Source: Bacillota bacterium (lineage in GTDB: Bacteria > Bacillota > Clostridia > Christensenellales > CAMQZB01). From it: a DNA stretch of 64,000 nt. The position numbers were made by a program, and so were the translations under genes. The stretch spans positions 3,069 through 67,068 of the forward strand of contig JAWXUU010000011.1 of the NCBI GenBank assembly GCA_044426085.1, given 5' to 3'. Shown one piece after another: positions 1 to 64,000 of this stretch. The number at the start of each line of letters is the position of its first letter. Positions within the stretch are counted from its first letter, which is position 1. The notes beneath the pieces were generated by a model. That model did no database searches. It was not told the DNA's origin and saw only the letters and a program-made list of their open reading frames with translations.

Positions 1-104
1 AAATAAAATCGCAAGATTTTTTTCAGAAGAAGTCGCTTTGGTGGTTTACGAAACAAAACAAACCACTTTAAATGCCGAGCTTACCTAATAAAGGAAGCTA
101 ATGA

Positions 105-626
<522 letters not shown>

Positions 627-646
627 GTCTTTAAACAGGAGAAATT

Positions 647-2728
647 ATGCCAAGAGAAATTGACTTGAAATACACGAGAAACATCGGTATCATGGCGCAT
701 ATCGACGCGGGTAAAACAACTACATCAGAAAGAATTTTGTTCTACACTGGTAAAGTTCATAAAATCGGCGAAGTACACGAAGGTGGCGCAACAATGGACT
801 GGATGGAACAAGAACAAGAACGTGGTATCACTATCACTTCTGCTTGTACAACAACTGTTTGGGCTGACCACAAAATCAACCTTATCGACACACCAGGGCA
901 CGTAGACTTCACTGTTGAAGTTGAAAGATCACTTCGTGTTCTTGATGGTGCTGTTGCTCTTTTCTGTGCTAAGGGTGGTGTTGAACCACAATCTGAAACA
1001 GTTTGGAGACAAGCAGATAAATACAAAGTTCCAAGAATTGCATTCGTAAACAAAATGGATATCAACGGTGCAAACTTCTTTGGCGCTGTAGAAATGATGA
1101 AATCTCGTTTGGGTGCAAATGCAACTCCAATCGAAATTCCAATCGGAAAAGAAGCAGAATTCGCCGGTGTTATCGACCTTATTGAAAATCACGCAACTTA
1201 TTATCTTGACGACCTTGGTCGCGATATGGAAGTTCGTGAAATTCCAGAAGACATGAAAGACATCGCTGAACAATACAGAATGGAACTTATCGAAAAAGTT
1301 TCAGAATGTGACGATGTTCTTTTCGAAAAATTTGTTGCTGAAGAAGAAATCACAAACGACGAAATCAAAGTTGCACTAAGAAAAGCTACGCTTGCAATGA
1401 TGGTTACTCCAGTTCTTTGTGGCTCAGCATACAAAAACAAAGGCGTTCAACCACTTATGGATGCAATCATTGCATACCTTCCTTCTCCACTTGATGTTGA
1501 AGACATCGTTGGTCAAGATGAAGATGGCAACGAAATGCACAGAACTGCTGGCGACAGCGAACCACTTGCTGGTCTTGCTTTCAAAATCGCAGTTGACCCA
1601 TACGTTGGTAAAATTTCATTCTTCAGAAACTATTCTGGTGTTTTGAAATCAGGTTCTTACGTTCTTAACTCAACAAAGAATAAGAAAGAAAGAATCGGAC
1701 GTATTTTGCAAATGCACTCTAACCAAAGAAAAGAAATCGATGAACTTTGCTCAGGCGACATCGGTGCTATCGTTGGTTTGAAATACACAACAACTGGTGA
1801 CACACTTTGTGATATTGATAACGTAATTATTTTGGAAAGCATGGAATTCCCAGAACCAGTTATCAAAGTTGCAATCGAACCAAAAACAAAAGCTGGTCAA
1901 GAAAAAATGACTCTTGCTCTAATTAAACTTGCTGAAGAAGATCCAACTTTCAAAGCATATACAGATCAAGAAACAGGTCAAACAATCATCGCCGGCATGG
2001 GTGAACTTCACCTAGAAATCATCGTTGACAGAATGATGAGAGAATTCAAAGTTGAAGCAAACGTGGGTGAACCACAAGTTGCCTACCGCGAAACTTTCAA
2101 AAATCTTGCAGACGTTGAAGGTAAGTTCGTTCGTCAATCAGGTGGTTCTGGTCAATACGGACATTGTAAAGTTCGCTTTGAACCACTCGAACCAGGTCAA
2201 GGTTATCAATTCGTTGATGAAACTGTTGGTGGATCAATTCCAAAACAATTCATCGCTCCAATTGATAAAGGTATCCAAGAAGCTTCTAAAAACGGTGTTC
2301 TTGCAGGCTACGAATGTGTAGACTTCAAAGCAACAGTTTACGATGGTTCTTTCCACCAAGTTGACTCATCTGAAATGGCGTTCAAAATCGCAGGTTCAAT
2401 GGCGTTCAAAGAAGGTATGAAGAAAGGTACTCCAGTGCTTCTCGAACCAATGATGAAAGTTGAAGTTGTTCTTCCAGAAGACTACTTCGGTGATATCATG
2501 GGTAACGTATCATCTCGTCGTGGTATTATCTGTTCAACAGAAGATAGAAACGGATCAAAAGTTATCAATGCTGAAATCCCACTATCAATGATGTTCGGAT
2601 ATGCAACAGATTTGCGTTCAAGAACACAAGGTCGTGGTTCGTTCTCTATGCAGTTCAGCCACTATTCTGAACTTCCAAAATCGCTTGCTGAAAAAGTAAT
2701 CGGTGACAGAGCGAAGAAAAACGACTAA
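647..2728 (+). CDS. fusA: Elongation factor G
   Basis: 693-aa translation with GTPase motifs [17 protein letters not shown] and NKMD. Full-length EF-G architecture and rpsG-fusA-tuf synteny. Confidence 0.97.
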
Positions 2729-2741
2729 TAATAAGCAAAAA

Positions 2742-2780
2742 AGTTGCATTTTTTCTACATTTTTTAAAAAAAATGCAACT
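2742..2780 (+). terminator. Hairpin after fusA (terminator/attenuator candidate)
   Basis: Inverted repeat AGTTGCATTTTTT / AAAAAAAATGCAACT directly after the fusA stop, with A/T tracts on both sides. Confidence 0.45.
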
Positions 2781-2796
2781 AATAGCATAAAAGGTG

Positions 2797-2825
2797 TTGT
2801 ATGACATCGCAAAAAATGCTATAAT
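2797..2825 (+). promoter_or_regulatory. Candidate sigma-A promoter for tuf
   Basis: TTGTAT (2797-2802), 17-nt spacer, TGcTATAAT (TATAAT 2820-2825). Sequence-only prediction. Confidence 0.4.
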
Positions 2826-2898
2826 ATAAAAAATTTCTTTTTAACAAAAAGGATTTAATAAAAAAACATATATAAAGATTATCAGGAGGAATTTTATA

Positions 2899-4107
2899 AT
2901 GGCAAAAGCTAAATTTGACAGAAGTAAGCCACACGTAAACATTGGTACTGTTGGTCACGTCGATCACGGTAAAACAACTTTGACAGCAGCAATCACAATG
3001 GTTATGGCTGCACAAGGTGGCGCTGAAGCTATGAAGTACGATCAAATCGACAAAGCTCCAGAAGAAAGAGAAAGAGGTATTACAATCAACACAGCTCACG
3101 TTGAATACCAAACACCTAACAGACACTACGCTCACGTAGACTGCCCAGGACATGCCGATTACGTTAAAAACATGATCACAGGTGCTGCACAAATGGACGG
3201 AGCTATTCTTGTAGTTGCTGCGTCTGACGGTCCAATGCCACAAACAAGAGAACACATCTTGCTTGCGTCACAAGTTGGTGTTAAACACATCGTTGTTTTC
3301 ATGAACAAAACTGACCTTGTTGATGATGAAGAACTTCTTGAACTTGTAGAAATGGAAATCAGAGAATTGCTTTCTAAATATGGCTACCCAGGAGACGACA
3401 TCCCAGTTGTTAAAGGTTCAGCTGTTAAAGCAATGGAATCATGCGCAACTTCAGGCAACGCTGATGATGCTGCTTGTGATTGCATTAAAGAACTTATGGA
3501 TGCAGTTGATAACTATATCCCAGCTCCAGAAAGAGATGGCGACAAACCATTCTTGATGCCAGTTGAAGGCGTACACACAATCGCAGGTCGTGGAACAGTT
3601 GTTACAGGCCGTGTAGAAAGAGGTGTATGTAAAGTTGGTGAAACAATTGAAATCGTTGGTATCAAAGAAAAATCAGCTTCAACAGTTGTAACTGGTCTTG
3701 AAATGTTCCACAAATCACTTGATGAAGCTATGGCAGGGGACAACATTGGTGCTCTTCTTCGTGGTGTTGATAGAAACGCCGTTGAAAGAGGTCAAGTACT
3801 TGCTAAACCAGGTTCAATCAAACCACACAAAAAATACGAAGGTCAAGTATACGTACTAACTAAAGATGAAGGCGGACGTCACACTCCATTCTTCAACGGA
3901 TACAGACCACAATTCTTCTTCAGAACTACTGACGTAACAGGTTCACTACACTTGCCAGCAGGCGTAGAAATGGTTATGCCTGGTGATAACATCACTATGA
4001 CAATCGAACTTATCACTCCAGTTGCTATCGAAGAAAACCTACGTTTCGCTATCCGTGAAGGTGGCAGAACTGTTGGTTCAGGTGTCGTAACAAAAATCTT
4101 GGACTAA
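2899..4107 (+). CDS. tuf: Elongation factor Tu
   Basis: [39 protein letters not shown]. 402 aa. AGGAGG at 2884-2889. Confidence 0.97.
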
Positions 4108-4120
4108 TTTGCATAAAATA

Positions 4121-4147
4121 AAGAGACCTTCGGGTCTCTTTTTTTTA
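4121..4147 (+). terminator. Rho-independent terminator of tuf
   Basis: AAGAGACC-TTCG-GGTCTCTT stem-loop followed by a T tract. Confidence 0.8.
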
Positions 4148-4289
4148 TGCAAATTAGTCCGCCCCGCTGTAGTGGGTCTTTTTGGGCTTTTTCAGCCCGA
4201 TGCGAGCTCGGCATATGCTAATATCGCCTTCACTCGCCTCGAACTGAAAAATTCCCAAAAATCCTCCACCACAGCTGCTTGCCCCAGTT

Positions 4290-4640
4290 GTGCGTAGGTT
4301 CGCGGGTGGGGCGACCCGTTGGGTCGCGGCAATGTTTTAAGTTTTTGCAAGCGAAAGCTTTGCTTTCGGCTTGTGGGGGTGCCCTTTGGGCACTTTCAAT
4401 GTTTTAAGTTTTTGCAAGCGAAAATCTTCGATTTTCGACTTGTAAGGAATTTTTTCAATTATTAGGTTGCAAGCGAGGGCTGTTGCCCTCGGCTTGTAAG
4501 GAATTTTTTTTAATTATTTGGTTGCAAGCGAAAGTTTTACTTTCGGCTTGTAAGGAATTTTTTCAATTATTAGGTGCAAGCAAAGGCTTTGCCTTTGGCT
4601 TGTGGGGGTGGCGACGAAGTCGCCACGGGCAATTTATGAG
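4290..4640. repeat. Array of about 55-60-bp hairpin repeats with covarying inner stems
   Basis: Five units TGCAAGCG-[inner hairpin]-CGGCTTGT. Inner stems are GAAAGC/GCTTTC, GAAAATC/GATTTTC, GAGGGC/GCCCTC, GAAAGT/ACTTTC and AAAGGC/GCCTTT. Most units are followed by AAGGAATTTTTT. GC-rich hairpins (GGGGCGACCC..GGGTCGC, GGGTGCCC..GGGCAC, GGTGGCGAC..GTCGCCAC) are interspersed. Confidence 0.7.
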
Positions 4641-4947
4641 TGGGGCGAATGGGAAGAGTGGATAGAATTTGTGTTTAGGCAAGGAAAATGCTGAAAGGGA
4701 GGGCGCGTACTCATGTACGTAACCGACCGAAGGCATTTGACACAGCATAAACGCAAATTATATCCACTCTTTTGGTTTGTTTGCACAAGCGTTGCTTTTG
4801 TACGGCGTGGGAACTTTGTTTTAGTGTTTTGGCTTGTTATACGTTGACTTTTTGTGTTAAATAATGATATACTTTTGGCATAATCAAATAAGGGGAAACT
4901 CAGGTGGCTATTAACATTGAGAATCATGATGTAGCAAGCAAGGTAAA

Positions 4948-5472
4948 GTGAAAGAAGAGCCACAAGTTTCTGTTGAAGGTAGTAAAGTGAAAAAAGAAAA
5001 AATTAAAAAAGAAAAAACTAAAAAAGAAAAAACTAAAAAAGAAAAAGTTAATAAAGAAAAAGTTGAAAAATCCAAAGGTGCGGACAAATTAACTGTCGGC
5101 AATTTTATCAGCGAGATGGATTCAAAATTTGAAAAATTCGCGTTTGGTGGTGTTGCGGGCAAGCTTAAGGTTGTTTCGAAAGTGCTTATGTATTTGTTTA
5201 TTTTGTTCGGATTTTTCGGGCTTATTTTGACAGCTATGCTAACTTCAAGCTTGGGCGTTGTTGGTGTTTTAGTGGCGCTGTTTTTGGTGTGTGTATTTAT
5301 TTTTGTGGGGTACACAATTTCCGCATTGCTTTATGGTTTTGGGCATGCGATTGAAAATTCTGAAAAGTCGAAATCAGACTTAGGCAGTGTGATTTTGCAA
5401 AGCGCAACCACTGCTCAGATTCAAAAACAAGACGCAGAAATCCAAATCGATAACGAGTTCCCAGAATTTTAG
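4948..5472 (+). CDS. Hypothetical membrane protein with Lys/Glu-rich N-terminal repeats
   Basis: GTG start. 174 aa. KKEK(I/T/V) repeats followed by hydrophobic helices. No family recognised. Confidence 0.45.
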   Translation: MKEEPQVSVEGSKVKKEKIKKEKTKKEKTKKEKVNKEKVEKSKGADKLTVGNFISEMDSKFEKFAFGGVAGKLKVVSKVLMYLFILFGFFGLILTAMLTSSLGVVGVLVALFLVCVFIFVGYTISALLYGFGHAIENSEKSKSDLGSVILQSATTAQIQKQDAEIQIDNEFPEF

Positions 5473-5480
5473 AGGTTATA

Positions 5481-7580
5481 ATGAAATACGAGATTATAAA
5501 GGCGACGGATAATAAAACCTTTATGCTTGATTGTCCCATTCAGCTTATCAAAAGCATGGTGACAAGGGAAGCAGAAACGGGGATTTATTATTTAAACGTG
5601 AGATATTTCAGCATGGCAGAAAAGGATATCCAAACTGTCTGTTTGAAGTTGAGCGTGAAATCTAAGGGCGCTATCAAAATCAATTCTACATATATCTTCC
5701 AGCCAAAAAACGGCAGTGGAATGATTCAAAACGATAAACCGCACCCATTTTATTTGGGTGAATATAAAGATGTCGATTTTTTTGTTTCAAAGATAATTTT
5801 CACCGATGGTTCGCAGTGGCTTGGTTCTTCCAAACCGCAGTATTCCGACGTGCCGGAAAAAGCTGACATCGCAAAATACGATAAATATAAATATCACATT
5901 GATAAGAAGTTCCAAGGCGTGAATGTCAAATATGCCTTTTCAGAAAACGCACATTTGTGGCGTTGCGTTTGTGGCTGTGTAAACCAAAACAAGCAGTGTT
6001 TTTCTTGCGGTTGCGACGGGCTTGAAACGCGCAATTTCTTTGATGCCGAAAGGTTAGAGCGTGAATACAGCTGGTGGCAAGAAAAGCTTGCGTGCGACGA
6101 AAGCATGGTGTCAGAACTTGAAACGTTGCAAGAAACAAAGCGTTATTCTGAAATTTTCGACGCGCAAATAAGAAAGACAAAATCACAAAGCTCAAAAGAT
6201 GTCGCAGATGCTATTGTCACAATCAACGAGATATATAACGAAGAAAACTTCCTAAAAAAAGTGCAAGCGGAAGAACTTTTGGCGCGTGCAAATGCCAAGT
6301 TTGAAGAACGAAAAGAAGCTGAGTGGGGTCAAAGACATTGGATGGCTTCAATCCAAAACAAACTTGCGGAAGAAAAACGTATCAAACAAATCAAAACAGC
6401 AAAAAGAAACAAAGTGACAGCGATTATATCAACAACTGTCCTATCCATTTGCGTAATTGCAGTGTCGCTTTTCTATGCGATGACCAACTATGTCATTCCA
6501 GAATGGCAATACACAAGCGGTATGGAAAGTTTCAACAATCAGCAATATTCCGAGGCTATCGACATTTTCACCGAGCTTGGCGAATATGAAGATTCGTCCG
6601 ATATGGTGCTGGAAAGCTGGTATCAAATGGCGGTCGATTATATCGAATCAGATGATTATAACAGCGCAAGAAACGTGTTCCTCACGATTTCAGAATATAA
6701 AAACTCTGCAGTATATTTGGTGATTGCCGATAAAATGGAAGGTGAAGATTATCTTTCTCAAGGCAGGTTTGAAGACGCACTTGAAATGTTCGCACTCGTT
6801 GCGGATGAAGATGGTGTTGCGCTTATGCAAGATGAATGTTATTATGGGCTTGCGCTTGCCGCTTTCAATTCTGATGATATAGACACCGCTCTTGAAATGT
6901 TCTTGCTTGCCAATGAATACAGCAATTCGGAAGATTACATCGTCAGCATCATCAAAACAAAAGCCGACGCGTATTATCAAGCGGGTGATTATGCAAACCT
7001 TATCACTCTTCTTGAATTCAGAACGGATGATTTTGTTGCTACCTACCTTGCTGAAGTTGTTCCGATATACGAAAGCTATGCTCAAGCATATTATGACAAC
7101 GGTGATTATGCAACGTCAAAAACAATGTATCTTATTTTGGCAAACGTGACTGATTATCTCGGCTCAACGGCGAGCAATCGTGTTGTGGCATACCCAGTGT
7201 TCTGCGATGCGAGAATGTACGCAAACAACTATGATGAAGTTGTCAAGGTGTTTGATTTGAGCTACGAATCGTTCGACGTTATCGAAGATGTTCAAGGCTA
7301 TATGGTTCAATTCCTTGCTGAATATAAATGGGTGACTTATGCCGGCACATCAACAGACAGCAGTGATTCAACAACCGATCGTTATATCAGCGTGGATGAA
7401 GATGGCTACGCAACATATTCTATGCAATCTTCAACATCAGGCAGTGGCGACTTGACATATTATGACGGCATGCTTTATGTGGATGGCGAAAAATTGTTCG
7501 AAATGCGTATCACAAGCTACAGCAGTATCGTGTTCACAATCAGCAAAACTGAATATGTTTATGCAAGAACAAACGGATAA
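5481..7580 (+). CDS. Hypothetical membrane protein with zinc-ribbon-like Cys cluster and TPR/Sel1-like helical repeats
   Basis: 699 aa. Contains CVCGCVNQNKQCFSCGC, a coiled-coil stretch and one TM helix (TAIISTTVLSICVIAVSLFYAM). This is followed by repeated Y/D/A-rich helical units (SEAIDIFTELGEYEDS, YNSARNVFLTISEYKNS ...). Confidence 0.6.
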   Translation: MKYEIIKATDNKTFMLDCPIQLIKSMVTREAETGIYYLNVRYFSMAEKDIQTVCLKLSVKSKGAIKINSTYIFQPKNGSGMIQNDKPHPFYLGEYKDVDFFVSKIIFTDGSQWLGSSKPQYSDVPEKADIAKYDKYKYHIDKKFQGVNVKYAFSENAHLWRCVCGCVNQNKQCFSCGCDGLETRNFFDAERLEREYSWWQEKLACDESMVSELETLQETKRYSEIFDAQIRKTKSQSSKDVADAIVTINEIYNEENFLKKVQAEELLARANAKFEERKEAEWGQRHWMASIQNKLAEEKRIKQIKTAKRNKVTAIISTTVLSICVIAVSLFYAMTNYVIPEWQYTSGMESFNNQQYSEAIDIFTELGEYEDSSDMVLESWYQMAVDYIESDDYNSARNVFLTISEYKNSAVYLVIADKMEGEDYLSQGRFEDALEMFALVADEDGVALMQDECYYGLALAAFNSDDIDTALEMFLLANEYSNSEDYIVSIIKTKADAYYQAGDYANLITLLEFRTDDFVATYLAEVVPIYESYAQAYYDNGDYATSKTMYLILANVTDYLGSTASNRVVAYPVFCDARMYANNYDEVVKVFDLSYESFDVIEDVQGYMVQFLAEYKWVTYAGTSTDSSDSTTDRYISVDEDGYATYSMQSSTSGSGDLTYYDGMLYVDGEKLFEMRITSYSSIVFTISKTEYVYARTNG

Positions 7581-7682
7581 ATTATTATAAAACATAAAAG
7601 TGGAAACTTAAAAATAAAGCTTAAAATGAAAGCTTGAAACTTGAAAATAAAGGTTTAAACAAAAGTTGAAACTTGAAAAAAT

Positions 7683-7719
7683 AAAAACTGCGAAAGTCAA
7701 AAAAACTTTCGCAGTTTTT
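7683..7719. terminator. Bidirectional terminator between convergent genes
   Basis: CTGCGAAAGT / ACTTTCGCAG stem flanked by an A run and a T run. It overlaps the last codons of sigF. Confidence 0.6.
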
Positions 7720-8416
7720 GCATTATTTTGGATTCTATGCGGGAAATTTGCACTTGCGACACTCCGAAGTGCACGGCGATTTCGCCTTGTGTTTTATCGT
7801 GGAAATATCGCATAAACAGGATTTTTTGTTCCCTTTCATCAAGTGTTTTGATTGCGTCTTTAAGTGCGATTTTATTTAGCATTTTTTCGGGGGAAAGTTT
7901 GCCTTCTATCTTTTCGATATACATTCTTGAATTGCCCGAAGCGCTGTCTGGCTTGTCGAACAGCGAAAGCGTGCCACGCGCCGATTGAACCGCCAAAACA
8001 ACATCAGCTTGCTCGCATTCTAGGGCGGTTGCAATTTCGGATATTGTGGGTTCGTTTTGGTGAATTTTGCGATAGTCGTCGGAAAATTTAGCGACTTTAT
8101 AATAAAGAACTTTTATCGAGCGGGAAATTTTGATGTTGCCGTCGTCACGCATAAATCGCTTGATTTCGCCGAGAATCATGGGCACTGCATAAGTGGAAAA
8201 CATCACGCCAAACGCGGGGTCAAACCCCTTTATTGCTTTCAAAAACCCCACGCATCCAAGCTGAAACAAATCGTCATAATCAACACCTTTGGCAAGGTAT
8301 CTGCGAACAAGGCTTTTGATAAGCGGATAGTTGTGAAAAAGCAGTTTTTCCTTGGCACTTTCGTCGCCGTTCTGAGCCGTATTTATCAACTTCAGGGTCT
8401 CTTCGTGTGACAGCAT
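7697..8416 (-). CDS. sigF: Sporulation sigma factor F
   Basis: 239 aa with sigma-70 regions 2-4 (DLFQLGCVGFLKAIKGFDP, TQGEIAVHFGVSQVQISRIE). It is the last gene of a spoIIAA-spoIIAB-sigF operon. Confidence 0.9.
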   Translation of the reverse strand: MLSHEETLKLINTAQNGDESAKEKLLFHNYPLIKSLVRRYLAKGVDYDDLFQLGCVGFLKAIKGFDPAFGVMFSTYAVPMILGEIKRFMRDDGNIKISRSIKVLYYKVAKFSDDYRKIHQNEPTISEIATALECEQADVVLAVQSARGTLSLFDKPDSASGNSRMYIEKIEGKLSPEKMLNKIALKDAIKTLDEREQKILFMRYFHDKTQGEIAVHFGVSQVQISRIESKIMQKLRKFF

Positions 8417-8459
8417 GGCTATCCCTCCTTAAATTTATGTAGTGCCTTGAAAGGTAGGT

Positions 8460-8870
8460 TCAAAATTGCTTTTTGATTTTAACAAGAAGCCCAACCTCGC
8501 AGTTTTCAACAGTCATTTCGTCGGTAAGGGCGGAAATCAGCGTGAAGCCAAGCCCTGCGCGCTCTTCGTTTTCTTTAGTGGTGAAAAACGGCTGTGTCGC
8601 CTTTTTTATATCGGGAATTCCGCACCCAAAATCGCGAATAGATATTTCCATCAAGCGGTCGCAAACGGAGCAATCAAGGTGAATTTCTCCGCCGTTTTTG
8701 TGGTATGCGTGAACAACGCAATTTGTGACTGCTTCGGAAATCGCCGTTTTGATATCGGAAATCTGTTCAAGGGTTGGCGAAAGTGGAAGTGCGAAAGTTG
8801 CGACAACATTGCGAAGAAAACTCTCGTTTTCAGATATGGCATCGGTTTTTATGTGAAAATTATTTTGCAT
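8460..8870 (-). CDS. spoIIAB: Anti-sigma F factor (serine kinase)
   Basis: MQNNFHIKTDAISENESFLRNVVATF...AISEAVTNCVVHAY. HATPase-like. AGGAGA RBS before ATG at 8870 (track ORF extends to 8903). Operon position supports the call. Confidence 0.9.
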   Translation of the reverse strand: MQNNFHIKTDAISENESFLRNVVATFALPLSPTLEQISDIKTAISEAVTNCVVHAYHKNGGEIHLDCSVCDRLMEISIRDFGCGIPDIKKATQPFFTTKENEERAGLGFTLISALTDEMTVENCEVGLLVKIKKQF

Positions 8871-8880
8871 GGTATCTCTC

Positions 8881-9186
8881 CTAAATCTTTGGCATAATCT
8901 CATACAGCCCCGTGGTTTTCATGATTTTATCCATCTGTGGCTGTGGGTTGCGAATATAAAGCGGTGTTTTATTGCGTGATAAAAGCTTGAATCTGCCAAT
9001 AAAAAGCCCAATCCCTGTGGAATCGGCAAAAGCAAGCTGGGATAGGTCAAAAATCACCTTCTGAAAATGCGTGGAAACAATCACGGCATCAATTTTGTCC
9101 CGAACAAGCCCCGCGGCATATTCATCCAGTTCGCCGTTAAACCAGAAAATCAAGTCGGAATCTATTATCTGATATTTAATTTGCAT
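8881..9186 (-). CDS. spoIIAA: Anti-anti-sigma F factor (STAS domain)
   Basis: MQIKYQIIDSDLIFWFNGELDEYAAGLVRDKID...DSTGIGLFIGR. GGAGGG RBS before ATG at 9186 (track ORF extends to 9276). Confidence 0.9.
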   Translation of the reverse strand: MQIKYQIIDSDLIFWFNGELDEYAAGLVRDKIDAVIVSTHFQKVIFDLSQLAFADSTGIGLFIGRFKLLSRNKTPLYIRNPQPQMDKIMKTTGLYEIMPKI

Positions 9187-9275
9187 GTGAAACCCTCCTT
9201 GGTTTATTATATTAGAAATAACAAATAAAAGTGGTAGAGTTTTTGACGAAAAAAGGGGCAACGCGAAGCGTTGCA

Positions 9276-9458
9276 ATTAAAAATTAAAAATTGAAAATTA
9301 AAAATTGTGGTAATGCACTCGCCTTCGGCTCGTGCTTTTCAATTATATTTGTAATCAATGGTAGGAACGTAACTATTTAATAGGAGCGTTCCTTTTTTTT
9401 TGTATCCAAATATAATTGAGTGCACGAGCAACGCGAGTGCCTACCACAATTTTTAATT
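9276..9458. repeat. Palindromic MITE-like intergenic element, copy 1
   Basis: (AAAATT)n arm + TGTGGTAATGCACTCGCCTTCGGCTCGTGC ... central hairpin GGAACG..CGTTCC + T run ... GCACGAGCAACGCGAGTGCCTACCACA + AATTTTT arm. The same architecture occurs at 26275-26478 and 33957-34180. Confidence 0.75.
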
Positions 9459-9557
9459 ATCAAAGCTTGAAAAATTTTTGTATCTAGAAACCCTACGCTT
9501 TCCCCTCTAAAAAATCCGCTTTGTACTAAAAAAGTTTAAAAAACATGCAAAAAACTC

Positions 9558-9587
9558 TTGACTTTATATTGGTATATTTGATATTAT
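9558..9587 (+). promoter_or_regulatory. Candidate tRNA-operon promoter P1
   Basis: TTGACT (9558-9563), 18-nt spacer, TGaTATTAT (9582-9587). Confidence 0.4.
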
Positions 9588-9684
9588 ATTAATGCTCACC
9601 AAAAGGAAACGACGCGGTGACAGAGTCGTTTGCTATAAGAGATAAATAAAACTTAAAGTTTTTTTAGAAAGTTTGCCAAAACGC

Positions 9685-9714
9685 TTGACAACTAATAGTG
9701 ATTTGTAGTAAAAT
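9685..9714 (+). promoter_or_regulatory. Candidate tRNA-operon promoter P2
   Basis: TTGACA (9685-9690), 18-nt spacer, TAAAAT (9709-9714), about 35 nt upstream of tRNA-Pro. Confidence 0.5.
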
Positions 9715-9747
9715 GCAATAGCGTTGTGAGTCAGATATGACACATTT

Positions 9748-9824
9748 CGGGGTGTAGCGCAGTTTGGTAGCGCACGTGGTTTGGGACCATGGGGCCGAAG
9801 GTTCGAATCCTTTCACCCCGACCA
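9748..9824 (+). tRNA. tRNA-Pro (UGG)
   Basis: Cloverleaf folded by hand. Acceptor CGGGGTG/CACCCCG, anticodon loop TTTGGGA, T-loop GGTTCGAATCC, encoded CCA. Confidence 0.9.
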
Positions 9825-9837
9825 CAACAAACTTTAA

Positions 9838-9914
9838 GGGCCTTTAGCTCAGTTGGTTAGAGCGGTCGGCTCATAACCGATTGGTCAGGGGTTCAAGTCC
9901 CTTAAGGCCCACCA
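9838..9914 (+). tRNA. tRNA with CAU anticodon (elongator Met or Ile2)
   Basis: Acceptor GGGCCTT/AAGGCCC, anticodon loop CTCATAA, encoded CCA. It is not initiator-like, because the anticodon stem lacks three G-C pairs. Confidence 0.85.
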
Positions 9915-9953
9915 ATAACAACTTAATACCGTTTTCCAATGGGTAAAAAGCAT

Positions 9954-10030
9954 GGCCTGGTAGTTCAGATGGTTAGAACGCTAGCCTGTCACGCTAGAGG
10001 TCGAGAGTTCGAGTCTCTTCCAGGTCGCCA
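9954..10030 (+). tRNA. tRNA-Asp (GUC)
   Basis: Acceptor GGCCTGG/CCAGGTC, anticodon loop CTGTCAC, encoded CCA. Confidence 0.9.
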
Positions 10031-10036
10031 TTTTTT

Positions 10037-10112
10037 GCCCCGGTAGCTCAGTCGGTAGAGCAGTAGACTGAAAATCTACGTGTCGGTGGTTCGATTCCGC
10101 CCCGGGGCACCA
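10037..10112 (+). tRNA. tRNA-Phe (GAA)
   Basis: Acceptor GCCCCGG/CCGGGGC, anticodon loop CTGAAAA, encoded CCA. Confidence 0.9.
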
Positions 10113-10153
10113 TTTGGAAAAACAAAACAATGAAAAGGCAATAAGGCAAATAT

Positions 10154-10230
10154 GCTGGTGTAGCTCAACTAGGCAGAGCAACTGACTTGTAATCAGTAGG
10201 TTGCGGGTTCGATTCCCATCACCAGCTCCA
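10154..10230 (+). tRNA. tRNA-Thr (UGU)
   Basis: Acceptor GCTGGTG/CACCAGC, anticodon loop CTTGTAA, encoded CCA. Confidence 0.88.
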
Positions 10231-10270
10231 TTGAAATTTTAGGATTTAGCAATAAATCCTAAAACCATAT

Positions 10271-10360
<90 letters not shown>

Positions 10361-10463
10361 AGCATTAAATCTAACGATTTAGTGCTTTTTTTATGTATTT
10401 TTATCGAAAATCACTGCTTTTTCCTATTAAATAAATAGGATCACGTTTATAACGCTTTTTTTG

Positions 10464-10485
10464 TGGGTAAGTTTTTGGGTAAGTT
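10464..10485. promoter_or_regulatory. Candidate arm-type integrase binding sites (2 x TGGGTAAGTT, 12-bp period)
   Basis: Direct repeats at 10464-10473 and 10476-10485, abutting the int stop. A third copy lies at 23258-23267 near the other end of E1. Confidence 0.5.
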
Positions 10486-11588
10486 CAGACCATTTTTTCT
10501 GCCTGTTCATATTCAAAATCATCCCTAACTTTCGTGTATACATTCATGGTCATATCTATCTTGCTGTGCCCCATCCACTTCTGCACAACCTTTGCTGGTA
10601 TTCCTTTTTCGTGGCAAATAGTCGCAAATGTCGTTCTTAAATCCTTTAGCGTTTTGTCTGGGATAATAAGATGAAAATGCTTCAGCATTGTCCGCATATT
10701 CAACTTTTCAAAAACTCTATCTTCCAGAACTTCGCCATCTGGGAAAAGCTTCTCCACGTTGGGGAACAGTGGAACAGTCCGCCTTGCGCCTTTGGTCTTA
10801 GTTCCACGCAAGTATATTGTCCTTTTCTCTCTGTCTATATCCGACATTCGCAACCGCAAGCCTTCACCAGCGCGCGCGCCGGTGAAAAGGCAAAATAAAA
10901 AATATCTGTTTTCAAGAACGTTAGTGTCAAGATTAAGCAGCTGCTGTATCTGATCTTGAGAAAGATATTCCGACTTGATTTCTGCCAGTGGCGCTATTGT
11001 CAAACCTTCAGCAACATTTTCTTTGATGTGCTTGTTTCTTATTGCGCATTTGAAAATATCACTAATATAATATTTAAGTTTCTTCTGTGAAGTGTGTCCA
11101 GCTTTCATGCTGTTGATGCATTGTTGGATGTCCTTATGTGTGACTTTGCGCAGCTCCTTATTTTCCAGTGTTGGATATAAGCTGATTGTGACCAGTGATT
11201 TTATATTGGATAATGTTTTGGGCGTTATCTTGCCTTCTTTATAAAGTTCCAGATATTCCTCAAACCATTCTCCGAAAGTGATTTTCTTTTTTTGTTGTAT
11301 TTCTTTTTTCTCGGTTTTGTTTTCATCCCTCCATTTTTTAAATTTTTTGTTGACTTCGAGCTTTGTCTTTCCGTAAATTGATTTTGAAACGCCATCTTGG
11401 CGAACTCTCAGCTCATACGTTCCGTTCGCTCGTGTTCTTATTTTAGCTTTTGTCATGTCTGATATCTCCTTTTCGATTTCAGCACATCCCATAGCTTGCC
11501 CACTCTGTTCTCGCTCTTTCGTATACTCCATGAGTATAGTTGTAAGCTTCAGTATCTCTTCTAACATCCTCTTTTGAAAATTGTCCAT
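10485..11588 (-). CDS. Tyrosine recombinase / phage-type integrase
   Basis: Arm-binding-type N-terminus (ANGTYELRVRQDGVSKSIYGKTKLE) and a C-terminal catalytic region (ARAGEGLRLRMSDID, RTVPL, LRTTFATICHEKG, GHSKIDMTMNVY). AAGGAGGG lies before ATG 11588. An alternative internal start at 11456 also has AAGGAG. Confidence 0.9.
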   Translation of the reverse strand: MDNFQKRMLEEILKLTTILMEYTKEREQSGQAMGCAEIEKEISDMTKAKIRTRANGTYELRVRQDGVSKSIYGKTKLEVNKKFKKWRDENKTEKKEIQQKKKITFGEWFEEYLELYKEGKITPKTLSNIKSLVTISLYPTLENKELRKVTHKDIQQCINSMKAGHTSQKKLKYYISDIFKCAIRNKHIKENVAEGLTIAPLAEIKSEYLSQDQIQQLLNLDTNVLENRYFLFCLFTGARAGEGLRLRMSDIDREKRTIYLRGTKTKGARRTVPLFPNVEKLFPDGEVLEDRVFEKLNMRTMLKHFHLIIPDKTLKDLRTTFATICHEKGIPAKVVQKWMGHSKIDMTMNVYTKVRDDFEYEQAEKMV

Positions 11589-11696
11589 AAATATAGACCC
11601 TCCTTATTTGTCGTAAGGAAAGTCTACACTATATATTTTTTAAATATAAGTCTTGTCTTTTGAGTGAATATATAATAATATATTATATTATTATAT

Positions 11697-12497
11697 TTAG
11701 GTTTTTTCTTTAGGTCTTTTAATTATGTAGATAATTAACATTAATAGTATTGTGCATAAAAATGTTATAATCAAATATTGTAAACTCTGTAATTGTTTTT
11801 CTGCACTATCTTTTATATAAAAATTATAGATGCCATTATTTCGCATATTAATATATTTTGTATAATAAATATAATAACCAAGAGAAGTAAAAACTGAACC
11901 CCAAGCTATTAATAATATTATTTTTAGGAATATGCTTGAGTATAATATTTTTAAATTTGCAAAAATGCTAGGATATTCAAAAGATTCTGGTGATAACTCT
12001 TCTGTTGTATCATTTTTTTCTTCAATTATTTGTTGAGTAGGTGGGATAATATCTGGTAACTCTTTATGTGTTGTTGGTTCTTCAGCTTGAATTTTTTTTA
12101 TTTTTGATTTTGTTGGTGCTGTTATTATGATTATTAATATAACTAAGTAAATTAGCGGGTGCATTGTTTTTACAAGTATAGGGTTATATTGTGATGCTAA
12201 TGAGCCTAAAGCACTCGATGCTAGTAAGCTTATAGTTTCCAATGCGAGAATATCTTCATGTGTTGCAGTAAATAAATATCCATTTGATTGATGTGTTACT
12301 ATAACAAAATAATTTTCTCCTATTGGATTTTGGTAGTATTTTATTGATGATATGCCTGTAAGAGTATTTACTGCACTAGATAATGAATTAATGTTTATTG
12401 ATGATGTATCTGTTGTTATAAGCCCATAATCTGTTGATAGTATTTGGTAGTTAAATAGCATTATAAGAAATAATATTCCTATTGAAAATTTCTTCAT
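11697..12497 (-). CDS. Hypothetical multi-pass membrane protein (lysogeny-module cargo)
   Basis: 266 aa. AAGGTGA RBS. N-terminal signal-like helix, a mid helix and C-terminal helices. Extremely AT-rich. It sits between the repressor and int. Confidence 0.6.
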   Translation of the reverse strand: MKKFSIGILFLIMLFNYQILSTDYGLITTDTSSININSLSSAVNTLTGISSIKYYQNPIGENYFVIVTHQSNGYLFTATHEDILALETISLLASSALGSLASQYNPILVKTMHPLIYLVILIIIITAPTKSKIKKIQAEEPTTHKELPDIIPPTQQIIEEKNDTTEELSPESFEYPSIFANLKILYSSIFLKIILLIAWGSVFTSLGYYIYYTKYINMRNNGIYNFYIKDSAEKQLQSLQYLIITFLCTILLMLIIYIIKRPKEKT

Positions 12498-12506
12498 AAT
12501 ATCACC

Positions 12507-12875
12507 TTATTTATATCTTTGTTGTTGCTCTTCTAATATTGCTGCAGCTCTTCCAAGTAGCTTCCAGCGATACTCTTTTTCTAAAGCTTCCCAAAATTGC
12601 TTCATTTCTTCATCTTCACGTGAGAGTTTTTTAGGTTGTGTTTTATATTCAATTACACCAAAGTCATTTTCTCTTCCAATTAAAAAATCAGTTGTACAAT
12701 TAAAAAAAATCGCAATTTTCTCAAGATAATCTATTGTTGGCCTTTGATTTTTGTTGAACCAGCCATTTATTGTTGTGTATGGGATTTTACACTGTATGGA
12801 TAATTGTCTTTGATTAATTTGGTTTTCAAACATTAATTCCTTTACTCTAATTGTAAATTTTTCTTGAACTTCCAT
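12507..12875 (-). CDS. XRE-family HTH repressor (cI-like)
   Basis: HTH_3-like QRQLSIQCKIPYTTINGWFNKNQRPTIDYLEKIAIFFNCTTDFLIGRE. Divergent from the rightward operon. Confidence 0.8.
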   Translation of the reverse strand: MEVQEKFTIRVKELMFENQINQRQLSIQCKIPYTTINGWFNKNQRPTIDYLEKIAIFFNCTTDFLIGRENDFGVIEYKTQPKKLSREDEEMKQFWEALEKEYRWKLLGRAAAILEEQQQRYK

Positions 12876-12924
12876 AATTTTACCTTTTTTGTTACATTAT
12901 ACTTTAGATATACTTAAAAAGGTA

Positions 12925-12953
12925 TTGACATACGTAATTAAGTATGTTATTAT
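12925..12953 (+). promoter_or_regulatory. E1 rightward promoter with overlapping palindromic operator
   Basis: TTGACA (12925-12930), 17 nt, TGtTATTAT (12948-12953). The 18-bp near-palindrome CATACGTAATTAAGTATG (12929-12946) fills the spacer. Confidence 0.6.
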
Positions 12954-13075
12954 ATATCTAATTCAGTATATATGTCTTAAACGGTATAATTTAATACACG
13001 TAGACTAACACGCTGAAAAATGCGTTTAGAATAAAATTGTGATGCTTGGAAATGACAGCATCAAAGGAGATTAAA

Positions 13076-13489
13076 ATGGAAGAAATGAAAAACAAACAAC
13101 AAGTAAATGGTGAAAAACCAGGTCAACAAGCAACTGCTGAAAAATCTGAAGAAAAGCCGATTGTTGAAGTTGTTGAGCAAAAATCAATGTTCTTGGGTAA
13201 GCAAGTACAAACTTACGTTAAGGACTTTGCAACTGGGGAGTGTGCCGAAACTCGTAAAATTTCAGTAGGGATTAAGGTGTCTGAAGATGATGGTCCAGGA
13301 TTTGGAATGCTTGCAAAAACATATTCTGTTAATCAAGCTGCTTTCGATGCATCTTATTATGCAGCTGAAGTTGGTGATGCTTGTAGTATCACAACCGAGC
13401 GTACTACATATGATGGCAAAACTTCAGAACGTGTGAAAGCATTCTTGATCAGGAAGCCAGACGGTAAAATCTATGGTATAGAGTGGTAA
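13076..13489 (+). CDS. Hypothetical protein (first gene of E1 rightward operon)
   Basis: AAGGAG 7 nt before ATG 13076 (track ORF opens at a TTG at 13046). 137 aa with an acidic/Lys-rich N-terminus. No family recognised. Confidence 0.6.
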   Translation: MEEMKNKQQVNGEKPGQQATAEKSEEKPIVEVVEQKSMFLGKQVQTYVKDFATGECAETRKISVGIKVSEDDGPGFGMLAKTYSVNQAAFDASYYAAEVGDACSITTERTTYDGKTSERVKAFLIRKPDGKIYGIEW

Positions 13490-13721
13490 TTTTTTTCATA
13501 AAAGCTTTGGGGTATTGGGCTTATCAATTCTCCACCAATAGTAACTAAGTACAAAGTAACATTTTTTTCATACATGTGGCTAGGGGATTGCCCTTAAAAT
13601 CCCTTCTCTTTATGCAAATATTCACTATTTGCATATTTGTATATATAGCGTTTATAAGAATTTAGATTGCTTGCAATTTAAAAATATAAAATAAGCTGGT
13701 GTTCCCAGCGGAGGTAATAAT

Positions 13722-13979
13722 ATGTGGATTGGTAAAACCAAAAAAGGTAAAGACGTGACGCTTCTGACTCCTTCTGAAAAGTATGAGAAGTATACTAAAG
13801 AAAAAAAGTCTGGGTATAAGTATACAAATTCTGGACGTCCTAAACTTAATGAAAAGAAACAATGGATAAAATTGTCTTCAGAAGAAAAGGCTTATCGTGA
13901 TGGTTATAGAGCTCATGCAATTGATTCTTCTAAAGTCTATAATTCGAAGAACAATAAAAAGAAAACATCTAGGTATTAG
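13722..13979 (+). CDS. Hypothetical small basic protein
   Basis: GGAGG RBS. 85 aa, Lys-rich. Confidence 0.55.
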   Translation: MWIGKTKKGKDVTLLTPSEKYEKYTKEKKSGYKYTNSGRPKLNEKKQWIKLSSEEKAYRDGYRAHAIDSSKVYNSKNNKKKTSRY

Positions 13980-13990
13980 GGGGTAAACAA

Positions 13991-14242
13991 ATGAATTGGA
14001 AAGTAATCGCTATTATATTAGCAGTTGTCTTGGTGCTAGTTATAGTTTCGTGTGGTGTGTTTACAACTGACACCGAAGAAGAAGCTCTGGAAACGGGTGA
14101 ATCGTTTGAATTGTCTGGTTCAATCGAATCAGATACAATGTCAAGTTATATGAGCCTTTTAACAGATAATTGGCTTATGATTGCTCTTGTTATTCTCGCT
14201 TGCTATGCCGGCAAGAGCTACGTCGACTATAAATTAAGATAA
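13991..14242 (+). CDS. pVIII-like small membrane protein (candidate major coat protein)
   Basis: 83 aa. It has a signal-like helix (WKVIAIILAVVLVLVIVSCG), an acidic segment (TTDTEEEALETGESFELSG...) and a hydrophobic helix (WLMIALVILACYAG), and ends in the basic tail KSYVDYKLR. Homologue in E2 at 39164-39427. Confidence 0.6.
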   Translation: MNWKVIAIILAVVLVLVIVSCGVFTTDTEEEALETGESFELSGSIESDTMSSYMSLLTDNWLMIALVILACYAGKSYVDYKLR

Positions 14243-14259
14243 TAGGAGTTAAATAAAAA

Positions 14260-15564
14260 ATGAAATCAAAAATTAAAAATAATAAAAAAATATTGTTGTT
14301 GTTGGTGCTTACCCTTGTTATTGCACTGACTTACTCACTTTGTGTAGGTTTCACCTACGCCGAAGACACACCGAGATATATCTCTGACGACTATGGTATC
14401 GCAACAACTGATATTGTTAACGAAGAAACTCCAGCTGCGGATCCGGAAGACGGCAGCGTAGGTGATATCACTGAAACTTCTTACGATATTGGTCAAGCTA
14501 CATATGAATATGACGACATCGATGCTGATGAGCTTGCTGAATCAACATATGCTCCAGTTATCTCGCCAACAGACTCTGTGACTATAACAGCTTCAGTTGT
14601 TTATTCAGATACTGCAATTGATGAAACTGGATATTTGCAAATCATTGCAAAAACTCCATCAGATACAGTCTTTGCAAACTATGATGAAGTTATCACAGTG
14701 GCGGATTCAATCACATCAGAAACATCTTACACTGGTTCTTATACATTCTCAAACCTTGAAGCCGGCGAATATGAATTCATGTTCATGTTCTACACTTCAG
14801 CTGACGAAGTTGATGCAGTTTATTCAGTAGTCCAAACTGTTATGGTTTCAGGTTCTATCACAGAAATGTCAACAATCTCTTCAATCACAGTAAATTATGG
14901 CAGCTGCGTTTTCGCAAGCTTTACTCATGAAGCAGATGAAAACATGGGTACACTAGCTTATAACTGGTATATCGACGATGAATATTTCACAACAACTGAA
15001 GACCCTGAAATTGATATTTGCAATATGCCGGTTGGTGAATATGTAATGTATTGCAACATCGTTCCAGAAGTGGGCGTAGCAACAAAAACAAATTCATTTA
15101 ACGTGACAGTTCTTGCTATTGTTTCAGATGATGATGTTGTTATTGTATCTCCAACTTCAGTTGAAATCACTGAAGGCGAAAACGCAACTGTTATGGTTGA
15201 TGTTTCTGCACCAGCAGATTCAACAATCTCTTATATTTGGTATGTTTCTAATGTTCAAATCACAGATGTAAACAATTCGATTGTTTCTTTCTCTGGTCTT
15301 TCAGTCGGTGAATATTCTGTTTACTGTGTAGTCACTGTGGACGGTGTTTCTTATGAAACAGATGCAGCAACAATCACAGTTATTGAAAATACTTCAGTGG
15401 GCGTGACAGACACAGATACAGACACAGATACAGACGCTGATGCAGATGCAGAAGATGAAGAAGAAAGCACTCTTGACGGAATTCTTGAGTTCTTGAAAAC
15501 TTACTGGCTAATAATCGGTTGTATCATTGTTGTTGTCTTTGTTATCTATAAAAAGAAGCAATAA
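14260..15564 (+). CDS. Secreted, C-terminally anchored surface protein with two Ig-like modules
   Basis: 434 aa. N-terminal signal/TM, acidic region, two W(Y)..G.Y..YC modules, (TD)n/(AD)n acidic linker, and a TM helix ending YKKKQ. Homologue in E2 at 39445-40902. Confidence 0.75.
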   Translation: MKSKIKNNKKILLLLVLTLVIALTYSLCVGFTYAEDTPRYISDDYGIATTDIVNEETPAADPEDGSVGDITETSYDIGQATYEYDDIDADELAESTYAPVISPTDSVTITASVVYSDTAIDETGYLQIIAKTPSDTVFANYDEVITVADSITSETSYTGSYTFSNLEAGEYEFMFMFYTSADEVDAVYSVVQTVMVSGSITEMSTISSITVNYGSCVFASFTHEADENMGTLAYNWYIDDEYFTTTEDPEIDICNMPVGEYVMYCNIVPEVGVATKTNSFNVTVLAIVSDDDVVIVSPTSVEITEGENATVMVDVSAPADSTISYIWYVSNVQITDVNNSIVSFSGLSVGEYSVYCVVTVDGVSYETDAATITVIENTSVGVTDTDTDTDTDADADAEDEEESTLDGILEFLKTYWLIIGCIIVVVFVIYKKKQ

Positions 15565-15581
15565 AAATATAAGGGGTTTAT

Positions 15582-16337
15582 ATGAGAAAAAAAATATATA
15601 AACTCACTGTTTTCATTGTTTTGTTAACTCTTAGCTTTGCACTCTTCTCTGGCTTTACTTGGTGTCCTTATTGCAGTGAGTTATGTGAAGATTGCGGAGC
15701 AACGGGTTCAAGCAGTGAGTGTATTGATATGACACGTTATATATCTGAAGATGATTATTATTCCTATGCTGAAGACGAATACTTCTCTTGGGGATATGAA
15801 AAATTGTGTTTGGATATAAAGGGAACGTATGTTTGTGAATTGTGTTGGACAGTTACGCAAGCGGAAAATGATGATGTTTATTATTATGTAAACTATGAAA
15901 CGGGGATTGAATACATCTCTTACACTTGCCCAAATTGCGAAAATGTCCACATTATTCAGCTGAGCGATATCGTTTGGGAAGATTATTCTTATACGTATTA
16001 TGCTGACTATTTGACGGCTGTTTTCTTCCCTTGTGAAGATTTCAGTTTTGCATATGGCTGTCAAGCTGAAGACTGTGCAACTTGCGACGGTGTTGGTTAT
16101 TCACTTTGCAATCATCCAACAGTAGATACTGAAGATTTAGATATTGAAGATGAGTCCGACTCTGATGCCGGTGATGACGTTCCAACGGTCGACACAACGC
16201 AAAGCGCAACAAGCTCTGATGTAACTTTCTTCTCTGATGCATTTGAATGGGTGGAAGCAAATATTTTTATATCAATAATAATTGGTGGAGTAGTGATTAT
16301 CCTTTTGTTATTGCTTATTAAGAAAATGATGGGTTAA
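15582..16337 (+). CDS. Cys-rich secreted, C-terminally anchored protein
   Basis: 251 aa. Signal/TM, CxxC motifs (CPYC, CEDC, CELC, CPNC, CATCDGVG), acidic linker, and a TM helix ending KKMMG. Confidence 0.7.
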   Translation: MRKKIYKLTVFIVLLTLSFALFSGFTWCPYCSELCEDCGATGSSSECIDMTRYISEDDYYSYAEDEYFSWGYEKLCLDIKGTYVCELCWTVTQAENDDVYYYVNYETGIEYISYTCPNCENVHIIQLSDIVWEDYSYTYYADYLTAVFFPCEDFSFAYGCQAEDCATCDGVGYSLCNHPTVDTEDLDIEDESDSDAGDDVPTVDTTQSATSSDVTFFSDAFEWVEANIFISIIIGGVVIILLLLLIKKMMG

Positions 16338-16340
16338 AAT

Positions 16341-17906
16341 ATGAAAAAGATATGTAAGAAAAATAAAAATGTGCCAATTATCGCTGTTATTATTATATCA
16401 GTGATTTTTGGCATATTTTGCTTTCCAGCAGTTGCTTTCGCAGATGTTTATGTTGATTCTTACATATACGATTGTCCTGATTGTGAAAGTGGCACTGTCA
16501 CAAATCATCTAATATATGATTGTTCTGTATACGGCTGTATTGATGGTACGATTTCTTCAGATGTTACAACCACTTGCACAAGTTGTTCTGGGAATGCTGT
16601 TCTTTATACATATACTTCAACAACATGTTCGGCGTGTTCTGGGCTTGGCTATTATTATTCTTATAGCTATGATGGAGATGAAAGTAAACCTGAGTTTGTT
16701 AAAATTTTTGGTTGTACTGCATGCGGTGGATATGGTAGTGGTAATGAGTATAATGGAAGGACGTTTAGTTCTGCATTTTCATCTGCAATTACTTCTTTTG
16801 AGTCTTATATATCTTCCGGCACTGCGGCTTATGGTGCTGGAGTGATAACGTCTGTATCTTCAGCTGATTGTCCTTCATGTACTGATGGAAATATTTATTC
16901 CACAGCTTTTTCCGATTGTCCAGTATGTGTTGATGGAATTGTTGATGAAGTTTATTATACATCTTGTGATATATGTGATACTTTAGGTATTATTTTAGAC
17001 TCAAATGTATACACCTTCGATTGTCCAGATTGCACTGATGGAACATACACCACAGCAACAACAACTGACTGTCCAAACTGTACCGATGGAACAAAAACAA
17101 CCACAACAACGTCAACTTGCACGTCTTGCACAAATGGTTATGACTATTCATCTTTCTGCCTGAATTGTAGCGGTTATGGTTATTATGTAGAACCTATTTA
17201 TTATAAAAATACAACTTTAGTGGGGTATCTTCTATATGGATGCACTACTTGCGGGGGTTCGGGTTCATCTTCTGCGGTTGAATATGCCGATTTAGATTTT
17301 GATAATATAACATACGGTTGTGGAAAGGGTGATTGCTCCGATTGTGTTGGTGGGTTGATTTACACTGATACAATCTCCGATTGTACAACTTGCGGTGGTG
17401 AAGCTGTTTTATATGGCGACACTACATATGAATGCCCGACATGTTCTGGCATATCTTGCGTATTTAAAGGTATTGACATCCTCACAGTCTTGCCTGATGT
17501 TGCAATCCTTGACGATTCTTCTATAAATGTATCATTCGATACGTATGAAATAAATGACGTGGGCACTGTTGAATATATCTGGGTTATAAACAATAGTATC
17601 TATTCTTCTTCAAGCTCGCCAAATTTGGAACTTTCTTCAATTCCTATTGGAACTTACAAAGCTTATTGCATTGTGCTTTCGCAGTATGGGTTCACAACAG
17701 AAACGAATGAATTTACAATTTATTGTATTGATATAAATGACTATGGAAGCTTAGATTCTTCTGATAGTAGTGATAATTTTTCATTCACGGATGTGTTTTC
17801 TTCCGTGCTTGGGAATGGTTTTTCTAATGTAATTTTAATAACGGTATGTGCTGTGATTTTAATCCTTTTCTTATGCGTTATTTTTCTATATATAAAAAGG
17901 GGGTAA
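16341..17906 (+). CDS. Secreted protein with array of DnaJ-type CxxCxGxG / CxxCxDG knuckles, an Ig-like module and a C-terminal anchor
   Basis: 521 aa. I count 15 CxxC motifs (for example CSACSGLG, CTACGGYG, CLNCSGYG, CTTCGGSG, CPDCTDG, CPNCTDG). It also has one W..G.Y..YC module and a TM helix ending YIKRG. Confidence 0.8.
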   Translation: MKKICKKNKNVPIIAVIIISVIFGIFCFPAVAFADVYVDSYIYDCPDCESGTVTNHLIYDCSVYGCIDGTISSDVTTTCTSCSGNAVLYTYTSTTCSACSGLGYYYSYSYDGDESKPEFVKIFGCTACGGYGSGNEYNGRTFSSAFSSAITSFESYISSGTAAYGAGVITSVSSADCPSCTDGNIYSTAFSDCPVCVDGIVDEVYYTSCDICDTLGIILDSNVYTFDCPDCTDGTYTTATTTDCPNCTDGTKTTTTTSTCTSCTNGYDYSSFCLNCSGYGYYVEPIYYKNTTLVGYLLYGCTTCGGSGSSSAVEYADLDFDNITYGCGKGDCSDCVGGLIYTDTISDCTTCGGEAVLYGDTTYECPTCSGISCVFKGIDILTVLPDVAILDDSSINVSFDTYEINDVGTVEYIWVINNSIYSSSSSPNLELSSIPIGTYKAYCIVLSQYGFTTETNEFTIYCIDINDYGSLDSSDSSDNFSFTDVFSSVLGNGFSNVILITVCAVILILFLCVIFLYIKRG

Positions 17907-17908
17907 TC

Positions 17909-18040
17909 ATGAATAAACTCTTGATGTTTTTGGTATTGGTAATTGTTTTGTTGTTTACTCTGGATTCTTTGGGATATGTCGATTATTTCGATTTCATCGA
18001 ACCAGGGCAAGCAGTGTTTAGTAATATATTTGGAGAGTAA
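17909..18040 (+). CDS. Conserved 43-aa hydrophobic micro-protein
   Basis: MNKLLMFLVLVIVLLFTLDSLGYVDYFDFIEPGQAVFSNIFGE. GGGGG RBS. Same position and clear similarity to E2 43255-43395 (..LGYIDFFEFVEPDTAIFS..IFGE). Confidence 0.65.
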   Translation: MNKLLMFLVLVIVLLFTLDSLGYVDYFDFIEPGQAVFSNIFGE

Positions 18041-18043
18041 GAT

Positions 18044-19705
18044 ATGACAAAAATTTTTAAAAAAATTTTCAATATGGAAAATTTAAAAAAAGCTGCTGCG
18101 TTATTTGTAATCCTCGCAGTTTTGCTTTCTTTGTTCACTGGTTGCACTGTATCCATGAGCGATGATTGTTGCGATGATTGCGATGGATCTTATTTAGTAT
18201 TTGCATCAGAATATCCAACAGACTCTTGTGCGGATCCAAACTGCACCGATTGCACCGATTGCGAAAGTGTTTGTGTCGACTGTTCTGACTGTGATTTTGA
18301 TGTAGAGTTAATAAGTTCATCTTGGGTTGATTGTGCGGATTGCACCGACGGTGGCTCATACGTTGTTTCTTCTCGTGTTTGTACAACTTGTAGCGGTGTT
18401 GGAATTTTAACAAATCGTGTCACATCAACATGCCCAACTTGTCTGGGAACGGGCGTTGGTGTTTCTTATGTACAATGTATAGCTTGCGGCGGTGATGGCG
18501 TTTTTGTTTGTCCTGTTTGTGAAGGCTTGGGTTATTACACATCTAATGAGGAAAATTATGGTTGTACAAATTGTGGTGGTAACGGTCTTAGAATGGAAGG
18601 TGCTACTGCTCGAGCTGGAACTGGAACAGTAGATTGTGCTAACTGCGTTGATGGTTATTATACTTCAACTCGCTGCGGCACTTGTTCTGGAGCGGGTACT
18701 GTAGCTTCATGGGTTGCATCTGATTGTACTGTAACGGCTTGTAATGATGGAATAATCACAACAACAACTTGGGTTGAGTGTTCAACTTGTTTCGGTTCTA
18801 AAGGTTGGTGGATTGATAACGATACTACATATTGTGATTATTGCGGTTATTCACAGCTCGCAACTTGCCCCGATTGTTATGGTTATGGTTATGTGACTTT
18901 AGATGGTGAAAATTATGGCTGTGTTACTTGTGGTGGTAATGGTCTTAGAATGAATGGTGCGACGGCTATCGCTGGTTCTGGAACTATAGATTGTTCATAT
19001 TGTACTGATAGCGTGTATTACACTATTGACTTTGTATGTGTAGATTATGACGGCTATGGTTTTGATGATTATTCTGTAACTGTTAAACATGGTGATTCTA
19101 TCCCATCTATTCTCGGGTGGTCTGAAGATACATATTATTACACAACAACTCAAGCTGGCGGAACTACAATATCAAAAGATTCTGTTGCTGCAGATGATAT
19201 GACAATTTATGTGCAGATTTTAGGAGTGAGTGAAACTTTTACTGTCGCATATTATGAAGTCTCTTGGTCTTCAACATCATGTCAATATAATTTTGCATCA
19301 TCTGATATTTTGAGTGCAAATAGTATTATTGTTCCTTATGATGCGGATGATTTGATGTATGGTTCATCTTTTGAAGAATATGCAGATATTTATTCTTTTT
19401 TGGGCTGGACAACTTCTGATGATTTTTATATAAGTGTTGATTATAATGATTTTGATTCTTCGGATGTGATTGATTTTGATAGTTATCAAGTGACGTCTGA
19501 TTTAAGCTTATTTGCTGTTTATGATTGGACTGAACCAGCAGTGGATAATGATTCATTTTTTGAAGGTTTATTTGATTCTGATTCAAATTTATTTGAAGTA
19601 TTATTTGACTTCGATTCAAGCTTGGCAAATTATCTGGTCTATGGTCTTATAGCCTTGGTAGTTATCGGCATACTTTTGTTCGTGGTTTTGATGTTTAGAA
19701 AGTAG
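18044..19705 (+). CDS. Lipobox-bearing protein with duplicated DnaJ-type zinc-knuckle array, Flg_new-like C-terminal repeats and a C-terminal anchor
   Basis: 553 aa. Lipobox-like LFTGC. Internal duplication (CPVCEGLGYY..NYGCTNCGGNGLRMEGATA..VDCANCVDGYYT versus CPDCYGYGYV..NYGCVTCGGNGLRMNGATA..IDCSYCTDSVYYT). The Cys-free C-terminal part has ..LGW....D.T.Y / FLGWTTS...DLSLFAVYDW, resembling Listeria-Bacteroides repeats. TM helix ending MFRK. Confidence 0.8.
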   Translation: MTKIFKKIFNMENLKKAAALFVILAVLLSLFTGCTVSMSDDCCDDCDGSYLVFASEYPTDSCADPNCTDCTDCESVCVDCSDCDFDVELISSSWVDCADCTDGGSYVVSSRVCTTCSGVGILTNRVTSTCPTCLGTGVGVSYVQCIACGGDGVFVCPVCEGLGYYTSNEENYGCTNCGGNGLRMEGATARAGTGTVDCANCVDGYYTSTRCGTCSGAGTVASWVASDCTVTACNDGIITTTTWVECSTCFGSKGWWIDNDTTYCDYCGYSQLATCPDCYGYGYVTLDGENYGCVTCGGNGLRMNGATAIAGSGTIDCSYCTDSVYYTIDFVCVDYDGYGFDDYSVTVKHGDSIPSILGWSEDTYYYTTTQAGGTTISKDSVAADDMTIYVQILGVSETFTVAYYEVSWSSTSCQYNFASSDILSANSIIVPYDADDLMYGSSFEEYADIYSFLGWTTSDDFYISVDYNDFDSSDVIDFDSYQVTSDLSLFAVYDWTEPAVDNDSFFEGLFDSDSNLFEVLFDFDSSLANYLVYGLIALVVIGILLFVVLMFRK

Positions 19706-19716
19706 GGCGGTGACTT

Positions 19717-20088
19717 ATGGAATATACAACATTTGAAATCGTATTAAATATTGTGCTTATGATTGGTGTTTGGGTTATATGTGGAATTTCTCTTTGGAGA
19801 TGTGAGAAGTATTGCAAGAAAAAGAAAAAAGAAAAGGAAGCTGAAATTGCTGAATTTAAATCGCTTATAGAAAAGCAAAATTCTTTACTTTTGGATATAT
19901 GTGCTCAGACTCAAGCTTTAGTTGAAAAATTAGCACCAGGAGCAATTGTTAAAGATATGGGTATTCCGTATTATAATGATTGTCTTGGTGATGGAGTTGG
20001 TGATATCAATTCAATATGTTACGGCGCAATTGATGCCGGCACTAAAGAGTGGAAAAAACGGATGAATGTTTATAAAGAAGGTAAATAA
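19717..20088 (+). CDS. Hypothetical small membrane protein (N-terminal TM, coiled-coil)
   Basis: 123 aa. TM helix VLNIVLMIGVWVICGISLW followed by KKKKKEKE. Confidence 0.55.
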   Translation: MEYTTFEIVLNIVLMIGVWVICGISLWRCEKYCKKKKKEKEAEIAEFKSLIEKQNSLLLDICAQTQALVEKLAPGAIVKDMGIPYYNDCLGDGVGDINSICYGAIDAGTKEWKKRMNVYKEGK

Positions 20089-20428
20089 CGTGGAAAACTA
20101 CACAAATTTGTTATTGCTTGCAATTGTTTTGTTGATTGCTATTATCGTTATATCAAAGCTTGGTTTTGTATCAATCAAAAAGAAGAAAATAAAAATGGAA
20201 CTTGAGCATCTTAAAGATATATATTTGATAAGCTGGCGCGAGCTTGCGGATCTGCGCATTGATGAAAAATCCGAAAAAGTGAATGCTACGGCAATTTTTT
20301 CCCAAACACAATATTTAAATATTTTGGTTGGTAGGGTTCATGGCTACTGCTATTTGTTGGATTATACATATGAGTATGGCGCAAATAGTATCGTTATTTA
20401 TGATAAAAAGAAGAATGAGGTAATTTAG
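20066..20428 (+). CDS. Small membrane protein conserved upstream of the ATPase
   Basis: 120 aa (an alternative GTG start at 20090 has GAAGG upstream). The C-terminal block GRVHGYCYLLDY...IVIYDKKKNEVI aligns with E2 44983-45252 (GRIDGVCEILQY...VKIFKKNNLIKL). Confidence 0.6.
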   Translation: MFIKKVNNVENYTNLLLLAIVLLIAIIVISKLGFVSIKKKKIKMELEHLKDIYLISWRELADLRIDEKSEKVNATAIFSQTQYLNILVGRVHGYCYLLDYTYEYGANSIVIYDKKKNEVI

Positions 20429-20429
20429 T

Positions 20430-21557
20430 TTGGTAGCCAGATTGAAAGAAATATCACCATCAATATTTTATTTTGGAATCCCTTTAGGTATCTGGGCTTC
20501 TGTTTTAATATTTATGATATTGAGAGCAATTCTTCCTTTTGTTTCTCTAAGCTGGATAGATATTGTTCTTTTTATACCGCCATGCATATTCATTTTTGTG
20601 CATGGCAAGTTATTTATCCAAATTATAAAGGGTATTATGCAATGTCTTGCGGAAAGCTTCGATCAGATAAATGAAGTTTACGTTATGCCTATTTGTGGCA
20701 TGGCGCGCGGCGGTAAAACCTTGTTGGGTTCTGCGATAGTTGTTCGCAAAAGTCAAATAAATTGGTATAAATTGCAGATGCAATATTTCAAAATGTCTAA
20801 ACTGCAATGGCTTTCAAAATATATTGATAATGAAGTATGGTCCGCGCGATGGTTTGAAGTTAAGGATTCATATGAGTATTGGATATCTTATCCAGAATAC
20901 ATACCATGTTTACTTTCTTCAATTCGAATCACGGATAAATACGGCAGATATTCTAAAGAGCTTCATCTGGAACACCTTTTGCAAAAAGAGCGTATCCCTG
21001 CATATTCTTATATTTTACTTGATGAAGCTGGTTCGGTGGTTGGGTTGTATTATTCAATGAATAAAGACCAGTCACTTATCAATTTTATCCGCTGGATTGG
21101 GCAGTTTTGCGAAGTTCATTTGATATTGACAGAACAGCGTGAATCGAATATAGCGATTGATATCAGAGAAGTCGTTGGTGCAGTTGTTATGGTTGAGATG
21201 GAAAAAAAGATGCAAGCGGTAAAAGGCTTGCAATTTGTCGAGAAGCTCGTGCAAATTGGCCATCAAAAAGGATGGTCGCCGAAAGCTTTTGATTGTATCC
21301 AAAAATTAGAGAATTGGTTTAATAAAGTCGGTTATTTTGCATTCACTATGTATGTTGATTATGGCAATGGTGTTGAAACAATTCATTCAAACATGTGTTG
21401 TAACATGCCGTATAGCTATGAATCGAGAGCATTTTCCCCACTGTATAAAGCGTTGGATAAGTCGTTCGGTGAAAATTCTTCAGATTGCAAGTTGATTTAT
21501 CCAGAATCACAAATGGGGCATTCAATATTAGATTACGAGGTAAAAGTCGATGGCTAA
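20430..21557 (+). CDS. Membrane-anchored P-loop NTPase (candidate assembly/export or DNA-translocating ATPase)
   Basis: TTG start. 375 aa. 2-3 N-terminal TM helices, Walker A GMARGGKT, Walker B YILLDEAG. Homologue in E2 at 45264-46403. Confidence 0.7.
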   Translation: MVARLKEISPSIFYFGIPLGIWASVLIFMILRAILPFVSLSWIDIVLFIPPCIFIFVHGKLFIQIIKGIMQCLAESFDQINEVYVMPICGMARGGKTLLGSAIVVRKSQINWYKLQMQYFKMSKLQWLSKYIDNEVWSARWFEVKDSYEYWISYPEYIPCLLSSIRITDKYGRYSKELHLEHLLQKERIPAYSYILLDEAGSVVGLYYSMNKDQSLINFIRWIGQFCEVHLILTEQRESNIAIDIREVVGAVVMVEMEKKMQAVKGLQFVEKLVQIGHQKGWSPKAFDCIQKLENWFNKVGYFAFTMYVDYGNGVETIHSNMCCNMPYSYESRAFSPLYKALDKSFGENSSDCKLIYPESQMGHSILDYEVKVDG

Positions 21558-21816
21558 AAAATATGATATGAGAAGATATTATTGTATTCAAGCGCAGAAG
21601 CGAAAAAAGAGCATGGGAACAGAAACTCAAGCCGCTGCAGCTCTTGATGAGATAATAGAGAAAGAGCGTGAGAACGTGGTTCTGACGCCTCAAGAAAAGA
21701 TAGATAAGGCTTACGCAATGAATAGGCTGTTTGCTGGCTCAAAAAGCACTTGGCAAGAATCGGTAGTTGCTCAGCTTGCTGAGCGTGAGCAAAGCGAACC
21801 AACGGAGCTGGATTAA
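21550..21816 (+). CDS. Hypothetical small protein
   Basis: 88 aa. Overlaps the ATPase stop by 8 nt. Charged and helical. Confidence 0.45.
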   Translation: MAKKYDMRRYYCIQAQKRKKSMGTETQAAAALDEIIEKERENVVLTPQEKIDKAYAMNRLFAGSKSTWQESVVAQLAEREQSEPTELD

Positions 21817-21859
21817 CTTTCCATCTTCATCAGCATCTAAAAATTGCGCGCGCAAGCGC

Positions 21860-21987
21860 GTCCTTGCATTAGCTTGAAGCACTAGTTGCGCTCGCCAGCG
21901 AGCGCAACCTTCAAGCCAAGGACTGCTAAAAATGCCAAAAATTCGCAAAGGATTTTTGGTTTACCCCCCACCGCTAATAGGGGGGTA
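21860..21987. promoter_or_regulatory. GC-rich nested inverted repeats (candidate origin) upstream of rep
   Basis: Perfect palindrome GTTGCGCTCGC-CA-GCGAGCGCAAC (21885-21908) nested in GTCCTTG..CTTGAAG / CTTCAAG.CAAGGAC (21860-21923). Also CCAAAAAT..ATTTTTGG (21934-21959) and TACCCCCC..GGGGGGTA (21962-21987). Confidence 0.5.
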
Positions 21988-22047
21988 CTGTTACAAGCAT
22001 GAAACGGCTTAAAGCCTTATGGCATAAGGGGAAAGTGGGTTTTAAAA

Positions 22048-23229
22048 ATGAATGAAAAAAATGAAGAAAAAAAAGGTAGAAAATGTCTTTATGACTGGGT
22101 TTCAATTTCATCAAAAATTCATACTGTTGATGAAATTATGTATATGTTAGGTATGGAGCAGTGTAAGTGGCAAAAAATGAAAGGTTTTTATGGGTATAAG
22201 CAAAGATTGTATTTTGAAAGTGTATCAATTCATTATGAAGGGCATGGAAACATGGGGGTATTTCTCGAAATGTCTGGTCAAGGCTGTAGAGCTTTTGAAA
22301 CGTTAGGCAATGGTAATTTTGAATGTTTATTTGATTTGGTTATTGCAAATCCAACAAATATGAATATAACTCGTTTAGATGTGGCTTACGATGATAAAGG
22401 TGATAAAAGTCTACCGCTGAAAAAAATTCTTGAAGACACGCAAAATGAAAATTTTGTTTCAATGTGGCATGAATATGAATATCTTTCTGGATCTAAAGGT
22501 ACAACGATTTATCATGGTTCAAAGCATTCTGATGTCAGACTTCGCATATATGATAAAGCTGCAGAACGTGGATACGATAAATTTGACGTCCAGTGGGTTC
22601 GTTGTGAGCTTCAGCTCCGCGATGATCGCGCTTTGAATTTTATTAAGCTTGATATGCCTATTGGTGATAAGTTTAGTGGTGTTCTGAAAAATTATATAAG
22701 ATATATTGTTCCTGATCGTTCTCGAAAATTCAATTGTTCAATGACAAAATATTGGAAAAAAATCTTAGGTGATATTGAAAAGATTTCAATATATTCAAAG
22801 CCAGGGTTGGAATACAACTTGATGAACATCCACAGACATATAATTCGCAGCTGCGGTGGTGGTGTCAAAACTCTTTTGAAAATATATGGTGTTGATGGTT
22901 TTGTGAACTTGGTAAACAAATATTCAAAAATAACGAATCCAAAACATATAAAAATTCTGACAGACTTTGAAAGCTTCAATGATTTTGAAAATTTGTTGAA
23001 TAATGACAAAGTAATGAAAAGTTTCTTCGGCTATGAATACTACATGTACAAGACTTATATCGACAGCATTGACATGTTGACTGAAGAAGATATTAAAGAT
23101 GAAAATGCAACAGTCGAAGAAGCCAAGGAACTTGAGTTCGAAAGAAAAATTGTCGATGACTTAGTTGAAATCAAGAAGCTTCAGGAACGTAGCAAAAAAC
23201 GTGAATGGATATATGATGTTCATGATTAA
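22048..23229 (+). CDS. Rep_trans-family rolling-circle replication initiator
   Basis: 393 aa with NITRLDVAYDD, VRLRIYDKAAERG and VRCELQLRDDRA. These motifs are characteristic of the Rep_trans (pT181 RepC / Tn916 Orf20 / some inovirus gpII) family. Confidence 0.8.
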   Translation: MNEKNEEKKGRKCLYDWVSISSKIHTVDEIMYMLGMEQCKWQKMKGFYGYKQRLYFESVSIHYEGHGNMGVFLEMSGQGCRAFETLGNGNFECLFDLVIANPTNMNITRLDVAYDDKGDKSLPLKKILEDTQNENFVSMWHEYEYLSGSKGTTIYHGSKHSDVRLRIYDKAAERGYDKFDVQWVRCELQLRDDRALNFIKLDMPIGDKFSGVLKNYIRYIVPDRSRKFNCSMTKYWKKILGDIEKISIYSKPGLEYNLMNIHRHIIRSCGGGVKTLLKIYGVDGFVNLVNKYSKITNPKHIKILTDFESFNDFENLLNNDKVMKSFFGYEYYMYKTYIDSIDMLTEEDIKDENATVEEAKELEFERKIVDDLVEIKKLQERSKKREWIYDVHD

Positions 23230-23313
23230 AAAGGTTGCATTTTGTTTTTAAAATTGTTGGGTAAGTTATAGGGTATGCGGTGCGAAAGTCCTTATTTATA
23301 AGGTTTTCTAGCT

Positions 23314-23372
23314 ACTGTAAATCTGCCGTCTCCGACTTCGGTGGTTCGAATCCACCACCACCCACCACGAAA
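23314..23372 (+). repeat. attR of E1 (59-bp copy of tRNA-Tyr 3' part)
   Basis: Identical to 10302-10360. No 5' half of a tRNA is present. Confidence 0.9.
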
Positions 23373-23402
23373 GAACTAAGTCAAGTACTTAGTTCTTTTT
23401 TT
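23371..23402 (+). terminator. Probable native tRNA-operon terminator displaced by E1
   Basis: AGAACTAAGT-CAAGT-ACTTAGTTCT + T run directly after attR. E1 supplies a look-alike hairpin (AAGCATTAAATC..GATTTAGTGCTT + T run) after attL. Confidence 0.7.
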
Positions 23403-23430
23403 ATGCCCATATACCCCACACCCTATGCCG

Positions 23431-24185
23431 CTGTGGTGGCGGATTCGAACGTTCGCCTACGAGCGAAGCGAGTGCACGAGAATGCAAAAACCATAACAAA
23501 GAAGAAAAGCCATAGAAGAGCTCACCCAAAACAAAGCTGAAAAAAGTTTCGAGTATCCACCCGACTGCTTACCAATATCCAAATAGCATGCACCCGAAAG
23601 GCGAAGCTCTTTCGGCTTTTTTTTACGCAAAACACCATAAAAACAGAACGCCTACGAGCGAAGCGAGTGCACGAGAATGCAAAAACCACAACAAAGAAGT
23701 AAAGCCAGAGAAGAGCCCACCCAAAACAAAGCTGAAAAAAGTTTCGAGTATCCACCCGATTGCTTACCAATGCCAAAATAGCATGCCCCCGAAAGGCGAA
23801 GCTCTTTCGGCTTTTTTTACGCAAAATACCCTTCAGCAGAACGCCGCTGTGGTGGCGGATTCGAACGTTCGCCTACGAGCCAATTGAGTGCACGAGACGG
23901 AAAATGCCAAAATCGGGCTTTCTGCTGCGTTAGCGGGACATTTTGTTCAGGTCACGTATAACATACGCTCCCTTCACAAAATAACCCACTGCCTTGCACA
24001 AAACCCAATTTTGACATTTTCCGCTTCTAAAGTACTATATTGTTAATTTAAAATATCTAACAGAGAAGAGCTCACCCAAAACAAAGCTGAAAAAAGTTTC
24101 GAGTATCCACCCGACTGCTTACCAACACCAAAATAGCATGCACCCGAAAGGCGAAGCTCTTTCGGCTTTTTTTACGCAAAAAATC
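23431..24185. repeat. About 190-bp tandem repeats, each ending in a hairpin + T tract; third copy split by a palindromic insertion
   Basis: Copies start at about 23453 and 23650 (GCCTACGAGCGAAGCGAGTGCACGAGAATGCAAAAACC...CCCGAAAGGCGAAGCTCTTTCGGCTTTTTTT). The third copy is split (23866-23895 and 24062-24180) by an insert bounded by GGAAAATGCCAAAATCGGG / CCCAATTTTGACATTTTCC. Confidence 0.75.
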
Positions 24186-24242
24186 CAAGCCTAATTAGCT
24201 TTTTGAATAATAAAAACCCATCACAATTAGCATTTTTCGCCC

Positions 24243-24273
24243 AAAAAAAGGCACCGCATTTCTGTGGTGCCTT
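24243..24273 (-). terminator. Terminator of nagB
   Basis: On the minus strand: AAGGCACCACAGAAATGCGGTGCCTT followed by a T run. Confidence 0.7.
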
Positions 24274-24338
24274 GATTTTAAATATTAAATTTTTGATTTC
24301 AAACATTAAATTCTTGACACAAAAGTCAAAATCAGAAC

Positions 24339-25064
24339 CTATAAAAGGCTTGCTGCGTCTTTGTCGCAAACGACAGTCACGTCTGGGTGGTATTGAAGGA
24401 TAGAAGCTGGCATATCAGGGCGGATGTCGCCTTTCACGAGTCCCAAAATAGCAGCGGCTTTATCTTTTCCGCTAGCAACAAGAAGAATCTTCTTTGCCTT
24501 CATGATAGTGCCGATACCCATTGAAAACGCTCTTGTTGGAACGTCAGCTTTTGATGGGAAGAAGCGAGAATTTGCCTCGATTGTGCTGTTGTGAAGTGTC
24601 ACGCAGTTTGTACCTTTAGAAAAGCAGTCAGCTGGTTCATTAAAGCCGATGTGACCGTTTCCGCCGATGCCAAGAAGTTGCAAATCGACACCGCCGAGTG
24701 AATCGATAACAGCATCGTATCTTTCGCATTCTGCATCTGTATCTGCGTTCAAGCCGTTTGGAATATACGTGTTTGCAAGGTCGATATCCACCTTAGAAAA
24801 CAGGTTGTCCAACATGAAGAAATAATAACTTTGGTCGTGTTCTGGACTGATTCCAACATATTCATCAAGGTTTGCAGATTTCACTTTTGCAAAGCTGACT
24901 TTGCCGTTGTTATATTCTGAAACGATGTGTTTATAAGTGCCGATTGGGCTTGAACCAGTTGCAAGTCCCAAAACGCTGTCTGGTTTGCTGGCAACTTGAT
25001 TTTTGATGATTTCTCCCGCTTGGAAGCTTAGCTCGTCATAATTTTCTGCAACTATAATTTTCAT
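24339..25064 (-). CDS. nagB: Glucosamine-6-phosphate deaminase
   Basis: MKIIVAENYDELSFQAGEIIKNQV...LGLATGSSP...NLDEYVG...GIGGNGHIGFNEP. AAAGGGGA RBS before ATG 25064 (track ORF extends to 25106). Confidence 0.9.
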   Translation of the reverse strand: MKIIVAENYDELSFQAGEIIKNQVASKPDSVLGLATGSSPIGTYKHIVSEYNNGKVSFAKVKSANLDEYVGISPEHDQSYYFFMLDNLFSKVDIDLANTYIPNGLNADTDAECERYDAVIDSLGGVDLQLLGIGGNGHIGFNEPADCFSKGTNCVTLHNSTIEANSRFFPSKADVPTRAFSMGIGTIMKAKKILLVASGKDKAAAILGLVKGDIRPDMPASILQYHPDVTVVCDKDAASLL

Positions 25065-25402
25065 TTTAGTGTCCCCTTTGACTACTTTTTTCTTATTATA
25101 ACACACTTTTGAGCGTTTGTGAATAGGTAATATAAAAATTCAAGGCATAAAATTTTGCCAAAAATTGTTGGCAATTCTATTATTTGCAAATTTATGAAAG
25201 AAATAACAAGTAAATAACAAGTAAATCGCAATAACAACAAAAAATCGCAAAAATCTTTTTGCATGGTAGTAGACAAGTTTTGTAAAGAAAATGGGGCAAT
25301 GGTAATACCTAGTTTATATTGGTGCTATAACATAAATTCAATTACTTAAGAAAAGGCTTTGCAAGTTGTAGGATTCTTGCAAAAGGATGAAAGGAGTGGA
25401 TC

Positions 25403-26257
25403 ATGAAAATAAAATTGATAACCGACAGTGCTTGCAGTGTTCCAAAGGATATTGCGGAAAAATACGATATAGAAATCGTGCCACTTGGCATAGTTTTTGG
25501 CAGTGAAGAATTCAAAGACGGTGTGACAATCACGACAGATGAATTTTTCGAAAGACAGGTGTCGGGGGAAAATTATCCAACGACAAGCCAAGTGAATCAA
25601 TATGAATGGCAAGATTGTTTCAACAAATTTTTGGGTGAATACGACCATTTGGTGGTTATGACGATGTCTTCTGTCATGAGCGGAACGCACCAAAGTGCAG
25701 TGAATGCAATCAAAGAACTTGGTGCTGATAACATTCATCTTTTTGATACAGAATCTGTTTCTGTGCCTTGCGGGCTTTGTGTTTACGCAGTGGCGCAGTT
25801 CATGCAGACGTGTGATGATATTGAAGAAATCAAAAAAGTCGCTCAAAACTACATCAACAGGGTAGATGTTTATGCCACATTTGAATCGCTGAAATACCTT
25901 AAAGCGGGTGGAAGGCTTTCAACTGTTTCGGCAATTATCGGCACAATGCTTAAGGTAAAAATCATACTTTCAACAAAGGATAAAGTTGTCACTGGTGTTG
26001 AAAAAGTCATTTCTTCAAAAAAGGCGATGCGAAGGATTAAAGAGATCGTCGAAAAATATCACGACCCATCAATGCCGATGATATTTGCAAAGGGCACAAA
26101 CCACGAAGAAGTTGTGGCTGTCATGAATGACTATCAACAGAGTTTTGATTTGAAAGAAGCTCTTCTAGCTTCCATCGGTTGCACTGTCGGCACCCACACC
26201 GGCCCAGGCTCTTTCGGCGTGGCATTTTTCAGAAAAGAAGAGTTTAGAAACGTGTAA
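25403..26257 (+). CDS. DegV-family fatty-acid-binding protein
   Basis: MKIKLITDSACSVPKDIAEKYDIEIVPL... 284 aa, typical DegV length and N-terminus. Confidence 0.85.
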   Translation: MKIKLITDSACSVPKDIAEKYDIEIVPLGIVFGSEEFKDGVTITTDEFFERQVSGENYPTTSQVNQYEWQDCFNKFLGEYDHLVVMTMSSVMSGTHQSAVNAIKELGADNIHLFDTESVSVPCGLCVYAVAQFMQTCDDIEEIKKVAQNYINRVDVYATFESLKYLKAGGRLSTVSAIIGTMLKVKIILSTKDKVVTGVEKVISSKKAMRRIKEIVEKYHDPSMPMIFAKGTNHEEVVAVMNDYQQSFDLKEALLASIGCTVGTHTGPGSFGVAFFRKEEFRNV

Positions 26258-26274
26258 AAAAATGCGGAGCATTT

Positions 26275-26478
26275 TTGAAAAGTGAAAAGTGAAAAGTGAA
26301 AAGTGAAAATTGTGGTAATGCACTCGCCTTCGGCTCGTGCTTTTCAATATAATAGTAAACAATAAAAGGAACGCTACAAAAATAGCGTTCCTTTTTTAGT
26401 ATCCAAATATAAATTGAGTGCACGAGCTTGCGAGTGCTTACCATAATTTTCACTTTTCACTTTTCACTTTTCACTTTA
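26275..26478. repeat. Palindromic MITE-like intergenic element, copy 2
   Basis: (GTGAAAA)n arm + TTGTGGTAATGCACTCGCCTTCGGCTCGTGC ... GGAACGCTACAAAAATAGCGTTCC + T run ... GCACGAGCTTGCGAGTGCTTACCATAA + (TTTTCAC)n arm. Confidence 0.8.
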
Positions 26479-26517
26479 AAAAATGTAGTGCAGAATTTTG
26501 CAACAAGATAAGCTCGA

Positions 26518-27942
26518 TTATCTCAAAAGCGTGTTTTCCGGTTTTGCAAAGCTTCTCTTCGTTTCTTTTGCTACCACGTTTGAAAGGGCGAGAAGGGCGA
26601 TGACGTTCGGGATTGCCATAAGTGCGTTCACGATATCGGCGATTGTCCACACGGCAGAAATTGTCATGTATGGACCGATTGCGACGAAAGAGATATAAAG
26701 CACGCGGAAAATCATAACTGCGAGTCTGCTTCCGCCAAAAAGGTATTCCACGCATTTTTCAGAGTAATAATCCCAGCCGAGAATTGTTGTGAACGCGAAA
26801 AACATCAAACAAACCATCAAAACAAATGATGTGAACGATTCGTGGAAAGGCAGAGCGTTTGCAAAAGCGTACATAGTGATTCCAACCCCCGCAAGTCCAA
26901 GATCAGGGTTCCAAGCGCCCGTCATCACGATTGCAAGTCCAGTTATTGAACAGATGATAATCGTGTCGATAAACGTGCCTGTCATGCTGATAAGACCTTG
27001 GCGAACAGGGTCTTTTGTTTGCGCTGCAGCCGCCGCGATTGGCGCAGAACCGATACCCGCTTCGTTTGAGAAAATACCCCTAGCAACACCGTTTCGCATT
27101 GCCATAACCATCGAAATACCAAGCCCACCACCAAGCACAGCTTGTGGGTTGAACGCTGAAGATACGATTGTTGCCACCGCAGATGGGATAGAAGATAAGT
27201 TCAAAACAATAATCAAAATTCCAAGAATAAAATAAGCAATTGCCATGAACGGAACAACGATTTGAGCCACTTTTGAAATTCTTTTTATGCCACCGATAAT
27301 AACAAGCGCGGCGCAGATTGTGACGATTGTGCCTGTGATAACCGTTGTGAGAGTGATTGCTGTTGTGCCGATATAAAACAGTGTGCCTGAATATGTTGGG
27401 TCAAAGAATGATTGAGTCGCCGATGTGATACCGTTGATTTGCGTCATTGTGCCGATTCCTAAAAGCCCAACAAGGCAACCTGAAATCGCAAAGAAAATCG
27501 CAAGCGGTTTCCATTTTGGACCCATACCTTGCTCGATATACATAAAAGGTCCACCAAGAATTGTGCCGTCTTCTTTCACTTTTCTATATTTGATTGCAAG
27601 AAGACCTTCGGAATATTTAGTAGCCATTCCGAAAAATGCTGCAACAATCATCCAAAAAAGTGCGCCAGGTCCGCCCGCAGCAATCGCCGTTGCAACACCC
27701 ACGATATTTCCCGTGCCAATCGTTGCAGAAAGCGCTGTGCAAAGTGCACCAAAGGATGTGACTTCACCCGTGCCACCTTCTTCGTTTTTCACCATGTATT
27801 TCAGTGCTGTGCCAAGTTTTGTCACCTGCAAAAGCTTAACTTTCCAAGTGAGCCAAATTCCGCAACCGAGTATCAAAACCATCAGCGGAACACCCCAAAC
27901 AAATGCGTCAATAGCAGAAAGAACTCTATCAACTGTTTCCAT
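26518..27942 (-). CDS. Alanine/glycine:cation symporter (AGCS family)
   Basis: 474 aa, multi-pass. AGCS-typical N-terminus (FVWGVPLMVLILGCGIWLT) and GTGNIVGVATAI. Preceded by a glycine riboswitch. Confidence 0.88.
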   Translation of the reverse strand: METVDRVLSAIDAFVWGVPLMVLILGCGIWLTWKVKLLQVTKLGTALKYMVKNEEGGTGEVTSFGALCTALSATIGTGNIVGVATAIAAGGPGALFWMIVAAFFGMATKYSEGLLAIKYRKVKEDGTILGGPFMYIEQGMGPKWKPLAIFFAISGCLVGLLGIGTMTQINGITSATQSFFDPTYSGTLFYIGTTAITLTTVITGTIVTICAALVIIGGIKRISKVAQIVVPFMAIAYFILGILIIVLNLSSIPSAVATIVSSAFNPQAVLGGGLGISMVMAMRNGVARGIFSNEAGIGSAPIAAAAAQTKDPVRQGLISMTGTFIDTIIICSITGLAIVMTGAWNPDLGLAGVGITMYAFANALPFHESFTSFVLMVCLMFFAFTTILGWDYYSEKCVEYLFGGSRLAVMIFRVLYISFVAIGPYMTISAVWTIADIVNALMAIPNVIALLALSNVVAKETKRSFAKPENTLLR

Positions 27943-28217
27943 AATAATACCTCCTATAGTATCCGGGCACTTCTAAAAACTCTAAACGCAAATTTGAACT
28001 CCGAAAAGACTTGATTTTATGCAAAATTCCCAACAAGGCAACCTAGCCCCAGCGTCGAAATTTTTATAAAATACGTTTTTTGAAATTCATATCTGCATTT
28101 ATATTTTTAAGAAATTCCCATAAAAAATTAAGTCGCGTGTGGAAAATTTGATAAAATTATGGGGAAATAAAAAAGAGAGGTATATAATACGCTCTCAAAA
28201 GAATCGGAAAACACCGC

Positions 28218-28264
28218 AATAAAAATGATTGTTTGAATAATCAAAACCGATTATAAACAATCAC
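28218..28264 (-). terminator. Riboswitch expression-platform terminator
   Basis: Minus strand: GTGATTGTTTATAATC-GGTTTT-GATTATTCAAACAATCAT followed by TTTTTATT. Confidence 0.65.
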
Positions 28265-28269
28265 TACTG

Positions 28270-28452
28270 CGGAAATAAATTCTGTCCTTTTGCCTGAGAG
28301 ATTTACAGAAAATCTGCTTGCACCTTCGGCACTCAATTCGCGATTGAGCTTCTCCAGAATGCCATCAATTTACTGTCTTTGATGAAAATATATTCATCAC
28401 CTGAGAGTATAATTCCTTCGGTGGGCGAATTTCGCCTCTTTCCAGCAAACAT
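28270..28452 (-). promoter_or_regulatory. Tandem glycine riboswitch
   Basis: Minus strand reads CTGGAAAGAGGCG..CGCCCACCGAAGGAA..CTCTCAGGTGATGAA..TCATCAAAGACAG, then CTGGAGAAGCTCAATCGCG..GAGTGCCGAAGGTGCAAGC..CTCTCAGGCAAAAGGACAGAA. These match the conserved cores of the two glycine aptamers. Confidence 0.8.
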
Positions 28453-28597
28453 CGTTTGGCATATTTTGGGGCTTAAAAGCACCCTTAAATTTTTTATCAA
28501 TGCAATATCGCACGCAACACTGCAAACAGAATTATATCAAGTGCGCGGATAAAATGTCAACAAAAAATAATGATAAAATATTAATTTGTTAAAATAT

Positions 28598-28626
28598 TTG
28601 CAAATTATACATTATTATGGTATATT
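28598..28626 (+). promoter_or_regulatory. Promoter of the RluA-family gene (probably giving a leaderless mRNA)
   Basis: TTGCAA (28598-28603), 17 nt, TGgTATATT (28621-28626). The ATG at 28633 is 7 nt after the -10 and has no SD. Confidence 0.5.
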
Positions 28627-28632
28627 CTTATC

Positions 28633-29514
28633 ATGAGTGAAAAAAAGAAGTTTATCGCAACAAAAAACACAAGTGTGCATGAAAATTTGAAGTGTGTTCT
28701 TTCGCGAAGCTTGATTGGGAAAATCAAGCAAAACGGGAGTGTTTTTGTCGATGATAAATTTGTGAAAATGTCGCATGTTGTTTGCATTGGCGAAGAAATT
28801 CTGATAAGTTTTCCAAAGCGAGCAAAGCAAAGCGTTTCACCTTTCGATTTCCCACTTGAAATAATTTATGAAGATGACGACTTGATTGTTGTGCAAAAGC
28901 CGTCGGGCATGCAAACCCATTGCAGTAGGTCTGATTTTAAATCCACGCTTGAAAACGCATATTGCGGACTTTTGGTTTCGCGTGGTGAAAGTGTGGAAAA
29001 CTTCACATTCCACCCAATCACAAGGCTGGATTGTGAAACAAGCGGACTTGTGCTTATCTGCAAAAACCCAATTTCAACTGCAAAGATATCGGAAGATATG
29101 AAAAGCGGAAAAATAAAAAAACAGTATATCGCGCTTGCAAATGGCGAGATAAAAAGCGACTTCAAAACGGAGCTATACATGGATAGGGTTTGTGAAAAAT
29201 CCCCCCACCGCTGGATTGTTGACGGTGGAAAATACAGTGAAACCGCCTTTAAAATTATCGAAAAGGTCAATGGGGACATGCTTGTTGCAGTCTTTCCCAA
29301 AACGGGGCGAACTCATCAAATAAGGGTGCACCTTGCATTTTGCGGTCACGCAATTGTGGGGGATAAACTGTATCAAAACGGCGGTTTGTTGCAGGGTGAA
29401 AAGCCAGATGGGCGACTTATGCTTTTTATGCACGCGCTTGAATTTGAAAACATGAATGGCGAAAAAATCAACGTGCAATCAAAATGCGACGTTTCAGAAT
29501 ATATCAGAATGTAA
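28633..29514 (+). CDS. RluA-family pseudouridine synthase
   Basis: S4-like N-terminus, IIYEDDDLIVVQKPSGM, HPITRLDCETSGLVLICKN, GRTHQIRVHLA. Confidence 0.88.
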   Translation: MSEKKKFIATKNTSVHENLKCVLSRSLIGKIKQNGSVFVDDKFVKMSHVVCIGEEILISFPKRAKQSVSPFDFPLEIIYEDDDLIVVQKPSGMQTHCSRSDFKSTLENAYCGLLVSRGESVENFTFHPITRLDCETSGLVLICKNPISTAKISEDMKSGKIKKQYIALANGEIKSDFKTELYMDRVCEKSPHRWIVDGGKYSETAFKIIEKVNGDMLVAVFPKTGRTHQIRVHLAFCGHAIVGDKLYQNGGLLQGEKPDGRLMLFMHALEFENMNGEKINVQSKCDVSEYIRM

Positions 29515-29546
29515 ATCACAATAAAGCTGAATAAATCAGAACATAA

Positions 29547-29575
29547 AAAAGACCGATAAAAAATCGGTCTTTAAA
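29547..29575. terminator. Bidirectional terminator (rluA-like / ppa)
   Basis: AAGACCGAT-AAAAA-ATCGGTCTT with flanking A and T runs. Confidence 0.75.
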
Positions 29576-29626
29576 TTTGCAATTATTTATTTTTTAGTTG
29601 TGTGATTTCCAACTGTTTGTTTTGGA

Positions 29627-30166
29627 TTATACTTCTTCGTTTGGGAATGCTTTTTTGTAAGCGTCCAAACAACTGCTGATAATTTTCACTGCAACATCTC
29701 TGCCTTGCACCGCATCAACGCAAGTTCCGCCGTGTTCAAGTTCTTTATAAACCGAGAAGAAATGACGCATTTCCTCGAAGATGTGACGTGGCAAGCTGTC
29801 GATATCGCGATATCCGCGATAGTTAGGGTCAGAATATGGGATAGCGATAATCTTTTCGTCGTTTTCACCTTTGTCAGTCATTGTCATAACCCCGATTGGG
29901 AAACATCTAACAAGTGAAAGTGGTTCAAGTTTTTCACTGCAAATAACAAGCACGTCAAGTGGGTCGTGGTCTTCTGCGAGCGTGCGTGGAATAAAGCCAT
30001 AGTTTTGTGGATAATGAGTAGCTGTGAAAAGAATTCTGTCTAGAATCAAAAGTCCAGTTTCTTTATCAAGTTCGTATTTTTTGTTGCTACCTTTTGGGAT
30101 TTCGATAACTGCAATGAAATCCTCTTGCGATATTCTCTTTTCGTCAATTTCGTGCCAAATGTTCAT
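29627..30166 (-). CDS. ppa: Inorganic pyrophosphatase (family I)
   Basis: 179 aa. YELDKETGLLILDRIL..YPQNYGFIPRTLAEDHDPLDVLV. Confidence 0.9.
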   Translation of the reverse strand: MNIWHEIDEKRISQEDFIAVIEIPKGSNKKYELDKETGLLILDRILFTATHYPQNYGFIPRTLAEDHDPLDVLVICSEKLEPLSLVRCFPIGVMTMTDKGENDEKIIAIPYSDPNYRGYRDIDSLPRHIFEEMRHFFSVYKELEHGGTCVDAVQGRDVAVKIISSCLDAYKKAFPNEEV

Positions 30167-30342
30167 TTTAGCCTCCTTTTGTGGCGTCTGCCGATACTGC
30201 TTCGTATCAGCTAAAACTTTACCTATTCGTCTTTTTTATGATTGTACCACATAAAAGAGAAATAACGAAACGATTTTGGGGGACTTTGTGATTTTTTTGT
30301 CAAATACTTATAAAAATTATGTCACTACTCAGTTTGTGAGTT

Positions 30343-30642
30343 TTATATTATTGGGTGGTCTTGGTGTTGCGGTTCTTGTTGTTCCTTTGGTTGGGGTGGT
30401 TTTTCGCAGTCGCAAATATCAACTAAAATCACATCGTCGCCAATTTTCACAATCTTATTCCAAGGCACAAACGCAACTTCGCCGTTTCTGAATATGGCAA
30501 AGCTTTTTTCGCTTGGTAGGATAATCCCTAAAATCTGCCCGCAACTTGCGTCGATAAGGCAGTCAATAATCCGCCCAAGTTTTTTGCCGTCAGTCACGCT
30601 CACGACATCTTTTTGTCTTAATTCACAATATTCTATCTTCAT
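30343..30642 (-). CDS. PRC-barrel protein, YlmC/YmxH family
   Basis: MKIEYCELRQKDVVSVTDGKKLGRIIDCLID...VPWNKIVKIGDDVILV. 99 aa. Confidence 0.8.
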   Translation of the reverse strand: MKIEYCELRQKDVVSVTDGKKLGRIIDCLIDASCGQILGIILPSEKSFAIFRNGEVAFVPWNKIVKIGDDVILVDICDCEKPPQPKEQQEPQHQDHPII

Positions 30643-30715
30643 ATTAACCTCACTTTATAATGCTCCTTATATATTGTATGCAAATTTCATCAATAAATGC
30701 CACACAAACTGGCAA

Positions 30716-31309
30716 TCAAACAATGAACACTCCGCCGATTAAAATAAAGTATAAATAAACCCAAACGGCGGTCAAAACGGGCAGTGCCACCATAAGGATA
30801 GTGTTTGTTGTGCGGTATTTGAATAATAGAAAGGATAGATATTCCCCAAGTGCGCCCCCGAAAATTGCGACGAGCATGATTTTCAAATCGGGAATGCGTT
30901 CGTATCTTTTGAAGTTTAGTTTTTCCTCTGCAAGAATTGTATCCTTTTGAAGCTTGTCACCGTTGTGTGGTTGTGGTTGTGGTTGTGGTTGTGGGTGCGG
31001 TTGTGACTGTGGTCGTGGGTGCGTGGCTGTGGCTGTGGCGGTTTTGGCTTTCTCGTTTTCTTTTTTTGTGGTTTTTGATTTTGCCGTTGCAACAGTCTCG
31101 CTTTTTGTTGTTTCGCCTTTCTCTTTTTCGCTTTTCAAATTGTTTTTCTCGGTTTCTTCTTTTTTATTTGATTCAAGCTGTTTGATAGGCGTTGGCTGTG
31201 GGGTTGGCTGTCCGTTTTTCAATCTGTCGGCGCGTTGAATTTTCACAATTCGAAACCCGAAGATGTTTATCGCAAGTATATATGAAATAGAAATGATGGC
31301 AAGAAGCAT
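30716..31309 (-). CDS. DUF1294-like membrane protein with low-complexity insert
   Basis: C-terminal ERIPDLKIMLVAIFGGALGEYLSFLLFKYRTT resembles the DUF1294 core. A central Lys/Glu/Thr-rich and HPQPQPQPQP segment is encoded by (GTGGTT)n-type repeats at about 30960-31020. Confidence 0.55.
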   Translation of the reverse strand: MLLAIISISYILAINIFGFRIVKIQRADRLKNGQPTPQPTPIKQLESNKKEETEKNNLKSEKEKGETTKSETVATAKSKTTKKENEKAKTATATATHPRPQSQPHPQPQPQPQPHNGDKLQKDTILAEEKLNFKRYERIPDLKIMLVAIFGGALGEYLSFLLFKYRTTNTILMVALPVLTAVWVYLYFILIGGVFIV

Positions 31310-31426
31310 AAATTTCCTCCGATTTTTCTTATATCATTGGCAATTTTTCCCAAAAATATGCAGATGTTGTCATATTTGGGTGGGTGTGGTCATATATTTT
31401 GATATAAAATAAAGGCGGGAAAGGCA

Positions 31427-32884
31427 ATGAAGCAGGAAAACATGTATCAAGATATCGCAAGGCGCACTGGTGGCGAAATATATTTGGGGGTCGTGGGTCC
31501 AGTGCGAACGGGCAAGTCGACGTTTATTTCAAAGTTTATCGAACAGCTTGTTTTGCCTAATATAAAGGATGAAAGTGAAAAAGCCCGCATAATTGACGAA
31601 ATGCCTCAATCGGGAAGTGGAAAAAGCGTGACCACGGCAGAGCCTAAATTTTGCCCAACGGGTGGAACGATTATCGAAAAAGCGGGGGTTGTGGGCAAGA
31701 TCAGGCTTTGCGATTGTGCGGGGTATCTTGTGGATGGTGCTGTGAAGATTGGTGATGATGAAAGGTTGATAAGCACAATGTGGTCTGAATCGCCAATAAG
31801 CTTTGAAAAAGCAAGCGAAATTGGAACAAGCAAAGTTGTGAAGCAGCACTCCACCGTCGCTGTTTTGGTGACTTGCGATGGCAGTATTGTGGATTTGCCA
31901 AGGGAAAATTATCAAAGCGCGGAAGAGCGAACTGTTCGCGAGCTGAAAGCCATAGGCAAGCCTTTTATCATAATTTTAAACACCCGCATGCCAAAAAGTG
32001 AAAATACAACAAAGCTTGCGGGGGAACTTTCACAAAAGTATAACGCAAGGGTGATTGCGACAGACGTCGCGCAAATGCAAGAATTGGAGGTATGTGAAAT
32101 TTTGCAAGAATTATCAAAGGAATTTAAAATCAAGAAGTTTGAAATGAAAATGCCCAAATGGATGCAAGCATGCGAAAAAGATAGCGATGTTATAAGCGAG
32201 ATTTTTTCCAAACTCACGGCGGTTGATATGGATAAAATCGCGACGGCGGAGCAAGCTTGTGAAATTTTCAGTGGCGGTGATATCACGCTGAAAGGTGTGG
32301 AAAAAGACTTAGGCACAGGGATTGTGACGGGGGAATTTGAAGCGCGGGAAGGTTTGTTTTTTGAAGTGCTTTCAAAAAATTGCGGGGTGGAAATCAGTGA
32401 TGAATTTTCCCTTATCGCAACGCTTAAGCAACTTCAAAGTGCAAAGGTGGAATATGAAAAACTCAAAGACGCACTTTATGAAGCGGAAGCGACGGGATAT
32501 GGAGTTGTTTTGCCAAGTTTATCGCAATTGGAACTTTACGAGCCAGAACTTCTCAAGGAAGGCAGTCAGTTTGGTGTGCGATTGAAAGCGAAAGCGCCAT
32601 CGCTTCACATCATGCGCGTTGATGTGGAAACAGAACTTCACCCAATCGTGGGCAGTGAAGCGCAGGGCGAAGAACTGGTCAGTTCAATGCTGAAAGATTT
32701 CGAATCAAACCGCGGTGATATTTGGGATACCAACATGTTCGGGCGTCCGCTTTCGGGGCTTATTCGCGACGGCATAAATCAAAAATTGTCGCAAATGCCA
32801 ACGTCGGTGCGCGGAAAAATGCAAAGGACAGTGTCGAGAATTGTCAACGAAGGCAAGGGCGGAGTCATCTGCATTCTCTTATAA
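31427..32884 (+). CDS. spoIVA: Stage IV sporulation protein A
   Basis: DIARRTGGEIYLGVVGPVRTGKSTFISKFIEQLVLPNI (Walker A). About 485 aa with the conserved C-terminus ..VNEGKGGVICIL. Confidence 0.92.
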   Translation: MKQENMYQDIARRTGGEIYLGVVGPVRTGKSTFISKFIEQLVLPNIKDESEKARIIDEMPQSGSGKSVTTAEPKFCPTGGTIIEKAGVVGKIRLCDCAGYLVDGAVKIGDDERLISTMWSESPISFEKASEIGTSKVVKQHSTVAVLVTCDGSIVDLPRENYQSAEERTVRELKAIGKPFIIILNTRMPKSENTTKLAGELSQKYNARVIATDVAQMQELEVCEILQELSKEFKIKKFEMKMPKWMQACEKDSDVISEIFSKLTAVDMDKIATAEQACEIFSGGDITLKGVEKDLGTGIVTGEFEAREGLFFEVLSKNCGVEISDEFSLIATLKQLQSAKVEYEKLKDALYEAEATGYGVVLPSLSQLELYEPELLKEGSQFGVRLKAKAPSLHIMRVDVETELHPIVGSEAQGEELVSSMLKDFESNRGDIWDTNMFGRPLSGLIRDGINQKLSQMPTSVRGKMQRTVSRIVNEGKGGVICILL

Positions 32885-33024
32885 TATTTTTCTCCAACAG
32901 CTTGCATTTTTTTGCAAGCTGTTTTGCTTTTGTTGTGAAAAACTCTTGTAAATTTAAGAAAAAAGGTATAGAATATAAGTGTTAATGAACTTCTAAAAAT
33001 TTTTAAAATACGGAGGATAAAAAT

Positions 33025-33912
33025 ATGTTAGATAACTTTGTTTCTTATGTTTATTATTACACTGGATATAATATTAGCGGTGTTGTTGATATGATTTTTA
33101 GCATTGCGATGATTTGCATTGCGATGTTTGTTTTGCTCTGGCTTAATAAAAAGCTTTGCAAGGGGATTGAAGCAAGAATGACAGCAAGTGAGAAAGGCGA
33201 ACACGTGAATGTGGTTGAGTGGATAAGAAAAATTATTAAATGCTTAATAATTTTCTTCTGCATTATCACAGCACTGTATCAAGTTCAAGGTCTTGAACAA
33301 CTCATGACATCAATTTTGGCTGGGTCTGGTATTCTTGCAATCGCAATCGGGCTCGCTTCGCAAGATGCCGCGTCAAACTTGATTTCAGGTATTATGGTTT
33401 CAATTTTCAAACCGTTTGCCGTTGGCAACACAATCAAACTTGTGGGAAGCGGAACTATTGGAACAGTGGAAGAAATAACTCTTCGCCACACTGTGCTAAG
33501 AACTATCGAAAATAAACGCGTTATCGTTCCAAACAGCACAATCAACAGCGAAACTATTGAAAATGCTCATTTTGGCGATTCTGAAATCTGCAACTATGTG
33601 GAAATTGGCATAACTTACGAATCGGATATCACAAAGGCAAAGGCGCTTTGTCTTGAAGAAACTTTGAAAAACGAGCGAGTGATTGATAAAAGAACTCCAG
33701 AACAAAAACTTGCGGGTGATCCGCTTGTGAACGTTATCGTTTTCCGCTTGGATGATTCCGCAGTCGTTCTCCGAATCGCATTGTGGTCGCAAGACGCCGC
33801 AAACGGTTTTGCCGCCAAAGGCGAAATCATGGAAAGTATCAAATGCAGATTCGATAAAGTAGAAGGCGTAGAAATGGCATACCCACATGTGGTTGTTGTG
33901 CCAAAAGCGTGA
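33025..33912 (+). CDS. Small-conductance mechanosensitive channel (MscS family)
   Basis: TM helices followed by GLASQDAASNLISGIMVSIFKPFAVGNTIKL..GTVEEITLRHTVLRT..NKRVIVPNSTI. Confidence 0.88.
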   Translation: MLDNFVSYVYYYTGYNISGVVDMIFSIAMICIAMFVLLWLNKKLCKGIEARMTASEKGEHVNVVEWIRKIIKCLIIFFCIITALYQVQGLEQLMTSILAGSGILAIAIGLASQDAASNLISGIMVSIFKPFAVGNTIKLVGSGTIGTVEEITLRHTVLRTIENKRVIVPNSTINSETIENAHFGDSEICNYVEIGITYESDITKAKALCLEETLKNERVIDKRTPEQKLAGDPLVNVIVFRLDDSAVVLRIALWSQDAANGFAAKGEIMESIKCRFDKVEGVEMAYPHVVVVPKA

Positions 33913-33956
33913 ATGGGAGTTATAAAAGCGTTGCTGACGTAGCGAACGGCTGAACA

Positions 33957-34180
33957 TAAAATTAAAAATTAAAAATTAAAAATTAAAAATTAAAAATTGT
34001 GGTAATGCAATCGCTCCGCTCTTGCTTTCAATTTTTAAGCCTTGTTATTTAATGCTATGGATGCCGCTAGAGCGTAAGTTTCATAGTAGGCAAACTTTAA
34101 TTTGCATGCACGAGCTTGCGAGTGCTTACCACAATTTTTAATTTTTAATTTTTAATTTTTAATTTTTAATTTTTAATTTA
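33957..34180. repeat. Palindromic MITE-like intergenic element, copy 3
   Basis: (AAAATT)n arm + GTGGTAATGCAATCGCTCCGCTCTTGC ... GCACGAGCTTGCGAGTGCTTACCACAA + (TTTTTAA)n arm. The centre differs from copies 1 and 2. Confidence 0.75.
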
Positions 34181-34220
34181 AAAAACCTTTCTCTCAAAAC
34201 TAACAAAAAAGGAATAACAC

Positions 34221-34796
34221 ATGATAACCAAAACACTGCTGATTGCCAGCAACAATGCGCATAAAATTGAAGAGATAAAAAGCATACTTGGGGGCAAGTT
34301 TGAAAAGATTTTGTCGTTGAAAGAGGTTGGGTGCAATCTAGAACCTGAAGAAAACGGCGAGACATTTTTTGATAATGCACTGATAAAGGCGCGTGAAATT
34401 TCCCTTGCAACGGGGTATGCGACGATTTCGGACGACAGTGGCATTGTGGTTGATGCCCTTGGCGGTGCACCTGGGGTGCATTCTGCAAGGTATTCCGAAG
34501 CGGGCACAGACGAGGAAAACAATAAAAAACTGCTCAAAAATCTTGCGGGCAAGGATAGAACGGCTAAGTTTGTTTCCAGCGTGGTGCTGTTTTTTTCGGA
34601 AGATGAAATATATTCAGGGCATGGCGAAGCGCACGGCGTGGTTTTGGAAGAATACCGCGGAAGTGGCGGGTTTGGATATGACCCACTGTTTTTGTCGGAT
34701 GATTTGGGCAAAACGTATGCCGAGGCAACAAGCGAAGAAAAAAATTTAATTTCCCACCGCAAAAGGGCGCTTGAAAATTTGCTTGCTAAAATTTGA
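34221..34796 (+). CDS. rdgB: Non-canonical purine NTP pyrophosphatase (RdgB/HAM1)
   Basis: LLIASNNAHKIEEIKSILG, ETFFDNALIKA, SDDSGIVVDALGGAPGVHSARY, GFGYDPLF, ISHRKRAL. Confidence 0.9.
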   Translation: MITKTLLIASNNAHKIEEIKSILGGKFEKILSLKEVGCNLEPEENGETFFDNALIKAREISLATGYATISDDSGIVVDALGGAPGVHSARYSEAGTDEENNKKLLKNLAGKDRTAKFVSSVVLFFSEDEIYSGHGEAHGVVLEEYRGSGGFGYDPLFLSDDLGKTYAEATSEEKNLISHRKRALENLLAKI

Positions 34797-34902
34797 AGAT
34801 AAGAAGATAATAAAATAAGATTGCAAATAAAAAAGATTGTAAATAAAAATTAAAAGATAATCAAAAGATTTGATAGCATTGGTTTTGCAAAGGGGGTGTA
34901 GC

Positions 34903-35367
34903 GTGAAAAATATACTGGTTGTTTCTGATTTGCATTATGAGAAAGTGAACATACAAAAAATAATGCCTAAAATTGCGGAAGCTGATATGATAGTTTTCTG
35001 CGGTGATGGGTATGATAGTTTTGTGGAAAAAACGAAAGCAGTTGCGGGCAAGGTGTTTGCGGTCAAAGGCAATTGCGACACTTTTTCGAATGTGGAAGAT
35101 TTGATTCTGCAAGTGGAAAATTTGAAAATTTTGGTCACTCACGGGCATAAGCACGGCGTGAAAAGCGGACTTTTCAACCTTCGTGACGCGTGTTTGCAAG
35201 CGGGGGCGAGCGTTGCGTTTTTTGGGCACACGCATTATGCCACGGAAGTTTGCGACGGCGGAGTGAAGATGATAAACCCCGGCGCGATATCAGATACGTT
35301 CGAGCCAACATACTATTTCTGTACAGTTTCGGGGGATAAATTGTTTGGAAAGCATGTGGAAGTGTAG
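34903..35367 (+). CDS. YfcE/MJ0936-family metallophosphoesterase
   Basis: AGGGGG RBS before GTG 34903 (track ORF opens at 34870). ILVVSDLHYE, FCGDG, VKGNCD, VTHGH, FGHTH. Confidence 0.8.
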   Translation: MKNILVVSDLHYEKVNIQKIMPKIAEADMIVFCGDGYDSFVEKTKAVAGKVFAVKGNCDTFSNVEDLILQVENLKILVTHGHKHGVKSGLFNLRDACLQAGASVAFFGHTHYATEVCDGGVKMINPGAISDTFEPTYYFCTVSGDKLFGKHVEV

Positions 35368-35568
35368 GCAAATTGTGATTTTTTAAAAATAAATGAAAAA
35401 AATTGAAAAAACTTACAAAAAACTGTAAAAATTTAAAAAAAAAGTGGCAAAAATAGGTGCATTTTGCAAAAGTTTGTGCTATACTAGCAAAGCACTCGGA
35501 AGAGGTATGCAAAAAAGATAAAAACTTACTAAATATTCAAAAAAAGTGAAAAAAGCAGTGTAAAAACC

Positions 35569-35598
35569 TTGACAAGCAATTATATTTTATGATAAAAT
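35569..35598 (+). promoter_or_regulatory. Candidate promoter of second tRNA cluster
   Basis: TTGACA (35569-35574), 18 nt, TGaTAAAAT (35593-35598). Confidence 0.5.
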
Positions 35599-35649
35599 TG
35601 ATAAGCGTTGAGGAAGTGCAGGCGAGATAATCGCAAGCGTATGTTTGAT

Positions 35650-35723
35650 GCAGGTGTAGTTCAATGGTAGAACTCCAGCCTTCCAAGCTGGTCACGAGGG
35701 TCCGATTCCCTTCACCTGCTCCA
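35650..35723 (+). tRNA. tRNA-Gly (UCC)
   Basis: Acceptor GCAGGTG/CACCTGC, anticodon loop CTTCCAA, encoded CCA. Confidence 0.9.
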
Positions 35724-35729
35724 TTTTAT

Positions 35730-35806
35730 GTGCCTGTAGCTCAGTAGGATAGAGCAACAGCCTTCTAAGCTGTGGGCCAGGGGTTCGACTCCCTTCAGGC
35801 ACACCA
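35730..35806 (+). tRNA. tRNA-Arg (UCU)
   Basis: Acceptor GTGCCTG/CAGGCAC, anticodon loop CTTCTAA, encoded CCA. Confidence 0.9.
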
Positions 35807-35808
35807 AT

Positions 35809-35885
35809 GGTGATCTTAGCTCAGTTGGTAGAGCGCCAGATTGTGGCTCTGGAGGTCATGAGTTCGATCCTCATAGGTCACCCCA
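35809..35885 (+). tRNA. tRNA-His (GUG)
   Basis: Extra 5' G (G-1), anticodon loop TTGTGGC, encoded CCA. Confidence 0.9.
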
Positions 35886-35922
35886 ATAAAACACATAAAA
35901 CTTTTTTCCACGAAACTTTCGT

Positions 35923-35997
35923 TGGGGTATCGCCAAGCGGTAAGGCATCAGACTTTGACTCTGACATTCGTAAGTTCAAATCTTGCTACCCCAGCCA
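35923..35997 (+). tRNA. tRNA-Gln (UUG)
   Basis: TGGGGTATCGCCAAGCGGTAAGGCA.., anticodon loop CTTTGAC, encoded CCA. Confidence 0.9.
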
Positions 35998-36001
35998 TTG
36001 T

Positions 36002-36077
36002 GGTTCATTAGCTCAGGTGGTAGAGCACATGACTTTTAATCATGTTGTCCGGAGTTCGAATCTCCGATGAATCACCA
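36002..36077 (+). tRNA. tRNA-Lys (UUU)
   Basis: Acceptor GGTTCAT/ATGAATC, anticodon loop CTTTTAA, encoded CCA. Confidence 0.9.
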
Positions 36078-36080
36078 TTC

Positions 36081-36156
36081 GCATCTTTAGCTCAGTCGGT
36101 AGAGCAAATGACTCTTAATCATTGGGCCCAGAGTTCGAATCTCTGAAGATGCACCA
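36081..36156 (+). tRNA. tRNA-Lys (CUU)
   Basis: Acceptor GCATCTT/AAGATGC, anticodon loop CTCTTAA, encoded CCA. Confidence 0.9.
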
Positions 36157-36163
36157 GAATTCT

Positions 36164-36247
36164 GCGGATATGGCGGAATTGGCAGACGCGCTAGACTTAG
36201 GATCTAGTGTCTACGACATGGGGGTTCAAGTCCCTTTATCCGCACCA
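36164..36247 (+). tRNA. tRNA-Leu (UAG), integration target of E2
   Basis: Acceptor GCGGATA/TATCCGC, anticodon loop CTTAGGA, long variable arm, encoded CCA. Its 3' part is repeated at 49005-49060 and partly at 49227-49254. Confidence 0.9.
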
Positions 36248-36251
36248 TTCT
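36196..36251 (+). repeat. attL of E2 (56-bp core repeat)
   Basis: CTTAGGATCTAGTGTCTACGACATGGGGGTTCAAGTCCCTTTATCCGCACCATTCT, identical to 49005-49060. Confidence 0.9.
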
Positions 36252-36417
36252 TAAAGAGCCTTTCAGAAATGAAAGGCTCTTTTACTTTTCCCTTTATTTA
36301 TGGGGGTTGTAGCCATTTTTTGTGCTTTTATTTTTATAGATTTTAATTTTTGTTAAATTTCATATTTTTGCTAAAAAACAGCAAATTTTCGCAAAAAAAT
36401 AAAAAAACTGTAATTTA

Positions 36418-36440
36418 TTGGGGTACTAATTGGGGTACTA
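36418..36440. promoter_or_regulatory. Candidate arm-type sites (2 x TTGGGGTACTA, 12-bp period)
   Basis: Direct repeats at 36418-36428 and 36430-36440, just 3' of the int stop. Related TTGGGGACTA / TTGGGGGTT lie at 48934-48952 near the other end. Confidence 0.5.
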
Positions 36441-36476
36441 GATACCATCTTAAAATCAATGCTTTTTTGCGATAGT

Positions 36477-37574
36477 CTACTTTTTGTCTAGTGTATTGTT
36501 ATTAAACTGCTCGGCTATTTGTTGATCAAACTTTTCGCTTTCACGTAATGCAAAATCTTCACGCACATCGGTGTATATATCCATAGTCATGGCTATTGTT
36601 GTGTGCCCCATCCACGATTGCACAACCTTTTGTGATATACCATATTCATGGCAATTTGTCGCAAAGGTCTTGCGTAAATCTCGCACTGTTCGATTTTCAA
36701 AAATTTTGTGAAATTGACGTGTAACATAATCGGGTTTGTAATCAAATTTAAGTTCTTTATCTCCCAACAACCGTTTAACACTATCAAAGAACGGTAACAT
36801 CCTTTGCGACTTCTTAGTTTTTGTCCCATTAACTTTGAAAAAGTTTTCTGTGCATTCTTTCGGATTAAATCGCAAAGCTTCGCTTCTGCGTTGCCCAGTT
36901 AAAAGCACGAATATATAATATTTTTTCAAATTCTCTGACACTGCTTTTGTTTTGAACAAAATTTCTTGTTCTGCTTTCGTTAGTGCAATAGAATGGATTT
37001 TATCATAGACAACAACATTTAATTGCTCCGCTGGATCAATTTTAATTACGTTGTTTATTCTTGCCGTTTTAAACAGTGATTTTATATAGCACCTTATTTT
37101 ATGCCTTGTGTTTCCGCCTTCGATATTATTCAAAAGTCGTTGCAAATCTGCATTAGTTATCCGTCTGATGTTTTTAGAGCCGATATTGCCACGGATATGC
37201 TTATTGGTTATGTACTGAATACTTTTGAATGTATCTTTAGAACATGAAGGCTTTTTATATATTTCTAGCCATTCATCAAGCCATTGCCCTACTGTTGTAA
37301 CAGTAGGCTTTTTTGTTTTTTCTGGTTTAAACTCGGCTTTCCATGCTTTGTATTTTTGTACTACAATAGCTTGTGTTTTGCCGTAAAAACCTATTCTTTC
37401 ACCTTCGTATGTGATTCTTAGCTCCCACACGTTGTTTTTTCTTTTTCTTAAAGTGTTTCCTGCAACTTTCATTATTTCTTCTTCCTTTTGGTTGTTATTT
37501 TGAAATAATGCAGTTTCTTTCGCACTTCCCCCCGCTGGTTCGTACCAGTTATGACTTTGTGTTGCACCATCCAT
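36477..37574 (-). CDS. Tyrosine recombinase / phage-type integrase
   Basis: NNVWELRITYEGERIGFYGKTQ arm-binding-type N-terminus. GQRRSEALRF, LRKTFATNCHEYG, GHTTIAMTMDIY. Coordinates give the maximal ORF. An AAGGAAG RBS favours ATG 37472. An upstream mini-ORF with a strong SD is out of frame (see findings). Confidence 0.88.
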   Translation of the reverse strand: MDGATQSHNWYEPAGGSAKETALFQNNNQKEEEIMKVAGNTLRKRKNNVWELRITYEGERIGFYGKTQAIVVQKYKAWKAEFKPEKTKKPTVTTVGQWLDEWLEIYKKPSCSKDTFKSIQYITNKHIRGNIGSKNIRRITNADLQRLLNNIEGGNTRHKIRCYIKSLFKTARINNVIKIDPAEQLNVVVYDKIHSIALTKAEQEILFKTKAVSENLKKYYIFVLLTGQRRSEALRFNPKECTENFFKVNGTKTKKSQRMLPFFDSVKRLLGDKELKFDYKPDYVTRQFHKIFENRTVRDLRKTFATNCHEYGISQKVVQSWMGHTTIAMTMDIYTDVREDFALRESEKFDQQIAEQFNNNTLDKK

Positions 37575-37710
37575 AAATGAAATTAATCCATGGATAAGTG
37601 CGTATTGTTTGTTGATTGCAGTTTGCTGTTCTTGGTTAGCTTCTGCGATTGCTAGTAGAATTTTTTATATTTTCTTTCATATAAAAACTCCTTTTAATTA
37701 ATAAATTCTT

Positions 37711-38052
37711 TTAATTAATAAATTCTTTTGATGTTTGAAGCCCTTGTATGTATGCCATGGCTTTTATTTTGCCGATAGCATTTAATGTGTTAAATGCTAT
37801 AAATAACTCATGTTCTTGTTTTGTTAATGCTGGTCGTTGTTCTGTGCGTTCAATCACCTCTTTATTTTCCCTCCCGAGAAGATGATCGACAGAAACATTA
37901 AAAAAGTCTGCCAAAAGAATGAGTTGTTCTGGCGAAGGTTGCCTTCTGCCCGTTTCATAGTGTGCGTACGCTTGATAAGTGATACCTAATACATTTGCAA
38001 CTTCTCGTTGATTAAGTTTGCTTCCAGTACGCAAGTTGTATAAATTATTCAT
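37711..38052 (-). CDS. XRE-family HTH repressor (cI-like)
   Basis: MNNLYNLRTGSKLNQREVANVLGITYQAYAHYETGRRQPSPEQLILLADFFNVSVDHLLGRE (track ORF extends to 38091). Confidence 0.8.
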   Translation of the reverse strand: MNNLYNLRTGSKLNQREVANVLGITYQAYAHYETGRRQPSPEQLILLADFFNVSVDHLLGRENKEVIERTEQRPALTKQEHELFIAFNTLNAIGKIKAMAYIQGLQTSKEFIN

Positions 38053-38106
38053 TCTTTGATAATAGTTTAAGTTTGTGAAAAAAACAAACAAAATGTGTGA
38101 TAGTAC

Positions 38107-38135
38107 TTGACATACTACATATAGTGTGGTATTAT
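38107..38135 (+). promoter_or_regulatory. E2 rightward promoter flanked by direct-repeat operators
   Basis: TTGACA (38107-38112), 17 nt, TGgTATTAT (38130-38135). AACAAAATGTGTGATA (about 38084-38102) and AACAAAATGTTTGGTA (about 38145-38162) flank it. Confidence 0.55.
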
Positions 38136-38341
38136 TAGCACATCAAACAAAATGTTTGGTATAAAATGCATTAATTGCAATCATCATACCTCCTTAAAAT
38201 ATAATAACGGCTATCTGGGTGCGAGCCACCCAGAACGGCTGGAGGGGCGGTGACAAAAGGGAACATATGAAACAGAACTAACCGCCGTGGGGCGTTAGAA
38301 ATAAAAAAGTGCTTGGCGTAGCTGGGCGAAGGATATGAAAA

Positions 38342-38611
38342 ATGAATAAACTGGAATTTGTTACATCGCATGGGGATGATTTGAAATCATTCAACGATGA
38401 ACAAGAAAGCAACAAGAAAACAATCAATGCATTGAAATTTAAAAATCAGCTGCTGAAAGAAAAGTTTAGCTTGCCAGAAACGCAAGCGGAGTATGAAGAG
38501 AACTTGCGAGTAATCAACGAACTTGAATTTGCCAACACGTTGCTGGCGAAAAATATCGTGAAGTCGCAAAACATCATCGCAAGCGCGTTGGTAACAGAAG
38601 AATGGGATTAG
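38342..38611 (+). CDS. Hypothetical coiled-coil protein
   Basis: 89 aa. First gene of the rightward operon. Charged and helical. Confidence 0.5.
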   Translation: MNKLEFVTSHGDDLKSFNDEQESNKKTINALKFKNQLLKEKFSLPETQAEYEENLRVINELEFANTLLAKNIVKSQNIIASALVTEEWD

Positions 38612-38774
38612 GGTGAAATCATGCAACATAAAATAATGCAAATATATAAATCTTTTAATGATTGGTTAAAAAGAAACATCAAAGAAATTATATGGCTAGT
38701 TTGTTTGAGCGGTGTAACATATGGTGTTGCAACTTATTTGCTAGTTCCATTGTTTGGAATATAGGCGGTGCAAG

Positions 38775-38987
38775 ATGGCGGAGATTAGGATCACGGGAAC
38801 GAAAGAAGAGCTTGACAGCTTGTTCAGCAAAATAAATGGTGATGAAGATATAAGGATTTCGCAAGTGCAAAACGTGCGGAATGAATTTTATCCGAATCAG
38901 ATCGGCAAGAATGCATTTATGGGATATATTAATATATCTTTTGTCGGTCTTCAAAATGCCAGTGACAAAGTGGCTAGAAATATCTAG
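38775..38987 (+). CDS. Hypothetical small protein
   Basis: MAEIRITGTKEELDSLFSKINGD... The ATG at 38775 lies inside the track ORF 38754-38987. Confidence 0.4.
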   Translation: MAEIRITGTKEELDSLFSKINGDEDIRISQVQNVRNEFYPNQIGKNAFMGYINISFVGLQNASDKVARNI

Positions 38988-39163
38988 CAAACTTTTTTCA
39001 TATGTGGGGCTGGCGTAGTTAGCCCCTTCCTTTGAATCAAAAAGGTGGATTATGTGCAAAAAATATGTGAATAGGGCACGAGAGCCCAACATATTTCAAA
39101 CTTAGGCGAATAGTTTTATTCGCCTATTTCCACGTAAAAATATAGAAAGGGAGAAAAATAATA

Positions 39164-39427
39164 ATGAATTGGAAAATATTAGCAATTGTGTTGATTGTAG
39201 TTGTTGTTATCGTTGGGGCTTATAGCTTTGGAATCGGGTATTTCACTGAAGAAGAATCCGTTGACGATGGAACGGCGGAAGTGCTAGAAAGTTTTGATGT
39301 AAGTGGTAGCATTCAATCGGACTTCTGGGATAGTTTCAGTGATTGGCTTTGGGCTAATTTGTGGTGGATGTGTGGTGCTGGTCTTATCGTTTGGGGTGTG
39401 ACAAGCTATGCAAAATCACGAAAATAA
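39164..39427 (+). CDS. pVIII-like small membrane protein (candidate major coat protein)
   Basis: 87 aa. MNWKILAIVLIVVVVIVGAYS signal-like helix, acidic segment, Trp-rich hydrophobic helix, basic tail YAKSRK. The N-terminus aligns with E1 13991-14242. Confidence 0.6.
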   Translation: MNWKILAIVLIVVVVIVGAYSFGIGYFTEEESVDDGTAEVLESFDVSGSIQSDFWDSFSDWLWANLWWMCGAGLIVWGVTSYAKSRK

Positions 39428-39444
39428 ATAGGAGAAAAATAACA

Positions 39445-40902
39445 ATGAAAACGAAAATTAAAAATAAAAGTAAAATTATGAAACTGCTTTCAGTTTCGCT
39501 TGTGGCTGTTCTGTGCATGTCAACGTTGGTGGGTTTCGCTAACCCTGCCGAAACGTGTTTCGCTTGCACAGATTGTGATGATTGTGTGTCAGATATGGCA
39601 CTTGATGGCGATGACATGCCAGTGGCTCAAATTGCTTGCGATGAAAGCTGTGGATGTGGCGGAACTGACTACACACTTTATGGCTGTGATTCCATTTGTG
39701 AATGTGGCACTGCAGTAGCTATCATTGATGACGGCATTGCAACTATCAGTGATGATTCAGAAGAAGACACACTTGTTGTTGGAACATACACATATTCATA
39801 TGATTTGGGACTAGCTTCTTATTCATATGATGAATCAGAACTAACTGCAGATAACGAAGATATCACAACAACATCATACAGCCCATCAATCTCTGGTGAT
39901 GCTGATGTGACAATTTCAGCTTCTGTTCAATATCCAGAAAGCGCGGACGGTGATGAAGGTCTAGTTCAAATTTACTATCTTGGACCAGATGAGAGCACTT
40001 TCGCTGCATATCTAGACGACCCAGAACAAGTCATTGCTGAAATCGATTATGAAGAAACATACACATATTCATACACATTTGAAGACCTTGAAGCTGGTAT
40101 GCATAAAATCATTTTCAAGTTCTATTCAGACGATGATGACGTGAACGCAGTTTACACAACAGCAAGCACAGTTATTGTTTCTGGAACAATCACAGAAATG
40201 TCAACAATATCAGACGTATCAATGACTTCTGGAACAGACACAGATGTTTCATTCACATTCACAACAAACGGTGATTTGGGCGACCTTTCATATGTTTGGT
40301 ATCTCAACAATACAGCATACGAAACAACAGAAGATCCAGAAATCACTTTGAACACTCTTGAAGCTGGTATCTACACTATGTTTTGTAGAATCAAACCATC
40401 AGTTGGAACAGCTGTCGATACAAACTCTTTCACAGTGACAGTAGGTTCTGCCGTTGGCGAAGGTGGTATTATCATCGTTTCGCAACCAAGTGACGTACAA
40501 GTTAAAGCTGGTGAAGCTGCAACAGTTTCAATCTCGATGACAGCAGAAGACGGTCTTGCTATTGGATACGAATGGTATATCAACGATAGTGCTATTGAAA
40601 ACAGCAACACATCAACAATTTCATTCAAAGACCTTTCAGTTGGTTCGTATGACGTATATTGTGACGTTTCTATCGATGGCGAATATTCTTTCACAACAGA
40701 CATTGCAACGATTTCTGTTATCGAAGAAGACGCAGACGCTGACACTGAAACAGACGCAGACGCGGACGTTGACAGTGAAGAAGATGAAGAAACATTCTTG
40801 ACAAAAGCAAACAACTGGTACGACGAAAACACAACTCTATTTTGGGTTATTATCGGTCTTGGTGTTGTCGTTATTATTTATCTAGTAAAGAAAAATAAAT
40901 AG
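39445..40902 (+). CDS. Secreted, C-terminally anchored surface protein with two Ig-like modules
   Basis: AGGAG RBS before ATG 39445 (track ORF opens at 39361). 485 aa. Cys-rich N-terminal part, long alignable stretch with E1 14260-15564 (..VSGTITEMSTIS..), acidic (AD/TD) linker, and a TM helix ending KKNK. Confidence 0.78.
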   Translation: MKTKIKNKSKIMKLLSVSLVAVLCMSTLVGFANPAETCFACTDCDDCVSDMALDGDDMPVAQIACDESCGCGGTDYTLYGCDSICECGTAVAIIDDGIATISDDSEEDTLVVGTYTYSYDLGLASYSYDESELTADNEDITTTSYSPSISGDADVTISASVQYPESADGDEGLVQIYYLGPDESTFAAYLDDPEQVIAEIDYEETYTYSYTFEDLEAGMHKIIFKFYSDDDDVNAVYTTASTVIVSGTITEMSTISDVSMTSGTDTDVSFTFTTNGDLGDLSYVWYLNNTAYETTEDPEITLNTLEAGIYTMFCRIKPSVGTAVDTNSFTVTVGSAVGEGGIIIVSQPSDVQVKAGEAATVSISMTAEDGLAIGYEWYINDSAIENSNTSTISFKDLSVGSYDVYCDVSIDGEYSFTTDIATISVIEEDADADTETDADADVDSEEDEETFLTKANNWYDENTTLFWVIIGLGVVVIIYLVKKNK

Positions 40903-40910
40903 GTGAAAAC

Positions 40911-42260
40911 ATGAAGAAAAATACTGTTAAAAAATTGAATACTGTTTTTGTCAGTTTTCTGCTGATATTAACAGTATTTTTCTGTTCTTTTGGTTCATGT
41001 TTTACCACAGCTTTTGCAAGTGACTTATTCCCTTGCGATTGCCCAGATTGTTCTGACGGCACAACAACAACGCAAATAACAACAGATTGCACAGCGAGTG
41101 GGTGTGTGGATGGTGAAATAACAACAGAAGTATCTTCAACATGTTTGACTTGTTCTGGTAATGCTGTCGTTTATACATCTACATCAGCTACATGTACTAC
41201 TTGTAGTGGTGTTGGAAGTTTTGTTTGTTCGTCATGTAGTGGAAAGGGTTACATCACTTTTGGGGAAGACATTGATGATTATACATCATATCATTGTATT
41301 GCATGTACAGCATGTGGGGGTTTCGGTGGTAGTCCTGTTGGGTATGGTTCATCAACTCTTGCTAAAAGTCAATTTGATTCCCGTGTTTTGAGTGGCACTG
41401 CCGCATATGGTTCGGGTTCAATTTCATGTTCTGTGTGTTCTGGGACAGGCACAAAAACAACAGTAACATCATCAGACTGCCCAGACTGCACCGACGGCAA
41501 TATATATACTACAGCAACATCAGATTGCCCAGCTTGTATCGATGGTGAAATAACAACAGAATCAACAATCACATGCCCAACGTGCGACGGCACTCAAATT
41601 ATATATATCGGACTGGACAACCTTTCCACGATACCGACAGTTCTCATGACAGAAGACACAGAATTCACTGTCGTATTCACATATGGTGAACTTGGTGATG
41701 TGGGTTCTTTAGAATTTGTTTGGTATATCAACAACATTGCATATAAAGTCACGGATACGGCGAGTTTAACACTCACTGAGCTTCCAGTGGGTATTTATGG
41801 AATGTATTGTGAAATAACTTCATCGGTAGGTTTTTCCACAACCACAAACCAGTTTGAAATACAAGTGAATCCAGCACAGCAAACGACGTATATTCAAATA
41901 GCACAGCAACCTTCATCTTATACGATTAAGCAAGGGGAATCGGTGGCTATTGAACTCGATGAAGAAAATGCTTCAGCAGTTGTTTGGTATGTGAACGATA
42001 TTGAAACAGCGTCTGACGTCATGGAAATTGACCTTTCCGTTTATGATATCGGGGTTTATGAAATCTATTGTGAATATACAATCGAAGAAGAAAGCTTCAC
42101 ATCAGACGTCGCAACGGTTTCTATCGTTAACGATGACGGTTTTACAGAAGATATTGAATCAGCTTGGGATAATGTTGTCAGTGGCTTCTGGATAGCTATT
42201 GGGGCGGGTCTTGCAGCTGCATTACTTGCATATCTTGCAGTCAAAGCAAGTAAAAAATAG
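40911..42260 (+). CDS. Secreted Cys-knuckle protein with two Ig-like modules and a C-terminal anchor
   Basis: 449 aa. The N-terminal half aligns with the N-terminal half of E1 16341-17906 (CPDCSDGTTTTQITTDC..CLTCSGNAVVYTSTSATCTTCSGVG). TM helix ending KASKK. Confidence 0.8.
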   Translation: MKKNTVKKLNTVFVSFLLILTVFFCSFGSCFTTAFASDLFPCDCPDCSDGTTTTQITTDCTASGCVDGEITTEVSSTCLTCSGNAVVYTSTSATCTTCSGVGSFVCSSCSGKGYITFGEDIDDYTSYHCIACTACGGFGGSPVGYGSSTLAKSQFDSRVLSGTAAYGSGSISCSVCSGTGTKTTVTSSDCPDCTDGNIYTTATSDCPACIDGEITTESTITCPTCDGTQIIYIGLDNLSTIPTVLMTEDTEFTVVFTYGELGDVGSLEFVWYINNIAYKVTDTASLTLTELPVGIYGMYCEITSSVGFSTTTNQFEIQVNPAQQTTYIQIAQQPSSYTIKQGESVAIELDEENASAVVWYVNDIETASDVMEIDLSVYDIGVYEIYCEYTIEEESFTSDVATVSIVNDDGFTEDIESAWDNVVSGFWIAIGAGLAAALLAYLAVKASKK

Positions 42261-42272
42261 GAAGGTACTGCA

Positions 42273-43250
42273 ATGAAAAAAGCACGACAACAATTTAATA
42301 AACGAATATTTGCATTCATGATTGCTGTTGTGCTTTTATTCAGCGCGGTAGTCCCAACTGTGGTTTATGCAAGTAGTTATTATGAATGTGACTGCACGGC
42401 ATGCGTTGATGGGGTGATAACAACAACGTCAACAATCGATTGCACTAACACAGCTTGCGTGAATGGCACAGTGTCAACAACAGTTTCTTCAACTTGCACG
42501 GCTTGCAGTGGCAGTGGTTATAGTTATTCATTTTGCCCAACTTGTGGCGGTGAAGGATATTATGTCACGCCTATCTATTATAAAGAAACCACTGTTGTCG
42601 GGTATCTGCTTTACGGTTGCACAACTTGTGGCGGTTCTGGTGATTCTTCTGCAGTTAGTTATTCTGATTTGAATTTCGACAACATCACATACGGCTGTGG
42701 ACGGGCTGTCTGCTCATCTTGTACAAACGGCACTGTATACACCACAACAACGGAAACTTGCACAACGTGTTCTGGCATTGGAACGCTCACAGAAACAACA
42801 TTTGAAGACTGCACCACATGTGACGGCAGTGGAAGCTTTGTTTATGGGATAGACAATATATCCAGAATATCCACGCAAATTATATCGCTGGGTGATAGCA
42901 AAGAAGTTTCTTTCACTTTCGATACTGTTGGTGATGTTGGGGATATTGAATATTATTGGTTTGTTGATGACGTGATGACCAAAATGACAATTGAATCAAA
43001 TTATACGATAGATATTGCAACAGTTGGAACATATGAAATCTATTGCACAATAGTTCCCGCGGTTGGGTATACGTATCAGACGAATACTTTTAAGGTGTAT
43101 GTGACTGGCTCAATTTTTGACAGTTCAAGCACTGATACTGATGATAGCAGTTCGCTTTCGGGGGTAAATATGAATTATGTTTATATAGCACTTGCGGTTT
43201 TAGCTGTTTGCGTGATAGCGGGTGTAGTGATTATAAGAAAAAGGGGGTAA
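42273..43250 (+). CDS. Secreted Cys-knuckle protein with one Ig-like module and a C-terminal anchor
   Basis: 325 aa. It aligns with the second half of E1 16341-17906 (FCPTCGGEGYYVTPIYYKETTVVGYLLYGCTTCGGSGDSSAVSYSDLNFDNITYGCG). TM helix ending IRKRG. Confidence 0.8.
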   Translation: MKKARQQFNKRIFAFMIAVVLLFSAVVPTVVYASSYYECDCTACVDGVITTTSTIDCTNTACVNGTVSTTVSSTCTACSGSGYSYSFCPTCGGEGYYVTPIYYKETTVVGYLLYGCTTCGGSGDSSAVSYSDLNFDNITYGCGRAVCSSCTNGTVYTTTTETCTTCSGIGTLTETTFEDCTTCDGSGSFVYGIDNISRISTQIISLGDSKEVSFTFDTVGDVGDIEYYWFVDDVMTKMTIESNYTIDIATVGTYEIYCTIVPAVGYTYQTNTFKVYVTGSIFDSSSTDTDDSSSLSGVNMNYVYIALAVLAVCVIAGVVIIRKRG

Positions 43251-43254
43251 TAAA

Positions 43255-43395
43255 ATGCTTAATCTTTTACGATTTATTATAATCCTATTCATCGTGTTAT
43301 TTGCGGTGGATTATTTGGGTTATATAGATTTTTTTGAGTTCGTTGAACCAGACACAGCGATTTTCAGCTTTTTGAGCGGGATATTTGGAGAATAA
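43255..43395 (+). CDS. Conserved 46-aa hydrophobic micro-protein
   Basis: MLNLLRFIIILFIVLFAVDYLGYIDFFEFVEPDTAIFSFLSGIFGE. GGGGG RBS. Not in the ORF track (under 60 aa). Homologue of E1 17909-18040. Confidence 0.65.
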   Translation: MLNLLRFIIILFIVLFAVDYLGYIDFFEFVEPDTAIFSFLSGIFGE

Positions 43396-43398
43396 AAT

Positions 43399-44970
43399 AT
43401 GAAAACAATGAAAAATAAAATAAAAAACAACAACAAAAGAATACTCGCATTGACCCTCACACTTTGCGTTATTCTAGCACTCTTTGCGGGTTGCACGTTC
43501 AGTTCTGCAGATACTTGCACGGATCCAAACTGCACAAGCTGTAGCCATGTTGTTTACGCTTCTGAATATGATGTCGAAGTAGCGGCTTACATAGATTGTC
43601 CAGATTGTACGGGCGGTGGTGAATATGTTACAACCACAAGCGATTGCACAACGTGTGGTGGTGATGGTTTAGTTGGTTCATTTGCTACTGTCTCTTGTAC
43701 AAATTGTAATGGTACTGGATATGCTGATTCTACTATCACATGTACTGCATGTAGTGGCTCTGGTCTCTTGGAGTGTTCAACATGTAGTGGATTGGGTTAT
43801 TACGATGTTATAGAAGAGGGCACTGGAACACCTATACGTTATACTTGTGCAGATTGTGGTGGTTGTGGAAAAAGAATGGGTTCTTTTACAACAACTGGAA
43901 CTGGTTATGTTTCTTGCACTATATGTGGTGGTGATGGATTATATGATACATCGCGTTGTACAGAGTGTGATGGTTCGGGGAGTACATATTCTTATTTTAC
44001 AGCTACATGTACCGCAACTGGTTGTGATAACGGAATTATTACTACATCTACTTGGATTTCATGTAGCACTTGTAATGGTGTAGGTGGTTGGATTGAAGAT
44101 GATGATACAACAGATACACCTTCGCCAACAATATCTCCATCTGTTGGCTGTTTATCATGTGGTTATGATGGCACAATTGCTTGCTATGATTGTGATGGAT
44201 TGGGGTATTACGATGTAGAAGAACAAGGTACTGGAACGCTGATAAGATACACCTGTGCAACTTGCGGTGGTGATGGTGGTAGACTCGATGCCGTAGGCTC
44301 AACAACTGGAACAGGTGAAATAGATTGTCCATATTGTACAGATATTTCTTATGCTACAATAACTTTTATAACAAATTATGCTACAACTGAAACTATGACA
44401 GCTACAATAGGTGAAGTTATTCCAACGTTTAGGGGCGTTTCTGCAGATAGTTATTATCTAACATCAGACAGTGATGGAGATATTATTGTTTCCAAAAGTA
44501 CGCTTGTTTCTGATGATATGACATTGTATATTTGGTTTGATGGGTACGAACCTTCATATACTTATGTTTATATTTATCTATTTGAAAGTAGTTGGTCGGT
44601 TTTTGGCACTTGGGAATTAGTCGATTATATATCTGTAGAGGTTGGTTCAACTATTGGTGATATTGAATCGGATTATATAAGCAGTGATTATGATTTGTAT
44701 TATAATCAAGGCAATACTATTTCCGTTTCATATTCTGATATTATTGAAGATTCTACCGATGGATATACATATATTTATGCAATATATAACGGTGATGATT
44801 CAGATGATTCAAGTTCAAGTGATTCCGCTTTCAGGGATGGTGTTGATAGTGCTCTTGATAATATATTCGGAACAGATTGGTTTGGTTCTTCAGATTCAAA
44901 CTGGTCAACTTACGTTGCAATAGCACTTGTTGTTCTGGTACTTCTATTGTTTATAGTAGTTTTTAAATAA
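43399..44970 (+). CDS. Lipobox-bearing protein with duplicated DnaJ-type zinc-knuckle array and a C-terminal anchor
   Basis: 523 aa. Lipobox-like LFAGC. Same internal duplication as E1 18044-19705 (CSTCSGLGYYDV..RYTCADCGG versus CYDCDGLGYYDV..RYTCATCGG). Cys-free C-terminal part, acidic/Ser linker, TM helix. Confidence 0.8.
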   Translation: MKTMKNKIKNNNKRILALTLTLCVILALFAGCTFSSADTCTDPNCTSCSHVVYASEYDVEVAAYIDCPDCTGGGEYVTTTSDCTTCGGDGLVGSFATVSCTNCNGTGYADSTITCTACSGSGLLECSTCSGLGYYDVIEEGTGTPIRYTCADCGGCGKRMGSFTTTGTGYVSCTICGGDGLYDTSRCTECDGSGSTYSYFTATCTATGCDNGIITTSTWISCSTCNGVGGWIEDDDTTDTPSPTISPSVGCLSCGYDGTIACYDCDGLGYYDVEEQGTGTLIRYTCATCGGDGGRLDAVGSTTGTGEIDCPYCTDISYATITFITNYATTETMTATIGEVIPTFRGVSADSYYLTSDSDGDIIVSKSTLVSDDMTLYIWFDGYEPSYTYVYIYLFESSWSVFGTWELVDYISVEVGSTIGDIESDYISSDYDLYYNQGNTISVSYSDIIEDSTDGYTYIYAIYNGDDSDDSSSSDSAFRDGVDSALDNIFGTDWFGSSDSNWSTYVAIALVVLVLLLFIVVFK

Positions 44971-44982
44971 GGTGGTGAAATT

Positions 44983-45252
44983 ATGACAATCAAAATTTGG
45001 TTTTTAACAATAAAATTCGGCAACAAACTGACAAGCTATGAAAAAAACTACATAAAAATGCTTATCCGCCTTTATAAGACAAATATACGAGCTTTAAAAA
45101 ACACGGAAAACAAAAAGCCTTATGAAACTGAAATTATCAGAATAAAAGGCAGAATAGACGGTGTTTGTGAAATTTTGCAGTATAGAGCGGAATTCAGCCA
45201 AACATCTGATGATGTCAAAATTTTTAAAAAGAATAATCTGATAAAGCTATAG
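44983..45252 (+). CDS. Small protein conserved upstream of the ATPase
   Basis: 89 aa. The C-terminal block aligns with E1 20066-20428. Confidence 0.55.
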   Translation: MTIKIWFLTIKFGNKLTSYEKNYIKMLIRLYKTNIRALKNTENKKPYETEIIRIKGRIDGVCEILQYRAEFSQTSDDVKIFKKNNLIKL

Positions 45253-45263
45253 GAGTGAATCAT

Positions 45264-46403
45264 ATGCGGTTTATCAAAGAAGCTAAAAGCAACTTGCTAT
45301 ACAATCTTGCACTGATCGCAATATCAATCGCACTCACTGCACTTGGCTACGCAGTTTTTCACTTTTTCGGTGGCGTAGTTCCCGTGCTACTTTTTGCGGG
45401 TGGCATTGCATTGATAGGTTGCTCAACAATAAGTTTTATCGAGTGCCTAGTTTTAAGTAGACAAGCATTCAAAAGCCAGAATGAATATAAAAAGGTGCAC
45501 GCGGTGGAAGAAATCACAGGTCCCCCCGGTGCTGGCAAAACAACGCTTACAAACGTGTTTTTTTATCTTTCAGTGCTGAACATGCAAAAGAAGCTGGAAA
45601 AAGACTACTACGTGAACGAGTGCCACGCCCTTAAAGCTCACTGGATTAAAAATTCAGTGTTTCGTGAAAATCTTGCAGAAACGCGCTATGCGAAAGAATA
45701 TTATGATAAATCCGAATTTTATCCATGTGCATTTTCTAATCAGTCCATGAAAATCAAGGGCGTATCGGTGCATAAGTTCACGCACGATCACAGCGTAGGA
45801 AAAAAGGTTGTTCCGCCATATTCGGTGGAAGATGTGGAAGAAGCGTCTGATATCTACTACACAACAACACATGCAGACAGAGTGCCAGAATGGGGAACAG
45901 ACGCAAGGTTCAAACGCCATCAAGTGAAAGAAACTTTTCTTGTTGAGCAAGAAGTTACGAACATAAATAAAGATGTCCGAAGGGTAGTCGGCGTGACAAT
46001 GGAACTTGAAGAAAGAATCATGCTAGGACAACCCCAGCTTGCGATGTGGATTTATGGGGAGATGCTGAAATTTGGAATGAAGCACAACATCATAAACGGA
46101 GCATTCACAGATATCTTTGACTTTCTTGGCAAGATAATAGGCAAAGTGGGCGTTGTTAAGTGGAAATATTATACCATGTCGGGAACGGAAAGCAAGATCC
46201 AACGACCGCCCCAAAAAGGTACATTTACAGCGTTTATGGACTTACCAATAGAATTTGACAGTCGTATGTTCAGAAACGTTCCACAGACAAGGAATCTTAA
46301 GGATAAACGTATGCCAGAAGGATATAAGAGCCTTGTTTTGGAAAAAGACAGTGCAGAAGCAGAGCTTATGCGAACTGCTAAAATGAAGAAAAAGGAAGAT
46401 TAA
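45264..46403 (+). CDS. Membrane-anchored P-loop NTPase
   Basis: AGGAG 8 nt before ATG 45264 (track ORF opens at GTG 45255). N-terminal TM helices, Walker A GPPGAGKT, acidic Walker-B-equivalent PPYSVEDVEEAS aligned with PAYSYILLDEAG of E1. Confidence 0.7.
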   Translation: MRFIKEAKSNLLYNLALIAISIALTALGYAVFHFFGGVVPVLLFAGGIALIGCSTISFIECLVLSRQAFKSQNEYKKVHAVEEITGPPGAGKTTLTNVFFYLSVLNMQKKLEKDYYVNECHALKAHWIKNSVFRENLAETRYAKEYYDKSEFYPCAFSNQSMKIKGVSVHKFTHDHSVGKKVVPPYSVEDVEEASDIYYTTTHADRVPEWGTDARFKRHQVKETFLVEQEVTNINKDVRRVVGVTMELEERIMLGQPQLAMWIYGEMLKFGMKHNIINGAFTDIFDFLGKIIGKVGVVKWKYYTMSGTESKIQRPPQKGTFTAFMDLPIEFDSRMFRNVPQTRNLKDKRMPEGYKSLVLEKDSAEAELMRTAKMKKKED

Positions 46404-46404
46404 T

Positions 46405-46689
46405 ATGAACAATTATATATACATAAATCAGAATAAAAAAAGGGATAAGCTCGTTAGGGAGCTTTCAAACCAACTCAACAGCGTGGAAGCTGTGGAAAGG
46501 TTTCTTACAGATAAAGTTTACAGCGAGCTTACTGGAATTCGGATACCCTTACCAGATCAAGAGCGAGCCATCAAGCGTTTCACAACGATGAAACGCAATG
46601 ATATAAACAAAATTTTAGCAAGTATATATTTGCCAGTCAATGATGATATGGATGAACAATCCATCTTCGAAAGTCTATACTTGTTATAA
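46405..46689 (+). CDS. Hypothetical small protein
   Basis: 94 aa. Starts 2 nt after the ATPase stop. Confidence 0.45.
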   Translation: MNNYIYINQNKKRDKLVRELSNQLNSVEAVERFLTDKVYSELTGIRIPLPDQERAIKRFTTMKRNDINKILASIYLPVNDDMDEQSIFESLYLL

Positions 46690-46778
46690 AATCACATGAA
46701 AATATGTAAATAAATACGCTTAAAAAGCTCATTTTTAAGTGGTGTTTTAAGTCATGTCAAAAATAGGGAGAAAAACAT

Positions 46779-47582
46779 ATGAATGAAAGCAATCCAAGTT
46801 ATTTCGCAATCTTGCCAGCAAATGTGCGATATGATAAAAATATCAAAGCCAGTGCAAAATTGTTATTTGCTGAGATCTCAGCTCTTTGCAATAAAAATGG
46901 CACATGCTTTGCCAGCAACAAATATTTTGCCGACTTGTACGGTGTCGACAACAGATCTATACAGCGTTGGTTGACATCTTTGTCAGATAATAATTACATA
47001 ATAATCGATAATAATTCTAGTGAAAATAGCACTAGAAGAATCATATATCTTGTCACGCCTAATGGCGGACAAAAATGTCATACCCCCATGACAAATTTGT
47101 CATACCCCCATGACAAAAATGTCACCCATAATAATAATATTAATAATAATATTAATAATAAAGAATCTATCTATCATTCTAGTAAAGAAGTTGATACTTC
47201 TGATAGATTGATTGATAGTGATGATTTTACATCAGAAGGAGATGTGAATAATCATGAGTTAGAATTTTATAAAGAAATTGTGAATGTTGAATTAGAGAAA
47301 GGAGTTTGCAAGCATGTTGAATTTATGAGAAATATAATAGCCGAGATTGTGAGTAAGGAATTTTGGTATGTAAACGGTAACAAAGTTAGGTCAGCTGATT
47401 ATTTAAAAGAATTGTCAGTCATATTACGTATAAGTGATTGTAATTATCAGATAAACGAAGTTTTGGAAACCGTTGACATGCAAAAAGGCATTAAGAACAA
47501 GCTAGGCTATGTTATTTCAAGTCTATACAACAAATGCAAACAAATATCTCTAGAAAACAGTCAAAGTGCGGGTAAATGGTAA
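46779..47582 (+). CDS. RepA_N / DnaD-like winged-helix replication initiator
   Basis: N-terminus YFAILPANVRYDKNIKASAKLLFAEISALCNKNGTCFASNKYFADLYGVDNRSIQRWLTSLSDNNYIII fits the RepA_N-type pattern of Firmicute plasmids and phages. Direct repeats lie in the central coding region. Confidence 0.55.
   Translation: MNESNPSYFAILPANVRYDKNIKASAKLLFAEISALCNKNGTCFASNKYFADLYGVDNRSIQRWLTSLSDNNYIIIDNNSSENSTRRIIYLVTPNGGQKCHTPMTNLSYPHDKNVTHNNNINNNINNKESIYHSSKEVDTSDRLIDSDDFTSEGDVNNHELEFYKEIVNVELEKGVCKHVEFMRNIIAEIVSKEFWYVNGNKVRSADYLKELSVILRISDCNYQINEVLETVDMQKGIKNKLGYVISSLYNKCKQISLENSQSAGKW
47051..47127. repeat. Intragenic iteron-like direct repeats (candidate origin)
   Basis: TGTCATACCCCCATGACAAA at 47076-47095 and 47098-47117 (22-bp period, each containing TGTCAT/ATGACA). 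Half-sites TGTCACGCC (47051) and TGTCACCC (47120). Confidence 0.55.
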
Positions 47583-47698
47583 ATTAATTTTTCTATTGCC
47601 AATACAGCTTGCTGTGTTGCGAAAAATTACCGCACTGGCTATTATCCAAGAAAATTACTATCTCAAACGTAGTGAAATCTAAAAATAATGACAAAGTC

Positions 47699-47766
47699 GT
47701 GCGTAGCACAATAGAAATGATGTAATCGTTGCGTAGCAACAAACCATACAACAGTCGCGTAGCGAC
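47699..47766. promoter_or_regulatory. Three covarying GTA-loop hairpins downstream of the initiator gene
   Basis: GTGC-GTA-GCAC (47699-47709), GTTGC-GTA-GCAAC (47728-47740) and GTCGC-GTA-GCGAC (47754-47766). Confidence 0.45.
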
Positions 47767-47795
47767 GTTTCGAATTTTTGAAAATGGGGGTATTT

Positions 47796-47999
47796 ATGAT
47801 AAACAAGAAAAAATACAGTGAAACAACAATGAAAAACTGGAGCAAAGACGAGCTTATAGATTATATCCGCATGCTAGAACATAATAACGAAGCAATCGAC
47901 CAGCGAGCTGACAGAATATCTGATATATTACTGCAAGTATACAATGAAGATGAAGTAGTCGCAAAGGCGCTGGATAAATTTTTAATCAAAATGATTTAA
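47796..47999 (+). CDS. Hypothetical small protein
   Basis: MINKKKYSETTMKNWSKDELIDYIRMLEHNNE.. GGGGG RBS before ATG 47796. Confidence 0.45.
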   Translation: MINKKKYSETTMKNWSKDELIDYIRMLEHNNEAIDQRADRISDILLQVYNEDEVVAKALDKFLIKMI

Positions 48000-48197
48000 G
48001 GCGGTGTGGAATGATCGATAAGATGAAATTAGTTAAAAACCAAGGGGGGGGGGTGACTCCTTGAAGTGCAAGAAGTGTGGGCGAAAATATGAAGTAAGGG
48101 ATGAAAACGTATTTGAAATAGAAACGCTGTTAAACGAAAATTGTTTAATAACGTATTGCCCTTTCTGTGGGGCGGAAAATTTAAAGGAGTAAAGCAT

Positions 48198-48386
48198 ATG
48201 AATGAAACAAATGAAATAATTGCAAAGCTACAAGCTGATAACGAACAGTTGAAAGAAGAAAATAGAATCTTACAAATAGAAAATGACTGCATGATTAAGC
48301 AATGTGTATCAGAAGTAAAGGCACGCAATGATATATGCAAAAAAATGCAAAAACTGCTAATTAAATATTGGTATAATGAGGAGTAA
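48198..48386 (+). CDS. Hypothetical coiled-coil micro-protein
   Basis: MNETNEIIAKLQADNEQLKEENRILQIEND.. AAAGGAG RBS before ATG 48198. Confidence 0.45.
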   Translation: MNETNEIIAKLQADNEQLKEENRILQIENDCMIKQCVSEVKARNDICKKMQKLLIKYWYNEE

Positions 48387-48391
48387 AACAT

Positions 48392-48676
48392 ATGAAAAAA
48401 CAAGAAGATATTTTGAAAAAATTTGGTTTTAAGAAGTATAACTTCGGTGAAGGATATTTTCATTATGAAAAAGATGATTATTATTTCGTGATAAATTATA
48501 ATACAAAACACATTGTAAAATTTTATAAAGAAACAAATGAGCCTTTGTCACTTACCTTTGAGGATGTGGATTTGTTAAGCAGAGTTTTTAAAGGCAAATA
48601 CTACTACGAAGAAAACATGTGGTTTTTGTTTTGGTGTTTTGTTGGGGCTCTTGGCTTTTTGCTGATGTGTTTGTAG
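48392..48676 (+). CDS. Hypothetical protein with C-terminal TM helix
   Basis: 94 aa. GAGGAG RBS. C-terminal WFLFWCFVGALGFLLMCL. Confidence 0.45.
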   Translation: MKKQEDILKKFGFKKYNFGEGYFHYEKDDYYFVINYNTKHIVKFYKETNEPLSLTFEDVDLLSRVFKGKYYYEENMWFLFWCFVGALGFLLMCL

Positions 48677-48699
48677 CTTACGAGCAAGTGGGGGTAACG

Positions 48700-48873
48700 A
48701 TGAAATATAAACTATTACCGCAAGTTATAATAAACTACTACATAGATAATCGAACAGAACGCATGTTCCACTTCTGTATGCGTTGTGCAAAACTAAACAA
48801 CTGCTTTTCAGCTGTCTGGGATGTTCTCGGTCATGACTTCGTCAGCATGTATTGGGATTTTCACCATAATTAA
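48700..48873 (+). CDS. Hypothetical small protein
   Basis: MKYKLLPQVIINYYIDNRTERMFHFCMRCAKLNNC.. GGGGG RBS before ATG 48700. Confidence 0.35.
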   Translation: MKYKLLPQVIINYYIDNRTERMFHFCMRCAKLNNCFSAVWDVLGHDFVSMYWDFHHN

Positions 48874-49004
48874 TTAGATTGTGATCACAAAGTAAGAAAG
48901 TGTAGAAAGAGAATAAATTGTGATCACAATTTGTTGGGGACTATTGGGGGTTGAAGTGCTCAGAAACCGCATTCTATAAGGGATTCCGTGCCACTTTCGA
49001 GTGG

Positions 49005-49060
49005 CTTAGGATCTAGTGTCTACGACATGGGGGTTCAAGTCCCTTTATCCGCACCATTCT
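49005..49060 (+). repeat. attR of E2 (56-bp copy of tRNA-Leu 3' part)
   Basis: Identical to 36196-36251. Followed by its own hairpin terminator AAAGCACCTAGGTA..TACCTAGGTGCTTT. Confidence 0.9.
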
Positions 49061-49226
49061 AAAGCACCTAGGTAATCATACCTAGGTGCTTTTACTTTGC
49101 CCTAAAATACCAAAAGGGACTTGAACACGGAGCGACCCGAACGCAGAGAGGGGGGAAACGTGCGATGAAACGCACGTTTTTAGCGTAGCGGCGTGAAAGT
49201 GGAGTGGCAAAGCCACGCAACGGAGC

Positions 49227-49254
49227 AAGTCCCTTTATCCGCACCATTCTTAAG
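49227..49254 (+). repeat. Third, partial copy of the tRNA-Leu 3' end (att scar)
   Basis: CAAGTCCCTTTATCCGCACCATTCTTAA matches 36225-36252. An inverted fragment AAAGGGACTTG lies at 49111-49121. Followed by hairpin AAGACCCTCT..AGAGGGTCTT + T run. Confidence 0.8.
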
Positions 49255-49329
49255 ACCCTCTAGCCAGAGGGTCTTTTTACTATCCTTTTTTAGGTTGTAG
49301 GCAAATAAATAAAGGAATGGAGGCAGTGA

Positions 49330-49821
49330 ATGAATAGATACTATATAGAAATAGAAGAAGAAAAAATTGATGATATAGAATCGATGTTATTGTGTTTTTC
49401 TGATGGTTATGAATCAATTCGAATTTTTGGTGAAGAAATCATTGATATGAAGCTTGAATTTGAAGAAGAAATGGTTTTTAATAACATTGGATTTAACAGA
49501 GTTTTAAAAGACGGATTTCTAAAAATTAGATTCAGCAAGAGCTTGAACTCAAATAAAAGATGTGCGTGTTTCAATTTCTCAAAAAATGACAAGATAAAGA
49601 AAAAGCAAATCGAAAAAAGATTGTGTGATTTATGCGATATCCAAGCCATAGAAGTCCATAAGAAAAGCAACAATTGTGAAGAAGAATTCGATGTGCCGTG
49701 TAAAATCAAAATCAAGCACGGCAAAATCAAAGCCAAAATTTCTTCAAGCTGCCAAATTGATAAAGATGGTGACTTACTAATCCAAATGGGCGAATCATCA
49801 GGGTTTGTCAAAACAAAATAA
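49330..49821 (+). CDS. Hypothetical protein
   Basis: 163 aa, GGAGG RBS, acidic N-terminus, Lys/Cys-rich C-terminal half. No family recognised. Confidence 0.5.
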   Translation: MNRYYIEIEEEKIDDIESMLLCFSDGYESIRIFGEEIIDMKLEFEEEMVFNNIGFNRVLKDGFLKIRFSKSLNSNKRCACFNFSKNDKIKKKQIEKRLCDLCDIQAIEVHKKSNNCEEEFDVPCKIKIKHGKIKAKISSSCQIDKDGDLLIQMGESSGFVKTK

Positions 49822-49849
49822 AACTAAATAGATTAAAAACAGAAATAAA

Positions 49850-49890
49850 AAATGCACCCAAAGCCGAATAAAGCTTTCGGTGCATTTTTT
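49850..49890 (+). terminator. Rho-independent terminator
   Basis: TGCACCCAAAGC..GCTTTCGGTGCA followed by TTTTTT. Confidence 0.7.
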
Positions 49891-49985
49891 GCAGGTTGAG
49901 AATGGCGTTCCCAACCTATGCCAATGCATAAAAGAGAGCTTTTTTAGGCTCTGTGTCAAATGTTGGGGTGGAAATTGGGGTGGAT

Positions 49986-50132
49986 TTAACCCTTTTTTTG
50001 GGGTTTTACCTTGAGTGCTTCGCTAAGTTCAAATTCAGGTCTAACCTCGGTATATGTGTTCATTGTCATACTAATATTAGTGTGTCCAAGCCATTTTTGC
50101 ACTACCTTTGGTGATATCCCTTTTTCGTGGCA
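49986..50132 (-). pseudogene. Integrase remnant (C-terminal about 48 codons only)
   Basis: Minus-strand translation CHEKGISPKVVQKWLGHTNISMTMNTYTEVRPEFELSEALKVKPQKKG* aligns with the C-termini of both intact integrases. Homology stops abruptly near 50132. Two TTGGGGTGGA repeats (49963-49984, 12-bp period) lie 3' of its stop. Confidence 0.75.
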
Positions 50133-50217
50133 GTTTGGGGTGATAATTTTAATATTTTTTCCTAATCTTTATAGGAAGCAAGAGCTTGATTTTTTAGAGG
50201 TTCACAAAGATTATTTT

Positions 50218-50790
50218 ATGGAATTTTATTGGTCAGAAACGGAGGAAGCAAATAATTATAGGTACATTGTTTATGATAGGTATGTGGAAACAAGTGTAAG
50301 TTCAGCAACAAAAGTGCTAGCATTTGGTGATGATTTGTATCTAACATATGTGGCATATCGTGACGATGGAAAGATAAAATTTTGGAGCGCGCCGAAAGAA
50401 GATAAGATGTATACATATAAAGATATCTCGGAAATTCCAAACGACGAATGGAGAATTTACGAGGTCTATTGTTGGGGCAGTCATTCAACAGAAATAGAGT
50501 TTATTTTGGATAGTGGCGCAAGCGACAAGTTCTATACATACGCAAGCTCATATAACACAGTGATGGAGTCAACACCTGATTATGTTGTGACACATAACTA
50601 TATAATGAACGGTGACTATCAAGGTTATTATATGTGGAAAAACGAGTTTTTCTTTAAAGATGGTCTAGCTGTCAAGCAAGTTGAATATATGGATTTGAAT
50701 AACAATAATAACTGGGATGCAGATGAAATCACAAAGATAAAAATCCAAGATATGTATTGCGAAGTTGACTTAACAAAAGTCGGAATATAA
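50218..50790 (+). CDS. Hypothetical protein
   Basis: The track ORF opens at 50011 but its first 69 codons are antisense to the integrase remnant. ATG 50218 (MEFYWSETEEANNYRY..) is the first plausible start. No clear SD. Confidence 0.4.
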   Translation: MEFYWSETEEANNYRYIVYDRYVETSVSSATKVLAFGDDLYLTYVAYRDDGKIKFWSAPKEDKMYTYKDISEIPNDEWRIYEVYCWGSHSTEIEFILDSGASDKFYTYASSYNTVMESTPDYVVTHNYIMNGDYQGYYMWKNEFFFKDGLAVKQVEYMDLNNNNNWDADEITKIKIQDMYCEVDLTKVGI

Positions 50791-51060
50791 GAAACTTTCC
50801 AAGAAATACCTCAAAAAACAACAAAAGCATAGCAGGTTTCCCTGCACAATGCTCCCACGCAACTGCTGTCACCGTTTTTCCCTTTGTCTATAAGGGGAAA
50901 GTGGCATTTTTAAATGACAAGTGGCAGCAGTTCTTATCCTGCTAAGAGTTAATTTAACTTATTGTAGTAGTAAAAATAATAAAACAGCTTATTAATATCT
51001 CTTTATTTAGCATATAATAATGTAAGGGTATATTTGGCAGAAATCTAATTTATAAAAACC

Positions 51061-51089
51061 TTGACAAGTATTTATGCGTATGGTATACT
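51061..51089 (+). promoter_or_regulatory. Strong consensus promoter of the repeat-RNA/toxin locus
   Basis: TTGACA (51061-51066), 17 nt, TGgTATACT (51084-51089). Confidence 0.65.
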
Positions 51090-51134
51090 CTTAATGTAAG
51101 GTAGCTCACTTGAGTATGCTTGCAAGTGGATTGA

Positions 51135-51230
51135 CACTTAAAACCCAGATATTTGCCGAGAAATCGGAGGTTGATAGGCAACACTAAAACCTAGATTAGC
51201 CCGAAAGGGTAGTTGGTGGGCAACACTAAA
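51135..51230 (+). ncRNA. Tandem 47/42-nt structured repeats (candidate type III antitoxin RNA)
   Basis: CACT(T)AAAACC..hairpin..GGCAA units start at 51135, 51182 and 51224. Internal hairpins covary (CCGA-GAAA-TCGG versus CCC-GAAA-GGG). The repeats lie between the promoter and a terminator, directly upstream of a CDS. Confidence 0.5.
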
Positions 51231-51244
51231 ATCAATCAAAAAGC

Positions 51245-51280
51245 AAAGGTTTGCTTCTGCGGAAGTAAACCTTTTGTTTG
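51245..51280 (+). terminator. Hairpin between repeats and downstream CDS
   Basis: AAAGGTTTGCTTC-TGCG-GAAGTAAACCTTT followed by TGTTTG. Confidence 0.5.
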
Positions 51281-51294
51281 TATTAAGGAGACAA

Positions 51295-51921
51295 ATGATA
51301 AAAGATAAGGATGACGCAAGAAAGGTTATTTTGAATGCATCAAAAAAATATGCGGAGCTTTTAGGGAAAGATTTCTTTGTGATAGCAGAAAGGAGTAATT
51401 CATATAAATGGACGGAAGTAGCTTTTTGTGAAAAGAATTTTTTACATCTTACAGGGGTGAAATTTTTCCAAAAGACACAAGAAGATAATGCATTAACATT
51501 TTTTGATAAAGCATTAAATAACAAACTAGCAAACAGTGATTTTGAAATCGTTAATGACCTTACATATAAGAAATTAAGTGTGCTTGAAAATGCTTGTAAT
51601 TTTACGCAAAGCGGTAAAATGCATGGCAATTTCGATGGGCAAAAGAGATACTTGAAAACAGGGGCTTTGGTTGGCACTGTTTCGTGGTATCTTGGGTTTG
51701 TTTATGATGAAGATGAAAAATCAATGTTGCCAAACACTTTGATGAAAGAAGATATTCGTGATGTCAGCGAACCATTTGGAATTATCATGATGATAGAAAA
51801 AACACGTATGGTAGATTTGAAGTATGAACTAGATAACATTGTTTACATAAATAACAAACGTTTCGATGTTAATAATATAAAGAATTTACCGAAAGAAATA
51901 AAAAACAAGATCGAATTTTAA
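51295..51921 (+). CDS. Hypothetical protein, candidate type III toxin (endoribonuclease)
   Basis: AAGGAG RBS before ATG 51295 (track ORF opens at 51274). 208 aa. No family recognised by eye. The call rests on locus architecture only. Confidence 0.4.
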   Translation: MIKDKDDARKVILNASKKYAELLGKDFFVIAERSNSYKWTEVAFCEKNFLHLTGVKFFQKTQEDNALTFFDKALNNKLANSDFEIVNDLTYKKLSVLENACNFTQSGKMHGNFDGQKRYLKTGALVGTVSWYLGFVYDEDEKSMLPNTLMKEDIRDVSEPFGIIMMIEKTRMVDLKYELDNIVYINNKRFDVNNIKNLPKEIKNKIEF

Positions 51922-51940
51922 TTAATTCTATGCATAAGCA

Positions 51941-51978
51941 AAAATGAGCTACTCGGGATTTCCGAATAGCTCATTTTA
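51941..51978. terminator. Bidirectional terminator
   Basis: AATGAGCTA..TAGCTCATT with inner TCGGGA/TCCGA, between convergent genes. Confidence 0.65.
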
Positions 51979-51993
51979 ATGTTATGGTTTGTC

Positions 51994-52260
51994 TTAAAAA
52001 AGACCGATATCAAGCACTGTTTCGATTATGTTGTGTGTACCATCATCAGCGATACTTATGATGTCAACAAAAATCGTATTTTCGTAATTATCAATCATTA
52101 TATTTTGTTTTTCTCTAGGGATTTTTTTATTGTTTTCAGCTTGTCTTACAAATGCCCAATCCTCAGCTTCATCGTAGTTTTCAAAGTATGCGAATTGCCC
52201 ATCTTCATAGTTTTCAAAAGCCAAATAAATTTCATTTGGTTCTAGGTTGTCTTCTCTCAC
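51994..52260 (-). CDS. Hypothetical acidic protein
   Basis: GTG start with GGAG upstream. 88 aa, strongly acidic (EIYLAFENYEDGQFAYFENYDEAEDW). Confidence 0.5.
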   Translation of the reverse strand: MREDNLEPNEIYLAFENYEDGQFAYFENYDEAEDWAFVRQAENNKKIPREKQNIMIDNYENTIFVDIISIADDGTHNIIETVLDIGLF

Positions 52261-52300
52261 GTGTCACTCCTTTTGTTACTTATGCCATGCATTAGCTATT

Positions 52301-52660
52301 TTATTTATGTGTTTTATATAAGTCATAATTTTTGTCAAGCACAACATATCCAAATTCACGCCTAGGTGTGTTAATGATTTTGTCAATACTGGCTCGTTTT
52401 TCGTTTAGGAGAAAAGCAACACAATCCATAACATCAACAATAGAAACATTCTCCACCTTGAGCCATACATCATAGCTATAAGAATAAAGGTTATTCAAAT
52501 CTTCAAAGTTAATTTTGTCGAAAAGCTCGCCCTCTAGTGTTGCCATATTAACTATATCTTCAAAAACTTTTTTGTGGACATAGCTTTGGCTAAGTGCATG
52601 AACAAATTCTTTGGTGTTCGTTTGTGCTTCTTTAATAATAGTTTCAATATCAAATTTCAT
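52301..52660 (-). CDS. Hypothetical protein
   Basis: 119 aa. GGGGG RBS. Co-oriented with 51994-52260. Confidence 0.5.
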   Translation of the reverse strand: MKFDIETIIKEAQTNTKEFVHALSQSYVHKKVFEDIVNMATLEGELFDKINFEDLNNLYSYSYDVWLKVENVSIVDVMDCVAFLLNEKRASIDKIINTPRREFGYVVLDKNYDLYKTHK

Positions 52661-52896
52661 AATATCACCCCCTTAACCGCTTATTGTGCCAAATAAAATA
52701 TAGCAAGATATTTGCTTTTCAGTAGGGAAGTAATACCTGCATTTTTCTAGTGCCATAATAGCCATTTCTCTAAGTTTATTCTTAACATTTACTCCTTTCT
52801 GCGATTGCAGTGCTTTTTATGTCTTTAACCCTCAAATTGCTTTTTTTGAGAGTTTTTGAAGCCTTTAAATTTAATTATTGAAAAGTTGAAATATTC

Positions 52897-53180
52897 ATTT
52901 TGAGCCTAGCTCTGTGTTTGTTTAATATGAAAGTTTATCGCTTTTTCAGGGACCGTTTCGTCGCCTTATGCCACCAATAGAACTGAATTTGTAAAATTAT
53001 CAAGAAATCGCACAAACGATAATAAAAAAATTTATTGAAGTAAAACGAAAAGAAAATTTTTTATGATTCTTTAGAATTTGAAAAATTATGTTATATTCAG
53101 AGTGGCTTGGGGACGAAATGGCTGAAAAACGATAAACATAAAATAAGCACAGCTCAAATTTAAAATGAAAATGAAAACAC
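52897..53180. repeat. About 285-bp element with about 70-bp imperfect terminal inverted repeats
   Basis: The left arm ..TTTATCGCTTTTTCAGGGACCGTTTCGTCGCC pairs with the right arm GGGGACGAAATGGCTGAAAAACGATAAACATAAAATAAGCACAGC.. A solo copy of the right arm lies at 61553-61632. Confidence 0.6.
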
Positions 53181-53238
53181 TAAATGAATACCAACGTAGT
53201 TGGCTAAAATAAAAAATAGCGATAATAATCGCTATTTT

Positions 53239-53730
53239 TTATTTTAAATATTGTAAGTTATCTTCTTGCATTTGTGTAGTTAAATCTATAAAGGTCTTCT
53301 TCTTTTTGATTGCGTATTCAAATGTATTAAAAGCGCCACCGCCAGTTCGTGTGACGTAGGTTATGACATAATCTGAATTATCAACCATCCATTGGTTGCG
53401 CTTAATTATGGCGAAACGAGGCATAACTTCAGTTTCAAAAGGATAGATTGTGTATGCATTATATTTTTCTAATTGATATTCATAATGATTCAGGTGAGAT
53501 TGTGTAATATAGGGGACGACAACAATATTTTGAATGCTAGAAAATTCTTTTTGCACGTCAAAAACAGCGGAAAGCGCCAATGTATCAAACTCGCCGTATC
53601 CACCAGAATAAAACGTTGTCACGCCAAGGCATGCCAAGTGACGAACTTCGTCCACTAATTTTTTATACAATAATTTATCGTTATAAATATGTTTGTGTCC
53701 GCAAAATGTGCATTTCATATTTGTCTCCAT
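53239..53730 (-). CDS. SLOG-superfamily protein (DUF1273/YpsA-like)
   Basis: CTFCGHKH near the N-terminus, YSGGYGEFDTLA, RNQWMVDNSDYVITYV..GGGAFNTFEYA. This pattern is typical of DUF1273. Confidence 0.6.
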   Translation of the reverse strand: METNMKCTFCGHKHIYNDKLLYKKLVDEVRHLACLGVTTFYSGGYGEFDTLALSAVFDVQKEFSSIQNIVVVPYITQSHLNHYEYQLEKYNAYTIYPFETEVMPRFAIIKRNQWMVDNSDYVITYVTRTGGGAFNTFEYAIKKKKTFIDLTTQMQEDNLQYLK

Positions 53731-53845
53731 GTGCTTTTTTGATTAATTATAAACTAATTTTTATATTTCCGCAACAGCGGAAATATAAATTTGCGTAATT
53801 TCATATAATAAATTTACGCAGCAACGGAAATTTAGGGGGTATAGC

Positions 53846-54085
53846 ATGAAATTAAATGCAGCGATTGCAAAAAGAGTTATAGAATTAAAAGAAGAAAGTG
53901 GATTAAATCTATATGCGTTTGGCAAGCTAGTTGGTGTTGCTAGTTCAACACTAGATGATGTAATAAAATGTAAAAATGATACTGTCAAAATAAGAATCAT
54001 TTTTGAAATTACTCAAGGGTTAAATATATCTTTAAAAGAATTTTTCGATAGACCATACTTCGATAAAGAAAATCTAATAGACTAA
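53846..54085 (+). CDS. XRE-family HTH protein (1 of 3 in tandem)
   Basis: MKLNAAIAKRVIELKEESGLNLYAFGKLVGVASSTLDDVIK.. 79 aa. GGGGG RBS. Confidence 0.7.
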   Translation: MKLNAAIAKRVIELKEESGLNLYAFGKLVGVASSTLDDVIKCKNDTVKIRIIFEITQGLNISLKEFFDRPYFDKENLID

Positions 54086-54108
54086 TGCCTATATAAGAGG
54101 TGGATATT

Positions 54109-54315
54109 ATGAAATTTAGTGAAAGATTGAAAGAATTGCGACAAGAACGAAATTTAACAACAACATCGCTAGGAAAAGAAATTGGTGTAAGCAATTCAAC
54201 TATATCAAGATGGGAAAACGAAGAAATTGTGCCAACCATTATTTATTTGTATAAACTAGCTGTATTTTTGAAGTTAGTGCAGATTTTTTTGATTGGCTTA
54301 AGTGATGAAATTTGA
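54109..54315 (+). CDS. XRE-family HTH protein (2 of 3)
   Basis: MKFSERLKELRQERNLTTTSLGKEIGVSNSTISRWENEE.. GAGG before ATG 54109. Confidence 0.7.
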   Translation: MKFSERLKELRQERNLTTTSLGKEIGVSNSTISRWENEEIVPTIIYLYKLAVFLKLVQIFLIGLSDEI

Positions 54316-54332
54316 TTTTTTAGAGGAATAAT

Positions 54333-54575
54333 ATGAAACTTACAACAGCTGTCAGCAAGCGAATAAGAGAACTTTTGAATGAAAGAGGCATGACTCAATA
54401 TCAGCTTTATAAAAAATCAGGCGTGCCACAATCTACAATAAGCACAATATTATCAGAAAAAGACAAAACATCAAAATTGTTGACAATAGCGCAAATTGCA
54501 CAAGGCTTTGATATGGGGCTGGAAGAATTCTTTGCAAGTGCAAATTTCTCTTTTACGGAGTTAGATGTTGAATAG
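54333..54575 (+). CDS. XRE-family HTH protein (3 of 3)
   Basis: MKLTTAVSKRIRELLNERGMTQYQLYKKSGVPQSTISTILSEKD.. 80 aa. Confidence 0.7.
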   Translation: MKLTTAVSKRIRELLNERGMTQYQLYKKSGVPQSTISTILSEKDKTSKLLTIAQIAQGFDMGLEEFFASANFSFTELDVE

Positions 54576-54667
54576 ATTGATGAAAACTTTTCATTGACTA
54601 TTGTGGTGTGTTAGAATGAAATAAATAAAAATGCAATTCTTGTATTGCATTATACAGGGGAAATTTA

Positions 54668-55456
54668 ATGGAACGCATAAATTACGCTATTGATAATATA
54701 TTGGAACATGTTCACGAATCTAGCGGGATAGATAATACTAAATCATTAGGGTTAAAATTTGAATGGTTAAATACAAGAGAGAATAACTATAGATTTGAGG
54801 ATGTAGATAATTTAATATTATATTATTATGATTCAATTATAGTCAAAACATTGTTTTTAACCAGCGGCTTTAATGAGGGTATATTTTTATGTAAAGCTAA
54901 CGACAAAAAAGAAATTTGTCTAAAAAAAGAAATTTGTCTAAAAAAATGGATTTGTCTAAAAAAAAGGATTTTTCTAAAAAACGAAATTGATCTAAAAAAG
55001 GGGATTTGCCTAGAGAAGAGATTCATTATAAAAACGACAAGAGCGTTAAGGAAAATGTATTTACTATTGCAGTATGCAGAGGCATCAATCAAGGAGTTGA
55101 TAGATAGCAATAGCAAACAATGTACGGTAGGTGATTTCTTTAAGAGATATGATTTAACTGAGGATATACTTGATAGTAAGACTAATCTGAGTAATGAATA
55201 TTTATTTTCTAAGTCCTCACGGAGCACAGATAAAGATAAGTATAATTATTATTTATCCAATGTTTATAAAACAGTAATTTTTTTAGAGAATTTTTATTTA
55301 GAAGTAGGTGAGGGTAAAAAGAAATCTTTCAGTGAGTTTTTATGTTATGACTTATCTGAGCTAGATAAAATAATCGAAGAGGGCATAGAGTTATTTATCA
55401 AGTTAAATGAAAATTTCACTAATTATTTATTGGAGCAAGAATTATATGAGTTGTAA
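54668..55456 (+). CDS. Hypothetical protein with internal hexapeptide tandem repeat
   Basis: 262 aa. KKEICL KKEICL KKWICL KKRIFL KNEIDL KKGICL. Its stop overlaps the start of the next gene. Confidence 0.55.
   Translation: MERINYAIDNILEHVHESSGIDNTKSLGLKFEWLNTRENNYRFEDVDNLILYYYDSIIVKTLFLTSGFNEGIFLCKANDKKEICLKKEICLKKWICLKKRIFLKNEIDLKKGICLEKRFIIKTTRALRKMYLLLQYAEASIKELIDSNSKQCTVGDFFKRYDLTEDILDSKTNLSNEYLFSKSSRSTDKDKYNYYLSNVYKTVIFLENFYLEVGEGKKKSFSEFLCYDLSELDKIIEEGIELFIKLNENFTNYLLEQELYEL
54905..55030 (+). repeat. 18-bp tandem repeat (6-7 copies) inside the CDS
   Basis: AAAAAAGAAATTTGTCTA x2, followed by progressively diverged copies, in frame. Confidence 0.85.
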
Positions 55457-55958
55457 GAAGGAATTGAATGGATTAATTAAGGCATTTGAAAAAAGTAAAA
55501 TCAAGGTAAATTCCAAAGCAAATAAATGTGTGGGTTTCGGAATAAATACTGGAGGCAGGTATTTCCTTTCATTAAGTGGAGTAAAAGGAGATTATATTGG
55601 GAATACATTTCCTGCATGGAAATATAATCATTCTTCAAATTTTGCACTAGTTCAAAAGGAGCTTGTTTCATTTTTTAATAAAGCTGGAAGAAGAAGGGTT
55701 GTCGTAGCGCATTTAACAGACAAGTGTGAAACGGACTACAGCGCGTGGAGATCAAATTGTAAAATAATAAGATGTGATATGGTTGATTTTAATTATCAAT
55801 ATCCAAACAGTGCGGAAATTTCAAGATTATTTTCTTGTGTTGAACGCAAAATATTATCGGGAAGTACACCTTGTCGAATACGTAAAATTTATGTTAGTAA
55901 AGAACCATGTATGTTGTGTAAAGGTTTTTTGAAAAAGGTAGATATCATTAATAAATAA
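55446..55958 (+). CDS. Deaminase-fold protein (CxE ... PCxxC zinc motif)
   Basis: 170 aa from ATG 55446 (track ORF opens at 55407). FSCVERKIL...SKEPCMLCKGFL matches the [HC]xE / PCxxC signature of the cytidine/nucleic-acid deaminase superfamily. The gene is translationally coupled to the upstream gene. Confidence 0.55.
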   Translation: MSCKKELNGLIKAFEKSKIKVNSKANKCVGFGINTGGRYFLSLSGVKGDYIGNTFPAWKYNHSSNFALVQKELVSFFNKAGRRRVVVAHLTDKCETDYSAWRSNCKIIRCDMVDFNYQYPNSAEISRLFSCVERKILSGSTPCRIRKIYVSKEPCMLCKGFLKKVDIINK

Positions 55959-57014
55959 GTAACAAATAGTTAGGGATAAAAAAATATCGTGAAAGGTGAC
56001 ACTTGTGTTTTTCGGTGATTACGATGTGAGTGGCGTTATCTAATATTGATTGGATAAAGGATTTAAATAAAGACTTTTAAGCATCAAAAGACACCTTGCG
56101 TCGTCACTTTTCGTGGTTATAATGACTTTATAAAACAAAGGTGGATAATTTATGGCATATTCAAGGTGTCAAGGGCTTTCTTCTATGGTGTTTGACAAAA
56201 TCATTGGTGATACGATTGATGCGGTGAAAGTGCAAAGTGATTCTTTAATCAACCTATTGAATTTTTCAGCAAGCAGGATTTAAACACAACGATAAGAGTG
56301 AGGTAAGCGAGCCTATTTATAGCAACCATCCAGCACAGTTCGATGACACGTAGCTTAAGGTTGCAGCTCTCATAATGTATCCAATTTAATTCATCTGAAA
56401 TGCGACAATAGGTATCAAGCATAATAGAAAGCATTTCGAAGTTTGTTCCTATAATTATATTTATTTAAAACTTATTTTTTTGCGGGTCATGTAAATGATA
56501 GTGTATATTTCCATTGTTGTTGATATACTGGAATGTCATAAACGGTCTTGCACGGAGGAGCGGACTATCTGCTTCGCTAGAAAGGAGATTAGTGGCAAAT
56601 GTGTAGCAATGATTTAGTTTTTATACCAGCAAGTTTAAGGTTGTTTTGGAAGATGTTCTCTATGATGTAAATAGAATGGGGATCACATAAAAACCTCCAC
56701 GTTTTTTGTTAGGTTTTTTTCTCAATATGCTCAAAAATACTTATAACAAATTAATTCTGTCTAGTAAAAGAACTTTAATATGTTATATTTTTAGACTTAA
56801 GATTAAATTTTATAAGAATATTTAGCTGCAATTCGTAAATATTTGTAATATTAAATTATGGATGAAAATTTTAAAATAAATATTTTTTATAAATAAAAAG
56901 CCAAAAATAAATATTGATTTTTATATTGTTGTATGTTATGCTTGTGTTATATAATTTTATTAATATAGTAGAAAATAATACTTAATAAAAATTATAAAAG
57001 AGAGGAAGTCATGT

Positions 57015-57296
57015 ATGTTAAATGGGTTTAAGACTGGTTTGGTAATATTTATTTCAATAATTTTAGCAATAGTATGTGAGGTAGTTTCAAAATCGTATGC
57101 GTTTTTATACTTTGAACAATCGCATTATAATAATATTATGATTGCATTGTTCTCTGGTTTAATAGTGCTAGGATTGTTTGGTGGAACTGTTATTCAGATT
57201 GCATCTAATGGAACGTTAAATATGTTTGGATATAAAAGTAATTTTATTGTATATGATATACCTATGGCACTCAAATTTTTTAGTTTAAGTCATTAA
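57015..57296 (+). CDS. Small multi-pass membrane protein
   Basis: 93 aa, three hydrophobic helices. GAGG RBS. First gene of a five-gene operon. Confidence 0.55.
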   Translation: MLNGFKTGLVIFISIILAIVCEVVSKSYAFLYFEQSHYNNIMIALFSGLIVLGLFGGTVIQIASNGTLNMFGYKSNFIVYDIPMALKFFSLSH

Positions 57297-57316
57297 TAAG
57301 TTCACAAGCTATATTT

Positions 57317-57532
57317 ATGTTATTAGGTTTTGTATTTTTGCTTTTGCAGTGGTTTAATGCTATTGCAATGATTTTCTTTATATCAATAACGACTACCTTA
57401 TGTATCATAGGAACGTCAATCAAAATTTTGAAATGCAATGGTTTTGTAATTAACAGAAGTGCAGATTATTTTGATAAAAAAATTGATAAATTGTTAAAAA
57501 AATGTAAGAATAAGCAAGATGGTGAACAATGA
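57317..57532 (+). CDS. Small membrane protein
   Basis: 71 aa, two helices. Its stop overlaps the next start (ATGA). Confidence 0.5.
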   Translation: MLLGFVFLLLQWFNAIAMIFFISITTTLCIIGTSIKILKCNGFVINRSADYFDKKIDKLLKKCKNKQDGEQ

Positions 57533-58572
57533 AAAATTTAGATAGAAATAAAAAAGGAATTAAAAAGTATAAAGCACAAGTTTCAGTTATGATCGAGAAT
57601 TTTTTGGTAGACTGTATTGGATATATGCATGGTAGAAATGAGTATAAATATGATTATTTATATGAAAAATATTTCGAACAATATAAGTTATTGCATAATA
57701 AACAAATTGAAATGTTTATGTATTTTGTAGATAAAGTTCTTTGTAAAAAAATTGAATCTAGTGAGGATGAAGAAGCTAATATAGAATTATTTAAACAATT
57801 ATTTTTAAATGATGAAATTGTAAAGACTAGTAACGTATATGTTCAAAACAACAACTGTCATTCATTGCAAGTGTTAATTAGAAAAACCAAAAAATGTACA
57901 TCCGAGTTATATTACTTAATACTAGATTATGTTAAAGTATACGAACTAGAAAGAAAAAGCGGTATGACATTAAATGAAAATTTGTATATTCAATCGTATA
58001 AGAACAATAATTTAAAATTTATCGAAAACGAATTTATAAAGTCAATTGATAGTCAAGAAGGACTTGAATTATTCAAATTCATGATTAAAGTTTTGTGTGA
58101 GAATGCCGATAATAGATTAGCTTCCGTTTTGAGAAAAATGAGATGGGAATCTTCTATAAGAAACTCTGGAGACTTACATGTAGAATTGCTAATTTATTTT
58201 AATTACTTTTGTAATAATATTATAGTACCAGAATCAATAAAAGATGAAGTTAGGAATATCTTAAATTTTAACGCATATGGGGAAAACTCCTTTTTAGAAT
58301 ATATGAAAAGTTATCCATCATCTAGTTTAAAAATAGGAGCTAATTTAGAAGATATGGAGAATACGCAATATAGATTAGATGGACTTGCGTATAGAATTGT
58401 ATTGACACATGAATACGTTTCAAAATATAAGGTTTATTTTGCGATTATTAATAATATATCTAATTTGGATTTTCATAGTGTTAAACGTAATGCATTGTCG
58501 AGTCTTGTGCAGATGTTTAATGATGAACAGCTTGATGTAGCTCATATGGAAGAATGTAAAAAATTTGCTTAA
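57529..58572 (+). CDS. Hypothetical helical protein
   Basis: 347 aa. No recognisable motif. Translationally coupled to the upstream gene. Confidence 0.55.
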   Translation: MKNLDRNKKGIKKYKAQVSVMIENFLVDCIGYMHGRNEYKYDYLYEKYFEQYKLLHNKQIEMFMYFVDKVLCKKIESSEDEEANIELFKQLFLNDEIVKTSNVYVQNNNCHSLQVLIRKTKKCTSELYYLILDYVKVYELERKSGMTLNENLYIQSYKNNNLKFIENEFIKSIDSQEGLELFKFMIKVLCENADNRLASVLRKMRWESSIRNSGDLHVELLIYFNYFCNNIIVPESIKDEVRNILNFNAYGENSFLEYMKSYPSSSLKIGANLEDMENTQYRLDGLAYRIVLTHEYVSKYKVYFAIINNISNLDFHSVKRNALSSLVQMFNDEQLDVAHMEECKKFA

Positions 58573-58599
58573 TTTTATCATGGAACATGTATTGATTCA

Positions 58600-59022
58600 A
58601 TGGAAATAAATGTTAGCTTTCTGGGAGGTCTTAAAAATGTATATTGGAAAGAAGAGAAAAAAGCAATAAATACATTTGCTGAACCTTTTTTTGAGAATAT
58701 TTATGGAAACTTACAAAATATGTTTGACTCAAAATCAGAATGCGAAATCTATGAAAAATCTGTTTGTTTACCAAACAATAAAAATGCTGATATGGCTTTT
58801 AAAATGCTCACGGAACAATTTAGCAACGTGAATGTGGTGGGAATTAGAAAACTAGAAGATTCAGATTGTAGTCAAAAGTATGTCAAACTAGAACAGGATA
58901 AAGTATTGTTACCTACTGTAAATGGCATAAAAGTCGAAGTTTCTGAAAAAGAAGCCATTGAGTATCTAAAAAATAAATATATCATTGTGGTGTTGGCAGA
59001 AAGAGCAAGTAAACAAGACTAA
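58600..59022 (+). CDS. Hypothetical protein
   Basis: 140 aa. No recognisable motif. Confidence 0.5.
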   Translation: MEINVSFLGGLKNVYWKEEKKAINTFAEPFFENIYGNLQNMFDSKSECEIYEKSVCLPNNKNADMAFKMLTEQFSNVNVVGIRKLEDSDCSQKYVKLEQDKVLLPTVNGIKVEVSEKEAIEYLKNKYIIVVLAERASKQD

Positions 59023-59086
59023 TATATATGGATAAGAAAATTATTAAATGATAAAATGAAAATATAATTAATTAAGAAGGCGAAAA

Positions 59087-60838
59087 ATGAAGAAAAATGA
59101 TTCAATACAAACGGAAAAATTTGTATACAAATTAATTAAACAAATAGGAGAAGGTGGGAATAGTTATGTTTGGAAAGCTAAAATAGTAAATAAAAATAAA
59201 GATGTAGAAGACAATAGAATAGTAGCTATTAAATGTCTAAAGTATAAGGAAAATAAATCTACAAAGATTAGCAGATTTAAACAAGAAATTAAATTTTGCA
59301 TAAAAAACAATCACGATAATATTATTTCAATAATAGATCAGGGTGAGGTTGAGGATGTGTTTTTTTATGTTATGCCTATATATGAAACAACATTAAGAAC
59401 TATAGTGAATAATAGGCAAGCTTATTTGTTAAAACAAAAATTTGATTATATTATTAAAATTTGCGAAGGAATAAAATTTATTCATGATAAAAACATAATT
59501 CATAGAGATTTAAAACCAGAAAATATTTTAATTAATCAAGAATCAATAGTGCTATGTGATTTTGGGATTGCGCATTTTGAAGATTCAATTTTGACTGTTG
59601 AAGAAGATTTGTTGGCTAATAGAGCGTATGCTTCTCCTGAACAAAAAGGAGTAGGAAAAGCGAAAGAAATTACTTCAGCGACAGATATCTTTTCTTTAGC
59701 TTGCATCATCAATGAGTTGGTTACAGGTTGTAATCCTGCAGGTAAAAACTTCGTTAAAATAGGTGATGTGGTGCCTTTTCTTTATCCTTTAGACGATTTG
59801 ATTGGACAGTGCTTGGACTACAATCCAAATAAAAGGCCATCTATAGATATTCTTTTATTGAAGATAAAATTGTTTTTAGGGAAAATAAATAGCGACATGC
59901 AAGAAATTGTATCACTTAATACAATTGGTAAAACAACACTAAGTGAAAAAGAAAAAGATATTATAAATCAGTCTGGCGAGGATATTTTGACAGCGAAGCA
60001 ATTTTTTGAAAACAAGAGTAATGAATTTCTTGAAAAATTGAATTTTAATTATCATTGTAATATTCATTATCAAATAGATGAATATTTAAAGAAAATTTAT
60101 TTTCAGAAGACATTATTAGATATTTGCATAAAAAAATTCGAATACGAAAGCCATGTGTATACTGATGGTAAACCTTATATATCGTTAGATTTAAATAAAG
60201 AAGAAGATTTGGAACGATATAATAGATTGAAGCAAGTTTTATCTAGATATAAGTTAAAGAATTTGGCATGGAAAGGAATAGAAGGAAGTATAAACAAGCA
60301 CTTTTTGTCATGTTGTGACTATCACTGTGATGAAATTTTGGATAAAATTAAGACAATAGAAAATGAAATTTCTGAATTAGAGGATGCTCCAATTTTGTAT
60401 ATTGTTATGAAATTTAGAGATAATGCGATTTCTAATTTATTTGAAGCGAAAGAGGCACAGTTAGATCATCATGTATTCGTTAATTGGGACAAAACATTAA
60501 ATGGATTTAGTTATCCGCAAGAGAATATGTATTATAAAGAACCAATGGAGAAATTACTTGCAATTTTGGAAGAGTTTAAGTTGAAATGGGGCATTATATT
60601 CCAGCAGGTTGGAATAAATGAATTTACTATAATGTTTCAAGCAAAAAGTAGCTATGATGATTTTGTAAAATTCTCGATAGATACTGCAAAAGGATATTAT
60701 ATTTTTGAAGGAGATGTTTTGGATATCTTAAGAGTTGAAAATGAGTATGATGGAATTGTTCAAGTAAAAAATTTTAATACATTTGATATAACAAACACGT
60801 TAGCAAAAATTTTAAAAATTAGAAAGATTAATGAGTGA
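59087..60838 (+). CDS. Hanks-type Ser/Thr protein kinase with about 300-aa unknown C-terminal domain
   Basis: GEGGNSYVWKA (G-loop), VAIK, HRDLKPENIL, DFGIA, ASPEQ. No TM or PASTA. The C-terminal half is unassigned. Confidence 0.8.
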   Translation: MKKNDSIQTEKFVYKLIKQIGEGGNSYVWKAKIVNKNKDVEDNRIVAIKCLKYKENKSTKISRFKQEIKFCIKNNHDNIISIIDQGEVEDVFFYVMPIYETTLRTIVNNRQAYLLKQKFDYIIKICEGIKFIHDKNIIHRDLKPENILINQESIVLCDFGIAHFEDSILTVEEDLLANRAYASPEQKGVGKAKEITSATDIFSLACIINELVTGCNPAGKNFVKIGDVVPFLYPLDDLIGQCLDYNPNKRPSIDILLLKIKLFLGKINSDMQEIVSLNTIGKTTLSEKEKDIINQSGEDILTAKQFFENKSNEFLEKLNFNYHCNIHYQIDEYLKKIYFQKTLLDICIKKFEYESHVYTDGKPYISLDLNKEEDLERYNRLKQVLSRYKLKNLAWKGIEGSINKHFLSCCDYHCDEILDKIKTIENEISELEDAPILYIVMKFRDNAISNLFEAKEAQLDHHVFVNWDKTLNGFSYPQENMYYKEPMEKLLAILEEFKLKWGIIFQQVGINEFTIMFQAKSSYDDFVKFSIDTAKGYYIFEGDVLDILRVENEYDGIVQVKNFNTFDITNTLAKILKIRKINE

Positions 60839-60954
60839 AAGTTGTAAGTATGATTAATCTTGTGATTTTGAAATACAAATTAACTGCTAAGGAAAAATAG
60901 GAATGTGTAATATATACTTCTCATGTTTGTTATTTTTTTATGCAACGAGTACTC

Positions 60955-60989
60955 AAAAGGCATAGGTACCCAGTACCTGTGCCTTTTTT
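60955..60989 (+). terminator. Rho-independent terminator
   Basis: AGGCATAGGTAC-CCA-GTACCTGTGCCT followed by TTTTTT. Confidence 0.7.
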
Positions 60990-61220
60990 ATATCCATAAT
61001 CACAAGAAACGGAAATTTGGATTCCATATTAGCACCGTTATAAACAATGTATTTGTTTTAAGTGTATCTGGTAAATATTGCGGTGGTGTTACGTGCTAGC
61101 TTGCTGCGGAGTTTATTCGTAGTTTCTGTTTAAAATCCTATGTTGGCACAAAACAAAATACTTATTTACAAAGTTAATGTAAAATGGTATAATGATAATA
61201 TCAATATAAACTGAGGTGTA

Positions 61221-61552
61221 ATGTCAAAATAGCGATTGTTGATGACAAAAATTATATATAGATAAGATTTGGTCAGAACTTGAAATAATCTTTAGCGATG
61301 AATCTAAACACATGCATATTGACACTTAGAGCAATGGTCATGATATACTCTTGGAAGATAAGTTTAAAGAATACAGTATAATTTTACTTGACATTGATAT
61401 GCCAAGTATTGATGGCTTTGCAGTGGCTAATGAAATAAGAACTAGAAATAAAGATATCATCTTTTATCACAAACAGAGATGATAAAGTTTGTGCTTCTTT
61501 CAAGTTTAAGCTATTCAGATTCATTTGTAAATTACATCTTAAAAATGAGTTA
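61221..61552 (+). pseudogene. Decayed response-regulator receiver domain
   Basis: GAGGTG RBS, MSKIAIVDDKNYI* followed by out-of-frame pieces ..IILLDIDMPSIDGFAVANEIRTRNKDII.. and ..FITNRDDKVCASFKFKLFRFICK.. There are several stops and frameshifts. No output domain is present. It ends at a repeat copy. Confidence 0.7.
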
Positions 61553-61632
61553 GGCGAAATGGATCAAAAAACGATAAACATAAAATAAGCACAGCGCAGT
61601 TCGAAAAGAAAATGAAAACGCCATATGAATCG
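61553..61632. repeat. Solo copy of the right arm of the 52897-53180 element
   Basis: GGCGAAATGGATCAAAAAACGATAAACATAAAATAAGCACAGCGCAG..GAAAATGAAAAC aligns with 53110-53185. Confidence 0.65.
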
Positions 61633-61802
61633 TTGAGTATCTGATTGTGGTCACGCAGTTTATGTGTGAGTGTGGTATTTTAACGTTGTGCATTTCTACA
61701 ATGGTACCTATTTAATATATAATTTTTACAAAAATTTTCATAATGTATTGCCTTTTTTTGCAATTACATGTTAAACTTTTTATCAAAATAGGAGAATAAA
61801 AA

Positions 61803-62660
61803 ATGAACACAAATATTGATAATAGAAGAAAAAAATTAATTAATAGTTCGCATGGTGATGGAGAATGGTGGAAAATGGTTTATCGAGGATATGAATTTAT
61901 AGAACACGAATGCGAAAAGAATGAGGATTTATGTTCTTCTTTGAAGGTTAACTCAATCAAATTTAGCAGATATATATATCAAGATGTCAGAAATGGAGAA
62001 GTAGATCATGCGCATCGTCATATAGCTAATAATGTTGTTAATGAATTGAAAGAGTGCGGATATATAAAATTTCTTAAGAAAAATGATGTATGGATGTTAA
62101 AAATTGCTGATAAATTAGATATCTTTGATGATTCCATTATAAAATCAAAATTTAAACATGTCAAAATGGAAGAGAAGGCAATTTTAACAAGTAAAGAGAA
62201 AGCACGGAAAGTACATCAGCATCTTTTGAAAAATGGCATAAACATTTATGAATGGGAAAGAAAGTGTTTTAAATGTGGTAAAAAAACGAAAGTTAAAACG
62301 TATTTGCTAGCTAATCAAATATTGAATGAACTAGGTGAAGAGTTTGTTCCGTGTGCTAAGGAATATAGGGATTTTAATTTGTTTGAAACATTAGGTTTGG
62401 GATATTTTGATAGTTTAGATAATTACCTTATGGAATTGTATCCTACAATAAAGAAAAAATATTCAAAAGAAATGGGGAAAGAATATGTAATGAATACCTG
62501 CAATATATGTGGAATGCACTTTGGAATAAACTACACTGTGTATCAACCAAAGGAAATTTTAAATATGCCTAAAAAAGATTTGGAAAATCTGATTGTAGAT
62601 AGAGTCGATATAAAAGATTTAATCAGTGAATTTGACATATTGATATACATGAAAGATTAG
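61803..62660 (+). CDS. Hypothetical protein with two zinc-ribbon-like CxxC pairs
   Basis: 285 aa. GGAG RBS. CFKCGKKTK ... CNICGMHFG. No family recognised. Confidence 0.55.
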   Translation: MNTNIDNRRKKLINSSHGDGEWWKMVYRGYEFIEHECEKNEDLCSSLKVNSIKFSRYIYQDVRNGEVDHAHRHIANNVVNELKECGYIKFLKKNDVWMLKIADKLDIFDDSIIKSKFKHVKMEEKAILTSKEKARKVHQHLLKNGINIYEWERKCFKCGKKTKVKTYLLANQILNELGEEFVPCAKEYRDFNLFETLGLGYFDSLDNYLMELYPTIKKKYSKEMGKEYVMNTCNICGMHFGINYTVYQPKEILNMPKKDLENLIVDRVDIKDLISEFDILIYMKD

Positions 62661-62773
62661 AGAAGATGAGTTTTGTTTTTCGTCCATTGTATAGCTTTAT
62701 ATAAATAGCATTTGGCGTTGACGCCATATGTATAAAATGATATAATCTATTTATCAATATCATGGAGGTGTTT

Positions 62774-63277
62774 ATGTTACAACTGATATTAAGCTCATCG
62801 CTTGCCGAAATGGATAAGGATATACTTGTAGAAATCTATGAAAAATACAGTGGTGTTATTCGTAAAACAGCTATGGGAATTGTGAAAAACGCTAGCGACA
62901 TGGAAGATGTTGAACACGATGTTATATTGAAGCTCATAAAAAATATAGAAACATTGAAACAGCTAGAGGAAAAATCCATTGCGGGTTATATAATAACGAC
63001 TGCAAAGTTCACGAGTTTTGATTTGCTCCGAAAAAGGAATCGCAGAAAGGAAACTTTGCTTGAAGATGTCTTTTCTTCGGTAGATGAAAGAGAAATTGAA
63101 GATAAAAAAGAGATTGCAGGTTTTTCAAGTTTAGCGCAAAAAGAGCAGTTGCTTATGAATTTAAAATATGTTGAAGAAATGTCGTCAAAGGAGATTGCAA
63201 AGCAATTTAATACGACAGAAAACGCAATAAATTTAATTTTGTTTAAGGCGAAAGAAAAAATTAGAAAAAATTTATAA
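62774..63277 (+). CDS. ECF-type sigma-70 family sigma factor
   Basis: GGAGG 5 nt before ATG 62774 (track ORF opens at 62762). Region 2 (EDVEHDVILKLIKN, AGYIITTAKFTSFDLLRKR) and region 4 HTH (MSSKEIAKQFNTTENAINLILFKAKEKIRK). Confidence 0.75.
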   Translation: MLQLILSSSLAEMDKDILVEIYEKYSGVIRKTAMGIVKNASDMEDVEHDVILKLIKNIETLKQLEEKSIAGYIITTAKFTSFDLLRKRNRRKETLLEDVFSSVDEREIEDKKEIAGFSSLAQKEQLLMNLKYVEEMSSKEIAKQFNTTENAINLILFKAKEKIRKNL

Positions 63278-63340
63278 AAAGCAGAAAGATTTTATATTTT
63301 TAGAACGTCTTATAAGTGAAAGATAAAATCGGAGGATAAA

Positions 63341-64000
63341 ATGAAATCGCTCAAACAAATACAAAATGAAATTGAAGACTTGCGTATCATGGAAAACGTG
63401 ATGATATCCATGCAAGATGAAGGTGAAAAGGTCATTGAAAATATCGGTGACTACGATAAGTATAAATCAGCTTCAAACAAAAAAATAAACAAACTCAAAA
63501 GTCGTGCGAAACTAAAAGAAATATGCTTGCATGCATTTAAATTCAGCAAAAAAGCAGTTGCGTGTTTTGGAGTATTGGTGATTTTTGCCACAGCTATGAT
63601 AGTTCCAAACCAAACAGTCATGGCACAAATAGCAGAATATCTAGCAACGAGATACGAAACGCATTTTGAAATCCAAACGGGAACAAATGGCGAGGATATA
63701 AATTTTATGCACAATGCTGAGAACTGTTTTGGGTATTTGCCAGAAGGGTATGAAATTTCAGAAATAGATTTGACAAAAAGTTCTATTCAAGCCACCTCAG
63801 TCAAATTAGTAAACGATGAGATTTCTATGCTAGAAATTAATATTACAAACGATTTAAATTTCTATGTTGATGCGGAAAACGGAACAGTGATTGAAGAAGG
63901 CTATTTTGAAGGCAGCCCATATACCTATATGCTCAATGAAGAAAACAATAGTCAAATATATATTATAAAAACAGATGATACAATTATCTATTGTAAACAC
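63341..64000 (+). CDS. Putative anti-sigma factor / DUF4367-like membrane protein (3' end outside window)
   Basis: GGAGG RBS before ATG 63341. I read 220 codons to the window edge with no stop. One TM helix (AVACFGVLVIFATAMIV). It directly follows the sigma gene. It is absent from the ORF track because it is open-ended. Confidence 0.6.
   Translation, partial: MKSLKQIQNEIEDLRIMENVMISMQDEGEKVIENIGDYDKYKSASNKKINKLKSRAKLKEICLHAFKFSKKAVACFGVLVIFATAMIVPNQTVMAQIAEYLATRYETHFEIQTGTNGEDINFMHNAENCFGYLPEGYEISEIDLTKSSIQATSVKLVNDEISMLEINITNDLNFYVDAENGTVIEEGYFEGSPYTYMLNEENNSQIYIIKTDDTIIYCKH

Follow-up and report, generated by a model that had tools for sequence, protein, structure and literature searches.

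Cysteine-knuckle membrane proteins in a putative pIII-like position of two tRNA-integrated prophages from an uncultured Bacillota bacterium

Introduction

The large membrane proteins of several phages, namely, M13 pIII, phage B5 Orf6, SpV1 ORF1, and L2 ORF13, carry a signal, a C-terminal transmembrane (TM) segment, and a basic tail, and so do the proteins considered here. An earlier note on the window (the whole 64-kb stretch of DNA analyzed) had described these as extracellular, doubly anchored proteins built from arrays of DnaJ-type CxxC knuckles. Overlooked at the time was the decisive context: the genes lie where an inovirus- or plectrovirus-like prophage has its pIII equivalent. Also missed was a paralogous knuckle-gene set, which the window contains 25 kb downstream. 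Because they are located where a filamentous-phage-like prophage keeps its attachment proteins, the knuckle proteins are most likely host-recognition proteins. On balance, we think it probable, if not by much, that both elements are temperate filamentous-type prophages whose knuckle proteins serve as adsorption or tip proteins of the virion, with arrays of Zn(Cys)4 beads, an unusual scaffold, as a distal stalk.

Results and discussion

Two paralogous prophages in tRNA genes

The first element is a 13.0-kb prophage in tRNA-Tyr, bounded by 59-bp att repeats, with the following features.

10302..10360, +: attL, 59-bp perfect direct repeat identical to 23314-23372 (3' part of tRNA-Tyr, 10271-10355, plus 5 nucleotides)
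10485..11588, -: tyrosine integrase, 367 aa, adjoining the tRNA (Pfam Phage_integrase, 2e-18; SAM-like N-terminal domain; PHROG 1, 1.5e-62)
12507..12875, -: 122-aa HTH repressor of the XRE type, transcribed away from the structural operon (weak HTH_3 and HTH_26 matches on the identical gene of contig L008)
13722..13979, +: very basic protein by composition, 85 aa (45% identical homologue at the same position in L005)
13991..14242, +: candidate major coat protein, 83 aa (hydrophobic signal at the N terminus, then an acidic and a hydrophobic segment and a basic C terminus)
14260..15564, +: p434, 434-aa type I membrane protein with Ig-like repeats (Pfam Y_Y_Y, 3.1e-7, and SpaA, 3.5e-6, both over their cut-offs)
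15582..16337, +: p251, 251-aa Cys-rich type I membrane protein, 15 Cys, 5 CxxC
16341..17906, +: p521, 521 aa, with signal peptide, 16 Cys knuckles, Ig-like membrane-proximal domain, acidic linker, TM segment, and basic tail
17909..18040, +: small hydrophobic open reading frame (ORF), 43 aa, at a conserved position between knuckle genes (gene call in L006, L008, and L009)
18044..19705, +: p553, 553 aa, with lipobox lipoprotein signal, variable Cys-rich N terminus, and conserved 14-knuckle core
19717..20428, +: two small single-TM proteins, 123 and 120 aa, in overlapping reading frames
20430..21557, +: morphogenesis-type P-loop ATPase, 375 aa, with N-terminal helical membrane hairpin ("atypical pI" layout)
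22048..23229, +: rolling-circle replication (RCR) initiator, 393 aa (Pfam Rep_trans, 7.6e-31; Rol_Rep_N, 1.9e-13; weak Phage_CRI [G2P])
23314..23372, +: attR, identical to attL

The four large-protein genes are tightly packed between the coat-like gene and the ATPase gene, most of them preceded by a purine-rich Shine-Dalgarno-like stretch. The candidate coat protein, kept in all four related elements with an invariant MNWK start, falls within the class of 30- to 90-aa structural proteins with a TM domain by which inoviruses are recognized (PMC6813254). The 85-aa basic protein is possibly DNA binding or DNA condensing, and a 46-aa gene takes the place of the 43-aa ORF in L001. A 13,013-bp Logan contig was rejected as proof of excision, since its end is the break expected of a k=31 assembly graph at the att repeat.

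The second element is a paralogous 12.8-kb prophage in tRNA-Leu (36196-49060).

36196..36251, +: attL, 56-bp repeat in the 3' part of tRNA-Leu, identical to 49005-49060
36477..37574, -: integrase, 365 aa, assigned by position only (position and orientation as in element 1)
39164..39427, +: coat-like protein, 87 aa, counterpart of the 83-aa coat candidate
39445..40902, +: type I protein with N-terminal Cys cluster and Ig-like repeats (ATG at 39445 with ribosome-binding site; longest ORF from GTG at 39361)
40911..42260, +: 449-aa knuckle protein (P0003), 10 knuckles, two Ig-like domains
42273..43250, +: 325-aa knuckle protein (P0002), 8 knuckles, one Ig-like domain
43399..44970, +: 523-aa lipobox knuckle protein, p553 paralogue (41% identity)
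45255..46403, +: ATPase, 382 aa, with N-terminal TM segments
46779..47582, +: HTH_36 protein (Pfam HTH_36, 5.5e-11), probable replication initiator replacing the RCR Rep
49005..49060, +: attR, identical to 36196-36251

Common to both elements are the integrase, the repressor, a pVIII-like coat protein, four large anchored proteins, and the hairpin ATPase. p251 was found only in element 1 and on contigs carrying it. p521 appears to combine the N-terminal part of the 449-aa type with the 325-aa type, as though the two had fused; its membrane-proximal domain shares homology with the p434 repeats (E = 2e-11).

Topology of the large proteins

Each of the four large proteins of element 1 has a predicted topology of one N-terminal and one C-terminal hydrophobic segment, the latter followed by a short basic tail, and a signal, C-terminal TM segment, and basic tail were predicted for 16 of 16 large proteins in four elements. 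The extracellular location proposed earlier agrees with this topology and has the strength of a prediction. Double anchoring, in contrast, stood for one family: since the lipobox [LM]F[TAS]GC (F31, G33, and C34 invariant) is conserved in the p553 family only, anchoring at both ends is predicted for that family alone, whereas p434 and p521, whose N-terminal hydrophobic segment by inspection closes with an AxA-type signal-peptidase-I motif, are predicted to be single-anchored type I proteins. By the same inspection, the corresponding segment of p251 has no AxA-type motif. In p553, the core is followed by two beta-rich repeats, an acidic linker, the TM segment, and the basic tail. The ectodomains would thus be modular, with a membrane-proximal Ig-like or beta-rich domain bearing the distal knuckle array.

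Cysteine knuckles and their probable chemistry

With cysteine making up 6.0 to 7.7% of their residues, p251, p521, and p553 contain 5, 15, and 18 CxxC motifs, respectively, against means of 0.8, 3.0, and 2.9 in 2,000 residue shuffles (maximum of 10 for each of the latter two); the count for p521 reproduces that of the earlier note and, with one CxxxxC, makes up its 16 knuckles. The knuckles attributed to the proteins of 14260-19705 are therefore enriched in these three, whereas p434 contains no CxxC at all. Both peptides quoted earlier were located (p553 residues 113 to 165 and p521 residues 227 to 260), and the suspected internal duplication of about 60 aa in p553 is real: 64 residues within the core, with residues 144 to 207 and 263 to 327 aligning at a score of 210 (shuffles, 39 ± 7).

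Among 138 CxxC motifs from 15 family proteins, the complete CxxCxGxG pattern is present in 63 (46%), CxxCxG in 18, and CxxCxxG in 26; of the 138, 81 have glycine at position +5 and 76 have it at +7, and histidine is nearly missing. The DnaJ pattern thus fits across the family at the motif level and fits p251 poorly (CxxCxGxG in one of five motifs). In homologues at 32 to 59% identity, the invariant alignment columns are mostly cysteines and the glycines after them; nonconservation of the cysteines had been named as a ground for refutation, and they are conserved. The Pfam model DnaJ_CXXCXGXG aligned over all 65 profile positions to p553 residues 156 to 218 (E = 2e-4), at 21.9 bits and hence beneath its curated cut-off of 32.7 bits, and the sole recognizable PDB similarities were to the zinc domains of DnaJ, Ydj1, and anti-TRAP (E-values, 0.008 to 0.03). 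Judged by sequence, the likeness is one of motifs only; since it lies under every curated cut-off, DnaJ homology is not established. The knuckle membrane proteins are a real and conserved group outside any described family: in line with the first impression, Pfam, NCBIfam, PHROGs, and PDB yielded no described family that matched.

We propose that paired knuckles, at a spacing of about 16 to 17 residues, form Zn(Cys)4 centers of the DnaJ or rubredoxin type, which would give a compact, cross-braced stalk. The rigid beaded fiber suggested earlier is a candidate shape for such an array; the AlphaFold model of p553 has a pLDDT of 33. Such a stalk would suit an exported protein of a Bacillota host because it requires no disulfide-forming machinery. 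A rival that concerns the chemistry only, and that we regard as possible although doubtful, is that the cysteines form disulfides, as in EGF-, furin-, or VSP-like ectodomains, or that the CxxC motifs are redox active, with DnaJ-like isomerase activity. Extracytoplasmic Cys-rich repeats are, as a rule, disulfide bonded, and Ff pIII, in which we counted 8 cysteines, is itself disulfide stabilized. Zinc binding by Giardia VSPs, moreover, was found to be substoichiometric (PMC2996952). However, the CxxCxGxG and CPxC signatures at 11- to 17-residue spacing are those of the Zn(Cys)4 sites of DnaJ and zinc ribbons, and knuckle numbers are even in all seven proteins of the middle family (excluding one knuckle within the signal peptide of the 449-aa protein) and in the conserved core of five of five proteins of the lipoprotein family. 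This parity has survived four independent indel events, all of them even (2 knuckles lost together on two occasions, 2 gained once, and 8 gained once); four-Cys sites lead one to expect it, whereas intraknuckle disulfides do not require it. Also against disulfides, exported proteins of Firmicutes tend to be free of cysteine, and these bacteria tolerate reductant (PMC2823432); the host is probably an anaerobe.

Assembly ATPase and type of particle

By itself, the ATPase of element 1 matches no Pfam, PHROG, or NCBIfam model, so its link to Zot runs via family members and profile comparison. Pfam Zot matches 13 of the 65 family members (best E = 5e-9), and the profile built from these 65 sequences, out of 178 clusters, matched ORF2 of Spiroplasma plectrovirus SpV1-R8A2B (hhalign, 94.9%, E = 4.6e-8) and M13 pI (83%, E = 8.9e-6). 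HMMER aligned it to SpV1 ORF2 in three collinear segments, namely, the TM hairpin with the P-loop, SN[IY]P and Walker B through RHFG..Q..IR, and KYDS. The AlphaFold model (pLDDT, 91) found the Zot N-domain 2R2A and Inoviridae Zot in Foldseek; the STIV B204 packaging ATPase and Acholeplasma plasmavirus L2 ORF3 scored about as well, and FtsK, EssC, and HerA were also among the matches. An N-terminal TM domain occurs in the pI of about 30% of inovirus species (PMC6813254).

Both elements would then belong, as temperate prophages, to the filamentous-phage assemblage (Tubulavirales-like), in a group with a pI/Zot-type assembly ATPase carrying an N-terminal membrane hairpin, as in plectroviruses. 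p251, p521, p553, and the Ig-repeat protein p434 would be large structural membrane proteins functionally equivalent to pIII: after export via Sec, the C-terminal anchor would keep them in the cytoplasmic membrane, the basic tail facing inward, and ATPase-driven extrusion would incorporate them into the virion, where their distal ends would be displayed for receptor binding and host recognition. Atypical for inoviruses are the four large anchored proteins (one a lipoprotein) and the very basic 85-aa protein, a set that resembles the gene layout of Acholeplasma virus L2, and the lipid-anchored N terminus of the p553 family is an awkward fit for a protein leaving with a filament.

These features suggest an alternative that keeps the role in host recognition and that we consider unlikely, namely, that the particle is a plasmavirus-like, enveloped pleomorphic vesicle, with the type I knuckle proteins and the lipoprotein as envelope spikes or fusion proteins and the 85-aa protein condensing the genome. 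A lipoprotein and several large anchored proteins suit an envelope better than a filament tip, and the replication protein of element 2 is a non-RCR HTH_36 protein. In L2, the order is ORF13 and ORF14 (envelope proteins with signal and C-terminal TM segment), ORF1, the two-TM ORF2, and ORF3, an ATPase that is helical at its N terminus and to which our model aligned over 381 columns (Foldseek E = 9.6e-6), and L2-like prophages of about 12 kb are integrated in tRNA genes (PMC12662186). However, the ATPase profile that matches plectrovirus ORF2 and M13 pI has no sequence similarity to L2 ORF3 (hhalign, 4%; HMMER, 2 bits), the Zot matches among family members point away from L2, RCR and G2P-type Reps adjoin the ATPase at most loci, and a small pVIII-like protein is present. 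Moreover, the host encodes SpoIVA and is therefore a walled spore-former, and no enveloped virion is known to bud through peptidoglycan in bacteria.

Conservation of the slot among related elements

In the loci examined, knuckle genes always lie on integrase/Rep/ATPase elements, an association that the earlier note had raised. The structural module is constant among elements, while replication modules vary: Reps of the REP_ORF2-G2P type occur in L001, L003, L011, L025, and L029, and those of the Viral_Rep/S3H type occur in L005 and L024; like the Rep_trans protein of element 1, these are rolling-circle types. The corresponding slot of L025 is filled by three type I proteins whose ectodomains are of Ig/PKD and Flg_new-like type and contain zero CxxC; the anchor is retained and the ectodomain exchanged.

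This bears on a further alternative, to which we give rather little credence: that the large proteins act at the surface of the lysogen, as adhesins, aggregation factors, or agents of superinfection exclusion (lysogenic conversion), or as parts of a wall-crossing extrusion apparatus. The cell surface topology, the domains of Ig-like and SpaA/Y_Y_Y type, which Gram-positive adhesins also have, and the p553-family lipobox, which favors staying in the cell membrane, are in its favor, and since neither a secretin nor any other component for crossing the wall can be seen in the element, some of the large proteins could take on that task. The four proteins, however, fill 40% of element 1 from within the coat-to-ATPase operon rather than from its edge, and the slot is kept in four knuckle-bearing elements and L025 although the replication module differs in each. 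Furthermore, the knuckle proteins contain no LPXTG or other wall-anchoring signal, and their C-terminal TM segment with basic tail is an anchor of the pIII/ORF13 type. Finally, we consider it very improbable that the elements are integrative mobilizable or conjugative elements. In that case Rep_trans would be the relaxase (as in the Tn916 family), the knuckle proteins would serve as adhesins in mating, and the ATPase, structurally of the FtsK-HerA superfamily and with N-terminal TM segments like those of coupling proteins, would be a coupling protein of the FtsK/TcpA kind. However, VirB4, a type IV secretion system, and other transfer genes are absent from the 13 kb; Pfam FtsK and TcpA do not match the ATPase, and 13 of 65 relatives match Zot; the Reps of sister elements are of the G2P or CRESS type, or an HUH protein is missing altogether; and no homologue was found among 72,556 plasmids.

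The host, taken earlier for an anaerobic Gram-positive, is a spore-forming uncultured member of the Bacillota, as SpoIVA indicates; that it is anaerobic and Gram positive, we infer. The knuckle family is very rare, and no member of it was found in IMG/VR (home of the published inovirus set), GTDB, JGI contigs, deposited phages, or plasmids. Its absence from IMG/VR counts against the filamentous reading. The GTDB genome nearest to the host is 76% identical, and the family comprises about 10 proteins among the 5.8 billion searched.

Two related prophages encode the knuckle proteins

The proteins with cysteine knuckles (CxxC-type motifs, such as CxxCxGxG) belong to two related small prophages, 25 kb apart, that are co-resident in one genome. 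Within element 1 (13.0 kb), the genes for p434, p251, p521 and p553, named by length in amino acids, are tightly packed on the plus strand between positions 14260 and 19705.

Features of element 1 and element 2 (12.8 kb), in window positions
10302-10360 and 23314-23372: att of element 1, a perfect 59-bp direct repeat comprising the 3' part of tRNA-Tyr
Element 1, minus strand, in order: integrase; 266-aa membrane protein; XRE-type repressor
Element 1, continued: 147-aa protein; very basic 85-aa protein; 83-aa coat-like protein; p434; p251; p521; 43-aa open reading frame; p553
14260-15564, plus strand: p434, no CxxC; Ig-like repeats, with Pfam Y_Y_Y and SpaA above threshold
15582-16337, plus strand: p251, 5 CxxC
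16341-17906, plus strand: p521, 15 CxxC
18044-19705, plus strand: p553, 18 CxxC
Element 1, final part: two small transmembrane (TM) proteins; 375-aa ATPase; 88-aa protein; Rep_trans rolling-circle initiator
36196-36251 and 49005-49060: att of element 2, perfect 56-bp repeats in tRNA-Leu
Element 2, structural module: 87-aa coat-like protein; Cys/Ig protein (39445-40902); 449-aa knuckle protein; 325-aa knuckle protein; 523-aa lipobox knuckle protein; 382-aa ATPase

Element 2 has the same structural module as element 1, with an HTH_36 replication protein in place of the Rep_trans initiator; between the two elements, the ATPases are 25% identical and the lipobox proteins 41%. Part of the tRNA-Leu att recurs as an exact third copy of 28 bp, located 166 bp past attR of element 2 (49226-49253), which may have been left by an earlier or a tandem integration. 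Between integrase and repressor, element 1 alone has a gene for a 266-aa multi-TM protein (11697-12497, minus strand) that had no family match; its position suggests a lysogeny-expressed gene, for example one for superinfection exclusion. Finally, a very basic, lysine-rich protein of about 85 to 93 aa is kept directly upstream of the coat-like gene (13722-13979; 2008-2289 in the related contig L005). It could be DNA condensing, which would favor a nonfilamentous particle; to our knowledge, canonical inoviruses have no comparable protein.

The same structural module was found in contigs from other samples, namely in L001 to L004, two of which (L001 and L003) encode a REP_ORF2-G2P replication protein, and in L005, where the motifs indicate a Rep combining an HUH domain with a superfamily 3 helicase, of the kind known from eukaryotic single-stranded DNA viruses. 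Such a Rep, of the CRESS-DNA-virus type, adjoins the same ATPase both in L005 (9511-10593) and in a further contig, L024 (1534-2586), in which it matches Pfam Viral_Rep plus RNA_helicase; the combination corresponds to the unusual iPF_00203 of Roux et al. (PMC6813254). Roux et al. also reported that, in inoviruses, the structural module stays fixed while the modules for replication and integration around it are swapped (PMC6813254), and the module swapping in the elements described here follows that pattern.

Element 1 was also recovered stand-alone, at 100% identity, in several sequencing runs; one such contig (Logan SRR26557937, 13,013 bp) corresponds to positions 10331 to 23343 of the window. 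While this might be taken for a circular excised form, we rejected that interpretation, as the contig stops at just the points where the 59-bp att repeat breaks a k=31 graph. The host, which carries SpoIVA, is an uncultured spore-former; the closest GTDB genome is a Bacillota metagenome-assembled genome (MAG; 76% identical), followed by Clostridia/Firmicutes MAGs at 45 to 50%.

Knuckle arrays, topology and domain architecture

The earlier note had described dense knuckle arrays in p251, p521 and p553, and this was borne out: their 5, 15 and 18 CxxC motifs compare with means of 0.8, 3.0 and 2.9, respectively, in residue shuffles, in which the maximum never exceeded 10. Both peptides quoted in that note are present in the sequences, and the internal duplication that it reported for p553 (residues 144 to 207 versus 263 to 327) aligns with a score of 210, against 39 +/- 7 for shuffled sequences. 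The description does not extend to p434, which lies in the same interval and has Ig-like repeats instead of knuckles, and the DnaJ-type motif pattern, evident in p553 and p521, fits p251 weakly. As a whole, the observation is confirmed, and its interpretation as extracellular, DnaJ-like arrays is partly supported and can now be sharpened.

Each of the four proteins contains one N-terminal and one C-terminal hydrophobic segment, the latter followed by a short basic tail (KKKQ, KKMMG, IKRG and FRK among the tails observed), and a signal plus a C-terminal anchor was predicted by hydropathy in all 16 large proteins. By inspection, AxA-type sites end the signals of p434 and p521, and no such motif was seen in that of p251. 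In the p553 family, the signal ends in a lipobox in all five homologues (LFTGC, LFAGC, MFSGC, LFTGC and MFTGC), with F31, G33 and C34 invariant. Given this agreement with the pattern [LVI..][ASTVI][GAS]C, we regard the members of this family as predicted lipoproteins. The proposal that the proteins are doubly anchored consequently holds for the p553 family and not for the others, which have no conserved lipobox.

Successive knuckles are mostly spaced 11 to 18 residues apart, most commonly 16 to 17, and homologues retain, at equivalent positions, a CxxxxC variant (for example, C61-C66 in p521 and C228-C233 in p553). In p521, the domain nearest the membrane shares homology with the Ig repeats of p434 (E = 2e-11). 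The alignment of p521 starts with the 449-aa type's N-terminal knuckle array, passes through eight additional knuckles and ends with the complete 325-aa type. The protein looks like a fusion of a 449-aa-type array with a whole 325-aa-type protein; adjacent genes appear to have been fused in element 1 (16341-17906) or split in element 2 (40911-42260 plus 42273-43250). The C-terminal repeats of p553 might be Flg_new-like, which at E = 0.04 serves as a lead only, and an AlphaFold2 prediction for p553, based on a five-sequence alignment, reached a mean pLDDT of 33 and a pTM of 0.20, too low for the model to be of use.

Conservation and rarity of the knuckle families

Five proteins make up the p553 family (p553, its paralogue at 43399-44970 and the database proteins P0006, P0007 and P0008), with 32 to 52% identity, and seven make up the family of p521 and the 449-aa and 325-aa proteins (hereafter the middle family), with 32 to 59% identity. 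An objection foreseen in the earlier note, namely, that the cysteines might not be conserved among homologues, does not refute the proposal: invariant columns consist mainly of cysteines and the glycines following them in the p553 family, and they are likewise dominated by Cys and Gly in the middle family. Among 138 CxxC motifs in 15 family proteins, 63 read CxxCxGxG, 18 CxxCxG and 26 CxxCxxG. Histidine is nearly missing, and the ectodomains are strongly acidic.

The knuckle family is extremely rare, with about ten proteins known. Searches covering 5.8 billion proteins yielded 4, 4 and 7 sequences, the window's own included, and relatives were found neither in IMG/VR (with the patterns tried) nor in GTDB species-representative genomes, JGI metagenome contigs or plasmids. 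The 50,697 deposited phage records yielded nothing beyond DnaJ-motif noise (Lak megaphages), nothing exceeded threshold in PHROGs or NCBIfam, and a direct sequence search of the PDB with p553 gave chance nanobody matches only, plus DnaJ at E = 0.09. The knuckle proteins belong to no curated family. Here the earlier note, which had been unable to match them to a described family, was right, and the DnaJ resemblance is one of motifs, with scores below thresholds.

Metal centers are favored over disulfides

If two knuckles together form one metal site, knuckles are needed in even numbers, whereas a disulfide within each CxxC would impose no such parity. Counts were even in all seven middle-family proteins (8, 8, 8, 16, 10, 10 and 8, omitting a knuckle inside the signal peptide of the 449-aa protein), as were those of the conserved core in all five lipoprotein-family members (14, 14, 14, 14 and 12). 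Moreover, homologues differed from each other by even numbers only: P0008 has lost the adjacent pair C174/C198, the 469-aa protein of L005 has lost two knuckles, and two and eight extra knuckles have been gained in the 449-aa type and p521, respectively. Such parity, comprising four independent events and expected by chance about once in 16, is suggestive of paired-knuckle sites, though no proof of them.

The composition of the arrays points in the same direction. Two motif classes are present, the DnaJ knuckle (CxxCxGxG) and the rubredoxin/zinc-ribbon knuckle (CPxC), and the recognizable similarities in Pfam, NCBIfam and the PDB were solely to the zinc domains of DnaJ, Ydj1 and anti-TRAP, all below curated thresholds. 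This indirect evidence favors Cys4 metal centers over disulfides as the probable state of the arrays. Since Firmicutes as a rule keep cysteine out of the proteins they export (PMC2823432), the cysteine content of 7 to 8% would be notable under either chemistry.

Resemblance to DnaJ is closest in p553, residues 156 to 218 of which align to all 65 positions (1 to 65) of the Pfam profile PF00684; the score of 21.9 bits (E = 2e-4) does not reach the gathering threshold of 32.7 bits, and the same search gave no match for p521 or p251. Four CxxCxGxG motifs occur within about 65 residues of p553 (at 113, 130, 145 and 156), and a second stretch has CxxCxGxG at 156, 174 and 211, with CxxCxxG at 198 in between. 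NCBIfam DnaJ models scored at most 30 bits, against cutoffs above 330, and matches to DnaJ structures in the PDB had E values of 0.008 to 0.03. While CxxCxGxG and a similar spacing are thus common to the knuckle proteins, the DnaJ cysteine-rich domain (PF00684; PDB 1EXK and 1NLT) and its small relative anti-TRAP, the differences from DnaJ are considerable. Pfam found neither a J domain nor DnaJ_C, the C-terminal client-binding domains are likewise missing, 8 to 18 tandem knuckles stand against four in DnaJ, and the threonine-rich DCPxCTDG class has no DnaJ counterpart; furthermore, DnaJ is cytoplasmic, whereas the knuckle proteins, which all begin with a signal or lipobox and have a TM segment near the C terminus, are predicted to be exported. 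On the basis of the subthreshold scores, the missing J domain and the predicted export, membership in the DnaJ family was ruled out. The loss in P0008 of C174/C198, the inner knuckles of the stretch aligned to the full profile (156 to 218), with the outer pair left in place, would be compatible with the nested 1+4/2+3 zinc topology of DnaJ.

The putative assembly ATPase and the nature of the elements

The family of the putative pI/Zot-type assembly ATPase comprises 178 clusters at 50% identity. While no model in Pfam, PHROGs or NCBIfam matched the window ATPase itself, 13 of 65 aligned relatives matched Pfam Zot (best E = 5e-9), and every other Pfam family was matched by at most one member. 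In profile comparisons, hhalign gave a probability of 94.9% (E = 4.6e-8) for ORF2 of Spiroplasma plectrovirus SpV1-R8A2B, 83% (E = 8.9e-6) for M13 pI and 4% for ORF3 of the Acholeplasma plasmavirus L2. HMMER aligned SpV1 ORF2 in three collinear segments: an N-terminal TM hairpin with Walker A, a stretch from SN[IY]P and Walker B to RHFG...Q...IR, and KYDS at the C terminus.

The AlphaFold model of the ATPase (pLDDT 91) consists of a helical hairpin (residues 2 to 74) followed by a P-loop core. Foldseek matched it in the PDB to STIV B204, the Zot N-domain (2R2A), FtsK, HerA and EssC, with B204 and A32-like packaging ATPases scoring near Zot. In BFVD, the best structural matches were the viral proteins A0A894JLK1 (E = 8.5e-12) and A0A894JLK4 (E = 2.5e-6), and Inoviridae Zot (7e-6) and L2 ORF3 (9.6e-6, over 381 columns) were also found.

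Other features conform to those sought in inovirus genomes. The 83-aa and 87-aa proteins fall within the 30 to 90 aa expected of a TM-containing structural protein, are conserved in four elements and are laid out like pVIII, with a signal followed by acidic and hydrophobic stretches and a basic end. Inovirus-type replication proteins are represented in element 1 by Rep_trans, with a weak Phage_CRI match, and in five related loci by a REP_ORF2-G2P Rep adjoining the ATPase. The 59-bp and 56-bp repeats beside the integrases are well above the 10 bp required of an att direct repeat in a tRNA gene or beside an integrase. By sequence, the elements would fit the published criteria for inovirus-like (Tubulavirales) prophages of Roux et al. 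(2019), with the proviso that the window ATPase itself has no Pfam match, and their closest affinity is probably with plectroviruses.

According to Roux et al. (PMC6813254), 30% of inovirus species have an "atypical" pI with an N-terminal TM domain, and some of these may turn out to be virus groups in their own right. The elements share with Plectroviridae and such atypical-pI prophages an N-terminal-TM ATPase (closest Pfam family, through its relatives, Zot), a short TM structural protein, a G2P/rolling-circle Rep and an integrase with tRNA att sites, whereas they differ in their larger size (13 kb), in their four large anchored proteins and in their spore-forming Bacillota host.

An alternative that we consider live is that the particle is enveloped and plasmavirus-like. 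Acholeplasma virus L2 (Plasmaviridae) is about 12 kb long, integrates in tRNA genes (PMC12662186) and has an analogous layout, in which several signal-plus-anchor envelope proteins are encoded upstream of a small 2-TM protein and a structurally similar ATPase; four large anchored proteins per element, one of them a predicted lipoprotein, and a very basic small protein would also suit such a particle. However, sequence similarity to L2 is missing (hhalign 4% for the ATPase), L2 proteins are nearly free of cysteine, and L2 replicates from DnaA-box origins (PMC12662186), in contrast to the rolling-circle Reps of these elements. In addition, the Acholeplasma host of L2 is wall-less, whereas the host here, encoding SpoIVA, is walled. 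The structural match between L2 ORF3 (L13696, 2278-3216) and the ATPase model (E = 9.6e-6) escaped detection by sequence profiles, and according to the ICTV profile, the integrase is the sole plasmavirus protein with homologues in other viruses; the models may hint that the orphan family Plasmaviridae shares this ATPase with plectrovirus-type elements. A conjugative element, finally, was rejected, as transfer genes are missing from the 13 kb and the ATPase has the wrong affinity.

A putative role in adsorption

Returning to the inovirus/plectrovirus-like reading, the knuckle proteins are encoded after the coat-like gene and before the assembly ATPase, a slot that in Ff phages is that of pIII. 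They share with pIII (g3p), Orf6 of Propionibacterium phage B5 and ORF1 of SpV1 a signal, a C-terminal anchor whose short tail is polar or basic and, between the two, a large modular ectodomain, a topology also seen in L2 ORF13, and, as in pIII-type proteins, the gene lies between the major-coat and pI-type ATPase genes and variation affects the ectodomain, with the anchor retained. In these respects they are of the pIII type, and their incorporation into the virion is predicted. In contrast to the single pIII, there are four large anchored proteins, one a predicted lipoprotein, and the ectodomains contain 8 to 18 CxxC knuckles, whereas those of the four reference proteins contain none. Homology to pIII is not supported: there was no match to a Pfam or PHROG structural protein and no sequence similarity to pIII, Orf6 or SpV1 ORF1. 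In the related element L025, whose ATPase is about 30% identical to the one here, three type I proteins occupy this slot; their ectodomains are PKD/Ig and Flg_new-like and contain no knuckles.

Since host-recognition proteins are expected to combine a conserved anchor and proximal domain with distal modules that are shuffled, we infer that p434, p251, p521 and p553 are adsorption, tip or spike proteins of the virion, of which the knuckle arrays would form the distal part. The knuckle proteins would then be large structural/adsorption proteins of two inovirus/plectrovirus-like prophages, with an uncatalogued ectodomain of tandem zinc knuckles.

Giardia's variant-specific surface proteins, or VSPs, offer a eukaryotic parallel. 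They, too, are type I proteins with a signal peptide, a CXXC-packed ectodomain, a C-terminal TM segment and a basic tail (five residues in VSPs), and they average 12.6 CXXC per kb of gene, compared with about 10 to 11 per kb for p521 and p553; metal binding has been reported for VSPs, and their ectodomain is hypervariable and their anchor conserved (PMC2996952). However, the knuckle proteins lack the conserved C-terminal stretch (about 38 aa) that ends in CRGKA and had no Pfam VSP match, and VSPs lack the GxG that follows the knuckle. Membership was rejected on the first two grounds, and the resemblance is one of convergent architecture only.

If the arrays are extracellular Zn(Cys)4 chains, they would represent a new structural solution, making a protein rigid and resistant to proteases with no need of disulfide chemistry, in exported proteins of a phylum that normally avoids exported cysteine (PMC2823432). 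This would be of interest for structural biology and protein design and would bear on the receptor-binding proteins of phages of anaerobes. Comprising two complete, precisely delimited prophages in a single genome, the system is also an experimentally approachable example of the poorly understood atypical-pI third of inovirus-like sequences (PMC6813254), within the limits set by about ten known proteins, an uncultured host and functions that we infer. We speculate, tentatively and regarding it as rather unlikely, that the elements stand for a hitherto undescribed viral lineage, small and extruded, of spore-forming Bacillota, placed between Plectroviridae and Plasmaviridae, in which four anchored host-recognition proteins carry distal tandem Zn(Cys)4 bead arrays as a metal-stapled, disulfide-independent fiber scaffold, without structural precedent in the receptor-binding proteins of phages or the surface proteins of bacteria.

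Outside the two prophages, the region from 54000 to 62000 has a G+C content of 27 to 29%, compared with 36 to 41% elsewhere, and a strong positive GC skew; it encodes a 583-aa Ser/Thr protein kinase (59087-60838) and may be a further acquired island.

Follow-up and report, generated by a model that had tools for sequence, protein, structure and literature searches.

E2, which occupies positions 36196-49060 of the 64,000-nucleotide stretch of DNA analyzed (the window), is probably an integrated filamentous-phage prophage of the inovirus-like type (Tubulavirales) from a low-GC, Clostridia-type host, and it looks complete. The element appears to couple filamentous-phage-type morphogenesis to a plasmid/lambda-style initiator in place of the usual nicking enzyme; its host belongs to a little-sampled lineage of gut Clostridia, and the same genome carries a related element, E1. 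The preliminary description of this DNA allowed that E2 might belong to an already characterized class, which is partly the case: its hallmark genes are inovirus-like and inovirus-like prophages have already been described in Clostridia (PMC6813254, PMC10061712), so E2 does not represent a new kind of element. Features lie on the forward (+) strand unless stated otherwise.

Attachment site and boundaries of E2

The integration target is a tRNA-Leu(UAG) gene (36164..36247; anticodon tag from ARAGORN, Rfam tRNA 57.6 bits), the 3' part of which is now supplied by the element. The perfect 56-nt direct repeat reported earlier was confirmed, with attL at 36196..36251 and attR at 49005..49060; the copies are identical at 56 of 56 positions and the adjoining base already differs. 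The repeat extends from the anticodon loop to 4 nt beyond CCA, the 3' 52 nt of the tRNA plus 4 nt being duplicated at the far end, and it encloses 12.8 kb. The chance expectation in the window for a 21-nt part of this repeat is 0. A search for a circular contig or empty site of E2 found none, which leaves the earlier designation of the element as active unsupported.

An element-borne terminator hairpin (36253..36282) directly follows the rebuilt tRNA. A tandem pair of ATTGGGGTACTA (36417..36440) is a candidate arm-type integrase site, and the similar TTGGGGACTA is found at 48934-48943, followed by TTGGGGG; the ATTGGGGTACTA-type arm pattern occurs seven times against 1.4 expected. The right arm of the attachment region (48879..48957) contains two copies of the palindrome TTGTGATCACAA (48879-48890 and 48918-48929), a TTGGGG repeat and the T-arm-like TGGGGGTTGAAGT. 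Beyond the perfect repeat lies a 193-bp structured unit (49061..49253) that is either left over from a previous integration or represents an alternative right end. It finishes with a third copy of the tRNA 3' end (28 nt, 49226-49253), which suggests repeated use of the tRNA-Leu site.

Integrase, repressor and promoter

The tyrosine integrase is encoded by a 365-aa ORF on the reverse strand (36477..37574; Pfam Phage_integrase, SAM_3 and Int_M), and alignment showed that R229, K252/254, R301, H324 and Y334 are all kept. The frameshift flagged in the preliminary description is real. An ATG preceded by a Shine-Dalgarno sequence (37678-37680) opens a frame that ends after 14 codons because the A6 run at 37661-37666 carries a 1-nt indel, and deleting one A from this run in silico gives a 400-aa ORF. 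The N-terminal stretch lost is unconserved in the alignment of relatives, and an internal Met35, preceded by AGGAAG, stands at the beginning of the conserved part; the frameshift appears to cost solely this N-terminus.

The XRE/HTH_3 repressor gene (37711..38091, reverse strand; Pfam HTH_3 6.8e-14) probably starts at the ATG at 38052, on the basis of the gene call in relative L001, to give 113 aa. It is divergent from a near-consensus rightward promoter (38107-38135; TTGACA-17-TGnTATTAT, 11/12 consensus, with TG). Two 18-nt direct repeats, CAAACAAAATGTKTGRTA, lie on either side of the promoter (38085-38102 and 38144-38161, the whole region being 38085..38161) and are candidate operators.

Gene order and candidate virion proteins

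The gene order given in the preliminary description, from the integrase to the initiator with five further small ORFs, was recovered in full. Rightward of the promoter lie three small ORFs of 89, 47 and 77 aa (38342..38987), the 47-aa one with a TM helix, for which a family search returned no matches; a terminator-like hairpin (39006-39026) closes this group. The next genes encode an 87-aa major-coat-like protein (39164..39427), a 486-aa acidic protein with a signal peptide, Ig/PKD/cupredoxin-like repeats and a C-terminal TM anchor (39442..40902), and two Cys-rich proteins of 449 and 325 aa (40911..43250) with CxxCxGxG zinc-knuckle repeats, an Ig-like module, a signal peptide and a C-terminal anchor. 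A 46-aa hydrophobic micro-ORF (43255..43395) precedes a 523-aa lipobox (LFAGC) protein with a C-terminal anchor and 11 CxxCxGxG motifs (43399..44970; Pfam DnaJ_CXXCXGXG 7.9e-9, and alignment). The remainder comprises an 89-aa basic protein adjoining the ATPase and kept in relatives (44983..45252), the ATPase itself (45255..46403), a 94-aa protein kept in the E2 lineage (46405..46689), the initiator (46779..47582) and five small accessory ORFs of 73, 43 (zinc ribbon), 81 (coiled coil), 94 and 84 aa (47778..48873).

Each ORF of 39164-44970 has at least one TM helix, and all four large proteins have both an N- and a C-terminal one; a single long rightward block encodes membrane-inserted proteins and a TM-anchored P-loop ATPase and nothing else. 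The 87-aa protein shows an N-terminal signal-like helix, an acidic middle, a Trp-rich hydrophobic helix and a basic tail (KSRK). It matched neither Pfam nor PHROG and is called coat-like from these procoat-like features, not from homology; its identity is 72% to the counterpart in L034, an element from another assembly, and 43% to that of E1. The micro-ORF, kept in L034 (64%) and E1 (48%), is a candidate small tip protein. The coat-like protein and the four signal-peptide/C-terminal-anchor proteins fit an inovirus morphogenesis module.

Morphogenesis-type ATPase

The ATPase, which is distantly Zot/pI-like, has two N-terminal TM helices, Walker A (GPPGAGKT) and Walker B motifs and an EQ..N..D.RRVV motif. 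A profile built from the E1 and E2 ATPases and close relatives retrieved a small family, with 196 cluster representatives, from a set of 1.84 billion proteins. Pfam Zot was matched by 13 of 50 family members (best 5e-9), with the member from L009 clearing the Pfam cut-off, and the PHROG Zot-like family by 14 of 50. E2's own ATPase matched phrog_197 (E = 0.003) and no Pfam family, Zot included. In an hhalign comparison with M13 pI, the family aligned at the motif level over the stretch spanning Walker B and the Q..R segment (E = 1.3e-4, probability 53%), and when the family HMM was run against every ORF of M13, B5 and L2, M13 gene I was the top match. Similarity to phage B5 pI was restricted to Walker A. 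The link to pI/Zot is remote. The layout, with N-terminal TM helices and no C-terminal extension, corresponds to the 'atypical pI' described for Gram-positive inoviruses (PMC6813254 and its supplement). Two structure predictions were of low confidence (pLDDT 56 and 37) and provided no fold-level support for the inovirus-like reading of E2.

Replication module and candidate single-strand signals

The initiator is a winged helix-turn-helix protein (HTH_36, Pfam 5.5e-11) of the O/DnaD-like type that matches PHROG replication-initiation/DnaD/O-like families (phrog_19658, 7.4e-27); it is not a rolling-circle nuclease. No rolling-circle nuclease was found by Pfam and PHROG matches in E2 and its closest relatives, and no single-strand-binding protein was recognizable, both of which weigh against the inovirus-like reading. 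A candidate origin within the initiator gene (47068..47165) is made up of three 22-nt iterons (GACAAAAATGTCATACCCCCAT), of which the last is incomplete, and, downstream of them, an AT-rich tract (47125-47165). The relative L004 has four similar iterons, and the conservation of initiator and iterons in the independent relatives L004 and L005 indicates a stable lineage trait.

The initiator gene is followed by three mini-hairpins, d(GCGTAGC), that have GC clamps and GTA loops (47697..47768). GCGNAGC motifs number 30 in the window against 12.7 expected, with three within 63 nt 3' of rep, and the rep-adjacent hairpins are kept in L004 and L005 with compensatory stem changes. In ssDNA phages, motifs of this type are markers of single-strand origins (PMC13037366), and the hairpins of E2 are a candidate single-strand initiation or packaging signal.

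Relatives of E2 and comparison with E1

Close relatives of E2 are rare; none were found among GenBank phages, and IMG/VR yielded one distant relative. The wider family occurs at tRNA genes in gut Clostridia MAGs, where the layout tRNA, int, xre, TM proteins, ATPase recurs and where, in one MAG, a 46-nt repeat encloses 12.6 kb. Most relatives carry rolling-circle initiators, the inovirus G2P type among them. L034 and L036, which have an E2-type structural module, encode a REP_ORF2-G2P initiator, and more distant ATPase relatives adjoin REP_ORF2-G2P (L007), Rep_1 (L030) or Rep_OBD with an S3 helicase domain (L009).

E2 is, as had been proposed, a second and strongly diverged member of the E1 family. 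Eight protein pairs share 26-48% identity by BLASTP (integrase 36%, XRE 31%, coat-like 43%, Ig 42%, Cys proteins 40-46%, micro-ORF 48%, lipoprotein 35%, ATPase 26%), and the DNA is almost unalignable, with four short blastn matches at 69-75% and no more. E2 also has its own integrase and att site, in tRNA-Leu as against tRNA-Tyr for E1, and its own repressor/operator set, namely the diverged XRE protein and the direct repeats at the promoter. The initiators of E1 and E2 stand at the same place in the gene order but are not homologous (Rep_trans and Rol_Rep_N in E1, HTH_36 in E2), and E1 has extra genes and a 521-aa Cys protein that matches the 449-aa and 325-aa proteins of E2 alike (BLASTP) and so looks like their fusion. 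The term paralogous lineages was mistaken. L034 is a mosaic, its right half nearest E1 and its left half nearest E2, and E1 and E2 are better read as independently acquired relatives.

Comparison with known phages

Propionibacterium phage B5 (Paulinoviridae) and the candidate families of Roux et al. 2019 (PMC6813254) share with E2 an N-terminal ATPase TM segment without a C-terminal periplasmic extension, and B5 also has the order coat, large anchored protein, small protein, ATPase, Rep. Gram-positive inoviruses with 'atypical pI' likewise have no secretin gene. In contrast to B5, E2 is twice the size (12.8 vs 5.8 kb), encodes four large anchored proteins rather than one, carries an integrase, a repressor and a tRNA att site, and has an initiator that is not a rolling-circle enzyme. 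Inovirus prophages of Enterocloster and Hungatella, for which secretion was demonstrated (Burckhardt et al. 2023, PMC10061712), resemble E2 by description in their Clostridia gut hosts, integrated state, direct-repeat flanks and detection via a pI homologue, and one of them measures 16 kb. They differ in having been found with standard pI models, whereas the E2 ATPase has no Pfam Zot match of its own, and in that most measure 6.5-8.5 kb. With 12.8 kb and four large anchored proteins, E2 would stand at the large end for inoviruses, which counts against such a reading.

The Ff phages (M13, f1, fd) are similar to E2 in that all virion proteins are membrane-inserted before assembly and in having a small helical major coat protein and a pI ATPase. 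Unlike them, E2 is integrative and repressor-controlled, with no gene II nickase, no recognizable gene V and no pIV secretin, the last as expected in a monoderm host. Replisome organizers of the lambda O/SPP1 G38P type share the N-terminal winged helix-turn-helix of the E2 initiator and, together with iteron plasmids, the iterons and AT-rich tract inside the initiator coding sequence; in E2, unlike those systems, the initiator module is joined to a filamentous-phage-type morphogenesis module. Some filamentous phages are already on record as having non-nuclease initiators (RepL; PMC13595969), but no literature record of an O/DnaD-like initiator in a filamentous phage was found.

Alternative explanations

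An unlikely reading of E2 is a temperate virus of the membrane-vesicle or pleomorphic type, like plasmavirus L2 (Plasmaviridae) or archaeal pleolipoviruses, in which dsDNA would replicate from the iteron origin, the anchored Ig/zinc-knuckle proteins would be budding spikes and the ATPase a membrane-associated packaging or budding NTPase. L2 is temperate, integrating and non-lytic, measures about 12 kb and has envelope proteins as its only structural proteins, and E2 is similar in its size, its tRNA-integrating lifestyle and its candidate structural proteins, which are all membrane proteins. The missing nicking enzyme and the iteron and AT-rich replicon embedded in the initiator gene also agree with this explanation, as does the joining of one morphogenetic module to various replication modules, a pattern seen in pleolipoviruses. 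However, the ATPase-family HMM matched no ORF of L2, which likewise has no Zot-like ATPase match, and the family matches Zot/pI where it can be placed. A procoat-like protein exists in E2, the single-strand-type mini-hairpins are conserved, and rolling-circle initiators, including the inovirus G2P type, prevail among relatives.

A defective or satellite-like state, with E2 unable to excise or make ssDNA alone and persisting passively or through E1 functions supplied in trans (Rep_trans, assembly proteins), seems quite improbable. The broken integrase frame, the lack of a rolling-circle nuclease and the co-resident E1 with its Rep_trans would suit it; against it, the remaining genes and the att repeats are intact, the 365-aa integrase ORF retains its aligned catalytic residues and a plausibly placed Met, having lost an unconserved stretch, initiator and iterons are conserved in L004 and L005, and E1 and E2 have no common non-coding word of at least 14 nt as a possible shared nick site. 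Very improbable is an integrative mobilizable or conjugative-type element whose TM-ATPase would be a coupling protein or DNA translocase and whose anchored Ig/zinc-knuckle proteins would be mating-contact adhesins. No relaxase candidate was found in E2 by Pfam and PHROG, VirB4, VirB6 and other transfer genes are absent from the 12.8 kb, FtsK_SpoIIIE, TraG/VirD4 and TcpA-type families were matched by none of the 50 ATPase-family members, and the coat-like gene would be left without a role. Integrase, XRE repressor and tRNA target would all be present in such an element, and the E1 TM-ATPase lies two genes ahead of a Rep_trans with weak MobT similarity, resembling the coupling-protein/relaxase pair of Tn916-type elements, but the MobT score of 65.8 bits is far under the cut-off of 600.

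Proposed life cycle

For the preferred inovirus-like prophage, the repressor would hold the rightward operon off until derepression, when the integrase would excise a 12.8-kb circle via recombination inside the 56-nt core. The winged-helix initiator would then bind the three iterons in its own gene and melt the neighbouring AT-rich tract, starting replication. The weakest point of this mechanism is the production of ssDNA in the absence of a nicking enzyme. The three d(GCGTAGC) mini-hairpins could prime complementary-strand synthesis or tag the strand for packaging. A single-stranded form of the + strand would acquire its coat of the 87-aa coat-like protein at the membrane and be extruded by the pI/Zot-like ATPase without lysis. 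The filament ends, which would attach to the next host, would consist of the micro-ORF protein together with the four large anchored Ig/zinc-knuckle proteins.

A likely inovirus-like prophage in tRNA-Leu

E2, an element of 12.8 kb in a tRNA-Leu(UAG) gene, is on the basis of its predicted gene content likely to be an inovirus-like prophage, and probably an intact one. This reading is favored because a hydrophobic helical coat protein together with an FtsK-like ATPase forms the hallmark of filamentous phages in a 2026 taxonomy paper, in which their replication modules are described as variable, with non-nuclease HTH proteins (RepL, for instance) among them (PMC13595969). The kind of element is already known, namely the filamentous phages of Gram-positive anaerobes. 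What is new in E2 is the lineage, an O-like iteron replicon replacing the nickase, and the zinc-knuckle and Ig anchored proteins.

The host gene, tRNA-Leu(tag) at 36164-36247, was placed by ARAGORN as the final gene in a seven-tRNA cluster. A repeat finder paired 36196-36254 with 49005-49063 at 98%, corresponding to 56 identical bases followed by a mismatch. The two copies, attL (36196-36251) and attR (49005-49060), start 12,809 bp apart and run from 2 bases 5' of the anticodon to 4 bases 3' of the CCA, so that the perfect 56-bp repeat from the anticodon loop to 4 nt past CCA reported in the preliminary description agrees with the coordinates from both programs. A 21-nt part of this repeat occurs three times in the window, with 0 occurrences expected. 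The related element E1 is similarly bounded by a 59-nt repeat in tRNA-Tyr (10302-10360 and 23314-23372). An Rfam scan of 36000-50500 returned tRNAs alone above the family cut-offs.

The gene order described earlier for E2, from integrase and XRE repressor through the membrane proteins and ATPase to the initiator, was reproduced by the ORF list, and the E1 and E2 proteins, described as alignable but far diverged, share 26-48% identity in BLASTP. Identity is 36% for the integrase, 31% for XRE, 43% for the coat-like protein, 42% for the Ig protein, 40-46% for the Cys proteins, 48% for the micro-ORF, 35% for the lipoprotein and 26% for the ATPase. The DNA, as had also been described, is essentially unalignable, with blastn matching only four short segments at 69-75%. 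The 521-aa Cys protein of E1 aligns by BLASTP to both the 449-aa and the 325-aa proteins of E2 and therefore looks like their fusion. E1 additionally carries a five-TM 266-aa gene (11697-12497) between int and XRE and a 147-aa protein (13046-13489) with no family match and no BLASTP match to any E2 protein, which might, as a guess, be a single-strand-binding protein. No non-coding word of 14 nt or longer common to E1 and E2 was found, which rules against the E1 Rep acting on E2.

A Zot-like ATPase and an all-membrane protein set

The E2 ATPase (45255-46403) has two N-terminal TM helices, the Walker A motif GPPGAGKT, a Walker B segment and an EQ..N..D.RRVV motif. By itself it gave no Pfam match and a weak PHROG match to 'Zot-like toxin' (phrog_197, E = 0.003). 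A profile of the E1 and E2 ATPases and three close relatives identified 196 cluster representatives (E ≤ 0.001) in an exhaustive search of 1.84 billion proteins. Among 50 scanned members of this family, 13 match Pfam Zot (best 5e-9) and 14 match Zot-like PHROG, while none matches FtsK_SpoIIIE, TraG/VirD4 or similar families. The member from L009, one of the relative loci, exceeds Pfam's own Zot threshold. Alignment of the family with M13 pI by hhalign covered the stretch from Walker B to Q..R (E = 1.3e-4 at a probability of 53%), and the family HMM, searched against all ORFs of M13, B5 and plasmavirus L2, had M13 gene I as its top match. E2 thereby carries the membrane-anchored Zot/pI-type ATPase of the FtsK superfamily that is a criterion for Tubulavirales (realm Efunaviria), through a link that is remote but consistent.

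Inoviruses of Gram-positive hosts encode an 'atypical pI' with a Zot-like domain, N-terminal TM segments and no C-terminal extension (Roux et al. 2019, PMC6813254 supplement). Assignment to this family (iPF_00013) involves Zot as the closest domain, 1-2 N-terminal TM segments, no C-terminal extension and no better match to another ATPase family. The E2 ATPase, compared with iPF_00013 by description, agrees with it in architecture and in the absence of other ATPase matches. Sequence searches of solved structures with the ATPase, singly and as a family profile, returned P-loop noise only. The AlphaFold models of the ATPase (7-sequence alignment, pLDDT 56) and of the lipobox CxxCxGxG lipoprotein at 43399-44970 (5 sequences, pLDDT 37) were poor and thus provide no fold evidence.

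The 87-aa product of the ORF at 39164-39427, a candidate coat protein, has a signal-like helix, then 11 acidic residues, a hydrophobic helix rich in Trp and the tail KSRK, a predicted layout that is the procoat pattern. Major coat proteins of filamentous phages are distinguished by a length of 30-90 aa, a highly hydrophobic, alpha-helical character, one TM after the signal peptide, an acidic N-terminus and a basic C-terminus; the ORF fits this pattern exactly and is conserved in E1 and the relative loci L034 and L037, without homology to known coat families in Pfam or PHROG. Each ORF from 39164 to 44970 has one TM helix or more, with TM helices at both the N- and the C-terminus in the four large ones. 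The virion proteins of Ff phages all wait in the membrane, and the predicted all-membrane set of E2 is alike in this respect. Propionibacterium phage B5 shares with E2 the succession coat, large protein, small protein, ATPase, Rep. The secreted, membrane-anchored DnaJ-type zinc-knuckle arrays represent an unusual class of putative receptor-binding proteins.

A predicted iteron replicon in place of a nickase

The preliminary description took the replication initiators of E1 and E2 for counterparts, which is incorrect, as the two are non-homologous. That of E1 (22048-23229) is a rolling-circle enzyme with Rep_trans and Rol_Rep_N domains, and that of E2 (46779-47582) has HTH_36 only and matches replication-initiation, DnaD-like and O-like families in PHROG; a sequence search of solved structures with the E2 initiator gave no match. 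An enzyme for making single strands (Rep_trans, HUH nickase or transposase) is present in E1 (Rep_trans), L034, L036 and L007 (G2P), L030 (Rep_1) and L009 (Rep_OBD), but E2 has only its wHTH O/DnaD-like initiator. Such a dedicated enzyme is usual in filamentous phages and is no longer counted as defining (PMC13595969).

Within the E2 initiator gene are two 22-nt repeats (47068-47089 and 47090-47111) and a partial third (47112-47124), every iteron carrying TGACA-N4-TGTCA, with an AT-rich tract (47125-47165) directly after them. Together with the wHTH initiator, the tandem iterons and AT-rich tract at 47068-47165 match the features of an iteron-type (lambda O-like) replicon, the role of the iterons being predicted. 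In L004, a locus with a 69% identical ATPase, the initiator gene contains four similar iterons at the corresponding position, and in each of L003, L004 and L005 the ATPase is followed by a 94-97-aa ORF and then by a wHTH initiator (HTH_36 or Lin1244_N). The recurrence of the initiator in these three loci and of the iterons in L004 indicates a stable lineage trait rather than damage.

Downstream of the E2 initiator gene, three GC-clamped hairpins with GTA loops (47697-47768) each hold GCGTAGC. This motif occurs 9 times in the window versus 2.4 expected, and the more general GCGNAGC 30 times versus 12.7 expected. The homologous regions of L004 and L005 have mini-hairpins with G..A loops at the same aligned positions, and their stems show compensatory changes (e.g. 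GTGC/GCAC to GTAC/GTAC); in L034 and L036, two GCGAAGC motifs lie in the gap preceding the G2P gene. The sequences d(GCGNAGC) and d(GCGNNAGC) form unusually stable DNA mini-hairpins at complementary-strand origins of ssDNA phages (PMC13037366). Conservation of such coding-strand mini-hairpins may hint, as indirect support, at a single-stranded stage of E2. Filamentous phages pack circular single-stranded DNA into a helical filament that leaves the cell without lysis, and for E2 these mini-hairpins are the sole, indirect hint of such a form. Across the window, d(GCGNAGC) motifs cluster on the + strand (23463-24157 and 47701-49189). On that strand, three of the E2 motifs follow rep, another is in the leader of the first rightward gene (38316) and another in the flank unit (49183), and the E1 flank units contain five GCGAAGC. 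Comparison of the small ORFs with Pfam and PHROG gave nothing informative and no candidate for a single-strand-binding protein.

Distribution and mosaicism of relatives

Close relatives are very rare, with 4 ATPase clusters and 4 lipoprotein clusters among 5.8 billion protein clusters. Word-indexed protein searches gave 4-6 clusters each for the ATPase, the ATPase family profile and the lipoprotein, the profile adding little, and a tblastn search with three family members against 50,697 GenBank phage records gave no match. The search of public genomes and metagenomes, proposed earlier for defining the family and its host range, identified the wider ATPase family in gut Clostridia MAGs; an alignment scan with the E1 and E2 ATPases found no close relative in GTDB representative genomes, IMG/VR or JGI metagenomes. 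The wider family comprises 22 loci in GTDB genomes, with hosts among Christensenellaceae (one labelled Christensenella sp.), other Clostridia MAGs, one Bacillota MAG and a Eubacterium sp. assembly, as well as 22 metagenomic loci, at least one of them labelled human gut, and one distant contig in IMG/VR. The scarcity of close relatives in databases, set against the presence of the wider family in gut Clostridia MAGs including Christensenellaceae, suggests that virus-detection pipelines probably under-count such chronic, non-lytic phages. The existence and secretion of filamentous phages of Gram-positive gut anaerobes were only recently shown (PMC10061712), and E1 and E2 point to a further filamentous-phage lineage missed by standard resources.

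Several wider-family loci have the order tRNA, int, xre, TM proteins, ATPase, and in L023 a 46-nt repeat in tRNA-Gln bounds 12.6 kb. L034 and L036, found through the lipoprotein search, have the same structural module in the same order with an initiator of REP_ORF2-G2P, the inovirus/plectrovirus Rep family. More distant ATPase relatives adjoin REP_ORF2-G2P (L007), Rep_1 (L030) or Rep_OBD with an S3 helicase domain (L009). One ATPase family, L023 included, therefore has at least five unrelated initiator types as neighbors (these three, Rep_trans and wHTH/DnaD_N-like), an unusually clear case of replication-module exchange. The structural module itself occurs with three non-homologous initiators (Rep_trans, G2P and O-like iteron), a clean natural swap of replication modules.

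L034 (GCA_028748465.1, contig JAMHJH010001311.1) is integrated in tRNA-Tyr, as is E1. It shares 57-72% identity with E2 in the coat-like, Ig, Cys and micro-ORF genes and 41-71% with E1 in the lipoprotein, ATPase and neighboring genes. This mosaic of E2-like left and E1-like right genes indicates that E1-like and E2-like lineages recombine, so that 'paralogous', the term first applied to E1 and E2, is wrong.

Alternative readings of E2

A plasmavirus- or pleolipovirus-like enveloped virus would account for both the absent nickase and the all-membrane protein set. However, the ATPase family HMM had no significant match in any ORF of Acholeplasma phage L2, so the ATPase shows none of the homology to L2 proteins that would place E2 in Plasmaviridae, and the Zot link, the coat-like gene and the rolling-circle enzymes of the relatives would be left unexplained; we consider this reading unlikely. 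That E2 is a conjugative or mobilizable element, as the TM-ATPase near Rep_trans in E1 could suggest, is very improbable. No coupling-protein or transfer-gene matches were found, E2 has no relaxase in Pfam or PHROG, and the E1 Rep reaches 65.8 bits against MobT, for which the cut-off is 600. E2 therefore lacks the combination of a relaxase (MOBT or other) and an FtsK/TcpA/VirD4-type coupling protein that defines Firmicutes ICEs and IMEs. A defective or helper-dependent element is possible but not favored, given the retained catalytic residues of the integrase, the iterons kept in L004 and the lack of a common non-coding word between E1 and E2.

The lineage of E2, L004, L005 and perhaps wHTH elements of Clostridia MAGs might couple a filamentous-phage extrusion module to an iteron/O-like replicon without any nicking enzyme, a proposal we regard as rather doubtful. 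If it holds, single strands would arise by a route undescribed for filamentous phages, e.g. by displacing a strand from the O-like origin with priming at the mini-hairpins; alternatively, the particles would carry double-stranded DNA or E2 would rely on a co-resident relative. E2 makes it testable whether a filamentous phage can dispense with a nickase.

Integrase and recombination sites

The E2 integrase gene matches Pfam Phage_integrase and lies next to the tRNA whose 3' part recurs at the far end, as expected of tRNA-integrating tyrosine recombinases. The frameshift noted earlier in this gene is real: the ATG at 37678-37680, preceded by AAAGGAG, opens a frame that ends after 14 codons. Deleting one A from an A6 run (T6 on the + strand, 37661-37666) restores a 400-aa ORF. 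The remaining 365-aa ORF aligns end to end with the integrases of E1 and three related loci, and in this alignment R229, K252/254, R301, H324 and Y334 are retained; in the HxxR motif, E2 has Arg, and E1 and L030 have Lys, in place of the His. The stretch lost to the frameshift is not conserved in the aligned relatives, and a Met preceded by AGGAAG stands exactly at the start of conservation. For these reasons, the frameshift is not taken as proof of inactivity. A perfect 17-nt tandem duplication (TAATTAATAAATTCTTT x2) occupies 37695-37728, from the end of the XRE gene to just upstream of the integrase SD/ATG.

The independent SRA assembly L001 matches E2 at 100% identity over 12,813 bp, so a mistake in this single assembly does not explain the indel. 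This Logan contig was considered as an excised circle and rejected, since both of its ends lie 30 nt inside an att repeat, where a k = 31 assembly graph would break, and it is thus uninformative on excision. No terminal overlap was found in any fetched locus longer than 3 kb, nor was an excised form or empty site found among the retrieved loci and contigs. Near attL, ATTGGGGTACTA occurs twice in tandem (36417-36440), and near attR are TTGGGGACTA followed by TTGGGGG (from 48934), a T-arm-like TGGGGGTTGAAGT and two TTGTGATCACAA palindromes. These repeats look like candidate arm and accessory sites.

Promoter and flanking regions

The best promoter match in E2 is TTGACA-17-TATTAT with an upstream TG (38107-38135; 11/12 positions). 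It is flanked by two 18-nt direct repeats (38085-38102 and 38144-38161), a pattern with 2 occurrences in the window versus 0.09 expected.

Just beyond attR lies a 193-bp unit (49061-49253) with a terminator hairpin at each end. Between the hairpins are GCCCTAAAATACC and two copies of tRNA parts: the T-arm of tRNA-Leu in inverted orientation (AAAGGGACTTGAAC) and, as a 28-nt direct copy, the tRNA 3' end, here present for the third time. The two copies pair with each other, and the unit folds far better than shuffled sequence (z = -7.7). In the right flank of E1 (23373-24180), three units of ~195 bp follow one another in tandem; they share this layout and carry an inverted tRNA-Tyr T-arm. One comparable unit is found in L034 (10255-10500). 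The flank units, structured and ~190 bp long, lie to the right of attR in E1, E2 and L034 alike. They could be remnants of older elements or alternative right ends, or else the integrase might move them as att-only mini-elements.

A C-terminal fragment of a third integrase gene (…QKWLGHTNISMTMNTYTEVRPEF…), on the - strand at 49986-50190, resembles the integrases of E1 and E2. It is located some 730 bp to the right of the third att copy and indicates that the tRNA-Leu site contains the wreck of at least one earlier element. Downstream of the tRNA-Leu site (51274-51921 and 52000-64000), GC drops to 25-33%, and a protein with a PBECR4 (Barnase/EndoU/RelE-like) nuclease domain is encoded there (Pfam 1.8e-23). 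Two further genes were recognized by eye, one at 59087-60838 for a protein-kinase-like protein of 583 aa and one at 62762-63277 that is sigma-factor-like. This low-GC region is probably another genomic island.

Follow-up and report, generated by a model that had tools for sequence, protein, structure and literature searches.

The 64-kb stretch of DNA analysed here (the window) carries two diverged filamentous-phage-like prophages, E1 and E2, of the same gut-type Clostridia genome. Each contains a row of genes for large membrane-anchored proteins, at 39445-44970 in E2 and at 14260-19705 in E1, which takes up about 40% of the element. The genes of the rows and their context are as follows.

E2:
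39164..39427, + strand: coat-like protein of 87 aa (context); E1 counterpart at 13991-14242, the E1 and E2 copies aligning
39445..40902, + strand: P0005, 485 aa, orthologue of E1 P0001 (14260-15564)
40911..42260, + strand: P0006, 449 aa, matching the N-terminal part of E1 P0003
42273..43250, + strand: P0007, 325 aa, matching the second part of E1 P0003
43255..43395, + strand: unlisted hydrophobic ORF of 46 aa in the gap that separates the third large gene from the fourth; strong ribosome-binding site
43399..44970, + strand: P0008, 523 aa, orthologue of E1 P0004 (18044-19705)
45255..46403, + strand: P-loop protein of 382 aa (context); E1 counterpart at 20430-21557
E1:
14260..15564, + strand: P0001, 434 aa, orthologue of P0005
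15582..16337, + strand: P0002, 251 aa, without an E2 counterpart
16341..17906, + strand: P0003, 521 aa, the fused form

All eight large proteins have an N-terminal hydrophobic stretch and a C-terminal hydrophobic segment followed by a basic tail, and a sequence scan of the row proteins for LPXTG-like motifs found none. The small hydrophobic ORF is also present in E1 (17909-18040, 43 aa), and about two thirds of the E1/E2 DNA alignment columns in the gap that holds it are invariant. In the 87-aa protein a signal-like hydrophobic stretch at the N-terminus is followed by an acidic stretch, then by a hydrophobic segment and finally by a basic C-terminus; this shape is that of an inovirus major coat protein and, together with gene order, is what suggests a coat role. 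Similarity between the C-terminal anchors of the row proteins and this small protein was inconsistent. The 382-aa protein has N-terminal membrane segments followed by a P-loop, and its E1 and E2 copies are 26% identical. It had no Pfam match at E <= 0.01, a weak match to phrog_197 'Zot-like toxin' (E 0.003) and, as a lead only, PF05707 (Zot) as the family set seen most often (17 of 30 hits) among the closest named clusters of the ESM Atlas. The PHROG match and the language-model lead make it a candidate Zot/pI-like assembly ATPase, although in classical pI/Zot proteins the membrane segments are not known to lie ahead of the P-loop. Family scans identified tyrosine integrases, which adjoin tRNA genes, a Rep_trans rolling-circle initiator in E1 and RepA_N/DnaD-like initiators in E2; for neither element did the ORF lists or the family scans show genes for a capsid, portal, terminase or T4SS. 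Our preferred reading, which we place slightly on the probable side, is that both rows are operon-like series of paralogous type-I membrane proteins of a very divergent inovirus-like prophage.

Relatives are very rare, amounting to about ten among some 15 billion proteins. An exhaustive HMMER search returned 10 matches in 1.84 billion representatives, and tblastn gave no match in 50,697 GenBank phage records and IMG/VR or, using P0006, in 72,556 plasmids. In searches of Pfam, PHROGs and NCBIfam, no row protein matched g3p/pIII, g6p or any other inovirus structural family.

The product of the first gene, P0005, comprises a signal peptide, a Cys-rich N-terminal extension (aa 38-87), a beta-rich N-domain, Ig modules of type A (aa 247-339, window 40183-40461) and type B (aa 340-431, window 40462-40737), an acidic linker, a membrane anchor and a basic tail, its start at 39445 being backed by the N-termini of the relatives P0013 and P0016. 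It is 38% identical over its full length to P0001, which has an N-domain (Pfam Y_Y_Y, 30.6 bits against a cut-off of 26.6) and modules A (aa 198-290) and B (aa 291-380) and lacks the Cys-rich extension. P0006 consists of a signal peptide, a head (head A) of ten CxxC-type knuckles (aa 38-231, window 41022-41603), modules A (aa 233-325, window 41607-41885) and B (aa 326-411, window 41886-42143), a short acidic linker, a membrane anchor and a basic tail, and the same architecture is found in the relatives P0009, P0010, P0011 and the truncated P0012. P0007, whose architecture is shared by its relatives P0019 and P0020, begins with a signal peptide and a second kind of head (head B, aa 34-190, window 42372-42842); a single type-A Ig module (aa 191-282, window 42843-43118) and a Ser/Thr/Asp linker then lead to the membrane anchor and its basic tail. 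P0008, which is 36% identical to P0004, has a lipobox-like signal end (LFAGC), a knuckle head with eleven CxxCxGxG motifs, a beta-rich C-terminal domain and, beyond an acidic/Ser linker, a membrane anchor with a basic tail; its C-terminal domain differs from the stalks of the other genes, and it lacks the Ig module found in P0005-P0007. In E1, P0002 contains 15 Cys (five CxxC) and no Ig module, together with a signal peptide, an acidic linker and a membrane anchor. In P0003 a signal peptide precedes both heads, first A and then B, and behind them come a single Ig module (aa 376-468, window 17466-17744), a linker and an anchor.

The preliminary description had reported eight copies of a module of about 55 aa in five proteins, placed just before an acidic linker and the membrane anchor and bearing a W/G/Y/C pattern reminiscent of immunoglobulin domains. 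A motif scan and an HMM built from the copies each recovered exactly eight (80-118 bits with the HMM), two each in P0001, P0005 and P0006 and one each in P0003 and P0007, and neither found a copy in P0002, P0004 or P0008. The W, G, Y and C are invariant in all eight copies, and 11-31 residues separate the end of the last module from the C-terminal membrane segment. Census, placement and pattern thus stand as described, and the repeated unit is real, but it is a full domain of about 90 aa, and strong acidity of the linker is limited to some of the proteins: the last 40 residues ahead of the anchor contain 14-17 D/E in P0001 and P0005 as against 4 D/E and 15 S/T in P0007. Pairwise identity among the copies is 17-45%, and their likeness reflects homology, not chance. 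They form two well-supported types (split support 100/99), A being the distal or sole module and B the membrane-proximal one.

The Ig-like reading itself was borne out by profile and structure comparisons. The module profile matched PDB chains 9ncf_S ('Immunoglobulin-like domain protein', E 2.7e-11) and 9c2d_S (E 7e-4). The latter is a chain of the virion entry of Shigella phage Sf14, deposited as 'Tail protein'; judging from the paper on the entry (PMC11821841), it is apparently gp20, a decoration protein that has three Ig-like domains. The invariant W falls on strand C, and the invariant C on strand F, in an AF2 model of the two-module stalk (P0005 aa 243-432, pLDDT 85.6). For this model the best Foldseek matches were tandem Ig domains, those of MALT1, Dlar, MuSK and titin (E 6e-10) and those of Axl, and the best viral matches were Hoc and decoration and tail Ig-like proteins. 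The module is therefore a real Ig fold. Its A and B types are old, and in sequence both are distant relatives of the Ig-like decoration domains on the capsids and tails of tailed phages.

The single 521-aa protein of E1 had been said to correspond to two E2 genes, and BLASTP agrees: residues 1-218 of P0003 align with residues 1-231 of P0006 (40% identity, E 1.7e-52) and residues 217-521 with residues 30-325 of the adjacent P0007 (42.6% identity, E 1.2e-84). As a correction, P0006 is more than a head, its own two modules, linker and anchor being absent from P0003. The fusion junction (P0003 residues 216-228, window 16986-17024) overlaps the first strand of the first Ig module of P0006, which is the head/stalk boundary of the first gene, and also the first residues past the predicted signal-peptide cleavage site of P0007, which is its mature N-terminus. 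P0003 thus equals a P0006-like head A followed directly by what, in a P0007-like protein, is the mature part, and an AU test did not reject placing its module with the P0007-like modules (p 0.38). The split form occurs elsewhere (P0009-P0012 are P0006-like and P0019-P0020 P0007-like, and P0010 and P0020, whose contigs have the same length of 10631, are suggested to lie on one contig), and among the relatives found the fused form is confined to E1. Since P0003 lacks exactly the two Ig modules, linker, anchor, intergenic gap and next signal peptide, the comparison points to a deletion-fusion in the E1 line, the direction being taken from parsimony and the short remnant and not from a rooted tree. 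The 251-aa P0002 was likewise correctly described as having no E2 counterpart; tblastn of it against the whole window gave no E2 match better than E 0.21.

In the heads, the Pfam family DnaJ_CXXCXGXG exceeded its cut-off in P0008 (36.1 bits vs 32.7), P0012 and P0015 and was weak in the other proteins, the knuckle head matched DnaJ structure 6jzb with E 0.002, and structure prediction for the head gave a pLDDT of about 30. The knuckles probably hold zinc or disulfides; at this model confidence, metal binding and head shape are conjectures. Modular shuffling, as proposed earlier, took the form of rearrangement by fusion or split, of a Cys-rich N-terminal extension present in some relatives and absent in others, and of CxxCxGxG repeat numbers that differ among orthologues. 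The picture of a variable head on a conserved stalk held only for the head centre. In the E1/E2 pairs, head conservation equals or exceeds that of the stalks: P0003/P0007 show 41-76% identity in the head against 30% in the module, and P0004/P0008 show 48% in the head against 34% in the C-terminal domain. Orthologues from other contigs are 49-59% identical in the head flanks and 50-61% in the modules, while the head centre reaches 35%, or 21% without Cys/Gly columns, with indels of up to about 100 columns. Head variation thus consists of repeat-number indels and of non-scaffold residues in the centre. Diversifying selection, which had been expected of such heads, was not supported: dN never exceeded dS, and with pS at 0.6-0.8 throughout the E1/E2 comparisons synonymous sites are saturated, so that dN/dS is uninformative on positive selection.

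One stretch of head B departs from its surroundings.

42534..42710, + strand: central head-B segment of 59 aa (P0007 aa 88-146), corresponding to P0003 aa 273-332 (window 17157-17336)

This segment is 76% identical between P0007 and P0003 as against 36% for the rest of the pair (Fisher p 5e-8); at the nucleotide level, identity along the two genes is mostly 0.34-0.58 and rises to 0.66-0.77 only here. In contrast, it is only 50-53% identical between P0007 and P0019/P0020, which are the closer orthologues overall. An old gene conversion between the co-resident E1 and E2, in place of functional constraint, would account for this reversal and for a segment pS (0.62) slightly below that of the head flanks (0.72), and would extend modular shuffling to exchange between elements in one cell. 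We consider it decidedly unlikely. A pS of 0.62 argues against recent exchange, being near saturation and matched by the linker region (0.63), and third codon positions agree in about 50% of the segment's identical residues, so any exchange must be old; strong purifying selection (dN 0.17 vs 0.4-0.9 elsewhere) would moreover be required with or without conversion. In the preferred reading, we regard the segment as the foremost candidate for a site of host-specific contact.

The row proteins are assembled from cassettes whose order is constant, running from a signal peptide (lipobox-like in the last gene) through a distal head, a stalk and an acidic or Ser-rich linker to one membrane helix and a short basic tail. 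The head is an array of DnaJ-type CxxC(xGxG) knuckles or a beta-sandwich N-domain, and the stalk one or two Ig-fold domains or, in P0004 and P0008, a different beta-rich domain. All heads are mutually homologous, and likewise all type-A modules; the row genes arose by tandem duplication. In their later divergence whole cassettes were gained or lost, the number of knuckle repeats changed in the head centre, and a single in-frame fusion or fission took place. The row is placed between a major-coat-like gene and a Zot-like ATPase gene, in the position of Ff gene III and gene VI, and its topology would be that of inovirus coat proteins before assembly. By analogy, this position and topology suggest that the row proteins most likely enter the host membrane first and are incorporated into the extruded filament later, at its tip or on its surface. 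In this scheme the Ig domains may act as spacers or weak glycan-binding accessories and the knuckle head as the specific binding part, and we infer a receptor-binding role from position and topology.

The same build could serve the lysogen and not the virion: the proteins would remain in the cell membrane and alter the host surface, for instance so that the lysogen adheres to mucus or to other cells, excludes superinfecting phage or has its receptor masked. An anchor, a basic tail and extracellular Ig-like repeats are also found in bacterial fibrillar adhesins, an Ig-repeat surface protein of the host genome itself (a 1257-aa ORF) weakly matches the module, the family searches showed no homology of the row to known inovirus structural proteins, and a head segment conserved between two co-resident elements could reflect a shared host-side partner. 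The tight packing of the row, however, with a coat-like gene upstream, a Zot-like ATPase downstream and a small hydrophobic ORF interleaved, is that of a filamentous-phage structural and assembly module and not a moron position; about 40% of each element is much for accessory cargo, no LPXTG sorting signal was found, as mentioned above, and a stalk of 90-180 residues on a membrane anchor may not span a Gram-positive wall. We thus regard a lysogen surface role as unlikely. Very improbable, in our view, is that the elements are not phages at all but small integrative mobilisable or plasmid-like islands whose row would be an adhesin set for cell contact in transfer, even though the Rep_trans (E1) and RepA_N/DnaD-like (E2) initiators are typical of Gram-positive plasmids, the integrases adjoin tRNA genes and the P-loop protein with its N-terminal membrane segments loosely recalls coupling proteins. 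The scans run found no relaxase, T4SS, FtsK/TcpA-size translocase or MOB family, P0006 had no match among the plasmids searched, and the nearest named Atlas clusters of the ATPase are Zot, not coupling-protein families. The Ff gene order is gVIII-gIII-gVI-gI, and the order coat-like, large anchored, small hydrophobic and Zot-like follows it.

The heads share with the DnaJ Cys-rich domain (PF00684) and BSD2-type CRDs the repeated CxxCxGxG at 10-17-residue spacing. Unlike DnaJ, the row arrays are extracytoplasmic, behind a signal peptide, with 8-18 knuckles against four, many of them CxxCxDG or CxxxxC, and the J domain and C-terminal chaperone domains of DnaJ are lacking. The Ig modules have profile-level sequence likeness to Sf14 gp20 (9C2D) and 9NCF chain S and share the I-set/C2-like fold of tailed-phage Ig-like domains, those of T4 Hoc included; Sf14 gp20 homologues, like the row proteins, carry tandem Ig copies in numbers that vary between relatives (PMC11821841), and the Ig-like domains of Hoc increase virion binding to mucin, according to PMC7039812 (citing Barr 2013). 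In contrast to the tailed-phage domains, the module is two residues longer just ahead of the F-strand Cys (GxYxxYC vs GxYxC), lacks the B-strand Cys and adjoins a membrane anchor in an element without capsid or tail genes; it also fell below the cut-off of every Pfam Ig family in a Pfam search. The Enterocloster inovirus prophages (Burckhardt et al. 2023, PMC10061712) are, like E1 and E2, integrated filamentous-type elements of gut Bacillota with Zot-like genes, the text of that study making no mention of receptor, adsorption or Ig-like proteins.

With the gene III and gene VI proteins of Ff (M13/fd, Inoviridae), the row has no sequence relation detectable by Pfam, PHROGs or NCBIfam. It has four paralogous large genes where Ff has one, and four large tip proteins would be unusual for an inovirus; its linkers are acidic or Ser-rich and not Gly-rich as in the gene III protein, and its domains are Ig folds and CxxC knuckle arrays in place of N1/N2. 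Both systems nevertheless have a signal peptide, modular extracellular domains, low-complexity linkers, a C-terminal membrane helix and a short cytoplasmic tail, and as Ff gene III lies between the major-coat and pI genes, so the row lies between coat-like and Zot-like genes.

E1 and E2, two diverged elements in the window that are probably filamentous-phage-like prophages, are both integrated, each adjoining a tRNA cluster, and share one layout: the minus strand codes for a tyrosine integrase and an XRE-type regulator, the plus strand for a tight row of genes. In both elements this row runs from a small coat-like protein (83 aa in E1, 87 aa in E2) through several large anchored proteins and small hydrophobic proteins to a protein of about 380 aa carrying a P-loop and membrane segments, and then to a replication initiator, which is of the Rep_trans type in E1 and HTH_36/DnaD-like in E2. 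The main features are:

10485-11588, minus strand, integrase of E1; the element extends from here to about 23300
E1, plus strand, large anchored proteins P0001 (434 aa), P0002 (251 aa), P0003 (521 aa) and P0004 (553 aa)
17909-18040, plus strand, previously unlisted hydrophobic ORF of 43 aa in the gap between P0003 and P0004 of E1; its ribosome-binding site is strong
20430-21557, plus strand, Zot-like P-loop candidate of E1, membrane segments preceding the P-loop
36477-37574, minus strand, integrase of E2; the element extends from here to about 49000
E2, plus strand, large anchored proteins P0005 (485 aa), P0006 (449 aa), P0007 (325 aa) and P0008 (523 aa)
43255-43395, plus strand, previously unlisted hydrophobic ORF of 46 aa in the gap between P0007 and P0008 of E2; its ribosome-binding site is strong
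45255-46403, plus strand, Zot-like P-loop candidate of E2, membrane segments preceding the P-loop

The coat-like proteins were identified by shape only, having the signal, acidic, hydrophobic and basic succession of inovirus major coat proteins. In the E1/E2 DNA alignment of the 43/46-aa ORFs, about two thirds of the columns are invariant. This conservation is similar to that of the stretch best conserved in the large genes and above that of most of their length; these ORFs are candidates for small coat or assembly proteins. The two P-loop proteins are 26% identical to each other; a weak PHROG 'Zot-like' match (E 0.003) was obtained, and the nearest named Atlas clusters carry PF05707 Zot, which is a lead only.

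Five of the large proteins carry a stalk of one or two copies of a module with a W..G.Y..YC motif. The preliminary description had counted eight copies in five proteins, and both a scan for GxYxx[YF]C and an HMM built from the copies (80-118 bits) returned the same eight, with zero HMM matches in P0002, P0004 and P0008. The unit had been put at about 55 aa, which proved too short, as the module is a complete domain of about 90 aa in which W, G, Y and C are invariant. It does sit just ahead of the linker and membrane anchor as described, the last copy ending 11-31 residues before the membrane segment in every module-bearing protein, while the acidic character ascribed to the linker is strong in P0001 and P0005 and does not extend to P0007, where the linker is mostly Ser/Thr.

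The fold of the module was analysed by profile search and structure prediction. Searched against the PDB, the eight-copy profile aligned with four repeats in 9ncf_S ('Immunoglobulin-like domain protein', E 2.7e-11) and also matched 9c2d_S, a chain deposited as 'Tail protein' in a virion entry of Shigella phage Sf14, at E 7e-4. The paper on this entry describes gp20, a decoration protein with three Ig-like domains (PMC11821841), and 9c2d_S appears to be this protein. The AlphaFold2 model of the two-module stalk of P0005 (8-row alignment, pLDDT 85.6) consists of two all-beta domains that conform to the Greek-key beta-sandwich of 7-9 strands and superpose on solved Ig domains; strand C carries the invariant Trp and strand F the invariant Cys. 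Its best Foldseek matches in the PDB were tandem Ig domains of MALT1, Dlar, MuSK, Axl and titin (E down to 6e-10), and those in the viral structure library BFVD were Ig-like, tail, decoration and Hoc proteins of tailed phages. The modules match no Pfam Ig family at cut-off: I-set (PF07679) reached 15.5 bits against 23.7, Ig_3 15-17 against 30 and Ig_2 23.1 against 27, and the sub-threshold matches were scattered over PKD, Y_Y_Y, SpaA, Ig_3, I-set and Cupredoxin_1. Thus the earlier comparison with I-set domains holds for fold and distant homology, as the structural check proposed with it bore out, and fails for family membership. By profile and model, the module is a true Ig-fold domain related to the Ig-like domains of tailed phages of the Hoc and Sf14 gp20 type. 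It differs from 9ncf_S and 9c2d_S in carrying two more residues before the F-strand Cys, and from classical Ig domains, in which a B-strand Cys is bonded to the F-strand Cys, in lacking the canonical disulfide, since the module alignments contain no conserved Cys in strand B. In the host genome, outside the window, an ORF of 1257 aa (contig C17, 65544-66701, minus strand) gave three weak matches to the module profile (E 4e-7 to 3e-3); it is probably a surface protein with Ig-like repeats, and possibly a distant source or relative of the module.

All-against-all BLASTP of the eight large proteins yielded three collinear pairings. P0001 pairs with P0005 (38% identity, E 2e-100), P0004 with P0008 (36%, E 5e-107), and P0003 with two E2 proteins together, its residues 1-218 aligning with P0006 1-231 (40%, E 1.7e-52) and its residues 217-521 with P0007 30-325 (42.6%, E 1.2e-84). 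This agrees with the earlier proposal that the single 521-aa protein of E1 corresponds to two E2 genes; equally, the 251-aa P0002, described as lacking a counterpart, has none in E2, where its best tblastn E-value was 0.21. Local alignment at the junction showed where head A of P0003 ends. The Cys-knuckle head that P0003 shares with P0006 (head A) closes with a short remnant aligning to the first strand of P0006's first module, and the P0003 residues that follow match P0007 right behind its predicted signal-peptide cleavage site. P0003 therefore lacks, relative to the E2 pair, exactly two Ig modules, the upstream linker and anchor, the 12-bp gap and the downstream signal peptide. The gene fusion or split is thereby demonstrated, as is the cassette architecture, and the fused form was seen in E1 only, among the family members found. 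We place these proteins with an already known kind, the modular surface proteins of phages or mobile elements that bear Ig-like domains.

Relatives of these proteins are very rare. With P0003 as query, exhaustive HMMER searching of 1.84 billion representatives gave ten matches, four of them from the window; P0009, P0016, P0019 and P0020 came in addition from word-based searches of 5.8 billion clusters. Among these relatives, P0009-P0012 have the architecture of P0006, P0013, P0014 and P0016 that of P0005, and P0019 and P0020 that of P0007. The contigs of P0009 and P0013 are both 12,448 bp long and those of P0010 and P0020 both 10,631 bp, which suggests that each pair lies on one element and that the split arrangement recurs. 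IMG/VR yielded nothing with P0006 and P0001, nor did the P0006-family alignment find anything when run over GTDB representative genomes and JGI metagenomes, or tblastn against GenBank phages and PLSDB plasmids. The module profile likewise had no match in five further genomes of the taxonomic family and 400 of the order.

When 22 modules were placed in a tree, they fell with support 100/99 into a distal or single type (A) and a membrane-proximal type (B); the tandem duplication is therefore older than the divergence of the paralogous genes. The module of P0003 is of type A. It grouped weakly with P0006-like modules in one tree and was unplaced in another, and this inconsistent position made its affinity unusable as an argument for a more complex shuffle. 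A clade joining it with P0007-like modules was not rejected by the AU test (p 0.38), so a simple deletion-fusion is compatible with the data.

The heads of P0003, P0004, P0006, P0007 and P0008 contain 7-18 CxxC pairs spaced 10-17 residues apart, many of them CxxCxGxG, and are placed outside the cell by the signal peptides that precede them. The knuckles may bind zinc, which in DnaJ is done by knuckle pairs forming two zinc centres, or else form disulfides. DnaJ_CXXCXGXG (PF00684) matched above the Pfam cut-off in P0008 (36.1 against 32.7), P0012 and P0015, below it in P0004, P0007, P0009, P0011, P0019 and P0020, and not at all in P0003 and P0006; P0008 also matched a DnaJ structure at E 0.002. 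The head was modelled at a pLDDT of about 30 when the whole of P0006 was submitted to AlphaFold2 (5-row alignment), too low for us to claim a fold for it, and an ESM Atlas search with the head gave solely leads below TM 0.4, to DnaJ/BSD2-type clusters. P0015, a distant relative of 273 aa from the exhaustive search, carries a CxxCxGxG array at either terminus (DnaJ_CXXCXGXG, 60.8 bits) around an unrelated middle, and a membrane anchor at the C-terminal end. Since it contains no Ig module, the combination of knuckle head and anchor occurs without the Ig stalk. In P0001 and P0005 a beta-rich N-domain takes the place of the CxxC array, with Pfam Y_Y_Y above cut-off in that of P0001. P0005 also has a Cys-rich N-terminal extension without CxxCxGxG motifs:

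39556-39705, plus strand, residues 38-87 of P0005

This extension is present in P0005, P0013 and P0016 and missing from P0001 and P0014; it is another cassette gained or lost among relatives. P0004 (18044-19705) and P0008 (43399-44970) have a beta-rich C-terminal domain of about 200 aa that resembles Listeria-Bacteroides (Flg_new) repeats by eye; it matched no family, and Flg_new was not detected by Pfam.

A variable head on a conserved stalk had been proposed, as expected of receptor-binding proteins under diversifying selection. Among P0006-like orthologues identity is 54% and 59% in the two head flanks, about the same as the 53% of module A, the 50% of module B and the 58% of the anchor. 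It drops to 35% in the head centre, where additional CxxCxGxG repeats make up indels spanning as many as about 100 alignment columns. With Cys and Gly columns left out, the head falls to 21-49% against 48-50% for the modules. In the P0007-like group the head is 35-44% identical against 58% for the module, and among P0005-like proteins module A shows the highest conservation (54%, zero indels). Between E1 and E2 head conservation is equal to or above that of the stalk, at 41-76% for the head against 30% for the module in P0003/P0007, and 48% for the head against 34% for the C-terminal domain in P0004/P0008. That heads are more variable thus holds only for the head centre among elements on other contigs. 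In the latter comparison pS is 0.6-0.8 in all segments and dN never exceeds dS; at such saturation dN/dS is uninformative on diversifying selection, either way.

The highest head identity falls in the head shared by P0003 and P0007 (head B), in a central island of 59 residues, the stretch quoted in the preliminary description:

42534-42710, plus strand, P0007 residues 88-146
17157-17336, plus strand, P0003 residues 273-332

Here the two proteins are 76% identical, against 36% in the remainder of the pair (Fisher p 5e-8), and 69% against 29% elsewhere without Cys and Gly columns. P0007 is only 50-53% identical to P0019 and P0020 in the island, though these are closer to it overall. No comparable island rose above 0.60 in a sliding window over P0001/P0005, P0004/P0008 or P0003/P0006. 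A recent exchange between E1 and E2 was considered and excluded, as the island comes close to saturation at synonymous sites, with a pS of 0.62 and about 50% identity at third positions. Its dN is 0.17, against 0.4-0.9 elsewhere. Two readings fit, namely an old conversion followed by strong constraint, and parallel constraint in two elements with a common host. Under both, the island is the best candidate for a host-specific contact.

We consider it somewhat better than an even bet that the large proteins are tip or surface proteins of the virion of an inovirus-like phage, which is their most likely role. In all eight the N-terminus begins with a signal-like hydrophobic stretch, and the C-terminal part has one membrane segment and a short basic tail. 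They share with pIII (g3p) the combination of signal peptide, C-terminal anchor and a gene between a coat-like and a weakly assigned Zot-like gene. This position in what would be the structural and assembly block is only suggestive of a virion role; Pfam, PHROGs and NCBIfam gave no g3p-type match, and tblastn none in GenBank phages. Homology between the anchor and the coat-like protein is not claimed, as their similarity is scattered and shuffles likewise break the hydrophobic runs. Ig stalks would act as spacers or weak glycan binders and knuckle heads as specific binders. The main rival, that these are surface proteins of the lysogen, seems unlikely to us; membrane anchor and basic tail would suit it too, but the LPXTG-type motif that in sortase-anchored Gram-positive adhesins precedes the C-terminal hydrophobic segment and basic tail is not seen: the final 70 residues of all eight proteins contain nothing like it. 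The signal peptides of P0004 and P0008 finish with a lipobox-like LFTGC or LFAGC, and with the C-terminal anchor these two may be double-tethered before processing. That E1 and E2 form a non-phage island we hold to be quite improbable. It speaks for an inovirus-type element that the ORF lists and family scans of both showed no capsid, portal, terminase, relaxase or T4SS families.

If the large proteins are virion parts, the Ig stalk could tie phages of this type to gut mucus adherence; if not, the block is a tidy case of domain-level evolution in a mobile element and otherwise ordinary. To our knowledge, almost nothing is known of host recognition by filamentous phages of Gram-positive gut bacteria, and Ig-like domains have been described on tailed phages and not on inovirus-type elements; our literature search on Ig-like domains of inoviruses found nothing relevant, which is not proof of absence. 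The interest of the locus lies in Ig domains in an inovirus-like setting and in a sharply conserved head segment common to co-resident elements. It offers a defined and very rare family whose domain boundaries are clear, together with a fusion/split pair made by nature and that one segment, each open to direct testing. It is a rather doubtful prospect that these are the first filamentous-phage tip proteins in which Hoc-type Ig domains join extracellular zinc-knuckle arrays of great length. They would then amount to a multi-protein 'display' tip of natural origin, on which the island, in co-resident proteins otherwise 36% identical, would form the host-receptor contact, and receptor specificity in this phage group could be legible from one short cassette.

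In Ff phages the gene order is gVIII-gIII-gVI-gI, and the succession of coat-like, large anchored, small hydrophobic and Zot-like genes in E1 and E2 mirrors it. The Zot-like candidates differ from classical pI/Zot proteins, in which the ATPase comes first and the membrane segment lies in the middle, in having their membrane segments ahead of the P-loop.
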